Sequence record: OR670491 | Strand: one strand, 5' to 3' | Length of the DNA: 64,000 nucleotides | Origin: Escherichia phage vB_EcoM_JNE01 | Shown: positions 1-64,000 of the stretch, one piece after another | How positions within the stretch are numbered: position 1 is the first letter of the stretch | How the letters are laid out: each line of letters begins with the position of its first letter | The notes under the pieces: model-generated | Told to the model about the DNA's origin: nothing | Databases searched by the model: none | Seen by the model: only the letters and a program-made list of their open reading frames with translations | Program-made: the position numbers and the translations under genes

Positions 1-7
1 TTATAGT

Positions 8-37
8 TTGGGAAATACTCCAGAAAAGTGCTATAAT
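8..37 (+). promoter_or_regulatory. sigma70-like promoter (TTGGGA, 18-nt spacer, TGcTATAAT extended -10)
   Basis: Motif read directly; it precedes about 500 nt with no plus-strand ORF, ending at the terminator near 542-567. Confidence 0.4.
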
Positions 38-44
38 GTATAGT

Positions 45-541
45 GAAAATGACAATGGGCGGTGTAAGCCGGATAACGAGAACCTAATTCTCTTGAAAAT
101 GTAAAGGATAGATGAGCTTTACCATTGTAGCGATGAGCAAAAGAAACCCGTAAGAGTACTAGCAGCCATTCCAACAAGGCATAAGAACTACGAATCACGG
201 CGAAGCGGCTCAATAAAGAACTCCGACAGCATAACAGAGAGTTCCTCGATAGACTTATAAGGATCGCACCTTACCAGATTTGCTAAGGGAGTTTAACTCA
301 ATAAATGCGGTCGCAATTTTTCACAAGAAAGTTGCGTCCAAATTTTGAGTAAACAAGTACTACTTTGGTCGAATAGAGTTAGTACTTTGTGCTGGGGATG
401 AAAAGACCAGTGACCGTTGCATATGACTGCGATAGAGAGAAACAGAGCAACCCGCTTTCGTTCTCTTAAATTAGACGAGAAAGATCCGTCTAAAATTTGA
501 GAAATTCGCAATTCGACAATTCCGATGCCATCAGCGTCAAG
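45..541 (+). ncRNA. candidate noncoding transcript (unclassified) between promoter and intrinsic terminator
   Basis: Only peptides of about 12 codons on plus strand; several short hairpins (GTAAAG/CTTTAC, GAACTC/GAGTTC, AGTACT pair); the two minus-strand ORFs look like noise. Confidence 0.3.
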
Positions 542-567
542 AAGAGACTTAATTGTCTCTTTTTTAT
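542..567 (+). terminator. intrinsic terminator (AAGAGAC/GTCTCTT stem plus T-run)
   Basis: Inverted repeat followed by TTTTTT. Confidence 0.6.
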
Positions 568-700
568 TACTTTCATTCCCCTGCGGGGGGATGAAATGTC
601 CTCAACAAATCCCGTCAAGCTTTTAAAGTACAATATAAAGGAATGAATGAGTTTACGAAGTAAACGATATGAATTCTTGAGTTACGAAGGAACGAAGTGA

Positions 701-1129
701 ATGAGTAACACAGCGAATATTTCAAATAAATCTGAATTCACACAAGAGTTGTTTAATGTGTTTTTCAAATATCAAATATTAGAAGAGAGTCAATGCTTTC
801 AGCTTTATTACAAACAAGTCGGTAGTACATACAACAACTACAAAGAACCTAATTTTTATAAAGAAATTTTGGATTTTGCAGTTAATATAAGAAATAACAG
901 ACCAATAGCAATACTGTTTTTTGACAGATCTATTCCAGTAGAAGTACCTAATCACATTTACTTCATTGAACCAGAAGATTTATCTTCAAAGAATCAATTA
1001 GATTACTTAAGGAATTGTATACTGATAGTATGTGATGAAGTGAAGTATAACCGTCAGTTGAGATGGGATATACGTCATCAAAGAGTACTCAGGGACATGA
1101 ATCCCGAATTAGCCTTTATAATTAACTAA
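701..1129 (+). CDS. hypothetical early protein
   Basis: 142-aa ORF with AGGA upstream; no recognisable motif. Confidence 0.5.
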   Translation: MSNTANISNKSEFTQELFNVFFKYQILEESQCFQLYYKQVGSTYNNYKEPNFYKEILDFAVNIRNNRPIAILFFDRSIPVEVPNHIYFIEPEDLSSKNQLDYLRNCILIVCDEVKYNRQLRWDIRHQRVLRDMNPELAFIIN

Positions 1130-1160
1130 ATATCATAGAAGAACTCTAAGGAGAGATTTT

Positions 1161-1601
1161 ATGGAAAATATTGAAAATTTAAGACATGTAATGGACTTCA
1201 TTGGAAGTACTGAAGAAGATAGTGCATACGATGAAGTACTACTTACTTTTATTGAAAATAGTTTATTTCTATCTAGTTTAGCTCATAGTTGGCATTTACA
1301 ATGTCATTTCTATACTAAGCACTTACAGTTAGATGAACTATATAAAGACTTACCAGAGTACGTTGATGCATTCGTAGAAGGTATTATGAATAATCGCGGT
1401 GCTTTGCAGGTTGGTACTGGACATAGTTACAAATTCACCCCAGTGGAAGAATGTGTTCCTATTCTTGAAGAATATGTTGAGCAATGCAAAGCAATTCATG
1501 CTATGCTTACTGAAGCTGAAGACTATGGCAGTACTAACACACTAGAAGATATTATGAGTTTTGTTGAAGGAATGCTTTACAAACTCAAAGTTTTACAATA
1601 A
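1161..1601 (+). CDS. hypothetical protein (weak Dps/ferritin-like helix pattern)
   Basis: 146-aa ORF with AAGGAG SD; the His/Glu-rich helical stretch LAHSWHLQCHFYTKHLQLDELY is only loosely ferritin-like. Confidence 0.5.
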   Translation: MENIENLRHVMDFIGSTEEDSAYDEVLLTFIENSLFLSSLAHSWHLQCHFYTKHLQLDELYKDLPEYVDAFVEGIMNNRGALQVGTGHSYKFTPVEECVPILEEYVEQCKAIHAMLTEAEDYGSTNTLEDIMSFVEGMLYKLKVLQ

Positions 1602-1650
1602 AATATACGGAGAGTCCATAACGGATTCTCCTTTCTTTTGGAGAAAATTA

Positions 1651-2004
1651 ATGAGTGAATACCGAGTAACAACTGGCCTAATGGCACGTTTAGTAGAAGC
1701 TGTACCTGAAGATGATTATGAATCTGTTTCTGACCGTCTATTCGAAGCTGACTCTGGCCTTCATATTACATATGATGGTTCATTAATTTTCAGTACTGAT
1801 GTTGATGTTCCTGCATATGAATTTGATATTTCAATTGGTACTAAACTAAGCAAAACTGCATTTATTGAAAAGTGCTTACGTGAAGGTTTTTGTGTTGATG
1901 AAAATTCAATTGAACCATATGTATCAGTATGGTGTGATAATGCTGATAGTCCAATGTCAACTACAACAATTGGTGATTTTCTAAATGCAAATCAAAAAGA
2001 TTAA
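1651..2004 (+). CDS. hypothetical protein
   Basis: ORF track starts at 1561; the in-frame ATG at 1651 has a GGAG SD and avoids overlap with the upstream gene. Confidence 0.45.
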   Translation: MSEYRVTTGLMARLVEAVPEDDYESVSDRLFEADSGLHITYDGSLIFSTDVDVPAYEFDISIGTKLSKTAFIEKCLREGFCVDENSIEPYVSVWCDNADSPMSTTTIGDFLNANQKD

Positions 2005-2377
2005 ATTCCATCAGCATTCTTCCTATCATGATTGTGATGACTGTGGGATGATGATAAGTGATATTTACACTGTTTCATGTAAAGGGTTTACATTCACTCA
2101 TGGTGAACCTGCTTATTGCTACGGCAATGAAGAAGGGGATATCGAAATAGTACTAAAAGAGTTGTTTCAGTACTTGCAAAGCGAAGGTCATGATGTTACA
2201 ATGCCCACATATTATGAAGATGATTATGAATCACATGTAGAAGAAAATACATATTATAATCAATTCGTACATGGTAATGGTTTTATTACATACCTTCATG
2301 AGAATGGTATTGAGGTAAAAACCAAGTTCACCAGTGATGACTACGATAGTGATGATTCTATGGAGATTGAAGAATGA
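1985..2377 (+). CDS. hypothetical protein (Cys/His-rich N-terminus)
   Basis: 130-aa ORF; HDCDDCG motif; start uncertain. Confidence 0.4.
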   Translation: MQIKKIKFHQHSSYHDCDDCGMMISDIYTVSCKGFTFTHGEPAYCYGNEEGDIEIVLKELFQYLQSEGHDVTMPTYYEDDYESHVEENTYYNQFVHGNGFITYLHENGIEVKTKFTSDDYDSDDSMEIEE

Positions 2378-2943
2378 AGGCCAAAGATTTAGCGGCATTA
2401 CTGATGCAGAATCCTGAAATGGAAGTGTATCATGAAAATTGGCACAGTGATGATATGTGCGAGGTATATTATTCCCCAGAAACAATTGATGGGATTGAAA
2501 TTACTCCCAGTGGTGTATTCATCAAGACTGCAAGTGTTGATTTCAATGACAGTCGTGAAATTAAACTCCCGTGTGATAAACCAATCATTGGAACAATTGA
2601 CCTAGTATTCCACCAGGAACGTCAGATTGATACTGAAAATGAAGATGGTGAACAGGTTGCTGATGTTGCCAATGTCATTTTCCCTTTTTACTATTCTGAT
2701 TCACAACCAATGCACGGTAATGATTTCTTCCGTGAACTTTTGGAAGATGGTGAGGTATATGGTCGTGATGGAAATGTATTTGCACTTGATGAGAACTACG
2801 AACCAGACCACAACACTTGGCAGTTCTATACACCAGAAGATGTTATGGAAGTAAAAGTACTAACATCATTTGACGAACAGTGGAATGTACAGTATACTTC
2901 AATGAAGTTTGAAGAAGCTAAAAAATACTTTGAAACCAAATAA
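2374..2943 (+). CDS. hypothetical acidic protein
   Basis: 189-aa ORF; ATGA start/stop overlap with the upstream gene. Confidence 0.5.
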   Translation: MKAKDLAALLMQNPEMEVYHENWHSDDMCEVYYSPETIDGIEITPSGVFIKTASVDFNDSREIKLPCDKPIIGTIDLVFHQERQIDTENEDGEQVADVANVIFPFYYSDSQPMHGNDFFRELLEDGEVYGRDGNVFALDENYEPDHNTWQFYTPEDVMEVKVLTSFDEQWNVQYTSMKFEEAKKYFETK

Positions 2944-2968
2944 GATTATCAAATAAGGATCTAATAAT

Positions 2969-3253
2969 ATGAAAATTGTTGCAAGTGCGTGGATGGGATT
3001 TGAGGATAAAACTACTGGTTACGAATCTAGCCTAATCGTTGAAAGTACTGAAGAATTAAAACGATTTAAAGCTGAAACCGATGATGATGTATTTGATATT
3101 GTATACACTTATCATCTCATCCCTAACGATACCGACTATGACAAATATTATTATGATCCAGACAGCCTCATGGAGCTAGTGTCTTGTACTGAAAATGAAG
3201 TAAATGAGACAACGGCACTACTAATGTTGAGTACTGTCCCAGCAAAGGGGTAG
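2969..3253 (+). CDS. hypothetical protein
   Basis: 94-aa ORF with AAGGA SD. Confidence 0.5.
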   Translation: MKIVASAWMGFEDKTTGYESSLIVESTEELKRFKAETDDDVFDIVYTYHLIPNDTDYDKYYYDPDSLMELVSCTENEVNETTALLMLSTVPAKG

Positions 3254-3256
3254 TTT

Positions 3257-3742
3257 ATGTATACACTTATTTTCTTACGTGAGCCAGACGGTGACAGTAC
3301 TGATGGTGTTGTTGAATTTCATGGTGCTGACTCCATTGTTGCAGTAGAACGACTTATCAAAGCTGTTGTTCGTAGGCAGGTTCTTCTTGAACGTACTAAC
3401 AAAGGAAAATACACTTATGGTGAATGTGGCTTTGTACTGCTGAAAAATGGCGAATTAGTTGATGAATACAATAGTTCTTTTTCAAACATGTATTCTGATT
3501 TTGAATGTATTTCTCAATCTAAAGAAAAATACAGCATAAACAAAGTTGTGCAACAAATTTCCAGACTTCTATCAAGACAAACAAGTTTTATCAATGACCA
3601 GAAAACTGATGAGCGATTCGTATCAAATTCATTAAAACCTTTGTATGAACGTTTGGAAAAAGAAAATATGGAGCGTAAACGTCTAAAAGAATTGATGGAA
3701 AAGTATCCTGATATGGTGAAAGAATATGGCAAAGAGATCTAA
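3257..3742 (+). CDS. hypothetical protein
   Basis: 161-aa ORF with GGGG SD. Confidence 0.5.
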   Translation: MYTLIFLREPDGDSTDGVVEFHGADSIVAVERLIKAVVRRQVLLERTNKGKYTYGECGFVLLKNGELVDEYNSSFSNMYSDFECISQSKEKYSINKVVQQISRLLSRQTSFINDQKTDERFVSNSLKPLYERLEKENMERKRLKELMEKYPDMVKEYGKEI

Positions 3743-4046
3743 TTTATCATATGAAGCATGTGAAACATACATGACCAAAGATGGAAAGGAACATCGAGGG
3801 GTTAAGCCAGAGTACGTAGTGCTACGTGAAGTTCTGTTGAATGAAAGTTACGGCAGCAATCGCCGTAACAAGATCTTAGATTTACTAAGAAGCGGAATTG
3901 AAATTGCAGTAAATCGCAAGTACTCTGTCCAGACGAAAGATGATCCAGATATCAAGAAATTGATTAAGGACGGTAAAATTGAAATGTTCAATGTAGCTAC
4001 TGGTCCGAAATCAAAATGCACATACTTAAGGATTAAGAATGGGTAA
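3726..4046 (+). CDS. hypothetical protein
   Basis: 106-aa ORF in a tightly packed operon. Confidence 0.45.
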   Translation: MAKRSNLSYEACETYMTKDGKEHRGVKPEYVVLREVLLNESYGSNRRNKILDLLRSGIEIAVNRKYSVQTKDDPDIKKLIKDGKIEMFNVATGPKSKCTYLRIKNG

Positions 4047-4620
4047 ACTAATATATTACTATGGGAGTATGAGTTCAGGTAAAAGTACTAACTTATTACA
4101 AACAGCATACAACCATAAAAAGAATGGAATGGAAGTGGTTTATCTCACCAGTGCATTAGATGACCGATACGGGGTTGGTACGATTAAATCCAGAATTGGC
4201 ATCGAAGCCCAGGCAGAGATTATCCCAAAAGATGACAGTACTTTATTATTGGACATTAAGAAACGTCTTGAGAAGAACTTAGATATTAACAGTATCTATG
4301 TTGATGAATGCCAGTTCCTGAATAAAGAACAAGTTGATATTCTTTCTGAAATTGCAGATGAATACAATGTTGACGTTTACTGTTATGGTATTCGTACTGA
4401 TTTCGAAACAAATCTTTTTGATGGTTCACGACGTTTGTTCGAAATTGCAGATGAAATCCATCAGCTACATAATGTGTGTGAAAACCAAAAATGTGGTCAC
4501 CCAGCAACAATGAACGTCCGCATAGCAAACAGTACTGATAAAGTTTTCATTGGTGGTGATGAATCATATAAAAGTATGTGCAGAAAATGCTATAAAGAAT
4601 ACATGAGGAAAAAGAAATGA
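4039..4620 (+). CDS. tdk: thymidine kinase
   Basis: P-loop YYYGSMSSGKST, DECQFL, C-terminal Cys-x-x-Cys ... CRKC zinc ribbon; collinear with bacterial Tdk. Confidence 0.85.
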   Translation: MGKLIYYYGSMSSGKSTNLLQTAYNHKKNGMEVVYLTSALDDRYGVGTIKSRIGIEAQAEIIPKDDSTLLLDIKKRLEKNLDINSIYVDECQFLNKEQVDILSEIADEYNVDVYCYGIRTDFETNLFDGSRRLFEIADEIHQLHNVCENQKCGHPATMNVRIANSTDKVFIGGDESYKSMCRKCYKEYMRKKK

Positions 4621-4841
4621 TTGATAACTTTCTAAAATCTATTACTCAAAGAGTATTTGGTGCTTTACTGGATAGTATCAAATTAGTATTCAGTACTGTC
4701 TATATGCTTATTATTGTATGTCTATTTTCTTTAGTACTGCATTTTGTACCAACATGGCTAGTTATTACTGCTATTATTGTATTCCTGGCATTTGGTGTTT
4801 ATGGAACATACCTGGCAGAACTTGAAGATTCAGACGTGTAA
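4617..4841 (+). CDS. small membrane protein (two predicted TM helices, acidic C-terminus; holin-like topology)
   Basis: 74-aa ORF; hydrophobic stretches MLIIVCLFSLVLHF and LVITAIIVFLAFGVYG. Confidence 0.45.
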   Translation: MIDNFLKSITQRVFGALLDSIKLVFSTVYMLIIVCLFSLVLHFVPTWLVITAIIVFLAFGVYGTYLAELEDSDV

Positions 4842-4847
4842 CACATT

Positions 4848-4871
4848 AGACCCTTTATGGGTCTATTTTTT
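4848..4871 (+). terminator. intrinsic terminator (AGACCC/GGGTCT stem plus T-run)
   Basis: Inverted repeat followed by ATTTTTT. Confidence 0.6.
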
Positions 4872-4882
4872 AAGGAAAATAC

Positions 4883-5362
4883 ATGGAACCTATCTTTGGT
4901 GCATTGAAGCGTTTTGTAGATATTATATCTCATACTAACGTTCTCTATAATGACAATGACAGTACTGTAAAAATGATGGAAGTACTGGGATACACAGACG
5001 TACAAAGTGTGTATTATGACGGTATCATGGTCAGAGGTATCGAAGGAGATTGTCGATTATCTTACATGGGTATGATTGACACCTTTGTTGTACAGAAAGG
5101 AAAGATTGAAATTGTCCTTGAAGTACGTTATACAGGTTCATCAAACACAATATATTACAATTGTACCCGTACTGATTGTGCATATGAAACAGACTTTGAC
5201 CAGCAAACGACTATGCAATCCAGACCAATCGATTACCCTGATGATTCTTTTGTGCAAATTCATAAGGATTTATTTGATTTATGTGCTACAATGTCAGAGA
5301 GTGAAGACGTATATTACTTCCCAATCATCACAGTAAGAGAGAATGGTAATGCGATGGCGTAA
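4883..5362 (+). CDS. hypothetical protein
   Basis: 159-aa ORF with AAGGAAA SD. Confidence 0.5.
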   Translation: MEPIFGALKRFVDIISHTNVLYNDNDSTVKMMEVLGYTDVQSVYYDGIMVRGIEGDCRLSYMGMIDTFVVQKGKIEIVLEVRYTGSSNTIYYNCTRTDCAYETDFDQQTTMQSRPIDYPDDSFVQIHKDLFDLCATMSESEDVYYFPIITVRENGNAMA

Positions 5363-5747
5363 ACATAAAGTGAAACAGCTTGAAAAAATTGTCAAGAAGT
5401 TTTATAGCAAAAAAAGTGATCCAATGATGGTTATGCTACGTGACAGTATAGGGGTACGAAAGTATCCTGAATGCTTAACCAACTCTATTGGTCGCATGAA
5501 CAATCGATACTACGTTAATGATTATGCAAGTGCCGAAACCTCTTTTTTCGGAAATCGTGTATCTGTACCATCATACGTTCATTCAAAAGTGAAGCGAAGC
5601 CGTGTTCAAGGTGTTCTGCATGGTTATTTGCTGATTACGATGGAAGAATTAAACAAAGAGTTAGGTACTAACTACACCCAAGGCTGCATAGACAATATCA
5701 AGTTCATAAAAGATTTGGACGAAGAGTTAGATGATGATACAATGTAA
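5343..5747 (+). CDS. hypothetical basic protein
   Basis: 134-aa ORF overlapping the upstream stop. Confidence 0.45.
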   Translation: MVMRWRKHKVKQLEKIVKKFYSKKSDPMMVMLRDSIGVRKYPECLTNSIGRMNNRYYVNDYASAETSFFGNRVSVPSYVHSKVKRSRVQGVLHGYLLITMEELNKELGTNYTQGCIDNIKFIKDLDEELDDDTM

Positions 5748-5777
5748 ATTGTACAACTGGAAAAAGGAAAATGAATA

Positions 5778-5909
5778 ATGAACGGATTAAAGAAGTTTGG
5801 AACTGACGTTCTTAAGTGCATTCGATACACTTATGACGCTAATCCAGAAATGACTGCAATTGTGGGTGTTTTCATTGCACTCGTTGTTTTATCTTGTATT
5901 ATGGTGTAA
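5778..5909 (+). CDS. small membrane peptide (43 aa), not in ORF track
   Basis: ATG preceded by AAAGGAAA; C-terminal hydrophobic helix AIVGVFIALVVLSCIMV. Confidence 0.3.
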   Translation: MNGLKKFGTDVLKCIRYTYDANPEMTAIVGVFIALVVLSCIMV

Positions 5910-5912
5910 AAT

Positions 5913-6116
5913 ATGATTGAAATTAATGCTGATGTATATTGTAGTGCTGCACCAAATTACTTCATTTATGCACTAAGTACTTTTGGTGATACAGAAGGTG
6001 AAACTTTTGTTTTAGTAGATAATACTACATGGTACAAAACAAGTAATAAAATTCCGAAAGATGTTTTGGAAACTTATGTTCGTATTGAAAATAAAAACAT
6101 ATATGTAAATTTATAG
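5913..6116 (+). CDS. hypothetical protein
   Basis: 67-aa ORF. Confidence 0.4.
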   Translation: MIEINADVYCSAAPNYFIYALSTFGDTEGETFVLVDNTTWYKTSNKIPKDVLETYVRIENKNIYVNL

Positions 6117-6123
6117 GTAAAAT

Positions 6124-6534
6124 ATGATTGAAATGGAAGGAACTCTGGTGTATGATCCAGATCGTGGCACTATGAAAAAGAAGAAGGACTTCTGGTTAGT
6201 ACTGCAACTTCCATTACAGTTGGTTCGATACTACCAGTACTTCATCAGAACTGACTTACATATTGATATTAAAGACCCACAATGGGGAGCACATGTCAGT
6301 ATCGTTCGTGGTGAAGTGCCACCAAATCCAGAGTACTGGAAAAAGTACGATGGTATGAAAGTTAAGATTAAGTTCGAACCTTTCATCGAAGAAGTAAAAG
6401 ACAATAAGAAACCTGGGTCATTCTTTATCATAGAGTTTGAAGATGATTTCATTGCACAAATTCGTGATGAACTTGGTTTAGCATCTAAATATTTCAAATA
6501 TCACATCACCATTGGTAGAACATACTACGATTAA
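6124..6534 (+). CDS. 2H phosphoesterase superfamily protein (LigT/cyclic phosphodiesterase-like; possibly Acb1-like)
   Basis: Two H-x-[ST]-x motifs (HVSI near residue 57, HITI near residue 127) in a 136-aa protein, the 2H hallmark. Confidence 0.5.
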   Translation: MIEMEGTLVYDPDRGTMKKKKDFWLVLQLPLQLVRYYQYFIRTDLHIDIKDPQWGAHVSIVRGEVPPNPEYWKKYDGMKVKIKFEPFIEEVKDNKKPGSFFIIEFEDDFIAQIRDELGLASKYFKYHITIGRTYYD

Positions 6535-6557
6535 TGTGGTTATTTGGTAAATAGGTC

Positions 6558-6585
6558 TTGATATAACTAAAAAGTATGCTATACT
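6558..6585 (+). promoter_or_regulatory. sigma70-like promoter (TTGATA, 16-nt spacer, TGcTATACT)
   Basis: Motif upstream of the endolysin gene. Confidence 0.4.
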
Positions 6586-6701
6586 ACTTAAATGTTCCAA
6601 AGAACAACTGAGTACTGTAGAAAGTCCAATGAGGCTTTTGCAAATGGCCTCTTTGCCCTCTTTGTGATTGCTCATTGTTAACAACCAACAAAGGAGGCGT
6701 T

Positions 6702-7628
6702 TTGAAAAAAGCGAAAAAAGCACTGAAAACTAAAATTGCCGTAGGCGTATTAGTTTCATCAGCCCTATTCGCTGCTATTGGATTTTATGGTTTTTCTCAA
6801 AGTGATCATGTACCATCATTAGACGAAAGTCAGGTGCATAATTTAAAACCACAGTTTACTCAAATTCAAAAGCAGGAACTACCACAGGTATCAGTACCAA
6901 AAGCAGTTCCAAGCAGCGAGAAACATTATACGGTTCAACCTGGAGATAGTTATTATTCTATTGCACAGAAATTTAAACCTAAAAATGTACAGATTGAAGA
7001 TTATGTCATTTTGTTGAAGAACATCAACTTAAATGCAACTCTTCATACTTCTCAGGGTATCTTTATCCCAACAAAAGAGGATTTGAAGAACGTATTGTTA
7101 CCAGATGTGACTGTACTGTTTGATTATAAAGATCCAGAAATTGTCAATCACATCAAAGAAGCTGAAGGTTCTATTGAATTTCAGTCCAAGAACAAACGAC
7201 GTTTACTTGGTGGGAAAGTTGGAGTTCCATATCGAAATTCTAAATTTTATCCGTATCGTGATATAAAAGGTAACTTCACTATTGGGTACGGACATTATCT
7301 TGGAAAGAAAGAATCAGATGCAAGTAAGTATCGTAATGGTATTACGAAGTCACAAGCACATAAACTTTTATTGTCTGACATGGAACGAACTAATAATGAT
7401 TTAGTTTTATTATTGAAGAAAAGAAATGCAACAAACCTTACGGCTGAACAGCAACGAATTTTATTTGAGATGGCATTTACATTAGGAGTTGATAAGTTAA
7501 ATACTTTCAATAAATTATGGAAAAGCGTTGATAATCAAAATGATAACAAGTTCAAAAAAGAAATTAAGAATTCTCTATGGTATCGTCAAGTAGGAAACCG
7601 TGCAGAATTGTTAGTTAGTAATTTGTAA
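6702..7628 (+). CDS. endolysin: N-terminal membrane anchor, LysM domain, T4 e-type (GH24) lysozyme domain
   Basis: TIGYGHYLGK and SLWYRQVGNRAELLV match the T4 lysozyme catalytic region; YTVQPGDSYYSIAQKF is LysM; hydrophobic IAVGVLVSSALFAAIGFYGF. Start set to TTG after AAAGGAGG; ORF track begins at 6675. Confidence 0.8.
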   Translation: MKKAKKALKTKIAVGVLVSSALFAAIGFYGFSQSDHVPSLDESQVHNLKPQFTQIQKQELPQVSVPKAVPSSEKHYTVQPGDSYYSIAQKFKPKNVQIEDYVILLKNINLNATLHTSQGIFIPTKEDLKNVLLPDVTVLFDYKDPEIVNHIKEAEGSIEFQSKNKRRLLGGKVGVPYRNSKFYPYRDIKGNFTIGYGHYLGKKESDASKYRNGITKSQAHKLLLSDMERTNNDLVLLLKKRNATNLTAEQQRILFEMAFTLGVDKLNTFNKLWKSVDNQNDNKFKKEIKNSLWYRQVGNRAELLVSNL

Positions 7629-7636
7629 TTTACAAT

Positions 7637-7667
7637 AAAGGATGATATGTATCATCCTTTATTTTTA
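7637..7667 (+). terminator. intrinsic terminator (AAAGGATGAT/ATCATCCTTT)
   Basis: 10-bp stem, 4-nt loop, then ATTTTT. Confidence 0.65.
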
Positions 7668-7677
7668 AGGTAAAAAT

Positions 7678-8310
7678 ATGATATATAATGTTGGTATAAA
7701 TGATGTACCAGGTGATTCTAAATCGGATAGTGATGGTTATTATATATATGTGAAATGGAAAAGTATGATTAAACGATGCTACTCAGTTGAATATCAAAAA
7801 ATACACCATTCATATATTGGAACAACTGTATGTAATGAATGGCTTACATATTCAAATTTTAAAGATTGGTATCTAAATAATTACATAGACGGGTATGTTT
7901 TAGATAAAGACTTGATATCGGGTGATTTACAAGTATACTCACCAGTGACATGTTCATTTGTACCACAAGAATTAAATTGTTCTATTCTTGAAAGTAATAG
8001 TGCTAAAACAAAACTACCATTGGGTGTGTCATATCAACAGAAAACTAAAAATATGATAAATGAACGTTCGAAACCATATGATTCATATATAAAAATGTAT
8101 GGTAAGTTGTATCGTCTTGGTAGTTATGAATGTCCTGAACTTGCACATAAAGAATGGCAAATCGCCAAGAAAAAATATCTCGAAGAACTCATTGACAGAT
8201 ATAAAAATTCTGTTAAAATGGAAGTCATAGAAGGTATTCAGAAACGAATTGATATATTACATAATGATATAGTCAATGACGGTGTTACAATAACAATCAA
8301 TAAGATATAA
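7678..8310 (+). mobile_element. free-standing HNH (HNH_3)/AP2-type homing endonuclease gene
   Basis: Pattern YxxWxxMxxRCY ... VCxEW ... LDKD ... YSPVTC and AP2-like GVSYQQKTKNM; very AT-rich, bracketed by terminators. Confidence 0.5.
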
Positions 8311-8322
8311 GGTAGGTAAATT

Positions 8323-8649
8323 ATGCTAAATTTCGTTATCCAAGGTAATGTAGATGTTACTCCAGCAATTCATGACGCAATCCGCGATGAAGCAACAGTA
8401 CTAAGTAAATTTAGTGATGCTTCAGTACTGAATCTTGGTGTTCATCTGAAGAAAGAGCATAAAACACAGTACACTGTAACACTAACTTCTAATGGTAAGT
8501 CTGTTACTGCAAATGCAGCAGATTTATACAAAGCGATTAGTGATTCATTTGAAAAAATGGAAGTTGTACTTGGTAAAGACAAAAGCATTAAACTGCATCG
8601 TCGTAACCACCCAACACGTCCTCTGGACTTGACAGAAGACGAAGAGTAA
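8323..8649 (+). CDS. ribosome hibernation factor (HPF/RaiA/YfiA family)
   Basis: 108-aa protein collinear with E. coli YfiA/HPF as recalled: VTPAIHDAIRD, NLGVHLKKEHK, TVTLTSNGKSVTANAADLYKAISDSFEKMEVVLGK. Confidence 0.7.
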   Translation: MLNFVIQGNVDVTPAIHDAIRDEATVLSKFSDASVLNLGVHLKKEHKTQYTVTLTSNGKSVTANAADLYKAISDSFEKMEVVLGKDKSIKLHRRNHPTRPLDLTEDEE

Positions 8650-8660
8650 TTTATAATAAA

Positions 8661-8690
8661 GGGACAGTATATTTCTGTCCCTTTTCTTTT
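8661..8690 (+). terminator. intrinsic terminator (GGGACAG/CTGTCCC)
   Basis: Stem-loop followed by TTTTCTTTT. Confidence 0.65.
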
Positions 8691-8704
8691 TGGAGTTTTT
8701 TAAT

Positions 8705-18057: not shown

Positions 18058-18083
18058 GGGAGCCGTTTGGCTCCCTTTTTTTA
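18058..18083 (+). terminator. intrinsic terminator (GGGAGCC/GGCTCCC)
   Basis: Stem-loop followed by TTTTTTT. Confidence 0.7.
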
Positions 18084-18128
18084 TTGTAAAAATTAAATAC
18101 AATACAATATTATTATATGGGTAATTAT

Positions 18129-18248
18129 ATGGAAGAAATATTAAAGTCGATATTACAAGAACTTAGCTCCCATGTATCAACTCAAGATGAATCTCTTGAT
18201 TTACTTTATGCAGTACTGGATATAATCAAAGACTGTCGGTATTATTAA
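18129..18248 (+). CDS. small ORF (39 aa) in the sheath-tube spacer
   Basis: ATG ORF with a weak SD. Confidence 0.2.
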   Translation: MEEILKSILQELSSHVSTQDESLDLLYAVLDIIKDCRYY

Positions 18249-18388
18249 AAGTTTCATTGTGTATAAAAATGGGAAATGGTCGAATGGCATCAGGTACTTA
18301 GATAGTACTGGAGAAACAAAATATCTTTATTGCATTAATATTAATTGGTTTCCAGTTGAAGGTTTCAGTCATTAATATTAAGTTGTTT

Positions 18389-18405
18389 AGATAAATAATA
18401 TAAAG
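18389..18405 (+). promoter_or_regulatory. candidate late-promoter motif (AGATAAATAATATAAAG)
   Basis: Shared AT-rich motif upstream of the tube gene. Confidence 0.3.
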
Positions 18406-18432
18406 ATGTCATTCCATGAAAGGAGAATTTCA

Positions 18433-19119
18433 ATGGCTACAATGCTTGATCGATATGGTGTTCCGCTCGCTGGCGGTGGTCGTATCTCTATGAAACAACC
18501 AAAAGCAAAATACAAATTCCGTGTTATTTTCTTTGGTTTCGGTGCTAATGATGACGGTAATATGATTACACTTGATACTAACACTGTTGGTGCGGTATCA
18601 GTATCACATGAAAACGTAACTGTTCATAGCTATAACAGTTCTGCACACTACAAAGGCAAATATACTTGGGATAGTATCGAAGTTGCATTCCGTGATTCAG
18701 TAGGTAACGCTTCTTCAAAAGCTCTTTACAACCAAATGCGTAAAGAATTTAACTACTACAGTCAAGAATCTCGTATGACTGATTCACAATTCAAATTTGA
18801 AATGTGGATTCAGGAACTTGATGGTTCTAACAGTGAAAATGCTACTAACCTATACGAAGGTACACTAAGTACTTGGGTATGTCAGGGTTGCTTTATTGAA
18901 TCCAGTAACTTTGGCGACTGGGATTATTCATCCAGTGAAGCTCAAGTTATCACCATGACTGTTCAACCTGATGGTTGTGCTAAATTGGGTCCAAATGGCG
19001 AAGCGTTCGGTGATGAAGTTAGTGCGTTCGGTAATCCGTCCACCTCTACCTCTATCAGCGGTGCACAAACCAACATTAGTAGTACTACTCTTCCAGATAG
19101 TAACTTCTACGAAAACTAA
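18433..19119 (+). CDS. tail tube protein
   Basis: Directly downstream of sheath; paralog of the next gene (shared PKAKYKFRVI, RDSVGNAS); AAAGGAGA SD. Confidence 0.6.
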   Translation: MATMLDRYGVPLAGGGRISMKQPKAKYKFRVIFFGFGANDDGNMITLDTNTVGAVSVSHENVTVHSYNSSAHYKGKYTWDSIEVAFRDSVGNASSKALYNQMRKEFNYYSQESRMTDSQFKFEMWIQELDGSNSENATNLYEGTLSTWVCQGCFIESSNFGDWDYSSSEAQVITMTVQPDGCAKLGPNGEAFGDEVSAFGNPSTSTSISGAQTNISSTTLPDSNFYEN

Positions 19120-19133
19120 TTTAATAAAGTTTA

Positions 19134-19161
19134 AGCCTCGAACTTGTTCGGGGCTTTTTTT
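19134..19161 (+). terminator. intrinsic terminator (AGCCTCGAAC/GTTCGGGGCT)
   Basis: Stem-loop with one G-U pair, followed by TTTTTTT. Confidence 0.6.
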
Positions 19162-19164
19162 ATG

Positions 19165-19180
19165 CTAAATAAAGTATATA
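19165..19180 (+). promoter_or_regulatory. candidate late-promoter motif (CTAAATAAAGTATATA)
   Basis: Shared motif. Confidence 0.3.
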
Positions 19181-19206
19181 CCTTAAAAATATAATAAGAG
19201 GTTGCT

Positions 19207-19983
19207 ATGGCAAATAACATGATTAGTAAATATGGCGTTCCTTTACCATCTGGTCGTAACCGTTCCATGTTACAACCTAAAGCAAAGTACAAATTCAGAG
19301 TGATAGTTTATAACTTCGGTACTGAAATTGATGAACGTGACCATATTGCATTAGACGTAGATAAAGTTGATCGTCCTACAGTATCATTCAATACTCATAA
19401 ACTTTTTCAATTTACTACGAACACATCATATATTGGTAGTTACGATTGGGAACCAATTACACTAACAATCCGTGATTCTGTCGGTAACGCTTCTGCAAAA
19501 GCACTATCCAGACAATTACAAAAACAAATTGACTTTCAGCGTAGAATTACATCCAGAACAGACCAAGACTATGGCTCTTATAAGTTCGGCATTGTTATTC
19601 AAATGTTGAATGGGCGAAACTCAGATGATACAATAGATAACTTGGCAAGAAATACTGCTACATCAGCAGCTACATCGTTAACAAATAATGGTGGTCTTGT
19701 CAATGCTGTTGACCAATTTATTGGGGGTTCAACATACAATAGTGCAGGTGTTATGGAATACTTTGTACTAACTGGATGTGTCATTCAAAATATATCTTAT
19801 GATTCGTTGGATTATAGTTCTAGTAATTCTGTGGAAATGACTATTTCAATTAAGCCTGATAACTGTATCCAGTTTGACAACATTGAAGAAATGTACAGTA
19901 CTCGTATTAACTCACTATTACCTGAAAACGTCAATCAAGGATTAGATATAATTGACCGTGTTTTCGGTAGTATCGGATTTTAA
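19207..19983 (+). CDS. tail tube protein paralog
   Basis: 258 aa; clear similarity to the 18433 product. Confidence 0.55.
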   Translation: MANNMISKYGVPLPSGRNRSMLQPKAKYKFRVIVYNFGTEIDERDHIALDVDKVDRPTVSFNTHKLFQFTTNTSYIGSYDWEPITLTIRDSVGNASAKALSRQLQKQIDFQRRITSRTDQDYGSYKFGIVIQMLNGRNSDDTIDNLARNTATSAATSLTNNGGLVNAVDQFIGGSTYNSAGVMEYFVLTGCVIQNISYDSLDYSSSNSVEMTISIKPDNCIQFDNIEEMYSTRINSLLPENVNQGLDIIDRVFGSIGF

Positions 19984-19995
19984 GGGGAGTGAAAT

Positions 19996-22115
<2,120 letters not shown>

Positions 22116-22145
22116 CTTAAACTACTATATTATGGAGTTATTATA

Positions 22146-22679
22146 ATGAACAAATTACAACAAATCCTCACGGATAACAAACCTGTCTATGAATATCGTG
22201 TAAAATTTGCTTTTGAGCCAAGCAACGAACAACTAAGTAAAGTAACACAACGCCTTATGGATCGTTATGATGCTTTCGAAGTTGGTGGCCTTAAGAAAAC
22301 TATCTTCATGGAAAAACCACTTGATTTTTATGATTTAGATTGTGGTGAAATTTGGATGTTTGATTTTAAATGTAACCGTGGTGTTCAATCAAACGTACTA
22401 ATGTATGAAATTGGTAATCTACTAAGCGTAACCGAAGCACTAATTCGTATTCGCAGTAAAGATGAACCACGTCAAATTGAAATGACTGATCTGGAAGATG
22501 ATATCGATTTTGATGATTATGAACCAGTTATTGGTGTACCATTTGGTGCTCCAGAAGACAGTACTGATATCGCTGGTCAGGAACGTGCTGAAACCGCAGT
22601 CAAAGATGCAATTGATGCAGTAAAAAAGGACAATAAATACTCTCAATATATGAGTGCTGGTTTTGGTAAAAAGGATTAA
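22146..22679 (+). CDS. hypothetical protein
   Basis: 177-aa ORF. Confidence 0.5.
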   Translation: MNKLQQILTDNKPVYEYRVKFAFEPSNEQLSKVTQRLMDRYDAFEVGGLKKTIFMEKPLDFYDLDCGEIWMFDFKCNRGVQSNVLMYEIGNLLSVTEALIRIRSKDEPRQIEMTDLEDDIDFDDYEPVIGVPFGAPEDSTDIAGQERAETAVKDAIDAVKKDNKYSQYMSAGFGKKD

Positions 22680-22682
22680 GAT

Positions 22683-23228
22683 ATGAGTATACTCAATGAA
22701 ATGTTTGAATATGACGATCAAGAATTGAATGAAGCTCGTCCTTATAGCCGTTCTCAAGGTGCAATCGATAATGCAAAAGGGAAAGTTAAAGGATTCTTCG
22801 GTAGTGGTCAGGTTGAGCAAGGTGCACAAGAAGTTGGTGCTGAAGCAAACCGTCTATGGGCTGAGTTTAAACGTTATATAGGTCGTAAGTACGGTAAAGC
22901 ACAACCTTCAGTGCCATTTGCTGATGTTGCACAATTTTTTAAAGGTAACAACTTAGATGTTAAGCATCTTGGTAACAATCCACGTCGTTCCTTTACACCT
23001 AAAGATGTAGGTGCAGCATTACTTGCGGCAGCACGTGAAAGTATGGATCTTTATCGTGATCAGGAAGAAGCTCCTGCTGAACAACCTAAGCCGCAAGGTA
23101 AACCACAAGAAGAACCTCAACAACAACCAGAACCTAAAGCTGCTCCACAGCCTGGTGCTAGTGTTCCTGATGTTCTACAAAAACTAAGTCCAGAGCAACG
23201 CGATCAACTATTACGTATGCTTTCGTAA
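22683..23228 (+). CDS. hypothetical protein with Pro/Gln-rich C-terminus
   Basis: 181-aa ORF with AAGGA SD. Confidence 0.5.
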   Translation: MSILNEMFEYDDQELNEARPYSRSQGAIDNAKGKVKGFFGSGQVEQGAQEVGAEANRLWAEFKRYIGRKYGKAQPSVPFADVAQFFKGNNLDVKHLGNNPRRSFTPKDVGAALLAAARESMDLYRDQEEAPAEQPKPQGKPQEEPQQQPEPKAAPQPGASVPDVLQKLSPEQRDQLLRMLS

Positions 23229-23241
23229 GGAGAATTAACAC

Positions 23242-24753
23242 ATGGATAATTTTTTCAGTACTGATAGTACAGTAGTACCTAATTTATATGTGTACACGTC
23301 ACATACTGGTGCAAAATATGTGTTTGTTGAAGGTTTATGGTTCAATGACAGTAATATGTTAATGGTTGATCCTCAAAAATATCCATCTCTATATGCTTGT
23401 GCTCGACAACAGATTGTTGAGCACAATCTTTCAACTAACAATACTTATAAAATTGGTCAGACATATATCCAAGAAGGTATAGAATGCACGTTCTTGGGTG
23501 AAAACCGTTTCAATTCAGCAAAAGGTCTTATCCTAACTGAGAGTGAGATTATTACAGAACTGATGGCTGATGATCATCGTGTATATAACGTCACAAAAGA
23601 AACACTTCAAAAAGAATGGAATGCTTTAAAATTCTACATTCTCCCTCCATATGCTGATGATATTTCAATTCCTGCTGGGATGGAAGTTAATGGTTTTAAA
23701 TTTATTCCTAAGAATCATCGTTTTGTTGATAGTCGTACTGGACGCCCAGTTGATCCTGCAATGACACGTAAACTAAGTGAAGAAGGTCTTAGAATTGCAC
23801 GTCAGTTAGCAACTAAAAACAAACTAGTTCCTATCAAATCTACCTTAGTTCAAGGTAATACCCGTTCAGAATGGAATGGTAAAGAATTTTGTGATAATGA
23901 TGGTAATGTTGTGATTCCTGCTCAAAATGCACATTCTATTATTAGTGCTTACCAACAATTTGTTAAAGCGAACCCTGCTGACTTCCCAAGCCTAACTGGT
24001 GATGATGGTCAGGGTGAACAACGTTTTGGAAGTGGTGAGAAGCCTGAACAACCAAATAATAAAGAAAAACTGCCAGTATTTGCTACTAAAGAATCTATCA
24101 ATGAAGCAGATGAAGAAGAAGTATCAGTAACTGTACCACATGGTTATCGAATTACTTCTAAATCTGGTAAAACTTACATTAAACAAAATGATAAATGGTT
24201 TGATGTAGATACTAAAAAACAACTTAATACTAGTGCCGCTAAAAGTGTTGAACGTGCTGCACAGAATAGTATTATTCAGCACAATGAATCAGGTGCAATG
24301 AAGATTGGAACAACAATTAATTCCAAGAAAGGTAAACAATATAGTTATATTGGTGGTAACCGCTTCATTTCCGACGATGGTAAGATTATACCAAAGTCTG
24401 CTGCTGAACAAATCCTTGCTCGTTATGATGAAGAACGTGCTGCTAAAGAGGACAAGCCTGAAGAAGTTAAACAGGATGAAGTTAAATCCGAAGTTGAAGC
24501 TCCGAAGCCTCCAAAGGAAGAACAGAAACCTAAAGCAGAAGAACCAACAGAGGAACCAGTTAAATCTGATGATGAAGTTTCTCCTGAAGTTCAATCTATT
24601 GCTTCTAAAATTAAAGAATCCCCTCACGCACAAAGGATTAAAGTACTGTTAACTCGTGGTGATGAGGTATCTCTGTTAGCAGCAGATATCCTACTATCGG
24701 GTAAGAAGGATGAAACAGTTCAAATTTTAAAATCATTAAATAAGAATGATTGA
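23242..24753 (+). CDS. hypothetical protein with internal G-K-x-Y repeats and charged Lys/Glu/Pro tail
   Basis: 503-aa ORF with AAGGAGA SD; repeated GAKYVFVEG / GQTYIQEG / GKTYIKQN / GKQYSYIGG. Confidence 0.5.
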   Translation: MDNFFSTDSTVVPNLYVYTSHTGAKYVFVEGLWFNDSNMLMVDPQKYPSLYACARQQIVEHNLSTNNTYKIGQTYIQEGIECTFLGENRFNSAKGLILTESEIITELMADDHRVYNVTKETLQKEWNALKFYILPPYADDISIPAGMEVNGFKFIPKNHRFVDSRTGRPVDPAMTRKLSEEGLRIARQLATKNKLVPIKSTLVQGNTRSEWNGKEFCDNDGNVVIPAQNAHSIISAYQQFVKANPADFPSLTGDDGQGEQRFGSGEKPEQPNNKEKLPVFATKESINEADEEEVSVTVPHGYRITSKSGKTYIKQNDKWFDVDTKKQLNTSAAKSVERAAQNSIIQHNESGAMKIGTTINSKKGKQYSYIGGNRFISDDGKIIPKSAAEQILARYDEERAAKEDKPEEVKQDEVKSEVEAPKPPKEEQKPKAEEPTEEPVKSDDEVSPEVQSIASKIKESPHAQRIKVLLTRGDEVSLLAADILLSGKKDETVQILKSLNKND

Positions 24754-24775
24754 TAACTAAAAGGATTTATTCAAA

Positions 24776-25783
24776 ATGGCTAAAAAAATTAACGAAGCAC
24801 AAGTTAAAATCGATATCGCAGGTCTAGAATCTGAAGATTTAGAAACCCTATCACGTATGCTTGCACTAGCTGGTCAAGCTGAACGCCAAGCACCTACTGT
24901 TGCTCCAGTTCCTTCTATGGGGTCTATGACCCCATCTCTCTCCCCAATTGAACCACTAGATATGGATTCTTTAGGTGGTAGCGAAGAAGAAGTTGGTGTA
25001 GAAGTAGGGGCTGATGTTGCTGAACCAGTACAAGATCCACTAGATTCAGCAGTTGATAGTTTATCTGCTGATGTAGGTGATTTTGGTGCTGATGATGAAA
25101 TTGAAATGGATGCAGAAATTAGTGCTGATCCAGTAGGCGATGATTTCAGTGCAGAAGAAGAAGTTGAAGATATGGGTCTAGGTCTTGGTGGTCAACCGAC
25201 ACTAGAATCTGTTGAAGAAGAAGAGGAAGAAGAAGTAATAGAAGAAGAATTCGATTTCAGCCGTATGCTTTCCCTAGCTGGTATTGATGACGAAGACGAT
25301 TCCTATTCAGTTGAAGACAACCCAGATACTGAAGTTAAAATGTCAGAGAATCAATTCCTACCAGACCTATCTATTTCTGAAGAAGATGAGTCCAGTGATA
25401 CTACTTCATTTGGTCCTTATCCTTCTGAAGCTGACGCTGTTCGTGATGCACAACGCAAGACTAATGGTGTTGAAGGTGATAACTTTGTCGTTACTGCTAA
25501 AGGTAATCAGTTCTACTGGAGTCGTGTTGTTCAAGAAGATCTTGACAATGTTCCAGATCCAGAGTACTATGACAATGAAGGAAACGAGAACCGTGTTCAC
25601 AAGTTTGAACCAAAATTCCCTGGTACTGCGTTAGGTGATAACCCACTAAACGTAAATGAGAGTGAAGAAGATGAAGACTCTCTAGAAAGTAATCCAGAAC
25701 TAGAAGATGATTCTGATGAAGAAGTAGAAGATATCTTTGAAAGTCTCCAAGCTAAGTACGAGAAATTTCTTGGAGGGAAATAA
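24776..25783 (+). CDS. highly acidic protein (Asp/Glu-rich)
   Basis: 335 aa; long D/E runs such as SVEEEEEEEVIEEEF. Confidence 0.55.
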   Translation: MAKKINEAQVKIDIAGLESEDLETLSRMLALAGQAERQAPTVAPVPSMGSMTPSLSPIEPLDMDSLGGSEEEVGVEVGADVAEPVQDPLDSAVDSLSADVGDFGADDEIEMDAEISADPVGDDFSAEEEVEDMGLGLGGQPTLESVEEEEEEEVIEEEFDFSRMLSLAGIDDEDDSYSVEDNPDTEVKMSENQFLPDLSISEEDESSDTTSFGPYPSEADAVRDAQRKTNGVEGDNFVVTAKGNQFYWSRVVQEDLDNVPDPEYYDNEGNENRVHKFEPKFPGTALGDNPLNVNESEEDEDSLESNPELEDDSDEEVEDIFESLQAKYEKFLGGK

Positions 25784-25786
25784 AAA

Positions 25787-26161
25787 ATGGGATATAATTA
25801 CCGTGAACTCGTTGAAGCGTTAGATGAAATTACTTCACAGGAAGACGAAAGTTTTTCTGTGGAAACACCTTCAGATGATGTTGTAATCGATTTACTGAAA
25901 GATATCACCAAATGCCTTATCCACTGTGTGGATAAGGTTAAATCAGGTGAAGATGTTGACGAAATCGCTGAAAAATTACAAAAAGCTCGTGACATACTAG
26001 ATGATATGAAGTATAATGATGAAAGTACTGAAGCAGTTGAAGAAGACTGCTGTTACGGTACTGAAGACATGGCTCCTACAATTGGGAAAGATGGCGTCCA
26101 AGACTACAGTGTTAAAGATGCTCCTTCTTATGCAGCGAGACATGGTTTCGTAGGAATGTAA
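25787..26161 (+). CDS. hypothetical acidic protein
   Basis: 124-aa ORF. Confidence 0.5.
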   Translation: MGYNYRELVEALDEITSQEDESFSVETPSDDVVIDLLKDITKCLIHCVDKVKSGEDVDEIAEKLQKARDILDDMKYNDESTEAVEEDCCYGTEDMAPTIGKDGVQDYSVKDAPSYAARHGFVGM

Positions 26162-26164
26162 GTT

Positions 26165-26542
26165 ATGATGCCTACTCCATCGAACAGTACTGAATATCAG
26201 AATAATGTTCTCCACAAGATAAAGGAGATACATGAGTCAGACGCAGCTATAACAGACCGTATGCTTCTGATGTCAATTTTTGAAAATTTCAGAACTGGCG
26301 GTGGATTGAGATTGAGTAAGTACGGATTTAAATTGTGTGAAGAAAATAAACTTTACGAATTTACAAAAATCCCCTTGCGAAAAGATTTCAAAAGCTCTAT
26401 AATGTTTACATCGCTTGACAGGATATGTGCTGAACCTTACTATGTTGACGGTCAGTACATATACCTCGCAGACATAATGATTGTTACTGAGTTGACATTA
26501 TGCTGCGATGACTTTAAAATGTTATTCTCGAATCATCAGTGA
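26165..26542 (+). CDS. hypothetical protein
   Basis: 125-aa ORF. Confidence 0.45.
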   Translation: MMPTPSNSTEYQNNVLHKIKEIHESDAAITDRMLLMSIFENFRTGGGLRLSKYGFKLCEENKLYEFTKIPLRKDFKSSIMFTSLDRICAEPYYVDGQYIYLADIMIVTELTLCCDDFKMLFSNHQ

Positions 26543-26566
26543 TTCGAAAATAAAGAAAAAAAGTTC

Positions 26567-26594
26567 TTGACAAGTTAAAATGATGTGATATAAT
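26567..26594 (+). promoter_or_regulatory. sigma70 promoter P1 (TTGACA, 16-nt spacer, TGaTATAAT) with A-tract upstream and TGATG/CATCA inverted repeat across the -10
   Basis: Consensus hexamers read directly. Confidence 0.55.
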
Positions 26595-26658
26595 GAGCAT
26601 CACGAAGTAAGTTTTCAAAATCACATGATGTGAGATTGAAAAAAAAGAAAAAAAGTTG

Positions 26659-26686
26659 TTGACAAGGTTGAACGATGTGATATAAT
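26659..26686 (+). promoter_or_regulatory. sigma70 promoter P2 (TTGACA, 16-nt spacer, TGaTATAAT) with GTTGAAC/GTTCAAC inverted repeat flanking the -10
   Basis: Near-duplicate of P1 about 90 bp downstream. Confidence 0.55.
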
Positions 26687-26750
26687 GTTCAACATCAAGA
26701 CGACGAAGTGATTGACCTTTTTAAACACACGGATGATTCATGAAGTAACA

Positions 26751-26798
26751 AAGGAACTGATAAGTTAAAAATACTTTTAACACAGTTCCTTTACTTTT
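26751..26798 (+). terminator. leader stem-loop / possible attenuator (AAGGAACTG/CAGTTCCTT with nested GTTAAAA/TTTTAAC)
   Basis: 9-bp outer stem, U-rich 3' side, between P1/P2 and the proximal promoter. Confidence 0.4.
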
Positions 26799-26808
26799 GC
26801 CATCGGAT

Positions 26809-26817
26809 TGGTATAAT
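26809..26817 (+). promoter_or_regulatory. proximal extended -10 promoter (TGgTATAAT)
   Basis: About 40 nt upstream of ATG 26856. Confidence 0.4.
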
Positions 26818-26855
26818 AGAAATCTCAAATTTATCCAACTAAAAGGAAACTATAC

Positions 26856-28187
26856 ATGTCTACTCAAAACGCTGATATCCTGAACGTAAAACTGACTCCT
26901 AAGAAAGCTAAAGCAGCAATGGCACTGGCTGACATGATTCAAGACAGCCTGATGATTTGGGGTAGCCCTGGTATCGGTAAATCTGCAATTGCCCGTCAAT
27001 ACGCTGATGAGAACTACCCACTGCGTAAAGACAATCTGGCTAAGATTGAGTTCATGAAGCAGCAAATTGAAGTTGATGTAGAAAATGCTGACCAACTACG
27101 CCGTGAACTGGCAGCGTTCGAAGCTAAACTGATTGACCAAGACACCAACTTCATCGACTTCCGTTTGTCACAGATTGAACCAAGTGACCTACGTGGTATC
27201 CCAGTACCAGAGAAGATTTTCCTTGATATGGATGGTAAGCAACTGATTGAATCTGAACTGGAAACTGCACAAAACTACATCGCTGAAACAGCAGTAGTAT
27301 GGGCTGCACCAAAAGTACTGAAACTAAGCCCTGAATGGAAAGGTGTTATCCTGTTCGACGAAATTAACTCTGCAATGCCTATCGTGCAAGCAGCTTCTTA
27401 TCAGCTAATCCTCGACCGCTGTGTTGGTGAGATGAAGCTACCTAAGAAAGCTCTGATTCTGGCAGCAGGTAACCGTGAAACTGATGGCGGTGTAACCTTC
27501 TCTCTAGCTACACCACTGCGTGACCGTATGACTCACATCGAGATGGTTCCTTATCATCAAGATTGGATTAACGACTACGCAATTGCGAAACGTCTGAACC
27601 CAGCAACTGTTGCGTTCATCAACAACACTGGTGCTAAGTACTTCAACACCCTTAGCCCACAAGATCCTTCTCACAGTGGTGGTACTTCCCCACGTTCATG
27701 GGAAGCAGTAGCACGCTACGAAGACCTGAAGAAAGGTGGTCAGAGTATCGATAAAGAAGTGTTCCGTGCTCTAGTTGCAGGTCGTGTTGGTGAAGGTGTT
27801 GCTACCGAGTACATCGAATATGTAGAAAACGTATCTAAACTACCAGATACCATGTCTATCCTAAACGGTGAGATTAAAGAGATTGACGCTTCGCTAGATA
27901 TTTCTGCGAACTACTTCATCTCTCTGAACCTGGTCTATAAAATTATCGACCTGTACAATGAGAAGCAAGAACAACGTCTGGATGTGGCTGAATGGGGTAA
28001 ACTGTGCAACAACTTCATCATCTTCCTAGACCATAACTTCTCTGCAACTCAAGCAGAACTGGCAGTACTAGCGATTCGTACCATCACTCAGGCACGTGTA
28101 GCGATTTCGACTAAAGATGTACCAGCGTTCACTGACTTCATCAAGAAGTACACTGACCTAGTACGTAAAGCACGCTCCCTAAGCTAA
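26856..28187 (+). CDS. MoxR-type AAA+ ATPase (CobS/AAA_5-like) with a long insertion between Walker A and B
   Basis: Walker A GSPGIGKS, Walker B ILFDEIN; coiled-coil-like insert of about 120 aa between them. Confidence 0.75.
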   Translation: MSTQNADILNVKLTPKKAKAAMALADMIQDSLMIWGSPGIGKSAIARQYADENYPLRKDNLAKIEFMKQQIEVDVENADQLRRELAAFEAKLIDQDTNFIDFRLSQIEPSDLRGIPVPEKIFLDMDGKQLIESELETAQNYIAETAVVWAAPKVLKLSPEWKGVILFDEINSAMPIVQAASYQLILDRCVGEMKLPKKALILAAGNRETDGGVTFSLATPLRDRMTHIEMVPYHQDWINDYAIAKRLNPATVAFINNTGAKYFNTLSPQDPSHSGGTSPRSWEAVARYEDLKKGGQSIDKEVFRALVAGRVGEGVATEYIEYVENVSKLPDTMSILNGEIKEIDASLDISANYFISLNLVYKIIDLYNEKQEQRLDVAEWGKLCNNFIIFLDHNFSATQAELAVLAIRTITQARVAISTKDVPAFTDFIKKYTDLVRKARSLS

Positions 28188-28210
28188 TAATTCGAAATAG
28201 TGGTTGACAA

Positions 28211-28240
28211 GGAGGATACCAAATGGTATCCTTCTTTTAT
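28211..28240 (+). terminator. intrinsic terminator (GGATACC/GGTATCC)
   Basis: Stem-loop followed by TTCTTTT; a TTGACA hexamer lies just upstream. Confidence 0.55.
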
Positions 28241-28263
28241 CTTAACTAAACGAGGAATTTAAA

Positions 28264-29688
28264 ATGTCTCAAGAACAAAAATTCAAATTCGAAGAAGTTT
28301 CAGCTTCAGTACAGAAAGAGTGCCAAGACCGTCTTATTCTCGCACGTACATCTTTGATGCTTACTAAACCATTCTTTGGTGTACTGGCATCCCGTCTTCG
28401 TCCAGTACCTAACAACACATGGTGTCGTACTCTGGCAGTAGATGGTAAGCACCTTTTTTATAACGTAGAATTCGTAATGGGTATTCAAGACCCACTCAAG
28501 AAAGACGCATATGAAGCAGCAATGCGTGAAGCTCATCCAGAAATTACTGACGAGCAGTTGAAAGAAATGACCGAAGGCTTGACTGACGAAAACCTGATTG
28601 CAGTTATTTGTCATGAAATTCTTCACTGTGCATACGACCACTTCTTGCGTCGTGGTATGCGTGACCCACAACGTTACAACCGTGCTGCTGACTACGCGAT
28701 TAACCAGATTCTGGTTCGTGAAAAGATTGGTAAAATCCAGAATGGTTGGTTGTATGATCCAAAATATGACGGTATGACCGCAGAAGAGATCTACAACATT
28801 CTTCTAGAAGAAGATGAAAAACAAGAACAACAAGAAGGTGAAGGCGAAGGCCAACCACAACAAGGTGGTAGTGGTCAGGGTGAAGGGCGTTCACGTGGTA
28901 CATTTGGTGACCTTGCTGATGGTAAAGGTAAAGGCACTCCAAAAGGTACTACCATTGACCAACATGACGTTCCACAAGATGGTGATGGCGGTCAGTCTGA
29001 AGAGAAGAAACGTGAATATATGGACGATTTCAAAACCGCAATGATGAACGCGGCTCGTGCAGGTGGTACACCAGCAGAAATCGAACGTATGATCAATAAC
29101 TTCAAAGCACCAAAAATTGACTGGCGTGCAAAACTGCAACGTACTTTGCGTAGCTGGTTGAAATCTGACGCTACTTATCAGAACCCAAACCGTCGTTCAT
29201 GGGGTGCAGGTTTTGGTTCTAACGGTTCATTCTACGGGAACCCAATTTTCCCAGGCATGAAACCAGATGATGATATTGATATCGCAATTGCACTAGATGC
29301 ATCCGGTTCTATCTCTGAAGATATGCTCCGTGACTTCATCAGTGAAGTACTGGGTATCACTAAACAATTCAAACAGTTTAAGATTCGTATCATGACATTT
29401 GATACTCAAGTTTATACTGTAATGGATTACAAAACTGGTGAAGAACGTAAGATTCTTGAATATCCAGTTAAAGGTGGTGGCGGTACTGACTTTGAAGCAG
29501 TGTGGGTTCACATGAAACACGACAACTACAAGCCTAAACAACTTGTAATGTTTACAGATGGTGAGCCGTGGCAGTCATGGGGTGATCCTAACTACTGTAA
29601 GACACTGTTCGTTATTCACAGTAATCCAGAGAAAGTCGCACCATTCGGTGAAACCGTACACTACGAGTACGAAAATAAGAAAAAATAA
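28264..29688 (+). CDS. vWA-domain protein with N-terminal HExxH metallopeptidase-like domain (MoxR partner, CobT/DUF2201-like)
   Basis: HEILH motif; Gly-rich linker; MIDAS-type DASGS at the start of the C-terminal vWA fold. Confidence 0.75.
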   Translation: MSQEQKFKFEEVSASVQKECQDRLILARTSLMLTKPFFGVLASRLRPVPNNTWCRTLAVDGKHLFYNVEFVMGIQDPLKKDAYEAAMREAHPEITDEQLKEMTEGLTDENLIAVICHEILHCAYDHFLRRGMRDPQRYNRAADYAINQILVREKIGKIQNGWLYDPKYDGMTAEEIYNILLEEDEKQEQQEGEGEGQPQQGGSGQGEGRSRGTFGDLADGKGKGTPKGTTIDQHDVPQDGDGGQSEEKKREYMDDFKTAMMNAARAGGTPAEIERMINNFKAPKIDWRAKLQRTLRSWLKSDATYQNPNRRSWGAGFGSNGSFYGNPIFPGMKPDDDIDIAIALDASGSISEDMLRDFISEVLGITKQFKQFKIRIMTFDTQVYTVMDYKTGEERKILEYPVKGGGGTDFEAVWVHMKHDNYKPKQLVMFTDGEPWQSWGDPNYCKTLFVIHSNPEKVAPFGETVHYEYENKKK

Positions 29689-29701
29689 GTAAGTAAATAA
29701 A

Positions 29702-29732
29702 AGGGAATGGTGATGAGCCATTCCTTCTTATT
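29702..29732 (+). terminator. intrinsic terminator (GGAATGG/CCATTCC)
   Basis: Stem-loop followed by a T-rich run. Confidence 0.55.
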
Positions 29733-29736
29733 AAAA

Positions 29737-29764
29737 TGGACAATCACTGAAAGCGTGATATAAT
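29737..29764 (+). promoter_or_regulatory. sigma70-like promoter (TGGACA, 16-nt spacer, TGaTATAAT)
   Basis: Same architecture as P1/P2. Confidence 0.45.
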
Positions 29765-29798
29765 TAAAGTTGTAATCAATAACATGGAGAGTTATACA

Positions 29799-30047
29799 AT
29801 GAGTCAAGAAAACCAACAAGAACAAGTTATCCAACTAGACCTAATCGACCTAATCAATGCTGCACGTATTCTAGAAGCTGCTGTTGCTCGTAATACTTTT
29901 ACCGTTGATGAATTGGTTCAAGTCGCACCAGTTGTTTCTAAAGTTGTTTCTTTTGCACAAACTGCACAAGCAGACATTGAAGCTAAAGAAGCAGCACGTC
30001 TTGCTGCTGAAGCTGGTGAAACTAACAACGTTCAAGAAGGGGAATAA
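29799..30047 (+). CDS. hypothetical small protein
   Basis: ATG with GGAGAG SD; ORF track begins at 29784. Confidence 0.4.
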   Translation: MSQENQQEQVIQLDLIDLINAARILEAAVARNTFTVDELVQVAPVVSKVVSFAQTAQADIEAKEAARLAAEAGETNNVQEGE

Positions 30048-30049
30048 TT

Positions 30050-30691
30050 ATGGCTATTCGTCACACTGGTGTAATGCGTAATACAGGTTCACGAGTTTTC
30101 GTTGTATGGCGTGCACTACCAGATGATCCACAACATTGCTTGGTAATTTATCGTGATTCACTTCCAGAAGCATATGTATATGCCGTGACTGATATTGTCA
30201 ACAATCAAGGTCAAAGCTCAATCGACCTATGGGAAGTTATGCACAAGATTGGTTATCTAGATGGACGTAAAATGCTAGATGTTCTACACAATATGCAGTA
30301 CTTACATCGTGTTCGCACTTGTGACATTGATATGCATACTGGTGGTAACAACAAGATTTCTCTTGACGTTCTAAACGCTGCTATCGATGAAGGTAACAAA
30401 GTACACCAAGATAGCAAAGTAAAAGATTTCAATCCATTTGCACCACAAGAAGTTGATACCAGCGTTGAAGATGCTACTATCGTAGGTCAACTACTAGCTG
30501 ATGCTCGTAAACACGAGAAACTAGCTCAAGACTTCTATGAGCGTGCATATAACCTAGAACCTTCACTTCGTACTGAAGTTAAAGTTGAAGCAGTAACTCC
30601 AGGTACATTCACTGTTGAATTCCCTGAAGGTATTTCACAAACTAAAGCAATCGAACGTGTTAAGAAAGCTCTTGCAGAGCGTAAAGCATAA
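30050..30691 (+). CDS. hypothetical protein
   Basis: 213-aa ORF with GAAGGGG SD. Confidence 0.5.
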   Translation: MAIRHTGVMRNTGSRVFVVWRALPDDPQHCLVIYRDSLPEAYVYAVTDIVNNQGQSSIDLWEVMHKIGYLDGRKMLDVLHNMQYLHRVRTCDIDMHTGGNNKISLDVLNAAIDEGNKVHQDSKVKDFNPFAPQEVDTSVEDATIVGQLLADARKHEKLAQDFYERAYNLEPSLRTEVKVEAVTPGTFTVEFPEGISQTKAIERVKKALAERKA

Positions 30692-30696
30692 GTTCT

Positions 30697-31293
30697 ATGA
30701 AAATAACCGAATTAGATGAAGCAATTCGTGGCTTTTCTAATACGTTTTTCAGTGGCGGGGCAGATGGTGCTGACCGCCATTTTACATTATATGCTCTTGA
30801 AAAGGGATTCAATGTAATCAACTTTTCTTTCAGGGGTCATAATCATAGTGTAGATGAAGATACAATATTAGAAATACCTTCTCATATTTTATGTGATAGT
30901 ACAGTACTGAAACAATTAAACATGGCATGTTACTCTTTGCAGCGTAAAGTACCTAAGCCTGGTTCTTACGTATTCAACTTACTAGCACGTAATCGTTATC
31001 AAATTCTAAACACAGAACGAGTTTATTGTATTGCAAAAATCGAATCACCAACTAGAGTTAGTGGCGGTACTGCATGGGCAGTTCAAATGTATATGGATAG
31101 TGTTGACAATCCTGAAATCTATTGTTATGATATGAATTCAAAAAGTGTGTATACATTTGACAATACAAATAAAGAGTTCGTTGAAGTATTCACTATTCCT
31201 GCACCACATGGTAATTGGACAGGAATTGGTTCTCGAAATGCAACTGTTAAGCATTTTGAGCATTTCAAAACATTTTTCAAGGAAGACAAATGA
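30697..31293 (+). CDS. hypothetical protein with DprA/Smf-like (SLOG-type Rossmann) signature
   Basis: FSGGADGADRHFTLYAL and LARNRYQIL ... SGGTAWAVQ resemble the DprA motifs SGxAxGxDxxAH and RNR...SG; recalled only. Confidence 0.35.
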   Translation: MKITELDEAIRGFSNTFFSGGADGADRHFTLYALEKGFNVINFSFRGHNHSVDEDTILEIPSHILCDSTVLKQLNMACYSLQRKVPKPGSYVFNLLARNRYQILNTERVYCIAKIESPTRVSGGTAWAVQMYMDSVDNPEIYCYDMNSKSVYTFDNTNKEFVEVFTIPAPHGNWTGIGSRNATVKHFEHFKTFFKEDK

Positions 31294-32219
31294 AACAACT
31301 ACAAGAGCTATATCAAAAAATTCTAGATGAAGGCGTAGAAAGCGTTGACCGTACTGGTGTTGGTACAATCAAACTAATCGGACAACAAATGCGTTTTGAT
31401 TTGTCGGAAGGTTTTCCAGCAGTGACAACTAAACGTTTAGCTTGGAAAGCAATGACCTCGGAATTGTTATGGTTCATTGAAGGTTCCCATGATGAACGTC
31501 GTCTATGTGAAATTCTACATGGTACTCGTGATTGGGAAAAAGTGACAATCTGGACTGGTAATTACAAAAACCAAGGTGTTAATCTTGGATACACCGATGG
31601 TGAGTTGGGTCCAGTTTATGGCAAACAATGGCGTTGCTGGGAAGATTACAAATTCAGTGCTGTTACCGAAGAAATTCAAGAATTGAAAGACAAAGGATAC
31701 AAAGTACTGGATTATACAGGTTCACATGGTGTTGTTATGAAACGCACCACTGACCAGCTAATGGATCTAATCAATGGTATCAAAGAAGATCCATACGGTC
31801 GTCGTCACATTCTTTCCGCATGGAACGTTGGTGAACTTGACCAAATGACATTACCACCATGTCATAGCTTTGTTCAGTTCTGTGTTGTTCAAGGTAAACT
31901 AAGCTGCATTCTACATCAACGTAGTGCTGATATGTTCTTGGGTGTTCCATTCAATATTAGTAGCTATTCTCTACTAACACATATTATTGCACAAATTACT
32001 GGGTTAGATGTTGGTGAGTTTATTTGGAATGGTGGAGACTGCCACATTTACAAAAACCACGTTGAACAAGTAAAAGAACAACTACTTCGTGAGCCACACG
32101 AACTACCAGAATTATGGTTAGATCCTTCAATTACTTCTATCGAAGATTTGAAAATGAATTCATTCAAACTACTGAATTACAATCCAATGGCAACAATCAA
32201 AGCACCAATGGCTGTATAA
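31290..32219 (+). CDS. thyA: thymidylate synthase (ThyA type)
   Basis: MRFDLSEGFPAVTTKR, ELLWFIEG, active-site PPCH, SADMFLGVPFNI; 309 aa. Confidence 0.9.
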   Translation: MKQLQELYQKILDEGVESVDRTGVGTIKLIGQQMRFDLSEGFPAVTTKRLAWKAMTSELLWFIEGSHDERRLCEILHGTRDWEKVTIWTGNYKNQGVNLGYTDGELGPVYGKQWRCWEDYKFSAVTEEIQELKDKGYKVLDYTGSHGVVMKRTTDQLMDLINGIKEDPYGRRHILSAWNVGELDQMTLPPCHSFVQFCVVQGKLSCILHQRSADMFLGVPFNISSYSLLTHIIAQITGLDVGEFIWNGGDCHIYKNHVEQVKEQLLREPHELPELWLDPSITSIEDLKMNSFKLLNYNPMATIKAPMAV

Positions 32220-32225
32220 ACGAAA

Positions 32226-32251
32226 GGGAGAACATATGTTCTCCCTTTTTT
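32226..32251. terminator. bidirectional terminator (palindrome GGGAGAACATATGTTCTCCC with A-run/T-run flanks)
   Basis: Perfect palindrome between the convergent thyA and fibre genes. Confidence 0.7.
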
Positions 32252-32252
32252 A

Positions 32253-34217
32253 TTATCTTAATGTTACCAATGTTCTTCCAGCAAACCTTACATCAGGTGA
32301 AGAAGGGATGCTAAAGACCACGTTAGTGCCGTTAAACGTCACGCTATCGACCTCAACTCGTGTATACACACCAGTACTCACTAGTTCCTGAATCTCTGCT
32401 GTAACGATGTTACTGGCTGTTACAGTGAGTGTATAGTAGTCACCACTAAGCACCCATGCAGACGCAGTGAATGGGTCAGTACGAACAGAACCAGAACCGA
32501 TTGGAACCCACTGTCCTTGTACTTTTTGCATTGATGTACGTTCGGTGTTGGAGTATGCAATCATACCATCTACACCTACACTGTTATCAATAGTAGCTAG
32601 TACTGGTAATTGAATACCATAACGGTTGAAACGTGTACGAATAGTACCATTATCAAGAATAGTTACGTCAGCGTAATTACCCATAGATACTTTTAAATCA
32701 GCACTTAGCAATTGAATAGTTGATTGGTTAGCTGTACTTTCTAAAGTAAAGATACCACTTTCCATTAGATTAAGATTTTTGAATCTATTACTTGCAGCAT
32801 TGAATACGGTATTAGCTGCAAAAGTACTTACACCATTGATAGTAACTGTATCAGTATTAGCATCACCTAAAACAGTATTACCTTTAACGTTCAGGTTACC
32901 ACTTGCTGTAATGTTAGTTACGTTCAAACCACCACTAAGAGTAGTTGCACCATCAACTGTCAAATCACCATGAAGTACTGTAATACCATTTCTAAATTCA
33001 GCTTGAACTTTGTTCATTGAACTTAGTGAGATAATATTACTATCACCACTAATACCTACGTTAGTATTAGTTGCATTATCAAAACGTATAGTTGGAGTAG
33101 CTGCTGGTGTTGTATTTGAATAGTAAAGTACTAATGCACCATTAGTTACACGTACACGTTCAGTTCCATTAGTCGTGAAACCAATAGTATCATCTTGTGG
33201 ATGGAAAATACCAGTATTCGGGTCAGACCATTTGGCTGGATCATTACCTGGGTTTGTTATTGGATCAAATGCGTTATTGTTAAATGACAATGCTGGAGCA
33301 GAGGCTGTACCATATGTTATACCAAAACGACCTGCACCTTTAGTTCCATCGTCATACATGGAATCACCATCACGACGAAGACCTTCAACTGCAATGTTAT
33401 CAAGCATAGTTTGAACAGTACTGGAGTTTTTAACGAACTCACGATTGTTTGCAATCATTACTGTATTATCATATAATACTGAAGCCGCTGCAATACTTGC
33501 TCTTGATTGACGCAAACGAATGTTTTTAGTATCAGTTATAATAATCCAGTCACCATCAGAAAGTGCGGTTTGGTTCATAGGTGAACCACTAGCAAATGCG
33601 TTTGTCAAATCAGTGTCTTGTGCAAGATTAACTAAACCAGTGTGACCTGTGGATGGAATTGAAGCAGTTACAATACGAGCAAATGCATAACTTACTAGTT
33701 TAGAACCAGCAACGATTGGATTGGAATCAACGTAATACATTATTTGAATCCAGTTCCCTTGACCAGTTGGGTTGGTAGGCGTAAATGTTACTGGACTTGT
33801 AGCTGGACTGTTTGCTTCAAAGTGAGCTTGTGCCGCGTCCATGATACCACGAACAACATAATAATCACCTTTAATACTTTCAGCAGGGGCTGGAAGTGGG
33901 CTTTGTGTTAGTGGAGGATCAATATCATCTTCAATAGGTGAATATGTACCAACGAATTGAAGACCACTGGTAATTGAATCAGGTAATTGTGAAGTTAATA
34001 GTTTACCATTGTTATCTAAGTTAGCAAATCTTCTATATGAAACCGTCCCATCTTCAAAATCAAGTACACCTTCAAACGCTTTCCATTCTTGGTTGTATCG
34101 AAACATACCAGACCTGATAACATCAGTTGTTTGTTTAGTTGGTGCTTTAGGTAATTCTAGAAAGGATTTACTATCTATAATTACACCGCCATCACCTCTA
34201 ATTCGATTTATACTCAT
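32253..34217 (-). CDS. tail fibre protein
   Basis: 654 aa, Thr/Ser/Asn/Gly-rich beta-type repeats (NGTERVRVTNGALVL); GAGGAAA SD. Confidence 0.55.
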   Translation of the reverse strand: MSINRIRGDGGVIIDSKSFLELPKAPTKQTTDVIRSGMFRYNQEWKAFEGVLDFEDGTVSYRRFANLDNNGKLLTSQLPDSITSGLQFVGTYSPIEDDIDPPLTQSPLPAPAESIKGDYYVVRGIMDAAQAHFEANSPATSPVTFTPTNPTGQGNWIQIMYYVDSNPIVAGSKLVSYAFARIVTASIPSTGHTGLVNLAQDTDLTNAFASGSPMNQTALSDGDWIIITDTKNIRLRQSRASIAAASVLYDNTVMIANNREFVKNSSTVQTMLDNIAVEGLRRDGDSMYDDGTKGAGRFGITYGTASAPALSFNNNAFDPITNPGNDPAKWSDPNTGIFHPQDDTIGFTTNGTERVRVTNGALVLYYSNTTPAATPTIRFDNATNTNVGISGDSNIISLSSMNKVQAEFRNGITVLHGDLTVDGATTLSGGLNVTNITASGNLNVKGNTVLGDANTDTVTINGVSTFAANTVFNAASNRFKNLNLMESGIFTLESTANQSTIQLLSADLKVSMGNYADVTILDNGTIRTRFNRYGIQLPVLATIDNSVGVDGMIAYSNTERTSMQKVQGQWVPIGSGSVRTDPFTASAWVLSGDYYTLTVTASNIVTAEIQELVSTGVYTRVEVDSVTFNGTNVVFSIPSSPDVRFAGRTLVTLR

Positions 34218-34308
34218 GTAATATTTCCTCAGAATAGATTTATATATTATGTATTTATTTTAGATAAAAGAAAAGGCCAACCATAGTTGACCTTAGAATA
34301 GTTATATA

Positions 34309-35091
34309 TTAACGAGTGCGTTCTGGAATTTCTACCCCTTCATACACCCATTTTGCTGCTAACTGTAGTTGGCGAATAGGTTCATCACCTACATCTTGTA
34401 CTGCATTAATTGCAGAAACTTGTGCATCACATTCAGCGAATACTGCATCAATCATAGCAAACAATTCATCATTTAGTTGAGTCATTTCTGCTGCTGAAAG
34501 AGTTAAAATTGCATCTGCAAGATATAAAGAAACTGATTCTTTACCAGCTTGAACTTGTGTGTAATAGTTTAGAACCATTTGACGACCAGCAATATCAGTT
34601 GGAATTAAATGATCTTTGAACTTATAACCAGCGGTTGAACGTTCAGAACGTGCACTATAGGTTCTTGCTACTAGTTCACTTTGTACATCAATGAAATTTG
34701 AATCCACATAATTGTAAGTTTTAAGAGCAGTTAGTGCTTTATAATCCCCTTGTGCTTCTTCAATAAAAGTAACTTCAGGTTGACTGGAATCTTTTAATTT
34801 GACGAATTCTAGATATTCACCAATTGCGTTAGTATTCCCGACATTTTTATTTTCCAACCACCAGAAACCTTCTTCTTTACGTACATCATCATTTCCTACA
34901 GGAGCCGGAGAGTTAGGAGAAACCGAGATGCCGTATAGTGGACGAATGTCAGAATACATGTTAAAATATTCTTTCCCTTCATCTGGGGTTGCGATAGTGC
35001 GAGGCTTCAATCCTTTTACGTTAACTGGATTGGAAATGATATTTCCGAGTTCGTAATTTTCTTGAGAGCTACCCTTAACAAATGTAAACAT
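34309..35091 (-). CDS. hypothetical structural protein (fibre module)
   Basis: ATG with AAGGTGG SD; ORF track begins at GTG 35100. Confidence 0.45.
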   Translation of the reverse strand: MFTFVKGSSQENYELGNIISNPVNVKGLKPRTIATPDEGKEYFNMYSDIRPLYGISVSPNSPAPVGNDDVRKEEGFWWLENKNVGNTNAIGEYLEFVKLKDSSQPEVTFIEEAQGDYKALTALKTYNYVDSNFIDVQSELVARTYSARSERSTAGYKFKDHLIPTDIAGRQMVLNYYTQVQAGKESVSLYLADAILTLSAAEMTQLNDELFAMIDAVFAECDAQVSAINAVQDVGDEPIRQLQLAAKWVYEGVEIPERTR

Positions 35092-35173
35092 ATAAACCAC
35101 CTTATTTTATTTTTTTTTGAATTAGTATCGAAAAACCAGTACTGATCATTGTGACCAGTACTGGGGACATCAA

Positions 35174-38100
35174 TTATGAAGTACGTTGAGCAATAAACAA
35201 GTCAATAACGTTACTTACACCATCATATACTGCTTGGTAGATAGTAACACTGTTCGCTGCTAGGTTCTGTTCACCATCCACAATAGAGTAAGATGGGTCA
35301 GCAGTTAGTACACGGTTACCAGTTGCATCTTGCTTCGCATACATGAAGATAGATGCAGCTTTACCACCACCAATCAGGCCAGCAATTGGTGCTAGTGTGG
35401 TGTTCTGGTCTAGAGTGATAAAGTACACACTAGTAGAGCCATCAGGAGTCCATGTACCAGCCGGAGCAACAGTACTGGAAGTAACTTGTGATGGGATAAC
35501 ATCATACTTCTTAGTAGTTACAGAAGTAGTTACAAAGTTAGCTTCGTCAGTAGTGAATACACCAGCAACTTCAATACCTTTTTCGAAAGTAGCTTTCTCA
35601 ATGAAAGTACTTGTTCCGTTAACTGTGATAACATCTGCTGCTGCATCACCTAGTGTTACGCTACCAGTGGTAGTTAGTGCACCAGATATATTTACAGCCG
35701 CTAGGGTACTTGTACCAGTTACTGCTAGAGTTGAACCGATTGTTGCAGTGCCAGAAGTTGTTAGGTTAGTAACAGAAGCTTCTGCTAGTGTTGCTTTACC
35801 AGTTACACCTAGTGTACCACCAACAGTTGCTGCACCAGTTACGCCTAAAGTAGTTCCAACAGTTACTGCACCAGTGAAGGTTCCACCAACACCACTTACG
35901 TTACCACTGAACTCACCATCAACGCCTTTAACTTTACCAGTACTGGTGATTGCACCAGAACCTAAAGTACCAGTGATTGTCGCTGCTCCACCAACTGTTA
36001 AGTTACCAGTTGATTGCATTGAACCACCTTTAACTAGGTTAGTACTTGTTAGTGATTTAACGTTTACATCAGCATTTGATTGGTCAACGTTGGCATATAG
36101 AACACCACCAACTGTAAAGTTACCAGTAGTAACAACGTTACCGTTAACTGTTAAGTTGTTGTTTTGTGATCCAACTGCACCAAATGTACCAGAGTTTGCA
36201 ATAACTGCTGCGTCAGTTGAAATGTTACCAACTGCGGATAGAGTTGCAGAAGCTTCAATTGCATATGGTTCTAGTGTTTGACCACTTACGTCGATATCGG
36301 CGTTAATGCCACCTTCAACACGTAGTTTACCAGCAATAAAAGTATCAGGGAAAATCTGAACAGTTTCAGGTTGTTCACCAACTTTAACACCAACTACTAG
36401 GTTTGCACCAGTTTTAACTGTACCAGTTTCTAGTGAACCAGAAGTTACTTTGCCAGTTACTTTTGCATCAGCAGCTACAGTTAGTGCATCACCGGAAGCG
36501 GAGGACAATGCCAATGATGGAGCAGAAACAGCACCAGTTACACCTAAAGTGCCACCAACAGTTGCGTTACTTGTTACACCTAGTGTACCACCGAATGTAC
36601 CGTTTGTATCACTGTGGATAGCAGCAGAAGTAGACAAACTCTTCGCAACGATATCAGATGTTGTTAGGTCTAAACCACCAGCAGGAGTAAATGTACCGCT
36701 TACTGTTAGGTCATTAGTGAAAGATGAATTACCAGCCATAGTTAAACCAGCAGTACCAACAATACTTGTTGCAGAAACTGCACCAGTATCTAGTGAACCA
36801 GTTGTTGCTTTACCAGTTACACCTAAAGTATTACCTAAAGTAACAGCACCAGTTGTAGATAAAGTACCAGCTACAATTGCATTACCTTTAACATCAAGAC
36901 CAGTACCAGAAGCATTGGACAATGTTAGGGACGGAGCAGAAACTGCACCAGTTACACCTAGTGTACCAGCGATAGTTGAGTCACCACCAATAGTTGCCCC
37001 CGCAGTGCTCTTAATTGTGGTTGCCACGTCAAGGCTGTTTGCAGTAATATCAGAAGTAGATAGATCCAAACCACCCACTGGAGTGAATACACCGTTAACC
37101 GTTACAGCATCAGCAAATGTTGCAGCACCAGTTACACCTAGTGTACTACTAAATGTTCCAGATGTTGCAGAAACTGCACCAGTATCTAACGAACCAGTAG
37201 TTGCTTTACCTGTTACACCAAGAGTACCACCAACAGTTTGATTTCCGGTAACAGTAAGAGTCCCAGTTTGTGCATCAACAGTTGTGATTTTACCTGAACC
37301 ACTGATATCAGTAGTAGATACACCACCACTTAGAGTACTCAAACCAGTTGCTTTTAGGGTTGTCGCAACATCAAGACTGTTTGCTGTAATGTCTGCACCA
37401 CTTAGATCCAAACCACCTTCAGGAATAAATTCACCTTTAACAGTTAGTTTTTGAACTACTGAATCACCAGTTACGGTTAGAGCAGAAGAAGTTAAACCAC
37501 CGTTCAAAGTTGCTGCACCAGTAACACCAAGTGTACCACCGACAGCCGCATTAGAAGTTACTGAAGCGTTTTCTAGAGTTGCAGTACCGGAGATATTTGC
37601 ACCTTGTGCAGTGATACTACCAGTATCAACACGTACACCACCAGCTACAACTTGAATACCACCTGTATTAACAGTTAGTTTATTACCAACAGTTGCTGCA
37701 CCAGTTAGAGTGCTTGTACCAGCTACAGACAAGTTACCGGAAACGGCTGGGCTACCAGTTACATTACCAGTTGTTAGAACTAGATCAGCACCAACAGTAG
37801 TATTACCGACAGAAGCTAAAGTGTTTGCAGTTACATCAGAAGCAGATAGGTCAAATGTACCAGCTACTACCAAGTCACCACCGATATTTGCACCACCAGT
37901 AGTAGTGATTGATTTAGCACTAACATCAGTTGTTGCTAGGTCAATTGCACCTGGAGTTACAGTTCCGGTTACAGTTAAATCACCTGTTACTTTAGTGTTG
38001 CTTGCAATTTCCACACCAGTTTCGTTAGAAATGGTTGGAGTTACCAAGGAAACAGCAGTTGCTTGACCAGATACTGTTAGTGAAGTTCCAATTACTGCAT

Positions 38101-41100
38101 CTGCACTTGTGCGTAGACTTGTTAGAATTGATGGACCTTCAACAGATAGCTCAGTTGCATTAACTGCATTAATAGTTGCAGTAGTAGATTTAAGTACTGG
38201 AAGTACGTTAGCATTAACTAAGTCAGTACTTTGAATAATACCAGCAGAAGATAGTGATTTAACACTAACATCAGCAGCACTAAGATCAACAGTGCCAGCT
38301 ACTACTAAGTTACCACCAATGTTTGCACCTTCGGTTGTTGTAATAGATTTAGCACTAACATCAGTAGTGGTTAGGTCAATAGAACCTGGAGTTACGGAAC
38401 CAGTCACTACTAGATTACCAGTTACGGTAGTGTCGTTTTTAATTTCAACACCAGCAGCATTTGCAATTGATGGAGTAGTTAGTGAACCAACGGTAGCATT
38501 ACCAGTTACATCAAGAGTAGTACCCACAGATACTGCACCAGTAGCATCGAGTGAAGCTACATTAGATGCACCACTAACATTTAGTGCGGTTACATTTGCA
38601 GTTCCAACAGTTGCTGTGGTACTATTAAGTACTGGAAGTACGTTTGCATCAGTTGCGTTAGTAGAAGTTACAATACCTGGAGTAGTTAAAGATTTAACAC
38701 TAACGTCTGCTGCACTAAGATCAACTGTACCAGCTACTACTAAGTTGCCACCGATAGATGCACCAGCAGTTGTAGATATGGATTGAGCACTAACATCAGT
38801 CGTTGATAGATCAATTGCACCTGGGGTAAGTGTACCAGTGACAGTTACATTATCAGTAAAAGTAGTGTTACCGTTAATAGTTGGTGAAGTTAGAGTTCCA
38901 GTTGATAATGAACCAGTAGTTGCTGCACCAGTTAAATTCATAGAAGAACCAGCGATAGCTACACCTTCGATATTACCAGTTACTTTCAAAGAAGAACCAG
39001 AAATAGCTGCTGCACTAACGTTACCAGTTGCAGTGATTGCACCAGCACTTACATCGGCTAGGGTACTTGCACCAGCAACACTTAGGGTTGTGGTTACATC
39101 AACTTTATTAGGAGCAATATCAAGACCATCAACGTTAGCATCTGCTACAACACCAGTTGTAGTTCCAGTTACTACTAGGTCTTTAACTGTTACTGTTTGA
39201 CCAGTTACTGTCACATTCCCGCTAAATGCACCCGCTGCACCACTTACATCACCACTGAATGTACCGTTCACACCACTTACATTACCAGTAAATGTACCAT
39301 CAACACCGCTCACATTACCACTGAACTCACCACCAACGCCTTTTACGTTACCAGTACTGGTAATTGCTCCAGAGTTTAGTGCTCCAGTCACGTTAGCAGT
39401 TCCACCAACGAGTAAGTTAGCATTAATAGTTGCACCACCAGTTGATTCTAATGATGAAGATTTAATTTCACCAGCCGCAATAACGGAATTAGGTGTTAAA
39501 TCCTGACCACTCACATCAACTGTTAGACCAGTTACGACACCAGTGAAGTCTACATCATTAAGAATGGTTTTACCATTAACTTTTAGACGAGGTGTTGCTG
39601 GGCTTTGTGTTGAGTTACCTAGAATTTCTACATAATCTAATTTGTTTAGACCTTTACCTGTAATACCATAGGTCGCAAGAGACTCATCACCAAAAGTTGC
39701 AGTTTTTTGTACAGTAAGAGTTACCGGAGCCATAGATTCAGACTGGATTTCGTTCTGTAGTAGAACTGTTGGACGTTGACCTGCTGCGGAATAACCAAAA
39801 CCTAGTTTAACGTCAGCATTTGCAACGTTTTGACCAAGGGTAATGGCTTTAACAGTTGCAGTTGTGTTGTTACCAGTGATGTTTGCACCTAATGTAACTG
39901 CTCCGTTAAGACCAGTAGCACCACTTACGTTCAAACTGGTAGCCTGGATATCATCTAAATCAAATGTACCACCTAATGTTCCAGAAACATTGATGTTATT
40001 GAAGTTTGCAGTACCAGTACTTTCAATATTAGGTAATGTTGCAGTTCCAGTTACTTCTAAATCAGTGACCTTAGTTAGTCCTTTGGTTACTTCGAGTAAA
40101 GGAGTACTAGGATCTTGTGTTAAGTTACCACTAATAGTTACATAATCTAATTTGTTTAGACCTTTACTTGCGATACTATAGGTGGAAAGAGATTCATCAC
40201 CAAACGTCGCACTTTTTAGTACGTTTAGGTTAGTTGGTGACATTAATTCGGTTTGAATTTCGTTTTGTAGAACTACAGTTGGGCGAAGCCCTGCCGCTGA
40301 ATATGTAAAACTCAAGCGATCAGTACTACTTGCTGCGTTAGCACCCAATTTAATGTCTTTGAATGTCGCAGTTGTATTGATACCAGTGATGTTTGCACCT
40401 AATGTAACTGCTCCGTTAAGACCAGAAGCACCACTTACGTTCAATGAAGTTGCATTAATGTCATCAAGACTGAATGTACCACCAAGAACACCATTTATGT
40501 TAATATCATTGAAGTTAGCTGTACCAGTACTTTCAATATTAGGAATAGTAGCAGAACCAGTTACTTCGAAATCAGTTACTTTAGTTAAACCTTTAGTAAC
40601 TTCAAGTAAAGGAGTAGTTGGTGATTGAACTGTGTTACCACTAATAGATACATAATCTAATTTGTTTAGACCTTTACCTGTGATACCGTAAGTATCGAGA
40701 GACTCATCACCAAATGTTGCAGTTTTGAGTACGTTTAGGTTTGTTGGTGACATTAATTCAGATTGAATTTCGTTCTGTAGAACAACTGTAGGTCGTTGAC
40801 CTGATGCTGAATAGGTAAAACTCAAGCGATAAGTACTGCTTGCTGAGTTTGCACCCAATTTAATGTCTTTGAATGTCGCAGTACTATTGATACCAGTAAC
40901 GTTAGCACCAAATGTAACAGCACCTTGTAAACCAGAAGCACCACTTACGTTCAATGTAGTTGCATTAATGTCATCAAGGCTGAATGTACCGCCTAGTGTA
41001 CCACTAATATTAACATCTTTGAAGTTTGCTGTACCAGTGCCAGTGATAGTTTCACTAGAAATTGCAGTGATTGTTGCTTCATTTGCAGTTAATTTATCAA

Positions 41101-41536
41101 AAGCAGCAGTTGTGCCTACACCAGCAGTGATGTTACCATCAAATTGTGTAGTTCCGGTGACTTCTAATTGGTCAACTGTTGTGTTTTTAAGAACAGCAGA
41201 ACCAGCAGTTTGATTAATATCGTTGGCAAATGACGCAGTGCCGTTAAAAGATGCATTGGAGTTAACAGTTGCAGTATCAGAACCGACAACAGCATCACCA
41301 ATTACAGAATTACCTTTAATATCTACGCCACCATTAAGAGATGCTTTACCAGCTACGTCTAGGGTAGAAGTGATATTAGCAGTTGCTGCTTCAATTGCAG
41401 TAAATGTTGCATTTGCGAAAGAAACTGTACCATTTACGGTTACATTTTTCTCAAATACAGCATTACCTTTAACCAAAAGATCTTTATTTACCGTAGCACC
41501 ACCAGTAACATCTAGATCCGTCTTTATAGAGTACAT
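35174..41536 (-). CDS. giant repeat-rich tail fibre protein (2120 aa)
   Basis: T/S/G/N/V-rich; three tandem ~165-aa repeats near the N-terminus (LGGTFSLDDINAT ... GKGLNKLDYV); both termini near-identical to the next gene; AATGGAGGG SD. Confidence 0.7.
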   Translation of the reverse strand: MYSIKTDLDVTGGATVNKDLLVKGNAVFEKNVTVNGTVSFANATFTAIEAATANITSTLDVAGKASLNGGVDIKGNSVIGDAVVGSDTATVNSNASFNGTASFANDINQTAGSAVLKNTTVDQLEVTGTTQFDGNITAGVGTTAAFDKLTANEATITAISSETITGTGTANFKDVNISGTLGGTFSLDDINATTLNVSGASGLQGAVTFGANVTGINSTATFKDIKLGANSASSTYRLSFTYSASGQRPTVVLQNEIQSELMSPTNLNVLKTATFGDESLDTYGITGKGLNKLDYVSISGNTVQSPTTPLLEVTKGLTKVTDFEVTGSATIPNIESTGTANFNDININGVLGGTFSLDDINATSLNVSGASGLNGAVTLGANITGINTTATFKDIKLGANAASSTDRLSFTYSAAGLRPTVVLQNEIQTELMSPTNLNVLKSATFGDESLSTYSIASKGLNKLDYVTISGNLTQDPSTPLLEVTKGLTKVTDLEVTGTATLPNIESTGTANFNNINVSGTLGGTFDLDDIQATSLNVSGATGLNGAVTLGANITGNNTTATVKAITLGQNVANADVKLGFGYSAAGQRPTVLLQNEIQSESMAPVTLTVQKTATFGDESLATYGITGKGLNKLDYVEILGNSTQSPATPRLKVNGKTILNDVDFTGVVTGLTVDVSGQDLTPNSVIAAGEIKSSSLESTGGATINANLLVGGTANVTGALNSGAITSTGNVKGVGGEFSGNVSGVDGTFTGNVSGVNGTFSGDVSGAAGAFSGNVTVTGQTVTVKDLVVTGTTTGVVADANVDGLDIAPNKVDVTTTLSVAGASTLADVSAGAITATGNVSAAAISGSSLKVTGNIEGVAIAGSSMNLTGAATTGSLSTGTLTSPTINGNTTFTDNVTVTGTLTPGAIDLSTTDVSAQSISTTAGASIGGNLVVAGTVDLSAADVSVKSLTTPGIVTSTNATDANVLPVLNSTTATVGTANVTALNVSGASNVASLDATGAVSVGTTLDVTGNATVGSLTTPSIANAAGVEIKNDTTVTGNLVVTGSVTPGSIDLTTTDVSAKSITTTEGANIGGNLVVAGTVDLSAADVSVKSLSSAGIIQSTDLVNANVLPVLKSTTATINAVNATELSVEGPSILTSLRTSADAVIGTSLTVSGQATAVSLVTPTISNETGVEIASNTKVTGDLTVTGTVTPGAIDLATTDVSAKSITTTGGANIGGDLVVAGTFDLSASDVTANTLASVGNTTVGADLVLTTGNVTGSPAVSGNLSVAGTSTLTGAATVGNKLTVNTGGIQVVAGGVRVDTGSITAQGANISGTATLENASVTSNAAVGGTLGVTGAATLNGGLTSSALTVTGDSVVQKLTVKGEFIPEGGLDLSGADITANSLDVATTLKATGLSTLSGGVSTTDISGSGKITTVDAQTGTLTVTGNQTVGGTLGVTGKATTGSLDTGAVSATSGTFSSTLGVTGAATFADAVTVNGVFTPVGGLDLSTSDITANSLDVATTIKSTAGATIGGDSTIAGTLGVTGAVSAPSLTLSNASGTGLDVKGNAIVAGTLSTTGAVTLGNTLGVTGKATTGSLDTGAVSATSIVGTAGLTMAGNSSFTNDLTVSGTFTPAGGLDLTTSDIVAKSLSTSAAIHSDTNGTFGGTLGVTSNATVGGTLGVTGAVSAPSLALSSASGDALTVAADAKVTGKVTSGSLETGTVKTGANLVVGVKVGEQPETVQIFPDTFIAGKLRVEGGINADIDVSGQTLEPYAIEASATLSAVGNISTDAAVIANSGTFGAVGSQNNNLTVNGNVVTTGNFTVGGVLYANVDQSNADVNVKSLTSTNLVKGGSMQSTGNLTVGGAATITGTLGSGAITSTGKVKGVDGEFSGNVSGVGGTFTGAVTVGTTLGVTGAATVGGTLGVTGKATLAEASVTNLTTSGTATIGSTLAVTGTSTLAAVNISGALTTTGSVTLGDAAADVITVNGTSTFIEKATFEKGIEVAGVFTTDEANFVTTSVTTKKYDVIPSQVTSSTVAPAGTWTPDGSTSVYFITLDQNTTLAPIAGLIGGGKAASIFMYAKQDATGNRVLTADPSYSIVDGEQNLAANSVTIYQAVYDGVSNVIDLFIAQRTS
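39540..41040 (-). repeat. three tandem ~500-bp intragenic repeats in giant fibre gene 1
   Basis: Repeated DNA such as CATAATCTAATTTGTTTAGACCTTTACCTG near 39641, 40141 and 40661; boundaries approximate. Confidence 0.55.
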
Positions 41537-41570
41537 ATAGTTCCCTCCATTTTGGGTTATTAAAATACCA

Positions 41571-41594
41571 TGTTTATGTTTATATATTTAGTTG
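41571..41594 (-). promoter_or_regulatory. candidate late-promoter motif (minus sense AACTAAATATATAAACAT)
   Basis: Nearly the same motif upstream of both giant fibre genes. Confidence 0.35.
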
Positions 41595-41629
41595 AATTAA
41601 TTGTTTTGGAACTCTCAAAGATAATTATT

Positions 41630-41674
41630 TAGGGAAAAGAAAAAGCCAACACGAGGTTGGCTTTCTTTTATTTG
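41630..41674 (-). terminator. terminator hairpin (AGCCAAC/GTTGGCT) between the giant fibre genes
   Basis: Stem-loop with U-rich flanks on both strands. Confidence 0.55.
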
Positions 41675-44600
41675 TTATACACGTTGAGCAATGAAGGTAT
41701 CAAATACAGTACTGAAACCATCATAAACAACTTGAATGATACTAACTTGGTTCACAACTGAACTTACCTGACCAGATACAACTGCGTATTCAGCAGGGAT
41801 AGTTAGAACAGCATCACTAACAGTTGGTGTTACGTAAATGTATACAGAACACGCTTCACCGCTACCGATTAGACCAGTAATTGGTGCTAGGGTAGTGTTT
41901 TGGTCAAGAGTTAGACGATATACGTTACTAGAACCATCTGGAGTCCATGTACCGGATACAGAAGCGGTAGAAGCTACTACTGAAGTTGGTAGAACAGAGT
42001 ATTTCTTAGTGATTACAGTACTGGTTGTGAAATCAGCATCAGTAGTGTTCAATGCACCAGTCACCGTTAGGGCTTTATCAATCACAACGTTCTCTTTGAA
42101 GGTTGCAGTGCCATTAACAGTGATAGTATCAGCGGCAGCATCACCTAGAACAACATTACCATTAGCGGTTAATGTACCAGTAAAGGTTGCAGAACCAGTT
42201 ACGGCTACACTTGCTAGTGTTGCTAAACCTGTTGTAGTTATGGATGCAGTTGAAATTTCACTTTGAACGCTTAAGTTTTCAGAGAATGTTGCTGCACCTG
42301 TAACGGCTACACCACCATTCAGACTCGCTAGTCCAGTTACTGCAAGGGTAGAGCCGGTTTCTAAACTTCCACCAGTAATTTTACCAGTTGCAGTAATTGT
42401 TGTACCAGCAGAAATTGAAGTCCCCGCATTCACATTGTTGGTTGCAGTTAAAGATTTAACAGCTACATCAGAATCCGCTTGGTTCAATTGTGCGTTTAGT
42501 ACTCCTGTTACTGTGAAGTCACCGTTGGTTACAACGTTACCATTTACGGTTAGGTTGTTGTTTAGTGAACCAGAATCACCAATTGTTGCTGCTTTAGCAA
42601 TCATGGTTGCACCAGAAGTGATGTTACCAACTGCACTAACAGTTGAATCAGCCGCAATTGCGAATGGTTCTAATGTTTGACCGCTTACATCGATATCGGC
42701 GTTAATACCACCATCAACACGTAGTTTACCAGCAATATATGTATCAGGAACAATATGAACTGTTTCTGGTTGAACTGCTAGAGGTGTGCCAACTGTAAAT
42801 GATGTACCAGTTTTCACTGCACCACTTGCGGTTAGATCTGCAACGGTTGTTGCTCCAGTCACACCTAGTGTACCACCAACTGTAGTATTACCAGTAGAAG
42901 ATAAAACTCCTGCCCCGACAGTTCCAGATGCAGTTAATGATGTTGCATTGATGTCTGCTGTTGATATTCCACCACTCAATGTACTCAAACCAGTAACACT
43001 TAAAGTAGTTGATGAAGACAAGCTATTTGCAGAAACATCAGCACCAGTTAGATCCAAACCACCTTGTGGAATCAATGTACCTTCAACTGTTACGTTACCT
43101 TTTGCCACGGTTGCACCAGTTACTTCCAAAGACGCAGCAGTTGCTTTACCAGAGGTAGATAGAGTTGAAACACTTGTTGCACCAGCTTGTACTACACCAA
43201 GAGTTGAGGTTCCAGTAACACCAAGAGTGGTTGTTACGGATGCACTTGATAGGGTACTTGCCCCAGCAGTTAGCCCAGCAAGAGATGTTGTACCAGTTAC
43301 GCCTAGTGTACCACCAACGGTAGTATTACCAGAGATTACAGGAGCACCAGTAATTACCCCAGTTGTTAGTACTAAATCAGCACCAACAGTTGTGTTTCCA
43401 GTACTTGCTAGTGTTGCAGCTTGTAGGTTTGTACCACTTAGGTCAAATGTACCATCAACTGTTAAATTACCTGCAACGTGTGCATTACCAAGAGAGTTAA
43501 GTGACTTAACAGAAACATCAGTAGTGCTTAGATCAATTGCACCAGCAGTTAAAGTACCAGATGCATGGAAATCACCAGTAACATTTGTGGATTTTGAAAT
43601 TTCAACTGTTGCACCAGGAGCCGTGAAGGATGCACCACTAATTGCACCAGTTGCCGCTACAGAACTAGCATCAATTGCAGTTGCAGATACAGCAGCAAGG
43701 GTAGAAGCACCAACAACATCAAGTGAGCCAGAAGCAGAAATATTACTTGTATTAATATTAGCTACAGTACTTTCCCCAGATACATTCAATGTTGTTGCTT
43801 TTGCTGCACCTAATGTACTATCGGTTGAAGATAGTTTAGGGAATGTATTGGTTTTTAATGCATCAGTACTAACAAAACTTAATGCAGATACATCTGCACC
43901 ACTTAAATCAACAGTACCTGCAACAGATAGGTTTCCACCGATAGTAGCACCTTCAGTTGTGGTTATTGAGTTAGAAGTTATGTCAACTGAGCTTAGGTCA
44001 AGACCACCTTGCGGGGTAAAGACACCTGTTACGGTTAGGTCTTTAGCTGCTACTACATTACTAGCAAGATTCAATGTTCCCGCACCAGACGCTCCAGCTT
44101 GAACCGTAGGAGTTGTTACAGAAGTTGAAATTGTAGCAGTTGTAGAAGATAAACGTGAACCAGAAACAACACCAGTACTGGTCAATGTTCCAACTTTTGC
44201 AGCACCAGTAGTTGTGATAGTACCACCAGATACATCACCGGAAGCTACTACAGAAGATGCGTTAACAACACCAAAGGTACTTGGGTTAGTTGCAGTAATA
44301 GATTTTGCAGTTACATCAGCAGAACTAAGATCGATAGCACCAGATACAGCAAGAGAACCACCTACGGTTACGTTTCCAGTAGTAGTTAAAGATGCAGCAC
44401 TTACATCAGTAGTACTTAAATCAATCCCACTTGGAGTTAGTGTTCCAGTGATCGTAACATCATTAGCAAATGTAGTATTCCCACTGATAGTTGGAGCAGT
44501 TAGTGAACCAACAGTCGCAGCACCAGTTACTTCTAAAGAACCAGCAGTTGCTTTACCGGACACACCTAGTGAATTACCTAAAGTAACAGCACCAGTTACA

Positions 44601-46561
44601 CCTAATGTACCACCAACTGTAGCATTACTCACTACATGAAGACCAGTACCAGATGCACCATTTAGTGTTAGATACCCTGCCGATGCTGCACCAGATATAG
44701 TTGCTGAACTTGCATTAACAGCAGCCAATGTGGTTTCACCAGCAACACTTAGTGTTGTTGTTACATCAACTTTATTAGGAGCAATATCAAGGCCATCTAC
44801 GTCGGCTACGGCGGTTACACCAGTTGTGGTTCCAGTTACTACTAGATCCTTAACAGTTACTGTTTGGCCTTGTACGGTTACATTACCATCTAAAATACTA
44901 TCTCCAGTTACACCTAATGTTCCACCAAGAGACGTTCCACCTGTGACTTCTAGATAGCCAGCAGTGGTTTTGCCAGTAGAAGTTAATGTTGTTCCCTGAA
45001 TACCAGACGTTGCAGTTACGGAGTTAGGAGTTAGATCCTGCCCACTAACATCAACAGTTAGGCCAGTAACAGTTCCTGTGAATTCTACATCACCTAGAAC
45101 CGATTTACCAGCAACAGAAAGTTGTGGAGTTCCTGGAGCTTGAGTAGCGTTACCAGCGATTTCTAGATAATCTAGTTTGTTTAGACCTTTACCTGTGATA
45201 CCATATGTTGCTAGTGAAGCATCACCAAAGGTTGCAGTTTTCTGAACAGTTAATGTAGCAGGAGACATTAATTCAGATTGAATTTCGTTCTGTAGAAGAA
45301 CAGTTGGGCGTTGACCAACGGCAGTATAAGCAAAACCAACTTTGGTATCAGCACTTGCAGATGCTGGACCTAGGTTTAGTGCTTTAATATTTGCAGTAGT
45401 GTTAGTACCACTGATATTACCACCTAGAGTTACAGAACCTTCAAGACTAGTTAGGCCAGATACTTTTAGTGTTTGTGCTTCGATATCACCTAAACTGAAT
45501 GTACCACCAAGAACACCACTTACGTTAATGTTATTGAAGTTTGCAGTGCCAGTACTTTCAATATTAGGAATAGTAGCAGAACCAGTTACTTCGAAATCAG
45601 TTACTTTAGTTAAACCTTTAGTAACTTCAAGTAAAGGGGTAGCTGGTGATTGAACTGCGTTACCACTAATAGTTACATAATCTAATTTGTTTAGACCATT
45701 ACCAGTGATACCAAAAGTACTTAAAGATGCATCACCAAAAGTAGCAGACTTAAGAACAGTTAGGGATGCTGGAGACATTAGCTCGGACTGAATTTCGTTT
45801 TGTAGAATTACAGTTGGGCGTTGGCCTGGTGCGGTATAAGTGAAGCTTAAACGGTAAGCACTGCTTGCGGAGTTAGCACCGATTTTGACATCTTTAAATG
45901 TTGCAGTTGTGTTGATACCAGTGATGTTCGCACCTAGAGTAACAGCACCCTGTAGGCTACTTTGACCAGACACAGTTAGGGTAGTTGCGTTTACATCAGA
46001 AAGACTGAATGCACCACCTAGTGTACCACTTATGGTAACATCGTTAAAGCTGGCTGTACCAGTACTATTAATGTCGGTTGCATTTAAAGTTGCAATAGTT
46101 GCTTCGTTTGCAGATAGTTTATCAAATGCAGCAGTAGTTCCTGCGTCAGCATTAATATTACCTTTAAAAGTTGAAATTCCATCAACTGATAGTGAGTCAA
46201 CAGATGTTGCTTTCAAATCAACATTACCAGCAGTTTGACGAATATTACCACCAAATGAAACACCAGAGTTAAAAGTTGCTGCGGAGTTAATTGTAGCAGT
46301 ATCAGTACCTGGTGCTACTGCACCAATCACAGTGCTACCTACCACTTCAACACCACCATTAAGAGATGCTTTACCAGCTACATCTAGGGTAGAAGTGATA
46401 TTAGCAGTTGCTGCTTCAATTGCAGTGAATGTAGCATTTGCAAAAGAAACTGTACCATTTACGGTAAGATTCTTATTGAATACTGCATCACCTTTAACTA
46501 ATAGATCTTTACCGACTACAGCACCACCAGTAATATCTAGATCAGTTTTAATCGAGTACAT
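41675..46561 (-). CDS. giant repeat-rich tail fibre protein, paralog (1628 aa)
   Basis: Same N-terminus (MYSIKTDLD) and C-terminal ~100 aa as gene 1; two copies of the ~165-aa repeat; AATGGAGGG SD. Confidence 0.7.
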   Translation of the reverse strand: MYSIKTDLDITGGAVVGKDLLVKGDAVFNKNLTVNGTVSFANATFTAIEAATANITSTLDVAGKASLNGGVEVVGSTVIGAVAPGTDTATINSAATFNSGVSFGGNIRQTAGNVDLKATSVDSLSVDGISTFKGNINADAGTTAAFDKLSANEATIATLNATDINSTGTASFNDVTISGTLGGAFSLSDVNATTLTVSGQSSLQGAVTLGANITGINTTATFKDVKIGANSASSAYRLSFTYTAPGQRPTVILQNEIQSELMSPASLTVLKSATFGDASLSTFGITGNGLNKLDYVTISGNAVQSPATPLLEVTKGLTKVTDFEVTGSATIPNIESTGTANFNNINVSGVLGGTFSLGDIEAQTLKVSGLTSLEGSVTLGGNISGTNTTANIKALNLGPASASADTKVGFAYTAVGQRPTVLLQNEIQSELMSPATLTVQKTATFGDASLATYGITGKGLNKLDYLEIAGNATQAPGTPQLSVAGKSVLGDVEFTGTVTGLTVDVSGQDLTPNSVTATSGIQGTTLTSTGKTTAGYLEVTGGTSLGGTLGVTGDSILDGNVTVQGQTVTVKDLVVTGTTTGVTAVADVDGLDIAPNKVDVTTTLSVAGETTLAAVNASSATISGAASAGYLTLNGASGTGLHVVSNATVGGTLGVTGAVTLGNSLGVSGKATAGSLEVTGAATVGSLTAPTISGNTTFANDVTITGTLTPSGIDLSTTDVSAASLTTTGNVTVGGSLAVSGAIDLSSADVTAKSITATNPSTFGVVNASSVVASGDVSGGTITTTGAAKVGTLTSTGVVSGSRLSSTTATISTSVTTPTVQAGASGAGTLNLASNVVAAKDLTVTGVFTPQGGLDLSSVDITSNSITTTEGATIGGNLSVAGTVDLSGADVSALSFVSTDALKTNTFPKLSSTDSTLGAAKATTLNVSGESTVANINTSNISASGSLDVVGASTLAAVSATAIDASSVAATGAISGASFTAPGATVEISKSTNVTGDFHASGTLTAGAIDLSTTDVSVKSLNSLGNAHVAGNLTVDGTFDLSGTNLQAATLASTGNTTVGADLVLTTGVITGAPVISGNTTVGGTLGVTGTTSLAGLTAGASTLSSASVTTTLGVTGTSTLGVVQAGATSVSTLSTSGKATAASLEVTGATVAKGNVTVEGTLIPQGGLDLTGADVSANSLSSSTTLSVTGLSTLSGGISTADINATSLTASGTVGAGVLSSTGNTTVGGTLGVTGATTVADLTASGAVKTGTSFTVGTPLAVQPETVHIVPDTYIAGKLRVDGGINADIDVSGQTLEPFAIAADSTVSAVGNITSGATMIAKAATIGDSGSLNNNLTVNGNVVTNGDFTVTGVLNAQLNQADSDVAVKSLTATNNVNAGTSISAGTTITATGKITGGSLETGSTLAVTGLASLNGGVAVTGAATFSENLSVQSEISTASITTTGLATLASVAVTGSATFTGTLTANGNVVLGDAAADTITVNGTATFKENVVIDKALTVTGALNTTDADFTTSTVITKKYSVLPTSVVASTASVSGTWTPDGSSNVYRLTLDQNTTLAPITGLIGSGEACSVYIYVTPTVSDAVLTIPAEYAVVSGQVSSVVNQVSIIQVVYDGFSTVFDTFIAQRV
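45080..46080 (-). repeat. two tandem ~500-bp intragenic repeats in giant fibre gene 2
   Basis: Repeat core near 45160 and 45675; some ~130-nt stretches near-identical to gene 1. Confidence 0.5.
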
Positions 46562-46603
46562 TTAGTTCCCTCCATTTGAATGATTATAAACATAACCATT
46601 CTC

Positions 46604-46630
46604 GTTAATATGTATATATTTAGTTTATGA
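46604..46630 (-). promoter_or_regulatory. candidate late-promoter motif (minus sense AACTAAATATATACATAT)
   Basis: Shared motif. Confidence 0.35.
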
Positions 46631-46633
46631 TAT

Positions 46634-46666
46634 AAAAAAACCAGACCTGATACTAAAGGTCTGGTT
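46634..46666 (-). terminator. terminator hairpin (ACCAGACCT/AGGTCTGGT)
   Basis: 9-bp stem downstream of the 46674 gene stop with A/T runs. Confidence 0.6.
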
Positions 46667-46673
46667 ATATTTT

Positions 46674-47570
46674 TTATTTACCGGATATTACAACCTTGCC
46701 ACTAAATGCAACATAGGATGTGAATATAACATTACCACTAGCATCAATTTGAGTTTCAGCAGTAACAGCTTCAAAAGGTGCAAGAGCAGTACTGCCTTGT
46801 ACTTTATTACCGTATAGAGAAACGTATAGATTGTCAGGGGTTTGTTTATGATCTGCTGCTGGAATAGTTAGAGTGAATTGATCACCGGAAGCTACCCAAT
46901 CAGCCTGATTAATAAGTTTACTGTATGGTACTGTCATAGTTGTTGCTCCTATAATATTAATTTTAACACTTGCGTATTCTGAAAGCTGACCAACTACTTC
47001 TAGAGTTATATCACCAATACCAGAAACTGTAACGTTAGTTTGGAATACAGAATCCAAATCGACATCACCTGGGTCACCTTGCAATTGAACCATAATATCA
47101 GCACCGCGACCATGAATAGATTCAGGAAGAGTGTATGTATATTTGTCAGATGAACCTGGCTCTAATACAAATGCTGAAACTGGAACAGTATGTGTGGTTA
47201 CATAAGAACTATCACTACCAGGAGTAGATGATTTAAGTGGTTTCCATACACCAAGGTCTTTAATATAAATCTGAAGTGTATTTTCAGCATCAACTAGGAA
47301 ATACACATCACCATCGGTTCCCAATGCATCAGCAGGAGCTACAGTACCGCGAAGAATACCACCAGCACCACCGCCACCATGTGCGTTTAAATATCCCAAG
47401 GTTACCAGATGGGTATTAGCTGTTGGGTCAGCCGCAGAAATTGGAAGAAGACCAGTTCCTGTATAGTTTTGAATTTGCACAACACTACCATTCGTAGTGA
47501 TTTGTGCACCATTTTTACCAAGTATGAAGGTCTTCTTCATGGTTCCTTCTAAATTAGAAAAAACTGCCAT
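46674..47570 (-). CDS. tail spike/fibre protein with conserved N-terminal anchor module and Gly-rich hinge
   Basis: N-terminus MAVFSNLEGTMKKTFILGK paralogous to the 49727 module; start set to the second ATG (AAGGAG 9 nt upstream). Confidence 0.5.
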   Translation of the reverse strand: MAVFSNLEGTMKKTFILGKNGAQITTNGSVVQIQNYTGTGLLPISAADPTANTHLVTLGYLNAHGGGGAGGILRGTVAPADALGTDGDVYFLVDAENTLQIYIKDLGVWKPLKSSTPGSDSSYVTTHTVPVSAFVLEPGSSDKYTYTLPESIHGRGADIMVQLQGDPGDVDLDSVFQTNVTVSGIGDITLEVVGQLSEYASVKINIIGATTMTVPYSKLINQADWVASGDQFTLTIPAADHKQTPDNLYVSLYGNKVQGSTALAPFEAVTAETQIDASGNVIFTSYVAFSGKVVISGK

Positions 47571-47584
47571 TTTAATCATCTCCT

Positions 47585-49378
47585 TTATGATAGAGTTATA
47601 TATGTTATTGGCTGTGCCGCTTTTAATAATGCACCTGCTGCTGTAGCAGTTACAATTGGGTCGGCAATGTCAACGCGGTATGCGTTTGATACTACGTAAA
47701 CTGCTCTGGTGATGTATGTTAATAAATCTTCACCATTTGCCCCAGCACCTGTAATGAGTATTTGTGTTCCAGCAGCTTTCGCATATTGGTTATCACCCCA
47801 TGATACGCCTAACGCCTCTATATATGTTTGTCCTACAACCGTTTGTCGTATGGTGTCGTATTTTCCGAAGAAAGAACCACCAACTGTTACAATATATTTA
47901 CTCCCTGACTGGTTGTGAATAATTGTACCTTGTGGGAAATAACGACCACCAGGGAACGTGTCATATGGAACATAATATTGTTCAACTACAGGTATCAGTA
48001 CTGGACCACGGTGACCAGTTCCGTCAATATCAGTTGGTACTTTAAAGTTGTTAGATGATTGGTCAATTCTATCCACATACATTTTAGCAAAACTATATTT
48101 GGATATGTTACAATCATCTTGGACTACACAGTTTGTCCAGTTTGTATATGTATATTTAGAACGGGTATACAAACCACCACCTTCACCTTCTGTTGACAAG
48201 TGTTGACCAATAACATCTAACTCTTTAGTGCGAATATCACTAAACTTAGAAGCTGATGGAAGACCACGCCATTGAATCTTAGTACAAGTTACATTGGATA
48301 ATTCAGTATTGTTTGTCCAGTTATCAGAACAAGATGTATAAACTAAAATAGTTGATTCTGGAATATACAAATTAGATAATTTAAAGTTACGTGGAGGTCC
48401 AGCAAATTTACCAGAAGTTACACCCCAGTTTATAGAAACCATACGTGTAGTTACTGATGCGTCATTTAATAGATGTCCAGTAAGACCATCGACAATAAAG
48501 TCTTTTGAACCATAAGTGATAACACCACAGGTAGTAAGGCCAGTACCAGTCGATACCAATGAGGATGGATATACCTCGTTATCTAAAATTTTAAAATCTT
48601 TACCAACTTCAACGTGAATACACTGACGAACGTTATAAACTCTATTGTTTTTAATAACAAAGTTTTTAACATATTGTGAATCAGGAGCATCAACGTCATA
48701 TGGACCAGAACCCGCTACCCCAATTCCTATACCCCAGTTTGATAATGGGATTGGTGCATTAGTACCGTCAACGTTTTCAATAATATTTCCTTCAATTACA
48801 AAACCATCAGGATAATGAGAGTTGATAACGTTTAGTTCGATTGCATCCCCATAGATATCGTGAATATGGTTATAAGAATAACGCCCTACTGTCATTTTTT
48901 CACCCGTGCCTTGTTGAAGAACTCCATACTTACAAAGAGTCATTTCATTAAAGCAGAAATCAATAGTGCCAGTTTGAGTCATACCTTGCATTAAAAACGC
49001 AGCAGTACTGGTAATGTTTATAAATTTATTAAAATAAAATTTACCATCACCACCAAAGAATTTAAGATAACAACCAGTTAATGTAGCAAATTGTATATGG
49101 CAGTTGATTACAGAAATCATAGTACCGCCGTTACCTGTTATTGTTCCACCAAACCAAGTTATATCTTCCAAGTATAAGGCTGTTTTAATTCTATAATTAC
49201 CTTTACCTTGAACTTGAATTTTATTCTCTTTTGCATATACTGCACAGGCATTTACTGCCGCAGTGTCATCTGTTTCACCATCACCTGCTGCCCCAAACTC
49301 TTCAGGAGTTACATAGAACTGTGCTTGTTGAAGTGTTCCTCCTGTTATCAATCCAATATAATCTCCGTCCGTTAACAC
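47585..49378 (-). CDS. tail spike catalytic part: right-handed beta-helix polysaccharide depolymerase (pectate-lyase-like)
   Basis: FGAAGDGETDDTAAVNAC N-terminal signature; GTG start without SD; probably the C-terminal part of one gene with 49302..49727. Confidence 0.6.
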   Translation of the reverse strand: MLTDGDYIGLITGGTLQQAQFYVTPEEFGAAGDGETDDTAAVNACAVYAKENKIQVQGKGNYRIKTALYLEDITWFGGTITGNGGTMISVINCHIQFATLTGCYLKFFGGDGKFYFNKFINITSTAAFLMQGMTQTGTIDFCFNEMTLCKYGVLQQGTGEKMTVGRYSYNHIHDIYGDAIELNVINSHYPDGFVIEGNIIENVDGTNAPIPLSNWGIGIGVAGSGPYDVDAPDSQYVKNFVIKNNRVYNVRQCIHVEVGKDFKILDNEVYPSSLVSTGTGLTTCGVITYGSKDFIVDGLTGHLLNDASVTTRMVSINWGVTSGKFAGPPRNFKLSNLYIPESTILVYTSCSDNWTNNTELSNVTCTKIQWRGLPSASKFSDIRTKELDVIGQHLSTEGEGGGLYTRSKYTYTNWTNCVVQDDCNISKYSFAKMYVDRIDQSSNNFKVPTDIDGTGHRGPVLIPVVEQYYVPYDTFPGGRYFPQGTIIHNQSGSKYIVTVGGSFFGKYDTIRQTVVGQTYIEALGVSWGDNQYAKAAGTQILITGAGANGEDLLTYITRAVYVVSNAYRVDIADPIVTATAAGALLKAAQPITYITLS

Positions 49379-49727
49379 TTGACAAAATATCTTTATTAAC
49401 GTATAGTGATTTTACCCATTTACCATCAATTTTTAGAAATATATCAACAATCCCTTCACTGTTAGTTTGGAAATATGTATAATTATTTTTACCGATATCA
49501 TCTGAAGGGATGGCTTCACCAAACATTACGGTTGGGTGATCTTCTAGATACTTAACATTGACAGCAGAATCGGCATCAACCGCAGACCCTACTTTAACTG
49601 GTAGAAATTTTTCACCAAATGAATCCTTTATTGAAATGGAATCATCTGAAAAACTAATCAAGGCTCCTTTTTTACCAAGGATGAATGAGGGCTGCATGGT
49701 TCCTTCTAAATTAGAAAAAACTGACAT
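49302..49727 (-). CDS. tail spike N-terminal anchor module (frame-separated from the depolymerase)
   Basis: MSVFSNLEGTMQPSFILGK; GGGGG SD; overlaps the depolymerase ORF by 77 nt in another frame. Confidence 0.5.
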   Translation of the reverse strand: MSVFSNLEGTMQPSFILGKKGALISFSDDSISIKDSFGEKFLPVKVGSAVDADSAVNVKYLEDHPTVMFGEAIPSDDIGKNNYTYFQTNSEGIVDIFLKIDGKWVKSLYVNKDILSSVNGRRLYWIDNRRNTSTSTVLCNS

Positions 49728-49741
49728 AATCAATACCCCCG

Positions 49742-50869
49742 TTAGATGTTATCGCTAATTGGTTGTATTGGTGATTGCCATGCCAAAGTACAGATAATTT
49801 TAATTTGACCATAAGCACTGTTGTTTACAGAGTCGTTGAAAATACAAGAGATAATTTCATCTTTATCAGAAACAGTGTGGTTAACTTCGTTAACAATAAA
49901 ACGCATTTTACGGTTAATGTCAAAATAATCAACTGGAGCAATTACAGTACCCCCAATATCTTCTTGTGCTTCACCACCGAAACGAACAAACATTTCGTTA
50001 ACTGGTAAATCATAAGCTTGTTGTACATCAACATCGATATTAGTAACTAGGTATCCAGCAGGACATGTACCAATAACTAGAACGGCGTTAGTCCATGAAT
50101 GATCAATAGTGTTTACAATAACCAAGGAATCTTTACCTGGAGCACCTGTAGCACCTGGTAGACCTTGTTCACCTTGAATACCCTGTTTACCACGGAATTC
50201 AATACCAGTACTCCACTCTTTGGAAGGCGGGGTTGTGGTGTTTACAATATCAACATAGTATAGTTTACCATCTGTGGTATTATAGAAGCAGTAGTCTTCA
50301 GGAAGGTCAGTAATACTAGGGAATACATCACCAGTACTATCAATATGGAATCGTCCACGTAGACCTTGTGGGCCACGGAATTGTACACCATCACTCCAAG
50401 TTGCAGTTACTGATTGATAGAAATAAACTTTACCATCAGTTGTATTATAGAATGTATAGTTGTTTACGAGGTTAGTAGTTGGGAATGTATCACCAGAGCT
50501 ATCAATATGGAATGATTTACCAGCTTCACCAGTATCACCTTTACCAAATTCTACAACGTTCCAAGTACTATTACTGTCAGTTGCGGCGTTGGTTTTGAAA
50601 TATAGCTTACTAGTTCCGTTTGCAAGACTAAGATAGCACCAGCCAAGTTCTTCACCTACTCGGAATGATTCATCTGGGATTTCAAAACCTATCTCGTTTG
50701 GATAAAAGTTTTTACCATTTGTACCATCTCTACCAACAACAAGACCTAGATCTTGAATTGTGTTGTCAGCGTAAGTTACGATCAAATGTCCAGCAGAGTT
50801 GATAACTAAACTCTTTATGCCGGAATTATTGCATGAACTACTAGTCCCATTATTAAATGAAATTGTCAT
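49742..50869 (-). CDS. tail fibre protein with short collagen-like G-x-y runs
   Basis: Start set to internal ATG with AAAGGAAA SD; motifs GPQGLRG and GKQGIQGEQGLPGATGAPG. Confidence 0.5.
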   Translation of the reverse strand: MTISFNNGTSSSCNNSGIKSLVINSAGHLIVTYADNTIQDLGLVVGRDGTNGKNFYPNEIGFEIPDESFRVGEELGWCYLSLANGTSKLYFKTNAATDSNSTWNVVEFGKGDTGEAGKSFHIDSSGDTFPTTNLVNNYTFYNTTDGKVYFYQSVTATWSDGVQFRGPQGLRGRFHIDSTGDVFPSITDLPEDYCFYNTTDGKLYYVDIVNTTTPPSKEWSTGIEFRGKQGIQGEQGLPGATGAPGKDSLVIVNTIDHSWTNAVLVIGTCPAGYLVTNIDVDVQQAYDLPVNEMFVRFGGEAQEDIGGTVIAPVDYFDINRKMRFIVNEVNHTVSDKDEIISCIFNDSVNNSAYGQIKIICTLAWQSPIQPISDNI

Positions 50870-50981
50870 TATTATTTCCTTTTTATAAGTGAATCGTAAT
50901 ATACCAATATTTATCAGTACAAAATACATTTCGACATCATTAATAAATAAATGAAAGTTCACTACTAAAAAGGGCTTAACA

Positions 50982-51479
50982 ATGGCATTAAGATCAAAAG
51001 ATTTCCTATTCAAGCGTAAAGCTAAAGACGGTTCATGGCAAGAGTTCCCTGAATCTGACAGTTGGTATCCATCAAACCTAGATTATCTCTGGAATGAGCA
51101 AACACTACCTCTTGCAAGTGGTGGTTACTATGGAAGTACAACTGGGTTACATACAATTTCCTTTACCCTGCGTAACTTCATCGGTAGAATTTATGTACTA
51201 GCAACTCTAGCAAGTAACCCGTCAGATGATGATTGGTTCCCTATTAAATTTACCGAAAGCTGCAATTATTATCTTGAATTCACTGATACTGTTATTCTAA
51301 ACCCAAATGGCGGTGATCTTATCAGAGAACAAGGTACAACTGGTACATTTGCTGAAACATTAACTGGTAACTTTACCTATCTCAAAATTGGTATCGACCG
51401 TGACTACATTAGTAAGTACCCTTCTGATGTTCAGAAGAGTTTAGCTGGTAAATTAGAACAAATTTTAATAAACTATTAA
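50982..51479 (+). CDS. hypothetical protein (structural region)
   Basis: 165-aa ORF. Confidence 0.5.
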   Translation: MALRSKDFLFKRKAKDGSWQEFPESDSWYPSNLDYLWNEQTLPLASGGYYGSTTGLHTISFTLRNFIGRIYVLATLASNPSDDDWFPIKFTESCNYYLEFTDTVILNPNGGDLIREQGTTGTFAETLTGNFTYLKIGIDRDYISKYPSDVQKSLAGKLEQILINY

Positions 51480-51492
51480 TTAAGGATTAGAA

Positions 51493-52101
51493 ATGAAGTT
51501 TGAAACAGAACAACCAAAACTATTTGTTAAGGGTCATGTACTAATTACTGATGTTACTGATCCAGAACATGAAAAAATTGTTTTAGACAAGTCCAACGCA
51601 ATTCACCCTGAAAATATGAGTACTGCTATTGCGAATGCTCTAGCTTATAACCAAGATAGTACGGGTATTCCTATCGGTTCTATTAGTGAAATGCGTTTTG
51701 GTAATGGTGGTACAGTAGTATTGAGTACTGGTCGCGTTACTTACAAAAAACCACGTGTAACATCGTTTGGTGGCTTGTATTCTGAAACATATTTGAAGAA
51801 AATCAACCCGCGTATCACTGCTGGTATTGATGCACAATACAATAACATTACAACTGTTCACATCCCAGGCCAATCTTATACTGATATCGTTTGTATCTGT
51901 ACTCTAGGTCTAGGTGAACCATCTGACCAAGCAGTTAGTTCCGGTACAAGCATGGATGGAACCTATGTATTTGATGAATTGGGGTTATATACAGATGGTG
52001 ATAGTGGTATTCCACTTACTCACATCATTTTCCACCCAGTTGAGAAAAGTGCTAACCGTGTATTGCAAATTAAATACACTGTACGTGTACAACTTCAATA
52101 A
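51493..52101 (+). CDS. hypothetical protein
   Basis: 202-aa ORF. Confidence 0.5.
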   Translation: MKFETEQPKLFVKGHVLITDVTDPEHEKIVLDKSNAIHPENMSTAIANALAYNQDSTGIPIGSISEMRFGNGGTVVLSTGRVTYKKPRVTSFGGLYSETYLKKINPRITAGIDAQYNNITTVHIPGQSYTDIVCICTLGLGEPSDQAVSSGTSMDGTYVFDELGLYTDGDSGIPLTHIIFHPVEKSANRVLQIKYTVRVQLQ

Positions 52102-52114
52102 TAAGAGGTAGAAT

Positions 52115-53215
52115 ATGAATATTAACTATACAATTTATCGTAGTGATGGTACAGTTTATGCTACCATCCCTAATAACGTAATTCTTGGACCGAATCAACC
52201 TGGTTCGAACCCAGTACCTCTAAACTTGGTCGGTCGTAACAAAGTTGGTTACGGTCAAGCATGGAATGAAAACTTTTTACATTTAGTTGAGCATTTTAGT
52301 GGTAGTGTTGCTCCACGTGGTAACGTTAAAGGTCAAATCTGGTACAGAAACACTGGTGCTACTGGTGAGTTGCTAATTTCTCTTCTTGACAACGCCAGAC
52401 AACCAGAAGATACTGTTACGGAAGCAGAATGGGCTTCTATCCCAATGATTAGTGTTTTTAACACTATTCCTGATGGTGAAAACAGTGTTATGGGACGTAT
52501 GGTTTTAACCAGCAATGGTGATTCCCTCCGTGTCCTAATGAAAAACAAAGAATGGCGTGAAATCCAGACATCCAGACCAGAAAACAAAGAGTACTCAACT
52601 CTTTTAGATATCAACTATGATACTGGTAAGAAATATATCGAATTTACTCAAAGTGCCAGTACTAAACCACTAGCTTACTTTAATATGGGTGGTACTTCTC
52701 AAGTTGACGAGGATAACTGGACTACTTTCACTAATGGTACTGGTGTATTTGAATTTGGTAGCAACTATTTCTACGAATTAAAAATTATGATTCGTGAAGT
52801 AAGTGATGCAACTGGTTCAGTGGTGTCTTTACCATATAATTCCAAAACATTTATGATTAAAGGTCAATTCTATGTTGATAACCAAGGTACATTTGTTCCT
52901 GGTTCAGTTGGTGCAAGCTCTATCCCTGATCCACGTCGAATTACTCAACTAGAATCAATTAAAGACGTTATTACAAGCAGCCGCCCTAACTGGGATGTTA
53001 ATATTGTAATCAACGGTGTAGATTCAACGATTCCTAATCCAAATGGCGTTACTAAAGCTGATTATGAGAACTGGGTAATCAATTCATTGAACTCTAACAA
53101 AAACTTAGGCTTCAGGATTGATGGTTCAATCAGTAATCTGGTTGCTGGGGAATCTGTTAAGCTTCAGGCTTCAGTACTATTGAATATTACTGGTATCCCA
53201 CTAATTGGTGTATAA
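52115..53215 (+). CDS. hypothetical structural protein
   Basis: 366-aa ORF. Confidence 0.45.
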   Translation: MNINYTIYRSDGTVYATIPNNVILGPNQPGSNPVPLNLVGRNKVGYGQAWNENFLHLVEHFSGSVAPRGNVKGQIWYRNTGATGELLISLLDNARQPEDTVTEAEWASIPMISVFNTIPDGENSVMGRMVLTSNGDSLRVLMKNKEWREIQTSRPENKEYSTLLDINYDTGKKYIEFTQSASTKPLAYFNMGGTSQVDEDNWTTFTNGTGVFEFGSNYFYELKIMIREVSDATGSVVSLPYNSKTFMIKGQFYVDNQGTFVPGSVGASSIPDPRRITQLESIKDVITSSRPNWDVNIVINGVDSTIPNPNGVTKADYENWVINSLNSNKNLGFRIDGSISNLVAGESVKLQASVLLNITGIPLIGV

Positions 53216-53248
53216 AAGAAAAGGAGAGCATTAAGCTCTCCTTTTTTA
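53216..53248. terminator. bidirectional terminator (GGAGAGC/GCTCTCC), same family as 32226 and 58954
   Basis: AAAAGGAGAGCATTAAGCTCTCCTTTTTTATTA between convergent genes. Confidence 0.7.
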
Positions 53249-53713
53249 TTAATAACGATAAGGTAAACTGTTGACAAACTGCTTACCTTGATTTATACTT
53301 TCCCACAATGAAAGGAAATCTTTCATCAAATTAGTGTTAAGTAAAGTGTTTTTAGCTCCTGGGTGAAGCGGCTTAGGCCACGAACCAATTTTTACCCATG
53401 CATATCCTGAACTCTCATGGTTTAGTATTGGAACAAATTCATTTTCAACAACAACAACAAAAGAATAATATCTGAACTTACCATTCTTAGTACAAAATAC
53501 GTCGAATGGAATAATATCAATAATATCAGGTATAGAATCACCCAACTCTTCTTTCATTTCACGATGTAAACCTTGAATCGGAGTTTCCTTATGTTCAAGC
53601 TTCCCACCAACAAACGCCCAGTTATTTGAATATGTACTTCTTTCAGATCGTAGATTCAACATCATATGACCAGTGCTTTTCGATAAAAATATAGCACCTA
53701 CTGCTTCATTCAT
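53249..53713 (-). CDS. Nudix hydrolase
   Basis: Nudix box GGKLEHKETPIQGLHREMKEELG; AAGGAGGTG SD. Confidence 0.7.
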   Translation of the reverse strand: MNEAVGAIFLSKSTGHMMLNLRSERSTYSNNWAFVGGKLEHKETPIQGLHREMKEELGDSIPDIIDIIPFDVFCTKNGKFRYYSFVVVVENEFVPILNHESSGYAWVKIGSWPKPLHPGAKNTLLNTNLMKDFLSLWESINQGKQFVNSLPYRY

Positions 53714-53725
53714 AACAACACCTCC

Positions 53726-55069
53726 TTATTTGTCAGTGAAAGTTATCTTCCAGTATCCTTGACGGTATTGAGACATAATACTATTATGCCATTTGAATTT
53801 GTCATTATAACGATAATAGTGGCTGTCAGTACGGTTGTAAACATAGTTGTGTACTGTTAGCGGATCTATCAATTCAACACCATCATTTGTTATTTTAAAC
53901 AAAGCGTATGCTGGAATTTCTGTATCTTTATAAACGATGCCATGTATAGTGTTATTTACATAATATTGTTCAGGTATAGCGTTATATAATTCAGATGATT
54001 TCGTTACAAATCCAGTCAACGTATAATCAACACGGTAATTAGTGCTGTCAAGTTGGACTACAATCTTATTCGCTTCTGCATCTTCACCATAAGATGTGAT
54101 GACACCCTTAAGCGGATTATCTTCTTCAATTGCTTGTTGGAATTTGATACCAATTTTCTTATTTTTGTATTCAGGTTCCAAATACTCCATGTATTTTTCC
54201 CAAGAATAGATATTTCCACTTGGTGTGATTGGGTTCATAGACTGACTTACTAAAGTAAGAACATAACTATCAGGGATAGAAAGTCTAGAGTCAGTAATTT
54301 CATCAACTTTAATACATAGATTCTTTGGAGTAAACACATCAGTGATTATATCAGTGAAGTTTCCAAATTCCATATCAAATTCATCAATACCACTTTGAAT
54401 ATTCGTTGTGATTTGTTGAATAAGTTTTGGTTTCTCTACAATAGCTGGTAGAGAGAACCAGATTGTTGTTTCAAAAGTTAGAACCATGATATCTAAATCG
54501 GTATCAGTACCCTGTGGGAATCCACGAGTACTGAATTGACAATCGATTAACTCAACATCACTAAGAGAAGTCCAATCCAATGGGTTCTCGGTAAGCTGTA
54601 ACTGAATACTCGGTGCAAACAAAGTTGAGATCTGTTCGAACAATTCCATTTTTGTTTGTGTTTGAGTAACCCAAATATTCAAATCAAACGTAAATGTCCA
54701 AGGCACAGGGTTGTGCCTAGTTACTTTATGTTGCTTATCTAACTTCTTAGTATATTCGTTCTGTGCTGGTGACTCATTAGTACCGAAGATAATAGTTTCA
54801 TTTGCGTTAGAACGAATACTTTTCCTATCCATCTTAAGTTGGTTTACACTAATAGTCATGATTGGTGCTGATGGTAATACGTTTTCACTGTTACCATTGA
54901 TAATAGCAGCAGCCAAACGTGAAATGTCAGCATATCTACATGGAACTTTCTTATATTTCGCCTTCCCTTCACTATCGATTCCGTTCTGAACTTGAAATTC
55001 ACCAAAAACACGAATCAAATGTTTCAGTACTCGACGAAATTGTCCATCATAATAATAATCTACTTTCAT
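53726..55069 (-). CDS. T4 gp15-like tail completion / sheath stabiliser protein (extended)
   Basis: N-terminal region collinear with T4 gp15 as recalled: FRR ... KYKKVP ... NPVPWTFTFDLNIWVTQTQTKMELFEQISTLFAPS. Confidence 0.5.
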   Translation of the reverse strand: MKVDYYYDGQFRRVLKHLIRVFGEFQVQNGIDSEGKAKYKKVPCRYADISRLAAAIINGNSENVLPSAPIMTISVNQLKMDRKSIRSNANETIIFGTNESPAQNEYTKKLDKQHKVTRHNPVPWTFTFDLNIWVTQTQTKMELFEQISTLFAPSIQLQLTENPLDWTSLSDVELIDCQFSTRGFPQGTDTDLDIMVLTFETTIWFSLPAIVEKPKLIQQITTNIQSGIDEFDMEFGNFTDIITDVFTPKNLCIKVDEITDSRLSIPDSYVLTLVSQSMNPITPSGNIYSWEKYMEYLEPEYKNKKIGIKFQQAIEEDNPLKGVITSYGEDAEANKIVVQLDSTNYRVDYTLTGFVTKSSELYNAIPEQYYVNNTIHGIVYKDTEIPAYALFKITNDGVELIDPLTVHNYVYNRTDSHYYRYNDKFKWHNSIMSQYRQGYWKITFTDK

Positions 55070-56556
55070 TCGCTATCCTTATGTACTCTATATACAATGT
55101 TTGGTTTAACTGCGTCATGCAACGGAACTCTGTTTGGATTATTCACAAACGAAGTTAGTGCTAGGTCTGCACCTTCCCACGGTTTTCTTCCACCATAATC
55201 GAAAATTACCCAAGAATTCTTATCAGCACTGTATTCCCATAGTGTTACTGGTGTGTAATCAGTTCTATAGAAGAATTCCCCATCAGAAACATCAGTTGGG
55301 AACTCAGTTCCTTCACCAACAGTTCCACGAGCCGGAGGAATACGAGGACGATAGTCTTGTTGTGAGTCAATGTTGCCATAAACACTATTAGAAGTGAAAG
55401 CATCATTCACGTAAGTTACTTCTGGTAGCTGCCACTCACCATCTCTGTACTGATAAATGGTAGGAACAACATATTTTATGTAAAAATCATCAACCCCTTG
55501 CGGTGGTGTATCTTCTGTTGTATACTGCACATCACAGTTGAGCCACTTTTTAGAAGATTTGTCGTATTGATAGAGAGAATATCCGGTTATATCAGATTCA
55601 TTCTCTTTAAAGAAGAAATCTCCGTCACTTGGCTTACGTGGGAACAGTGTTCCGTTAATAACTGAAACATCTTCCCATGTGCCATTGACAAGTTCTTTCA
55701 GTACTGGTAAACTCTTCTTCAAGAAATACATTTTATCGGCTGGTTCTCCTGGGAATTCATATCCATTGAGAACAAATTTGGATAAATCCATAGTATCGGG
55801 TCTGTCATCAAATAGATGTTCGTTGGTAAAGTGAATATAAGGTACTTCGTCATCAGCTTGCATAATGATACGGTTCATAATATCCATTTCATTACCGTAG
55901 TTGCTGTTTTCGGAGCCGCCATCTGTGTTACCATTACCATTGTTTGGATCATCTGGGTTATCAGGGTAGTTATTGTTGTCAAGTAGCTCTGAATATTCAG
56001 GTGAATCGGTAAGTGGTTTAACACGGAGTTTAAAAATGTGATGTTGCCATGTAACTGAGTAACCTTCAGATGTTCTAAACGCATCTTGTACTACATAGAA
56101 GCGGTTAAGACCTGAATCTTTACCAATTACATCAAAATCACGAAGGTTAGGAAGTTCAATAACATCGCCTGGCATTATTTTTCTTCCCAAGCGTTGCATC
56201 ATAGTGTTATAATGAACTGTAATATCCATTGTGTTAAAGTTAAAGAACAACCCAGGGATTTTTAAATCAGGAGTTGCTTCTTGGACTTGATAAACACAGC
56301 TAAATGTGATAGCCTCTAAGTTGTAGTTACGATTAGGAGTATCACCAAAAATTAAATCACCAATGCTTGACACGGTGCTATCATTTGTGAGATAATCTCC
56401 ACCGTAAGATAAATCAGTGTTGTCGGCAACTTGTTTTGCCCCAACATACGCGTAGAGCCACATGTCTACGCCGCCGATGTTGTACTGTTCGGCTATGGCA
56501 GAATCAATAAACTGATAGTCTTTGGTTCTACCTTTCTTCCACATTTTATATGCCAT
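55066..56556 (-). CDS. hypothetical virion protein
   Basis: Start set to internal ATG with GGAG SD; ATGA overlap with the downstream gene. Confidence 0.45.
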   Translation of the reverse strand: MAYKMWKKGRTKDYQFIDSAIAEQYNIGGVDMWLYAYVGAKQVADNTDLSYGGDYLTNDSTVSSIGDLIFGDTPNRNYNLEAITFSCVYQVQEATPDLKIPGLFFNFNTMDITVHYNTMMQRLGRKIMPGDVIELPNLRDFDVIGKDSGLNRFYVVQDAFRTSEGYSVTWQHHIFKLRVKPLTDSPEYSELLDNNNYPDNPDDPNNGNGNTDGGSENSNYGNEMDIMNRIIMQADDEVPYIHFTNEHLFDDRPDTMDLSKFVLNGYEFPGEPADKMYFLKKSLPVLKELVNGTWEDVSVINGTLFPRKPSDGDFFFKENESDITGYSLYQYDKSSKKWLNCDVQYTTEDTPPQGVDDFYIKYVVPTIYQYRDGEWQLPEVTYVNDAFTSNSVYGNIDSQQDYRPRIPPARGTVGEGTEFPTDVSDGEFFYRTDYTPVTLWEYSADKNSWVIFDYGGRKPWEGADLALTSFVNNPNRVPLHDAVKPNIVYRVHKDSE

Positions 56557-56599
56557 TGTTCGTCTCCAAAATAAATCGGGTATATCTCTATTTACCTTG

Positions 56600-56627
56600 T
56601 TGACAACAGCAAATAATGTGATATAAT
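56600..56627 (+). promoter_or_regulatory. sigma70 promoter (TTGACA, 16-nt spacer, TGaTATAAT) with ATGTGAT/ATCACAT inverted repeat
   Basis: Same GTGATATAATG core as P1/P2; drives the ClpA-like gene. Confidence 0.5.
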
Positions 56628-56667
56628 GTTTATTAATTAGAGTGAGTTTAATCACATAGGAGAACAC

Positions 56668-58953
56668 ATGAACCTGACACAACTATTCAAGAAAAGCGAC
56701 GAACTGGCAACCTCTATGGGTCATACTTTTTTGACAATTGACCATGTGAGTGCTACAGTACTGACAGTTGATAGCATTGTTGACGTATTCAAGTCGATGG
56801 ACATTGACGCTGCAAAGCTTCATGCACGTTTGATTGATTATTTGAAAAACAACCCAGTTCCACCAGCACCAAAAAGTACTTTAGATGATGACTCGAACCG
56901 TACTTCACTTCTAGTGAATCGCGTGATGCAGGAACTGTCTAAAAAAGCAGTGATTGAACAGCTAAATCGTGATGATTTCTCCATTGATGCATATTTTGTT
57001 CTGTTTGAATGTTTGTCCTTCCCAAATACTGCATTCGAAGCAGTACTGAAAGAAGAAGGGGTTTCTTGTACTGAAGTAGCACGTACACTACAGAAACATG
57101 TAGAAGATATTGATACTGGCATCAACCTAAAAAGTATTAGCGACGAACCAACAGGGGACAAAAAAGTGGCTCAACAGCAACCAGCATCTAAGCAGAAAAG
57201 TTTGGAAGATTACACTACCAACCTTACCGCACTAGCGAAGGAAGGTAAACTCGACCCAATGATTGGTCGTCAAAAAGAGCTTGCTTCTCTCGTTGAGACT
57301 CTTGCTCGTAAAACTAAGAAGAACGCAATCCTAACTGGTGAAGCTGGCGTAGGTAAAACTCAAATCGTTGATGGTTTGGCACAAGCAATCGCAAATGGTG
57401 ATGTTCCAGAGCATCTAAAAGATGTGGAACTACTGTCTCTGAACGTTGGTGCACTAACTGCTGGTACAAAATACCGTGGTGAGTTTGAAGAACGCATTGA
57501 CAATCTTCTAAAAGAACTGAAGAAACGCGAAAACACCATCGTCTTCATCGATGAAATCCATATCATGGTTGGTGCTGGTTCTGCGAGCAACGGTTCAATG
57601 GATATGAGCAACATGCTCAAACCTGCTCTATCTCGTGGTGAGATTCGTGTCATCGGTGCAACCACTTATGACGAATATCGTAAAAACATCGAGAAAGACA
57701 GTGCTCTATCACGTCGTTTTATGAAAATTGATGTTGTTGAACCAACAGTTGAAGAAACTCGTGAAATTATCAACGGTCTACAAAAGACTTATGAGAAATT
57801 CCACAATGTAACCTTCACTAAAGGTGCGATGGATGCAGTTATTACACTAAGTGATAAGTTCCTGAAGAACAAACACTTCCCTGACAAAGCAATCGACCTA
57901 ATGGATGCGTCAGCAGCGAAGAAACGTTCTCGTGACAATGGTAATGAAATTACTGTTGGTGATATCCAAGAAGTTGTTGCTGGAATCGCTAACCTAGACC
58001 TGAACGTAGTTGCTTGTACTGAAAGTGAGCGTATGCGTAGTCTTCCTGATGCACTTCGTTCTCGTGTATATGGTCAAGAAGAAGCAGTAACTAAATTGGT
58101 TGATAACGTGATGGTTGCTCGTGCAGGTCTACGTGAATCTTCCAGTGTTCAGGGTGCATTCATGTTTGTTGGACCATCTGGTACTGGTAAAACTGAAATC
58201 ACCAAAGCGTTGGCTGATGCAACTGGTTCTAAACTGATTCGTTTCGATATGTCTGAGTTCTCTCAAGAACACACTGTGTCTAAACTGATTGGTTCACCTC
58301 CAGGTTATGTTGGTCACGATTCTGGTAATGGCCTACTACTAGACCAGATTGAGCAATACCCGAATGCAGTGCTGCTACTTGATGAAATCGAGAAAGCAGA
58401 TCGTAAAGTACTGTTGACTTTCCTTCAAGTTCTTGATGAAGGTCGTCTAACTGGTTCTCAAGGTAAGACTGTTTACTTCAACAACGTAACTGTTGTTATG
58501 ACAACTAACCTTGGTGCAGCAGACTCTACAAAACGTAGTATCGGTATGAGTGGTAGTGATACAGCACAGGATAAAGCGATTAAAGCTTTCCTACCGCCTG
58601 AATTCATCAACCGTATCGACAGTATCGTTACATTCAATGATTTGTCTTCTGATGCAATTCAGAGTATCATTGATAAATTCATGGGTAGTTTGAACGAACA
58701 AGTTAAAGACCGTGGTGTTAAGGTTTCTCTAACTAAAGCGGCTCGTGAATGGTTGGCGAAGAATGGCGTTAAGAACGGAATGGGTGCTCGTCCAATGAAA
58801 CGTACCATTGAACAGAATATCCGTGTTCCTCTGGCGAAAGAAATGCTTTGTGGTTCACTGGTTGATGGCGGTTCAGTAACATTTGATGTTATCAACGGTT
58901 CACTAGGCATTAAGCCAAAGCGTGTTAAAGCAGCAGATAAAGTAGAAGCGTAA
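56668..58953 (+). CDS. clpA: ClpA-like AAA+ unfoldase (N-domain, D1, D2, ClpP-docking loop)
   Basis: D1 GEAGVGKT / VFIDEIH / ALSRRF; D2 GPSGTGKT / LLLDEIEKAD / PPEFINRID; IGM tripeptide where ClpA has IGL; 761 aa. Confidence 0.85.
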   Translation: MNLTQLFKKSDELATSMGHTFLTIDHVSATVLTVDSIVDVFKSMDIDAAKLHARLIDYLKNNPVPPAPKSTLDDDSNRTSLLVNRVMQELSKKAVIEQLNRDDFSIDAYFVLFECLSFPNTAFEAVLKEEGVSCTEVARTLQKHVEDIDTGINLKSISDEPTGDKKVAQQQPASKQKSLEDYTTNLTALAKEGKLDPMIGRQKELASLVETLARKTKKNAILTGEAGVGKTQIVDGLAQAIANGDVPEHLKDVELLSLNVGALTAGTKYRGEFEERIDNLLKELKKRENTIVFIDEIHIMVGAGSASNGSMDMSNMLKPALSRGEIRVIGATTYDEYRKNIEKDSALSRRFMKIDVVEPTVEETREIINGLQKTYEKFHNVTFTKGAMDAVITLSDKFLKNKHFPDKAIDLMDASAAKKRSRDNGNEITVGDIQEVVAGIANLDLNVVACTESERMRSLPDALRSRVYGQEEAVTKLVDNVMVARAGLRESSSVQGAFMFVGPSGTGKTEITKALADATGSKLIRFDMSEFSQEHTVSKLIGSPPGYVGHDSGNGLLLDQIEQYPNAVLLLDEIEKADRKVLLTFLQVLDEGRLTGSQGKTVYFNNVTVVMTTNLGAADSTKRSIGMSGSDTAQDKAIKAFLPPEFINRIDSIVTFNDLSSDAIQSIIDKFMGSLNEQVKDRGVKVSLTKAAREWLAKNGVKNGMGARPMKRTIEQNIRVPLAKEMLCGSLVDGGSVTFDVINGSLGIKPKRVKAADKVEA

Positions 58954-58987
58954 AAAAGAAAAGGAGAGCATATGCTCTCCTTTTTTA
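58954..58987. terminator. bidirectional terminator (palindrome GGAGAGCATATGCTCTCC)
   Basis: Perfect palindrome with A-run/T-run flanks. Confidence 0.7.

Positions 58988-64000: not shown

What the first reader, a model, noticed from the sequence alone, without database searches (positions are those of the whole stretch)
49302..49733. Tail-spike gene split by a single-base frame change in a TTTT run
The anchor ORF and the depolymerase ORF overlap by 77 nt in different frames. The depolymerase has only a GTG start with no SD, and its frame is closed about 10 codons upstream. Removing one T from the TTTT run near 49386-49391 (minus sense ATATTTTGTCAAGTG) would fuse them into one protein of about 715 aa, like the intact paralog at 46674..47570. 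It could be a sequencing error, a phase-variable homopolymer or a genuine frameshift.
Basis: seen in the sequence. Interest (0 to 1): 0.55.

Follow-up and report, generated by a model that had tools for sequence, protein, structure and literature searches.

The report
Real one-base insertion splits colanidase tailspike
A jumbo E. coli phage carries a genuine single-base insertion, not in the suspected TTTT run, that cuts its capsule-degrading tail-spike gene into an anchor stub and an enzyme ORF; the same broken allele turns up in 18 independent metagenome samples.

Summary
The two overlapping minus-strand ORFs are real: 49302..49727 (141 aa) and 47585..49378 (597 aa), overlapping by 77 nt. 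The lesion is not in the TTTT run. It is an extra C at window 49367 (minus sense): AACGGA[C]GGAGAT against AACGGAGGAGAT in Turkey5, 121Q and PBECO4, where the gene is one 2142-nt CDS of 713 aa. Deleting that C gives a protein 100% identical to Turkey5's. The window is phage vB_EcoM_JNE01 (Asteriusvirus-like, Illumina).

The same insertion, with an identical overlap, is present on contigs from 18 other samples, at least 11 haplotypes and one mosaic. This excludes a sequencing error and homopolymer phase variation.

The enzyme part is 58% identical to phi92 gp150, a characterised colanic-acid hydrolase (PDB 6e0v). The break lies in the low-confidence linker between the N-terminal attachment module and the beta-helix.

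Among carriers the enzyme ORF has no second lesion, and its variation is 14 synonymous to 1 non-synonymous, like the flanking genes. It does not look like a decaying pseudogene. Its own start signals are atypical, and no frameshift signal is evident.

Most likely this is a circulating allele that uncouples enzyme from anchor. How, or whether, the enzyme is still made is unresolved. Ordinary in kind, moderately interesting at population level.

The parts
49302..49727 (-). Anchor-stub ORF, 141 aa. Codons 1-120 are native; then 21 out-of-frame codons (RRLYWIDNRRNTSTSTVLCNS) and TGA at 49304-49302.
   Evidence: The exact protein is WOL22755.1 of phage vB_EcoM_JNE01 and lies on 28 contigs.
49368..49727 (-). 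Native part of the stub, the N-terminal attachment module. It is paralogous to the N-terminus of the 298-aa protein at 46674..47570.
   Evidence: BLASTP 34% identity over 109 aa, E 4e-20. Small family: 18 representatives among 1.84 billion, nearly always at the N-terminus of proteins of 113-1027 aa.
49367..49367 (-). The inserted base (C in gene sense, G on the + strand) that shifts the frame.
   Evidence: Alignment A1; BLAST indel list; present in all 18 metagenome contigs covering the site.
49302..49366 (-). Part of the 77-nt ORF overlap lying 3' of the insertion. In the stub frame it reads CGG AGA (49367-49362) and AGG AGG (49343-49338). In the enzyme frame it reads GDYIGLITGGTLQQAQFYVTP.
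   Evidence: CGG occurs 0 times and AGG 14 times in 16,806 codons of the window, with no AGG-AGG pair.
47585..49378 (-). Enzyme ORF: 597 codons from GTG 49378, or 588 from TTG 49351 as called by gene finders. It is a phi92 gp150-like colanidase beta-helix (Pfam PF27800 WcaM, PHROG 6117).
   Evidence: The exact 588-aa protein is WOL22754.1 and lies on 31 contigs.
49384..49387 (-). It is not the site of the lesion.
   Evidence: Identical in the window and in intact Turkey5.
49304..49304 (-). T in all carriers (CCT Pro in the enzyme frame; first base of the stub's TGA). A in Turkey5, 121Q and PBECO4 (CCA). It is linked to the insertion.
   Evidence: CCT also occurs in the intact gene of phage A4, so it is an ordinary synonymous state.
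46674..47570 (-). 298-aa virion structural protein (ortholog of 121Q gp572) that carries the same N-terminal module.

Best explanation
The split is a real, heritable single-base insertion: a C at window 49367, gene sense, in codon 121. It sits in the flexible linker of the Asteriusvirus colanidase tail-spike gene, the ortholog of 121Q gp573 and PBECO4 gp547, with an enzyme body homologous to phi92 gp150. It is carried by phage vB_EcoM_JNE01 and by a whole naturally circulating, recombining lineage.

Shown: ribosomes starting at ATG 49727 would make 120 native residues of the attachment module, then 21 junk residues, and stop at TGA 49304-49302. The 588-597-codon enzyme frame is no longer joined to the module.

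Inferred: the main consequence is loss, or strong reduction, of virion-anchored colanidase, while the short N-terminal module is kept. The phage is viable without the fusion, since it was plaque-purified on O157:H7.

Inferred, about 55%: the enzyme ORF is unbroken and evolves under constraint in carriers, so it is probably still produced in small amounts. The likeliest route is weak internal initiation at TTG 49351 (GGAG 11 nt upstream) or GTG 49378, giving unanchored soluble enzyme. Occasional +1 slippage is less likely. Otherwise the allele is simply too young to show decay.
For: All other Asteriusvirus-type records are in frame at this point, and about 30 of 34 carry the gene as one piece. 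Removing the C gives a protein 100% identical to Turkey5 XMR01803.1.

It is the only frame-breaking indel in about 62 kb of window against Turkey5; the other five are intergenic or in-frame.

The window is 100% identical over 5176 nt to the assembly of JNE01's own read set. JNE01 was sequenced on Illumina NovaSeq and assembled with SPAdes.

The identical 78-nt junction is on 18 different contigs from 18 samples, and none of them carries the intact allele. They represent at least 11 haplotypes. One is a mosaic (L018) that is 5-10% diverged to one side of a breakpoint inside the gene. There are five protein variants of the stub, all with the same junk tail.

The enzyme ORF in carriers has no extra stop or indel. 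Its variation is 14 synonymous to 1 non-synonymous, against 63:9 in the flanking genes and a neutral expectation of 23% synonymous (P about 1e-8). By my tally from the table, changes absent from the nearest outgroups are 7:1.

An AF2 model of the ortholog puts residues 107-135 in a linker with pLDDT below 50, ahead of a confident beta-helix. The enzyme body matches phi92 gp150 (6e0v) at E 1e-239, and that protein is a characterised colanic-acid hydrolase.
Against: No reads were inspected, so within-sample mixtures of the two alleles cannot be excluded.

The synonymous bias could partly reflect variation imported by recombination from intact alleles, because 6 of the 15 variable sites share their minor allele with the diverged L018 allele.

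The candidate starts are atypical for this phage. In Turkey5, 66 of 68 neighbouring CDSs start with ATG, none with GTG, and every SD core but two lies 5-10 nt upstream. Independent translation may therefore be negligible.

There is no direct evidence that the Asteriusvirus ortholog is virion-bound. It is absent from the phAPEC6 virion mass-spectrometry table, with gene numbering inferred from masses.
Confidence: 0.8

Rival explanations
1. Recent null allele. The insertion simply inactivates the colanidase, the downstream ORF is silent, and it looks intact only because the mutation is young and the lineage recombines with intact alleles.
For: There is no good start for the enzyme ORF. The intact Turkey5 allele differs from the nearest carrier only at 49367, 49304 and one private site in 6.2 kb, so the split is evolutionarily recent. 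The ortholog is also broken at other places in vB_Ec-M-J and SD-1_S14 and truncated in SD-6_S16, which suggests dispensability. The ortholog was not listed in the phAPEC6 virion proteome.
Against: Variation is 14:1 synonymous to non-synonymous, and 7:1 for changes absent from the outgroups. There is no second lesion in 18 contigs spanning up to about 1% backbone divergence and one mosaic.
Confidence: 0.4
2. Compensating +1 ribosomal frameshifting. Ribosomes stall at the very rare Arg codons that the insertion brings into frame (CGG-AGA at the site, AGG-AGG eight codons later) or at UCC-UGA, slip +1 and make some full-length anchored spike.
For: The required shift is +1. CGG is used 0 times in 16,806 codons, AGG 14 times and AGG-AGG never. 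Tandem AGG codons are known to provoke +1 shifts in E. coli (Spanjaard and van Duin 1988, from memory). The enzyme ORF is under constraint.
Against: No P-site codon allows good re-pairing. There is no SD-like element at prfB-like spacing. The RNA fold is not above background (z -0.58). The two-frame arrangement is absent from all diverged relatives, so it was not selected as a recoding site. Rare codons are simply what any out-of-frame reading gives.
Confidence: 0.1
3. Sequencing or assembly error in the deposited genome.
For: Single-base frame breaks in phage records are often errors; the relative CMSTMSU shows seven pieces of this gene.
Against: The site is not a homopolymer. The data are Illumina. 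It is the only frame-breaking indel in 62 kb. The identical allele is in 18 other samples assembled with MEGAHIT, SPAdes or Logan.
Confidence: 0.02
4. Phase-variable homopolymer (the TTTT run) switching the spike on and off.
For: A T4 run lies about 17-20 nt 5' of the lesion in the gene.
Against: The T run has the same length in split and intact alleles. The indel is a C between A and G. T4 is too short for efficient slippage.
Confidence: 0.01

Closest known systems
Colanidase tail-spike gene of other Asteriusvirus phages (121Q gp573, PBECO4 gp547, Turkey5 XMR01803.1)
   Same: Orthologous gene in the same position between the 375-aa tail protein and the 298-aa structural protein. Identity is 84-85% at protein level (121Q group), and 100% for Turkey5 once the C is removed.
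   Different: There it is one 2142-nt CDS; here it is split after codon 120 by a 1-nt insertion.
Phage phi92 gp150 colanidase tailspike (PDB 6e0v/6e0w)
   Same: Residues about 90/100-712 align at 58% identity, E 1e-239, including the linker YV.K..LSS..G...GL..GG.L.QAQ.. VTPE.FGA.GDG. gp150 hydrolyses colanic acid.
   Different: The N-terminal attachment region is different. phi92 is an unrelated, smaller myovirus. Activity of the JNE01 protein has not been tested.
Two-polypeptide spike systems (the K1E/K1-5/SP6 adaptor plus endosialidase; KP32 gp37/gp38), from memory
   Same: The virion-attachment module and the depolymerase lie on separate polypeptides.
   Different: Those have an evolved docking interface and proper starts for both genes. 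Here the separation is a fresh frame break inside a linker, with no evidence for an interface.
Programmed +1 frameshifts (E. coli prfB CUU UGA C; Listeria phage PSA cps/tsh), from memory
   Same: A +1 shift would be needed, and a stop codon and rare codons lie in the zero frame.
   Different: There is no slippery P-site codon, no SD stimulator, no structure and no conservation among relatives.
Soluble (non-virion) phage depolymerases released at lysis (review PMC5380687)
   Same: If it is translated from TTG or GTG, the enzyme would be an unanchored soluble depolymerase.
   Different: Expression is not shown, and the start signals are weak.

Membership tests
phi92 gp150-like colanidase (Pfam PF27800 WcaM, PHROG 6117) | Sequence similarity over the whole beta-helix body | tested here: met
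   6e0v E 1e-239 over residues 100-712; PHROG 6117 E 5e-248, profile positions 118-709; PF27800 precomputed on the 588-aa product.
phi92 gp150-like colanidase (Pfam PF27800 WcaM, PHROG 6117) | Hydrolysis of colanic acid | not testable with these tools
   Shown only for phi92 gp150 (cited in PMC13450770).
Tail spike with attachment module and enzyme in one chain | N-terminal module and enzyme encoded in one reading frame | tested here: not met
   The frames are separated by the C at 49367.
Tail spike with attachment module and enzyme in one chain | Presence in the virion | not testable with these tools
   The ortholog is not in the phAPEC6 virion MS table, with numbering inferred. 121Q labels gp572 and gp574, but not gp573, 'structural'.
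Programmed ribosomal frameshift site | Two-frame arrangement conserved in diverged relatives | tested here: not met
   The relatives aligned at the junction are in frame there, and 30 of 34 Asteriusvirus-type records give the gene as one tblastn piece.
Programmed ribosomal frameshift site | Slippery codon plus stimulator (SD or RNA structure) | tested here: not met
   No re-pairing P-site codon was seen by inspection; fold z-score -0.58.
Programmed ribosomal frameshift site | Trans-frame protein product | not testable with these tools
   Needs proteomics or a reporter assay.
Phase-variable simple-sequence contingency locus | Indel lies in a repeat tract whose length varies among isolates | tested here: not met
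   The C is inserted between A and G. The T4 run is invariant between the split window and intact Turkey5, and the junction from 49375 to 49298 is identical in all 18 carrier contigs.
Sequencing artefact | Not reproduced in independent data sets | tested here: not met
   Reproduced in 18 other samples.
Decaying pseudogene | Relaxed constraint or secondary lesions downstream of the break | tested here: not met
   14 synonymous to 1 non-synonymous, with no further stop or indel. Caveat: imports by recombination.

The most novel reading that the evidence does not exclude
The insertion allele is maintained because the enzyme is still delivered. One route would be a +1 slip at the hungry Arg codons (CGG-AGA or AGG-AGG) that the insertion itself brought into frame, which would be a recoding site caught at birth in a wild phage population. 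The other would be a selected switch from virion-bound to free colanidase that has swept through a recombining jumbo-phage lineage.
Probability: 0.12. Interest if true: 0.6.

Novelty: new member of a known kind. Interest (0 to 1): 0.3.

Why it matters
For annotation: the two 'hypothetical proteins' of JNE01 (WOL22755.1 and WOL22754.1) are the halves of one colanidase tail-spike gene, and the break is real. It should be annotated as a disrupted gene and not 'corrected'.

For biology: colanic acid is a common barrier to coliphages. A widespread wild lineage has uncoupled its colanidase from its attachment module yet keeps the enzyme ORF clean. Together with its near-isogenic intact relative Turkey5, it forms a natural pair for testing what a virion-bound colanidase contributes to host range, and whether free enzyme or low-level recoding suffices.

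For phage-therapy candidates against O157 or APEC, it predicts a possible weakness on mucoid hosts.

Tried and rejected
1. TTTT-run hypothesis: rejected by alignment with Turkey5.

2. Exact-pattern scans for either junction in IMG/VR and JGI metagenomes found nothing. The carriers are in the ENA and Logan assemblies only.

3. A word-indexed protein search with the 120-aa module returned only the query's own cluster. The exhaustive HMMER search was needed and gave no clear case of a stand-alone module followed by a separate enzyme gene elsewhere.

5. There was no match in complete E. coli genomes.

6. Promoter and terminator scans and the RNA fold were at background.

7. The linked A-to-T change at 49304, which creates the stub's TGA, was considered as a compensatory change. 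I rejected it as evidence because CCT occurs in the intact A4 gene, and without it the stub would end only 8 codons later.

8. The Kim et al. 2015 paper on the colanic-acid-degrading enzyme was not available. No paper on Turkey5 was found.

9. Pfam and PHROGs gave no family for the 141-aa stub.

Full report
**What is in the sequence.** On the minus strand, an ORF runs from ATG 49727 to TGA 49304-49302 (141 aa). A second ORF runs from GTG 49378 to 47585 (597 aa). The two overlap by 77 nt in different frames. The second frame is closed by TAA at 49414-49412, 11 codons before the GTG. The descriptive part of the finding is therefore correct.

**Where the window comes from.** The region is 99.8% identical to Escherichia phage Turkey5 (PQ471516.1). 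It is about 79% identical to some 30 Asteriusvirus jumbo phages such as 121Q and PBECO4. The exact 141-aa and 588-aa products are WOL22755.1 and WOL22754.1 of phage vB_EcoM_JNE01. A Logan assembly of JNE01's own run, SRR26539804, is 100% identical to window 49694-54869. JNE01 was plaque-purified on E. coli O157:H7 from chicken-farm sewage, sequenced on Illumina NovaSeq and assembled with SPAdes (PMC10868205).

**Where the frame change is.**
- In Turkey5, 121Q (gp573) and PBECO4 (gp547) the gene is a single 2142-nt CDS.
- Alignment shows the TTTT run (49387-49384) is unchanged. The window has one extra C at 49367: AACGGA[C]GGAGAT against AACGGAGGAGAT, which reads N-G-G-D.
- The base lies between A and G, so its position is unambiguous and it is not in a homopolymer.
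- Deleting it gives a 713-aa protein 100% identical to Turkey5's.
That differs from the conserved KDILSSVNGGDYIG.
- Over about 62 kb of window against Turkey5 (about 99% identity) there are six indels. The other five are intergenic or preserve the frame.

**It is not an artefact.**
- Exact-protein look-ups with the neighbouring 298-aa protein, the stub and the 375-aa neighbour returned contigs from 18 further samples. These include ENA/MGnify assemblies made with MEGAHIT or SPAdes, and Logan assemblies of SRA runs.
- Every contig covering the site has the 141 + 588 arrangement.
- All 18 carry the identical 78-nt junction, and none carries the intact junction.
- They are not one clone. There are at least 11 haplotypes over 6.2 kb, with pairwise differences up to about 0.9%.
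- L018 is a mosaic. It is 5-10% diverged over window 43300-49124 (the fibre genes and the 3' three-quarters of the enzyme) and nearly identical beyond, with the breakpoint about 240 nt downstream of the insertion.
- The stub exists in five protein variants, all with the same out-of-frame tail.
- The intact 713-aa sequence is not present in the 15-billion-protein collection.
- Sequencing error and homopolymer phase variation are therefore excluded for practical purposes.

**Relationship of the intact and split alleles.** In a neighbour-joining tree of 6.2 kb, Turkey5 sits inside the carriers. It differs from the nearest carrier (L010) at three positions only: a private change at 49048, the C at 49367, and 49304. 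At 49304 the carriers have T. This gives CCT Pro in the enzyme frame and the first base of the stub's TGA. Turkey5, 121Q and PBECO4 have A. Without that change the stub would end eight codons later. CCT also occurs in the intact gene of phage A4, so I treat it as a linked, ordinary synonymous difference. Split and intact alleles thus co-circulate in one recombining population, and the split is evolutionarily recent.

**What the gene is.**
- The enzyme part hits Pfam PF27800 (WcaM), precomputed, and PHROG 6117 'colanic acid degradation' at E 5e-248, profile positions 118-709 of 711.
- Residues 100-712 of the repaired protein match phi92 gp150 (PDB 6e0v/6e0w) with E 1e-239. Identity to the phi92-like phages is about 58% from residue 90 onward.
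- phi92 gp150 is described as a colanidase tailspike (table in PMC5380687). It has been shown to hydrolyse the glucose-fucose beta-1,4 linkage of colanic acid (Xu et al. 2025, as cited in PMC13450770).
- The first ~109 residues resemble the N-terminus of the neighbouring 298-aa structural protein at 34% identity.
- That module belongs to a very small family, 18 representatives in 1.84 billion. It is nearly always N-terminal on proteins of 113-1027 aa, as expected for an attachment module.
- An AlphaFold2 model of the ortholog P0001 (mean pLDDT 79.5) gives a poorly to moderately defined N-domain up to about 107, a stretch with pLDDT below 50 at 107-135, and a confident beta-helix from about 140. 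Codon 121 is therefore in the inter-domain linker.

**Consequence, and whether the enzyme ORF is dead.**
- Translation from ATG 49727 must give 120 native residues plus 21 junk residues.
- The enzyme frame has no typical start. The GTG at 49378 has no SD. The TTG at 49351, chosen by gene callers, has GGAG 11 nt upstream.
- Among 68 annotated Turkey5 CDSs in this region, 66 start with ATG and none with GTG. SD cores lie 5-10 nt upstream in 49 of the 51 genes that have one.
- Yet in 18 carrier contigs the enzyme ORF has no further stop or indel.
- Among the near-clonal carriers it has 14 synonymous and 1 non-synonymous variable sites (82:8 with L018). Unbroken flanking genes show 63:9, and random mutation would give 23% synonymous (binomial P about 1e-8; Fisher test against the flanks P = 1).
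- The contigs were retrieved through other proteins, so this count is not biased by the look-ups.
- Six of the 15 variable sites share their minor allele with the diverged L018 allele and may be imports. By my tally from the table, the remaining changes, including 49292 whose neighbours exclude a 121Q-type patch, are 7 synonymous to 1 non-synonymous. My own binomial arithmetic gives about 2e-4.
- This argues against a long-dead pseudogene. It cannot exclude a very young null allele in a recombining population.

**Possible routes to expression.**
- The shift needed is +1.
- Right after the insertion the stub frame reads CGG AGA, and eight codons later AGG AGG. In 16,806 codons of the window, CGG is never used, AGG 14 times and AGG-AGG never.
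- Such codons can provoke +1 shifts in E. coli (from memory: Spanjaard and van Duin 1988).
- However, there is no P-site codon that re-pairs well, no SD-like stimulator and no structure above background (z -0.58). No relative has the two-frame arrangement, so nothing indicates a selected recoding signal.
- Weak internal initiation giving soluble enzyme is at least as plausible. Soluble phage depolymerases are known.
- There is no direct evidence that the Asteriusvirus ortholog is virion-bound. The phAPEC6 virion proteome lists gp253 (41.0 kDa, the 375-aa protein by mass) and gp256 (180 kDa fibre) but not gp254 or gp255. 121Q labels gp572 and gp574, but not gp573, as structural.
- The ortholog is also disrupted at other positions in vB_Ec-M-J (mid-gene), SD-1_S14, SD-6_S16 and CMSTMSU, the last being a poor assembly. 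This is consistent with dispensability in culture.

**Verdict.** The interpretation 'one gene split by one base' is right. 'TTTT run, phase variation or sequencing error' is wrong. It is a genuine insertion allele of a known kind of gene, widespread in nature. The unresolved and mildly interesting point is that the uncoupled enzyme ORF shows no decay.

Noticed in passing
L018 (ena:ERZ27302919:k141_460119), corresponding to window 43300-55727: Mosaic relative. It is 5-10% diverged from the window across the fibre genes, the 298-aa protein and the 3' three-quarters of the colanidase (window 43300-49124), but about 99.5% identical beyond. The recombination breakpoint lies inside the enzyme gene, about 240 nt downstream of the insertion.
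   Followed up: partly
window 49304: All carriers have T here and intact Turkey5, 121Q and PBECO4 have A. The change is synonymous in the enzyme frame (CCT/CCA) but creates the TGA that ends the stub. It lies only 63 nt from the insertion, while the rest of 6.2 kb is identical between Turkey5 and carrier L010 apart from one private L010 change. CCT also occurs in intact phage A4.
   Followed up: yes
window 6111-7591 and the unaligned stretches 5924-6110 and 7592-8308: Against Turkey5 this segment is only 78% identical or does not align, within an otherwise roughly 99% identical genome. It looks like a replaced cassette of small early genes.
   Followed up: no
window 30002: A 9-nt in-frame indel relative to Turkey5 in a GCTGCTGAA repeat inside a CDS. 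There are also 1-2-nt length differences in intergenic T and G runs at 8695 and 35162, and a compensated pair of 1-nt indels at 38496/38500 inside the 2120-aa fibre gene.
   Followed up: no
window 39477-41552 versus 45012-46577: The two giant fibre genes (about 2120 aa and 1628 aa) share internal repeats at 75-81% DNA identity, seen through the Turkey5 copies of both genes. The 1628-aa protein also contains long internal near-duplications in its translation.
   Followed up: no
L026 (phage vB_Ec-M-J, OQ718158.1) 1671-3813; L032 (SD-1_S14) 101-2210: The orthologous colanidase gene is broken at other positions in other records: mid-gene into 1083 + 1056 nt in different frames in vB_Ec-M-J, and near the 3' end in SD-1_S14. 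CMSTMSU shows seven pieces. Whether these are real or errors was not determined.
   Followed up: partly
window, all ORFs of at least 150 aa: The codon CGG is absent from 16,806 codons. Arg is encoded overwhelmingly by CGT (352), with AGA 68 and AGG 14. ARAGORN finds no tRNA gene in the window.
   Followed up: no
phAPEC6 virion proteome (PMC7247149): The proteins flanking the colanidase ortholog (gp253, gp256) were detected in virions, but gp254 and gp255 are not mentioned. If the numbering inferred from masses is right, the intact colanidase and the 298-aa protein were not detected in that relative's particles.
   Followed up: partly

What the first reader, a model, noticed from the sequence alone, without database searches (positions are those of the whole stretch)
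56600..58953. Full-length ClpA-like unfoldase with a ClpP-docking loop but no ClpP gene in the window
The 761-aa product has the complete ClpA architecture, including an IGM tripeptide at the position of the ClpP-binding IGL loop. It is expressed from a consensus promoter carrying an inverted repeat. A phage ClpA could redirect host ClpP proteolysis or remodel virion components.
Basis: partly seen in the sequence, partly recalled or inferred. Interest (0 to 1): 0.5.

Follow-up and report, generated by a model that had tools for sequence, protein, structure and literature searches.

The report
Jumbo phage ClpA with distant partners
This is the already-annotated ClpA-type protein-unfolding motor of a Rak2/121Q-like jumbo coliphage; the "missing" ClpP protease and a ClpS-type adaptor are encoded elsewhere in the same genome lineage, and the only unusual feature is that its ClpP-docking loop is far more variable in this phage clade than in other ClpA/ClpX proteins.

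Summary
The ORF is real (56668-58953, +, 761 aa) and is a full-length ClpA-type double-ring AAA+ unfoldase. It has a Clp N-domain, D1 and D2 with every catalytic and pore-loop motif intact, and no ClpB-type middle domain. IGM sits where E. coli ClpA has IGL. A perfect extended -10 sigma-70 promoter precedes it; the claimed inverted repeat is chance-level.

The window is a Rak2/121Q-like jumbo coliphage, about 99% identical to Escherichia phage Turkey5. The gene is already annotated as ClpA-like in dozens of genomes and mentioned in the literature.

"No ClpP in the window" is true but is a window artefact. The near-identical genome, and the other clade genomes I examined, encode a ClpP with an intact Ser-His-Asp triad about 90 kb away, plus a ClpS-domain protein.

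ClpA homologs were not detected in two published virion proteomes.

New here: in 111 clade members the docking tripeptide is among the most variable AAA+ positions (third residue M/L/V/A/F/G/I/H). In 58 more divergent viral homologs Gly-Phe is invariant. The clade's ClpP has a remodelled docking pocket (L114G throughout).

Most likely this is the unfoldase of a phage-encoded ClpA-ClpP-ClpS system, not a hijacker of host ClpP. Function is untested.

The parts
56600..56627 (+). Sigma-70-type promoter of clpA: -35 TTGACA (56600-05), 16-nt spacer, extended -10 TGnTATAAT (56619-27)
   Evidence: 12/12 match. The extended -10 is conserved upstream of clpA in 7 phages of at least 4 genera, while the -35 drifts. 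It belongs to a genome-wide class of 123 near-consensus sites.
56589..56594 (-). TAAATA (reads TATTTA on + strand): candidate T4-like late promoter of the divergently transcribed virion gene (55066-56556, -)
   Evidence: The block is invariant in the 7-phage alignment of the intergenic region. An ATAAATA late motif was described for structural genes of CBB/GAP32 (PMC5259590). This is an inference.
56658..56662 (+). Ribosome-binding site AGGAG, 5 nt before the ATG
   Evidence: Sequence read directly; GGAG is conserved in all homologous loci.
56668..58953 (+). clpA-like gene, 761 aa (stop included)
   Evidence: The protein is 100% identical to the NCBI entry 'hypothetical protein [Escherichia phage vB_EcoM_JNE01]'.
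56668..57111 (+). N-domain (aa 1-148), double Clp-N repeat, very divergent; followed by a low-confidence linker (aa ~149-180)
   Evidence: Profile vs ClpA N-domain: hhalign 96%, PDB E=7e-7. AF2 model pLDDT 79.5, eight helices. Foldseek hits ClpC1, ClpA and ClpB N-domains, prob 1.00, TM ~0.68-0.70 normalised to target.
57208..58011 (+). D1 AAA+ module (aa ~181-448): Walker A GEAGVGKT, pore loop KYR, Walker B FIDEIH, Arg fingers RR, lid
   Evidence: The key catalytic residues have ~0 bits entropy in 111 clade members.
58012..58626 (+). D2 AAA+ large domain (aa ~449-653): Walker A GPSGTGKT, pore loop GYVG, Walker B LLLDEIEKA, sensor-1 TTN
58540..58548 (+). IGM tripeptide (aa 625-627) at the tip of the D2 helix-loop-helix, at the position of ClpA IGL
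   Evidence: Alignment. Clade census: pos1 I/M/L/V, pos2 G93 S9 N8 A1, pos3 M58 L12 V12 A9 F9 G7 I3 H1. Entropy is at the 85th and 93rd percentile.
58642..58881 (+). D2 small domain (aa 659-738) with sensor-2 GARP
   Evidence: Pfam ClpB_D2-small, 78.8 bits; GARP is invariant.
58959..58984 (.). Hairpin flanked by an A-tract and a T-tract, shaped like a bidirectional intrinsic terminator, shared with the convergent giant virion gene (stop at 58988, - strand)
   Evidence: 11-bp stem. An equivalent hairpin follows clpA in all 7 homologous loci, and it is annotated as a terminator in phage Munch.

Best explanation
The gene encodes the ATP-driven unfoldase of a phage-encoded Clp proteolytic system that is scattered around the roughly 350-kb genome. 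The parts are this ClpA-like hexameric motor, a catalytically competent phage ClpP about 90 kb away, and a ClpS-domain adaptor-like protein.

Proposed mechanism:
- Host RNA polymerase transcribes clpA from its own sigma-70-type promoter, so before or independently of the flanking late virion genes (inferred).
- The protein is not packaged into virions, judging from homologs.
- It uses the conserved KYR and GYVG pore loops and both ATPase rings to unfold substrates. It most likely feeds them into the phage ClpP through a lineage-specific, non-canonical docking contact: loop [I/L/M/V]-[G/S/N]-[M/V/L...] against a ClpP pocket carrying G114 and a polar residue at position 82.
- The ClpS-like protein possibly selects the substrates.

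Shown: identity, architecture, intact catalytic motifs, presence and co-occurrence of the partners, promoter and terminator conservation, loop variability, pocket remodelling.

Inferred: the physical pairing, the timing of expression, and the substrates (host proteins, or quality control during a very large protein-synthesis load).
For: Identity and intact motifs.

Partners:
- ClpP in Turkey5: Pfam 140.6 bits and triad S113/H139/D188. The triad is intact in all 13 paired genomes and in all other viral ClpPs examined.
- The ClpS core is verified by profile: PDB ClpS E=2e-9, hhalign 96%, 7 of 7 members hit Pfam ClpS.
- This ClpA is the only Clp/Hsp100 ATPase found in the genome; there is no ClpX.
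- 45 records appear in all three top-60 hit lists.

Docking interface:
- The phage ClpP pocket differs from E. coli at Y60T, F82S, F112L and L114G. G114 is present in every clade ClpP. The pocket residue list comes from bioRxiv 10.1101/820209.
- In ClpX, I268L and F270L severely impair ClpP binding (Amor 2019, as cited in PMC7112951), so docking is side-chain sensitive. A ClpP with a changed pocket may therefore fit host IGF/IGL loops poorly and need its own partner. This step is inference.
- Loop length, flanking helices and a hydrophobic first residue are conserved.
- There are hints of compensation. IGV in RaK2 goes with Y82 and F112; IGG in Hallingskeid and EJP2 goes with Y189.

Context:
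- The extended -10 promoter and the terminator are conserved.
- ClpA homologs CBB_235 and phAPEC6 gp246c are absent from virion mass-spectrometry tables that include their flanking genes.
Against: - No experiment on any member was found.
- The third tripeptide residue is among the least constrained positions (93rd percentile). It includes Ala, Gly and His, and the Gly is replaced by Asn or Ser in one subclade. That pattern could equally mean docking to ClpP has been relaxed or lost.
- The apparent loop-pocket compensation rests on three lineages without phylogenetic correction.
- The three genes are not linked in an operon.
- ClpP and ClpS for the window's own genome are inferred from a 99%-identical relative, not seen directly.
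- Early or middle timing rests on promoter type only.
Confidence: 0.5

Rival explanations
1. ClpP-independent unfoldase or chaperone. In this clade the motor works on its own, as E. coli ClpA can when it remodels RepA. It might help fold or assemble tail and baseplate proteins such as the adjacent ~3,300-aa virion protein. The docking loop is a decaying relic. The phage ClpP acts separately.
For: - The docking tripeptide is at the 85th-93rd percentile of variability, while the key catalytic residues of every ATPase and pore motif are at or near 0 bits. Gly-Phe is invariant in 58 more divergent viral homologs.
- Gly is lost in the MNM/MSM subclade, and the third residue is Ala or Gly in others.
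- The fourth loop residue, I620, which inserts into the pocket in E. coli, is a polar residue or Gly in the clade.
- The gene's position is invariant, on its own strand inside the tail/baseplate module, in at least four genera.
- Iyer et al. [quoted passage not shown]
Against: - The loop keeps its length and a hydrophobic first residue in 110 of 111 sequences.
- A ClpP with an intact triad and conserved N-terminal gating residues, and a ClpS-domain protein, are retained together with it everywhere examined.
- ClpS adaptors are only known to serve ClpA/ClpC-ClpP proteolysis (own knowledge).
- The gene uses a sigma-70-type promoter, not the late promoter of the structural genes around it.
- Other non-structural genes, such as a NUDIX hydrolase, also sit in this module.
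Confidence: 0.25
2. One reading: the phage ClpA docks onto host E. coli ClpP through IGM and redirects host proteolysis.
For: - IGM is chemically close to the IGL of host ClpA.
- The gene is probably expressed by host RNA polymerase early in infection.
- Mixed use of host and phage ClpP is not excluded.
Against: - The lineage carries its own ClpP, which makes hijacking unnecessary.
- Close relatives infecting the same or similar hosts have IGV, IGA, IGG, MNM and LGH. That is hard to reconcile with selection to fit one conserved enterobacterial ClpP pocket.
- In ClpX, even I268L and F270L strongly reduce ClpP binding.
- The hydrophobic fourth residue I620 is replaced by Ser.
Confidence: 0.15
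3. Virion-associated or ejected protein that acts on entry, suggested by its location among virion genes.
For: It is flanked on both sides by genes whose products are found in virions.
Against: - The homologs CBB_235 and phAPEC6 gp246c are absent from virion mass-spectrometry lists in which the immediate neighbours were detected with many peptides.
- It lies on the opposite strand and has a different promoter class.
Confidence: 0.03

Closest known systems
E. coli ClpA (the ClpAPS N-degron protease; PDB 1ksf, 6w1z, 7uiv)
   Same: - Same domain order and length: N-domain, D1, D2, D2-small, and no middle domain.
- All Walker A/B, sensor, Arg-finger, KYR and GYVG residues are present.
- The helix-loop-helix with a hydrophobic-Gly-hydrophobic tip sits at the same place.
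- It is partnered in the genome lineage by a ClpP and a ClpS-domain protein.
   Different: - Only about 42% identity, and the N-domain is barely recognisable by sequence.
- It scores below NCBI's ClpA equivalog cut-off (755.5 vs 993.15).
- The tripeptide is IGM followed by Ser instead of IGL-Ile, and the position is highly variable across the clade.
- The partner genes are dispersed, about 90 kb away on either side, rather than arranged as a clpS-clpA operon.
Orthologs in Rak2-like jumbo phages: 121Q gp581 'ClpA-like protein', RaK2 ORF069, CBB_235, GAP32, phAPEC6 gp246c, Munch_261; PHROG 4871
   Same: - The same gene: 60-100% identity, identical synteny, the same promoter and terminator layout, and a full-length PHROG match at 1014 bits.
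- The exact protein is deposited for phage vB_EcoM_JNE01.
   Different: Nothing of substance. Only the tripeptide variant differs between subclades.
Other viral ClpA-like proteins (e.g. Agrobacterium phage Atu_ph07 gp292, Pseudomonas phage Paride, many IMG/VR contigs)
   Same: Double-ring ClpA-type proteins in large phages, sometimes alongside ClpP, ClpS or ClpX.
   Different: They are about 35-48% identical. All 63 loci examined (58 distinct sequences) carry a canonical [I/L/V]-G-F tripeptide. In the viral ClpP loci collected outside the Rak2 clade (from different contigs), most keep L114 and an aromatic at position 82.
ClpB/Hsp104 and ClpC
   Same: The same Hsp100 double AAA+ core, with strong profile scores.
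   Different: - ClpB models align in two pieces because the coiled-coil middle domain is missing here.
- ClpB lacks a ClpP-docking loop.
- ClpC has a short middle domain and a [V/L]GF tripeptide (own knowledge).

Membership tests
ClpA-type (class I, ClpP-partnered) Hsp100 unfoldase | N-terminal double Clp-N repeat domain | tested here: met
   Profile vs the E. coli ClpA N-domain gives hhalign 96% and PDB E=7e-7, for repeat 1 only. The AF2 model (pLDDT 79.5) has 8 helices, and Foldseek hits Clp N-domains with prob 1.00 over ~145 columns. The single-sequence Pfam Clp_N score is 19.7, below the 20.7 cut-off.
ClpA-type (class I, ClpP-partnered) Hsp100 unfoldase | Two AAA+ modules with intact Walker A/B, sensor-1/2 and Arg fingers | tested here: met
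   Residue-level alignment with E. coli ClpA. The key catalytic residues have ~0 bits entropy across 111 clade members.
ClpA-type (class I, ClpP-partnered) Hsp100 unfoldase | Pore-1 loops KYR (D1) and GYVG (D2) | tested here: met
   GTKYRGEFE and PPGYVGHD are present and conserved.
ClpA-type (class I, ClpP-partnered) Hsp100 unfoldase | No coiled-coil middle domain between D1 and D2 (this separates it from ClpB/Hsp104 and ClpC) | tested here: met
   The ClpA model and structure align in one stretch; ClpB, ClpC and Hsp104 align in two. There is no insertion relative to E. coli ClpA.
ClpA-type (class I, ClpP-partnered) Hsp100 unfoldase | Canonical [L/I/V]-G-[F/L] ClpP-docking tripeptide on the D2 helix-loop-helix | tested here: not met
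   The loop is present at the right place, but the tripeptide is I-G-M followed by Ser. Across the clade the third residue is M/L/V/A/F/G/I/H, and the Gly is N or S in one subclade. I therefore file it as ClpA-like in architecture, not as a canonical ClpA.
ClpA-type (class I, ClpP-partnered) Hsp100 unfoldase | Physical binding and activation of ClpP | not testable with these tools
   No complex prediction or biochemistry is available. Only indirect evidence exists: co-occurrence and pocket changes.
NCBIfam TIGR02639 ClpA (equivalog of bacterial ClpA) | Whole-protein score above the curated cut-off | tested here: not met
   755.5 bits against a cut-off of 993.15; PRK11034 scores 654.9 against 1350. 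Database hits fall from 794 bits or more within the phage clade to about 583 bits for the next clusters, which look like cellular ClpA.
PHROG 4871 'ATP-dependent protease' (phage ClpA-like family) | Full-length profile match | tested here: met
   1013.9 bits, residues 2-755 on profile positions 11-761 of 764.
ClpB/Hsp104 disaggregase | Middle (M) coiled-coil domain | tested here: not met
   ClpB profiles and structures align in two separate stretches with the M-domain region unmatched.
ClpP peptidase (partner, in the 99%-identical genome) | Pfam CLP_protease above cut-off, and the Ser-His-Asp triad | tested here: met
   140.6 bits against 20.2, with S113/H139/D188. The triad is present in all 13 paired genomes. 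It matches the clpP models (150-153 bits) much better than the ClpP-related head-maturation model (51.8 bits). A separate gp21-like prohead protease is annotated.
ClpP peptidase (partner, in the 99%-identical genome) | Conserved hydrophobic IGF/IGL-binding pocket (L23, L48, F49, A52, Y60, Y62, F82, I90, M92, F112, L114, L189) | tested here: not met
   Only Y62 and M92 are identical. The changes include Y60T, F82S, F112L and L114G, with G114 in the whole clade.
ClpS adaptor (partner, in the 99%-identical genome) | ClpS core domain | tested here: met
   The single sequence scores below the Pfam cut-off (19.2 vs 23). The 7-member profile hits E. coli ClpS structures at E=2e-9, hhalign gives 96%, and 7 of 7 members match Pfam ClpS, best 6e-15.
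ClpS adaptor (partner, in the 99%-identical genome) | N-degron pocket and ClpA-N-domain contact residues | tested here: inconclusive
   In the hhalign register, D35, T38 and E79 are kept, while N34D, D36P, M40A, H66N and K84F differ. The list of functional residues is from my own knowledge and was not confirmed in a paper read here (one search did not list them). The protein also has about 70 extra N-terminal and about 40 extra C-terminal residues.

The most novel reading that the evidence does not exclude
The Rak2-like jumbo phages carry a private, insulated Clp protease. Their ClpA docking loop and their ClpP pocket have co-diverged away from the universal [L/I/V]-G-[F/L] / Y60-F82-L114 interface. 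As a result, phage ClpA pairs with phage ClpP but not with host ClpP, and phage ClpP is not captured by host ClpX or ClpA. This would give the phage an orthogonal degradation channel, programmed by its own ClpS-like adaptor, that runs in parallel with host proteostasis.
Probability: 0.3. Interest if true: 0.6.

Novelty: already known. Interest (0 to 1): 0.33.

Why it matters
As a gene it is ordinary. ClpA-like genes of Rak2/121Q-type jumbo phages are annotated in dozens of genomes and noted in comparative papers. The apparent anomaly, an unfoldase without a protease, disappears once the whole genome is considered.

Two things remain of some value:
- The lineage encodes all three parts of a ClpAPS-type system, yet no function has been tested.
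- The usually near-invariant AAA+-ClpP docking contact is strikingly unconstrained here, and it is paired with a remodelled ClpP pocket.

If this reflects a re-specified interface, it would be a natural example of an orthogonal unfoldase-peptidase pair. It would also give a handle on how docking specificity is encoded, which matters for ClpP-targeting antibiotics and for engineering degradation systems. If instead it reflects decay, it would show a ClpA lineage turning into a stand-alone chaperone.

Tried and rejected
Searches that gave little:
- The ClpS-like protein as a single sequence gave no hit against PDB. The question was resolved only with a 7-member profile.
- The search for related loci with the ClpS-like protein returned only one locus, 121Q.
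- The search for homologous proteins with the N-domain alone returned two fragments. The full-length query was needed.
- No paper was found on transcriptomics of these phages.
- PMC9035409 did not contain the search terms used, and PMC9663308 did not list the ClpS/N-domain contact residues.

Readings rejected:
- Inverted-repeat operator: 19% of shuffles do as well, it is not conserved, and the upstream arm is not transcribed.
- ClpB-type disaggregase: there is no M-domain.
- Virion or ejected protein: the homologs were not detected in two virion proteomes.
- The RefSeq label 'head maturation protease' for the ClpP homolog: it fits genuine ClpP models about three times better than the head-maturation model, and a separate gp21-like prohead protease exists. 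The single-peptide detection of CBB_104 in virions is weak.
- The second 'ClpP' (203 aa) and the 'protease subunit' (200 aa) of Turkey5 as firm partners: they have only faint matches, 22 bits to CLP_protease and about 19 bits to HslV.
- The listed 538-aa TTG-start ORF that overlaps the clpA start: it is an over-extension. The annotated start of that gene is the ATG at 56556.
Full report
OBSERVATION. The window contains a single long ORF at 56668-58953 on the + strand (761 aa, ATG start), preceded by AGGAG at 56658-62. That promoter is TTGACA, 16 nt, then TGnTATAAT, matching 12 of 12 positions with an extended -10.

The 'inverted repeat' is not supported. The repeat finder reported none. The longest perfect pair is 7 nt, ATGTGAT at 56616-22 and ATCACAT at 56651-57. 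An equal or longer one arises in 384 of 2000 shuffles of the region. It is shared only with the closest genus. Its upstream arm overlaps the extended -10, so it would not be in the transcript.

A hairpin flanked by an A-tract and a T-tract (58959-58984) lies between the clpA stop and the stop of the convergent giant gene.

IDENTITY AND ARCHITECTURE. Pfam finds AAA (D1), AAA_lid_9, AAA_2 (D2) and ClpB_D2-small. The NCBIfam ClpA model aligns residues 2-740 in a single stretch, whereas the ClpB, ClpV, ClpK and ClpG models align in two. The best solved relative is E. coli ClpA, E=1.6e-180, aligned 16-739 against 19-733. There is no middle domain, so it is not ClpB-like or ClpC-like.

A residue-level alignment with authentic E. 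coli K-12 ClpA and six phage orthologs shows every functional motif:
- D1: Walker A GEAGVGKT, pore loop KYR, Walker B FIDEIH, sensor-1 and the RR fingers.
- D2: Walker A GPSGTGKT, GYVG, LLLDEIEKA, TTN, the NR finger and GARP.

In 111 distinct clade members the key catalytic residues of these motifs have essentially zero entropy.

The N-terminal 148 residues are very divergent. Even so, a seven-sequence profile matches the isolated ClpA N-domain (hhalign 96%, PDB E=7e-7, repeat 1). An AlphaFold model built with 27 sequences (mean pLDDT 79.5) has eight helices and hits ClpC1, ClpA and ClpB N-domains with probability 1.00. So 'complete ClpA architecture' is correct.

Overall identity to E. coli ClpA is only about 42%, and the score (755.5) is below NCBI's equivalog cut-off of 993.15.

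WHERE IT COMES FROM, AND WHAT IS ALREADY KNOWN. The region is 99.3% identical to Escherichia phage Turkey5 (351 kb). The whole window maps to Turkey5 108724-171825 at about 99%, apart from one replaced segment. The exact protein is deposited as a hypothetical protein of phage vB_EcoM_JNE01.

Orthologs at 60-88% identity occur in 121Q (gp581, 'ClpA-like protein'), PBECO4, phAPEC6, RaK2, K64-1, Munch, GAP32, CBB, Serratia BF, and the Erwinia, Yersinia and Xanthomonas relatives. The family is PHROG 4871 (1014 bits).

The literature already notes it. Attai et al. [quoted passage not shown] Iyer et al. 2021 list ClpA/ClpX as possible translocases or assembly aids, and phage ClpP and ClpS as likely tools against host proteins (PMC7824862). 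I found no experimental work.

In the protein database the clade is discrete. Hits run from 100% down to about 52% identity (794 bits or more), then drop to about 583 bits and 41-42% identity for large unnamed ~760-aa clusters that look like cellular ClpA.

THE 'MISSING' ClpP. The window itself has no ClpP, ClpS or ClpX homolog (tblastn with E. coli and phage queries). I fetched the entire Turkey5 genome.

ClpP. The genome has a ClpP at 74424-75119. It scores 140.6 bits on Pfam CLP_protease, covering profile positions 2-179 of 182, and is 36% identical to E. coli ClpP. The triad is S113/H139/D188, and the N-terminal gating segment is conserved. It fits clpP models about three times better than the ClpP-related head-maturation model. 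A separate gp21-like prohead protease is annotated.

Weaker candidates. There is also a very divergent ClpP-fold protein and a faint HslV-like protein.

ClpS. A 181-aa 'ClpS' lies at 249084-249629. As a single sequence it is below the Pfam cut-off (19.2 vs 23). A seven-genus profile hits E. coli ClpS structures at E=2e-9, hhalign gives 96%, and all seven members match Pfam ClpS. The ClpS core (about 74-139) is embedded between conserved phage-specific N- and C-terminal extensions.

This ClpA is the only Clp/Hsp100 ATPase in the genome.

Co-occurrence. The three genes co-occur across the clade. For example, Munch has ClpP on direct inspection.

Caveat: for the window's own genome these partners are inferred from the 99%-identical relative.

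CONTEXT. In every genus examined the gene sits alone on its strand. On one side are a virion structural gene and the gp3-like tail-sheath stabiliser; on the other is a ~3,300-aa virion protein followed by baseplate genes.

The extended -10 (TGnTATAAT) is conserved upstream of clpA in all seven phages, while the -35 drifts. In CBB, XbC2 and Yen9-04 the -35 reads TGGAACG, resembling the 'divergent RpoD-like' TGAAACG class that the CBB paper associates with replication genes.

The related genome has 38 perfect sites and 123 sites with at most one mismatch to the sigma-70 consensus, almost all on one strand, against 14-24 in three shuffled genomes. This is the phage's general host-polymerase promoter class, not a special feature of clpA.

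The same intergenic region holds an invariant TAAATA on the opposite strand. That is a plausible T4-like late promoter for the divergent structural gene. I infer that clpA is expressed early or middle, and separately from its late neighbours.

Published virion proteomes list CBB_233, 234, 236 and 237 but not CBB_235. They list phAPEC6 gp244, gp245 and gp248 but not gp246c. CBB_235 and gp246c are the ClpA orthologs. The protein therefore does not appear to be a virion component.

THE DOCKING LOOP. IGM aligns with ClpA I617-G618-L619, but the clade-level picture undercuts its use as evidence.
- Among 80 viral ClpA-like loci, all 63 outside the Rak2 clade read [I/L/V]-G-F. All 17 inside it read IGM, LGM, MGM, VGM, IGV, MNM or MSM.
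- In 111 distinct clade proteins, position 1 is I49 M33 L23 V5 T1; position 2 is G93 S9 N8 A1; position 3 is M58 L12 V12 A9 F9 G7 I3 H1. The fourth residue, Ile in E. coli, is S, G, T, D or A.
- Entropy at positions 1 and 3 is at the 85th and 93rd percentile of 566 AAA+ columns. In 58 other viral homologs that are more divergent overall (49% vs 65% mean pairwise identity), Gly and Phe are invariant.
- The deepest clade members (52-58% identity) mostly keep IGF, VGF or IGL, so the relaxation appears to be derived.
- Loop length, the flanking helices and a hydrophobic first residue are retained.

THE ClpP POCKET. The ClpAP cryo-EM paper lists the pocket as A52, L48, F49 and F82, plus L23, Y60, Y62, I90, M92, F112, L114 and L189, and states that I620 also inserts. 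Only Y62 and M92 are identical in the phage ClpP. The changes include Y60T, F82S, F112L and L114G.

G114 is present in every clade ClpP, and position 82 is S, N or C in most. Most other viral ClpPs keep L114 and an aromatic at 82.

In 13 genomes where both proteins could be paired:
- Met at loop position 3 goes with small or polar residues at 82.
- RaK2 (IGV) has Y82 and F112.
- Hallingskeid and EJP2 (IGG) have Y189.

This is suggestive of compensation, but it rests on three lineages without phylogenetic correction.

In ClpX even I268L and F270L severely impair ClpP binding (Amor 2019, as cited in PMC7112951), so docking is side-chain sensitive.

MECHANISM. I am confident (about 0.97) that this is an active ClpA-type ATP-dependent unfoldase.

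The most likely role (0.5) is as the motor of a phage-encoded ClpA-ClpP(-ClpS) system. The reasoning is as follows. A ClpP with an intact triad and conserved gating residues needs an AAA+ activator. Its pocket is changed in ways that may fit host IGF/IGL loops poorly, which is inference. The only phage-encoded Clp ATPase is this protein. A ClpS-domain protein, known only to serve ClpA/ClpC-ClpP proteolysis (own knowledge), is retained with them.

The main rival (0.25) is that docking has decayed and the protein acts alone as a chaperone, perhaps for the tail/baseplate module in which it is embedded. It is also hard to square with IGV, IGA, IGG, MNM and LGH variants in phages of similar hosts. 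A virion role is unlikely (0.03).

COMPARISON AND NOVELTY. It works like ClpA, and it belongs to the phage family PHROG 4871. It is not an equivalog of bacterial ClpA: the score is below the cut-off, and the canonical tripeptide is not met. The gene, its ClpP and ClpS companions, and their conservation in Rak2-like phages are already recorded in databases and papers, so the finding as given is already known.

What I did not find described in the papers I searched is the clade-specific loss of constraint on the docking tripeptide, together with the remodelled ClpP pocket. That is a modest, testable lead rather than a discovery.

LIMITS.
- There is no experimental data, and no complex modelling was possible.
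- Expression timing is inferred from promoter class.
- The partners are seen in relatives, not in the window's own genome.
- The functional-residue list for ClpS comes from my own knowledge.

Noticed in passing
window 62838-62865 (+): A perfect TTGACA-16-TATAAT consensus promoter, without the TG extension, lies antisense inside the giant - strand virion gene. No ORF follows it. Roughly 0.06 perfect sites per strand would be expected by chance in 64 kb (my estimate), yet the + strand has five. It could drive an antisense transcript.
   Followed up: partly
window 8629, 26567, 26659 (+) and 11 near-consensus sites: There are further perfect or one-mismatch sigma-70 consensus promoters, all on the + strand and none on the - strand. 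Two perfect copies lie only 92 nt apart, at 26567 and 26659.
   Followed up: no
window 6111-7591: This segment is only 78% identical to Turkey5, while the flanks are 98.6-99%. It covers ORFs 6124-6534 and 6675-7628; the second corresponds to the gene Turkey5 annotates as endolysin. It looks like a mosaic replacement of the lysis-gene region between near-identical strains.
   Followed up: partly
window ~39060-41560 and ~44730-46580 (- strand genes): Two neighbouring very large virion genes (Turkey5 XMR01800 and XMR01801) share segments of about 1.0-1.4 kb at 75-80% identity. There is also an internal ~0.9-kb repeat, about 39605-40530 vs 40115-41038. These are paralogous modules, possibly fibre or receptor-binding repeats.
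   Followed up: partly
window 55066-56682 (-): The mechanical ORF list extends this virion gene to a TTG at 56682, overlapping the clpA start. The annotated start in Turkey5 corresponds to the ATG at 56556 (496 aa), which leaves a 111-nt divergent-promoter region.
   Followed up: yes
L007:3570-4629 (Turkey5 248570-249629), outside the window: The ClpS-like gene lies immediately downstream of a translation initiation factor IF-3 homolog in Turkey5, RaK2, Hallingskeid and Munch. In one Erwinia phage a DnaJ-like gene follows it. The ClpS core carries conserved extra N-terminal (~70 aa) and C-terminal (~40 aa) regions of unknown function.
   Followed up: partly
L003:29140-29751 and L003:31141-31743 (Turkey5 78140-78751, 80141-80743), outside the window: Within about 6 kb downstream of the phage clpP lie two more putative protease-like genes. 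One is a very divergent ClpP/NfeD-fold protein with a hydrophobic N-terminus; its Ser and His align with the ClpP catalytic residues. The other is a faint HslV-like protein.
   Followed up: partly
L008/L009 (Turkey5 ~330000-345700), outside the window: There is a run of about 14 consecutive - strand genes annotated as RCC1 / HERC1-like / Kelch repeat proteins. It matches the multi-copy RCC1-like genes noted for 121Q and PBECO4 in PMC5259590.
   Followed up: no
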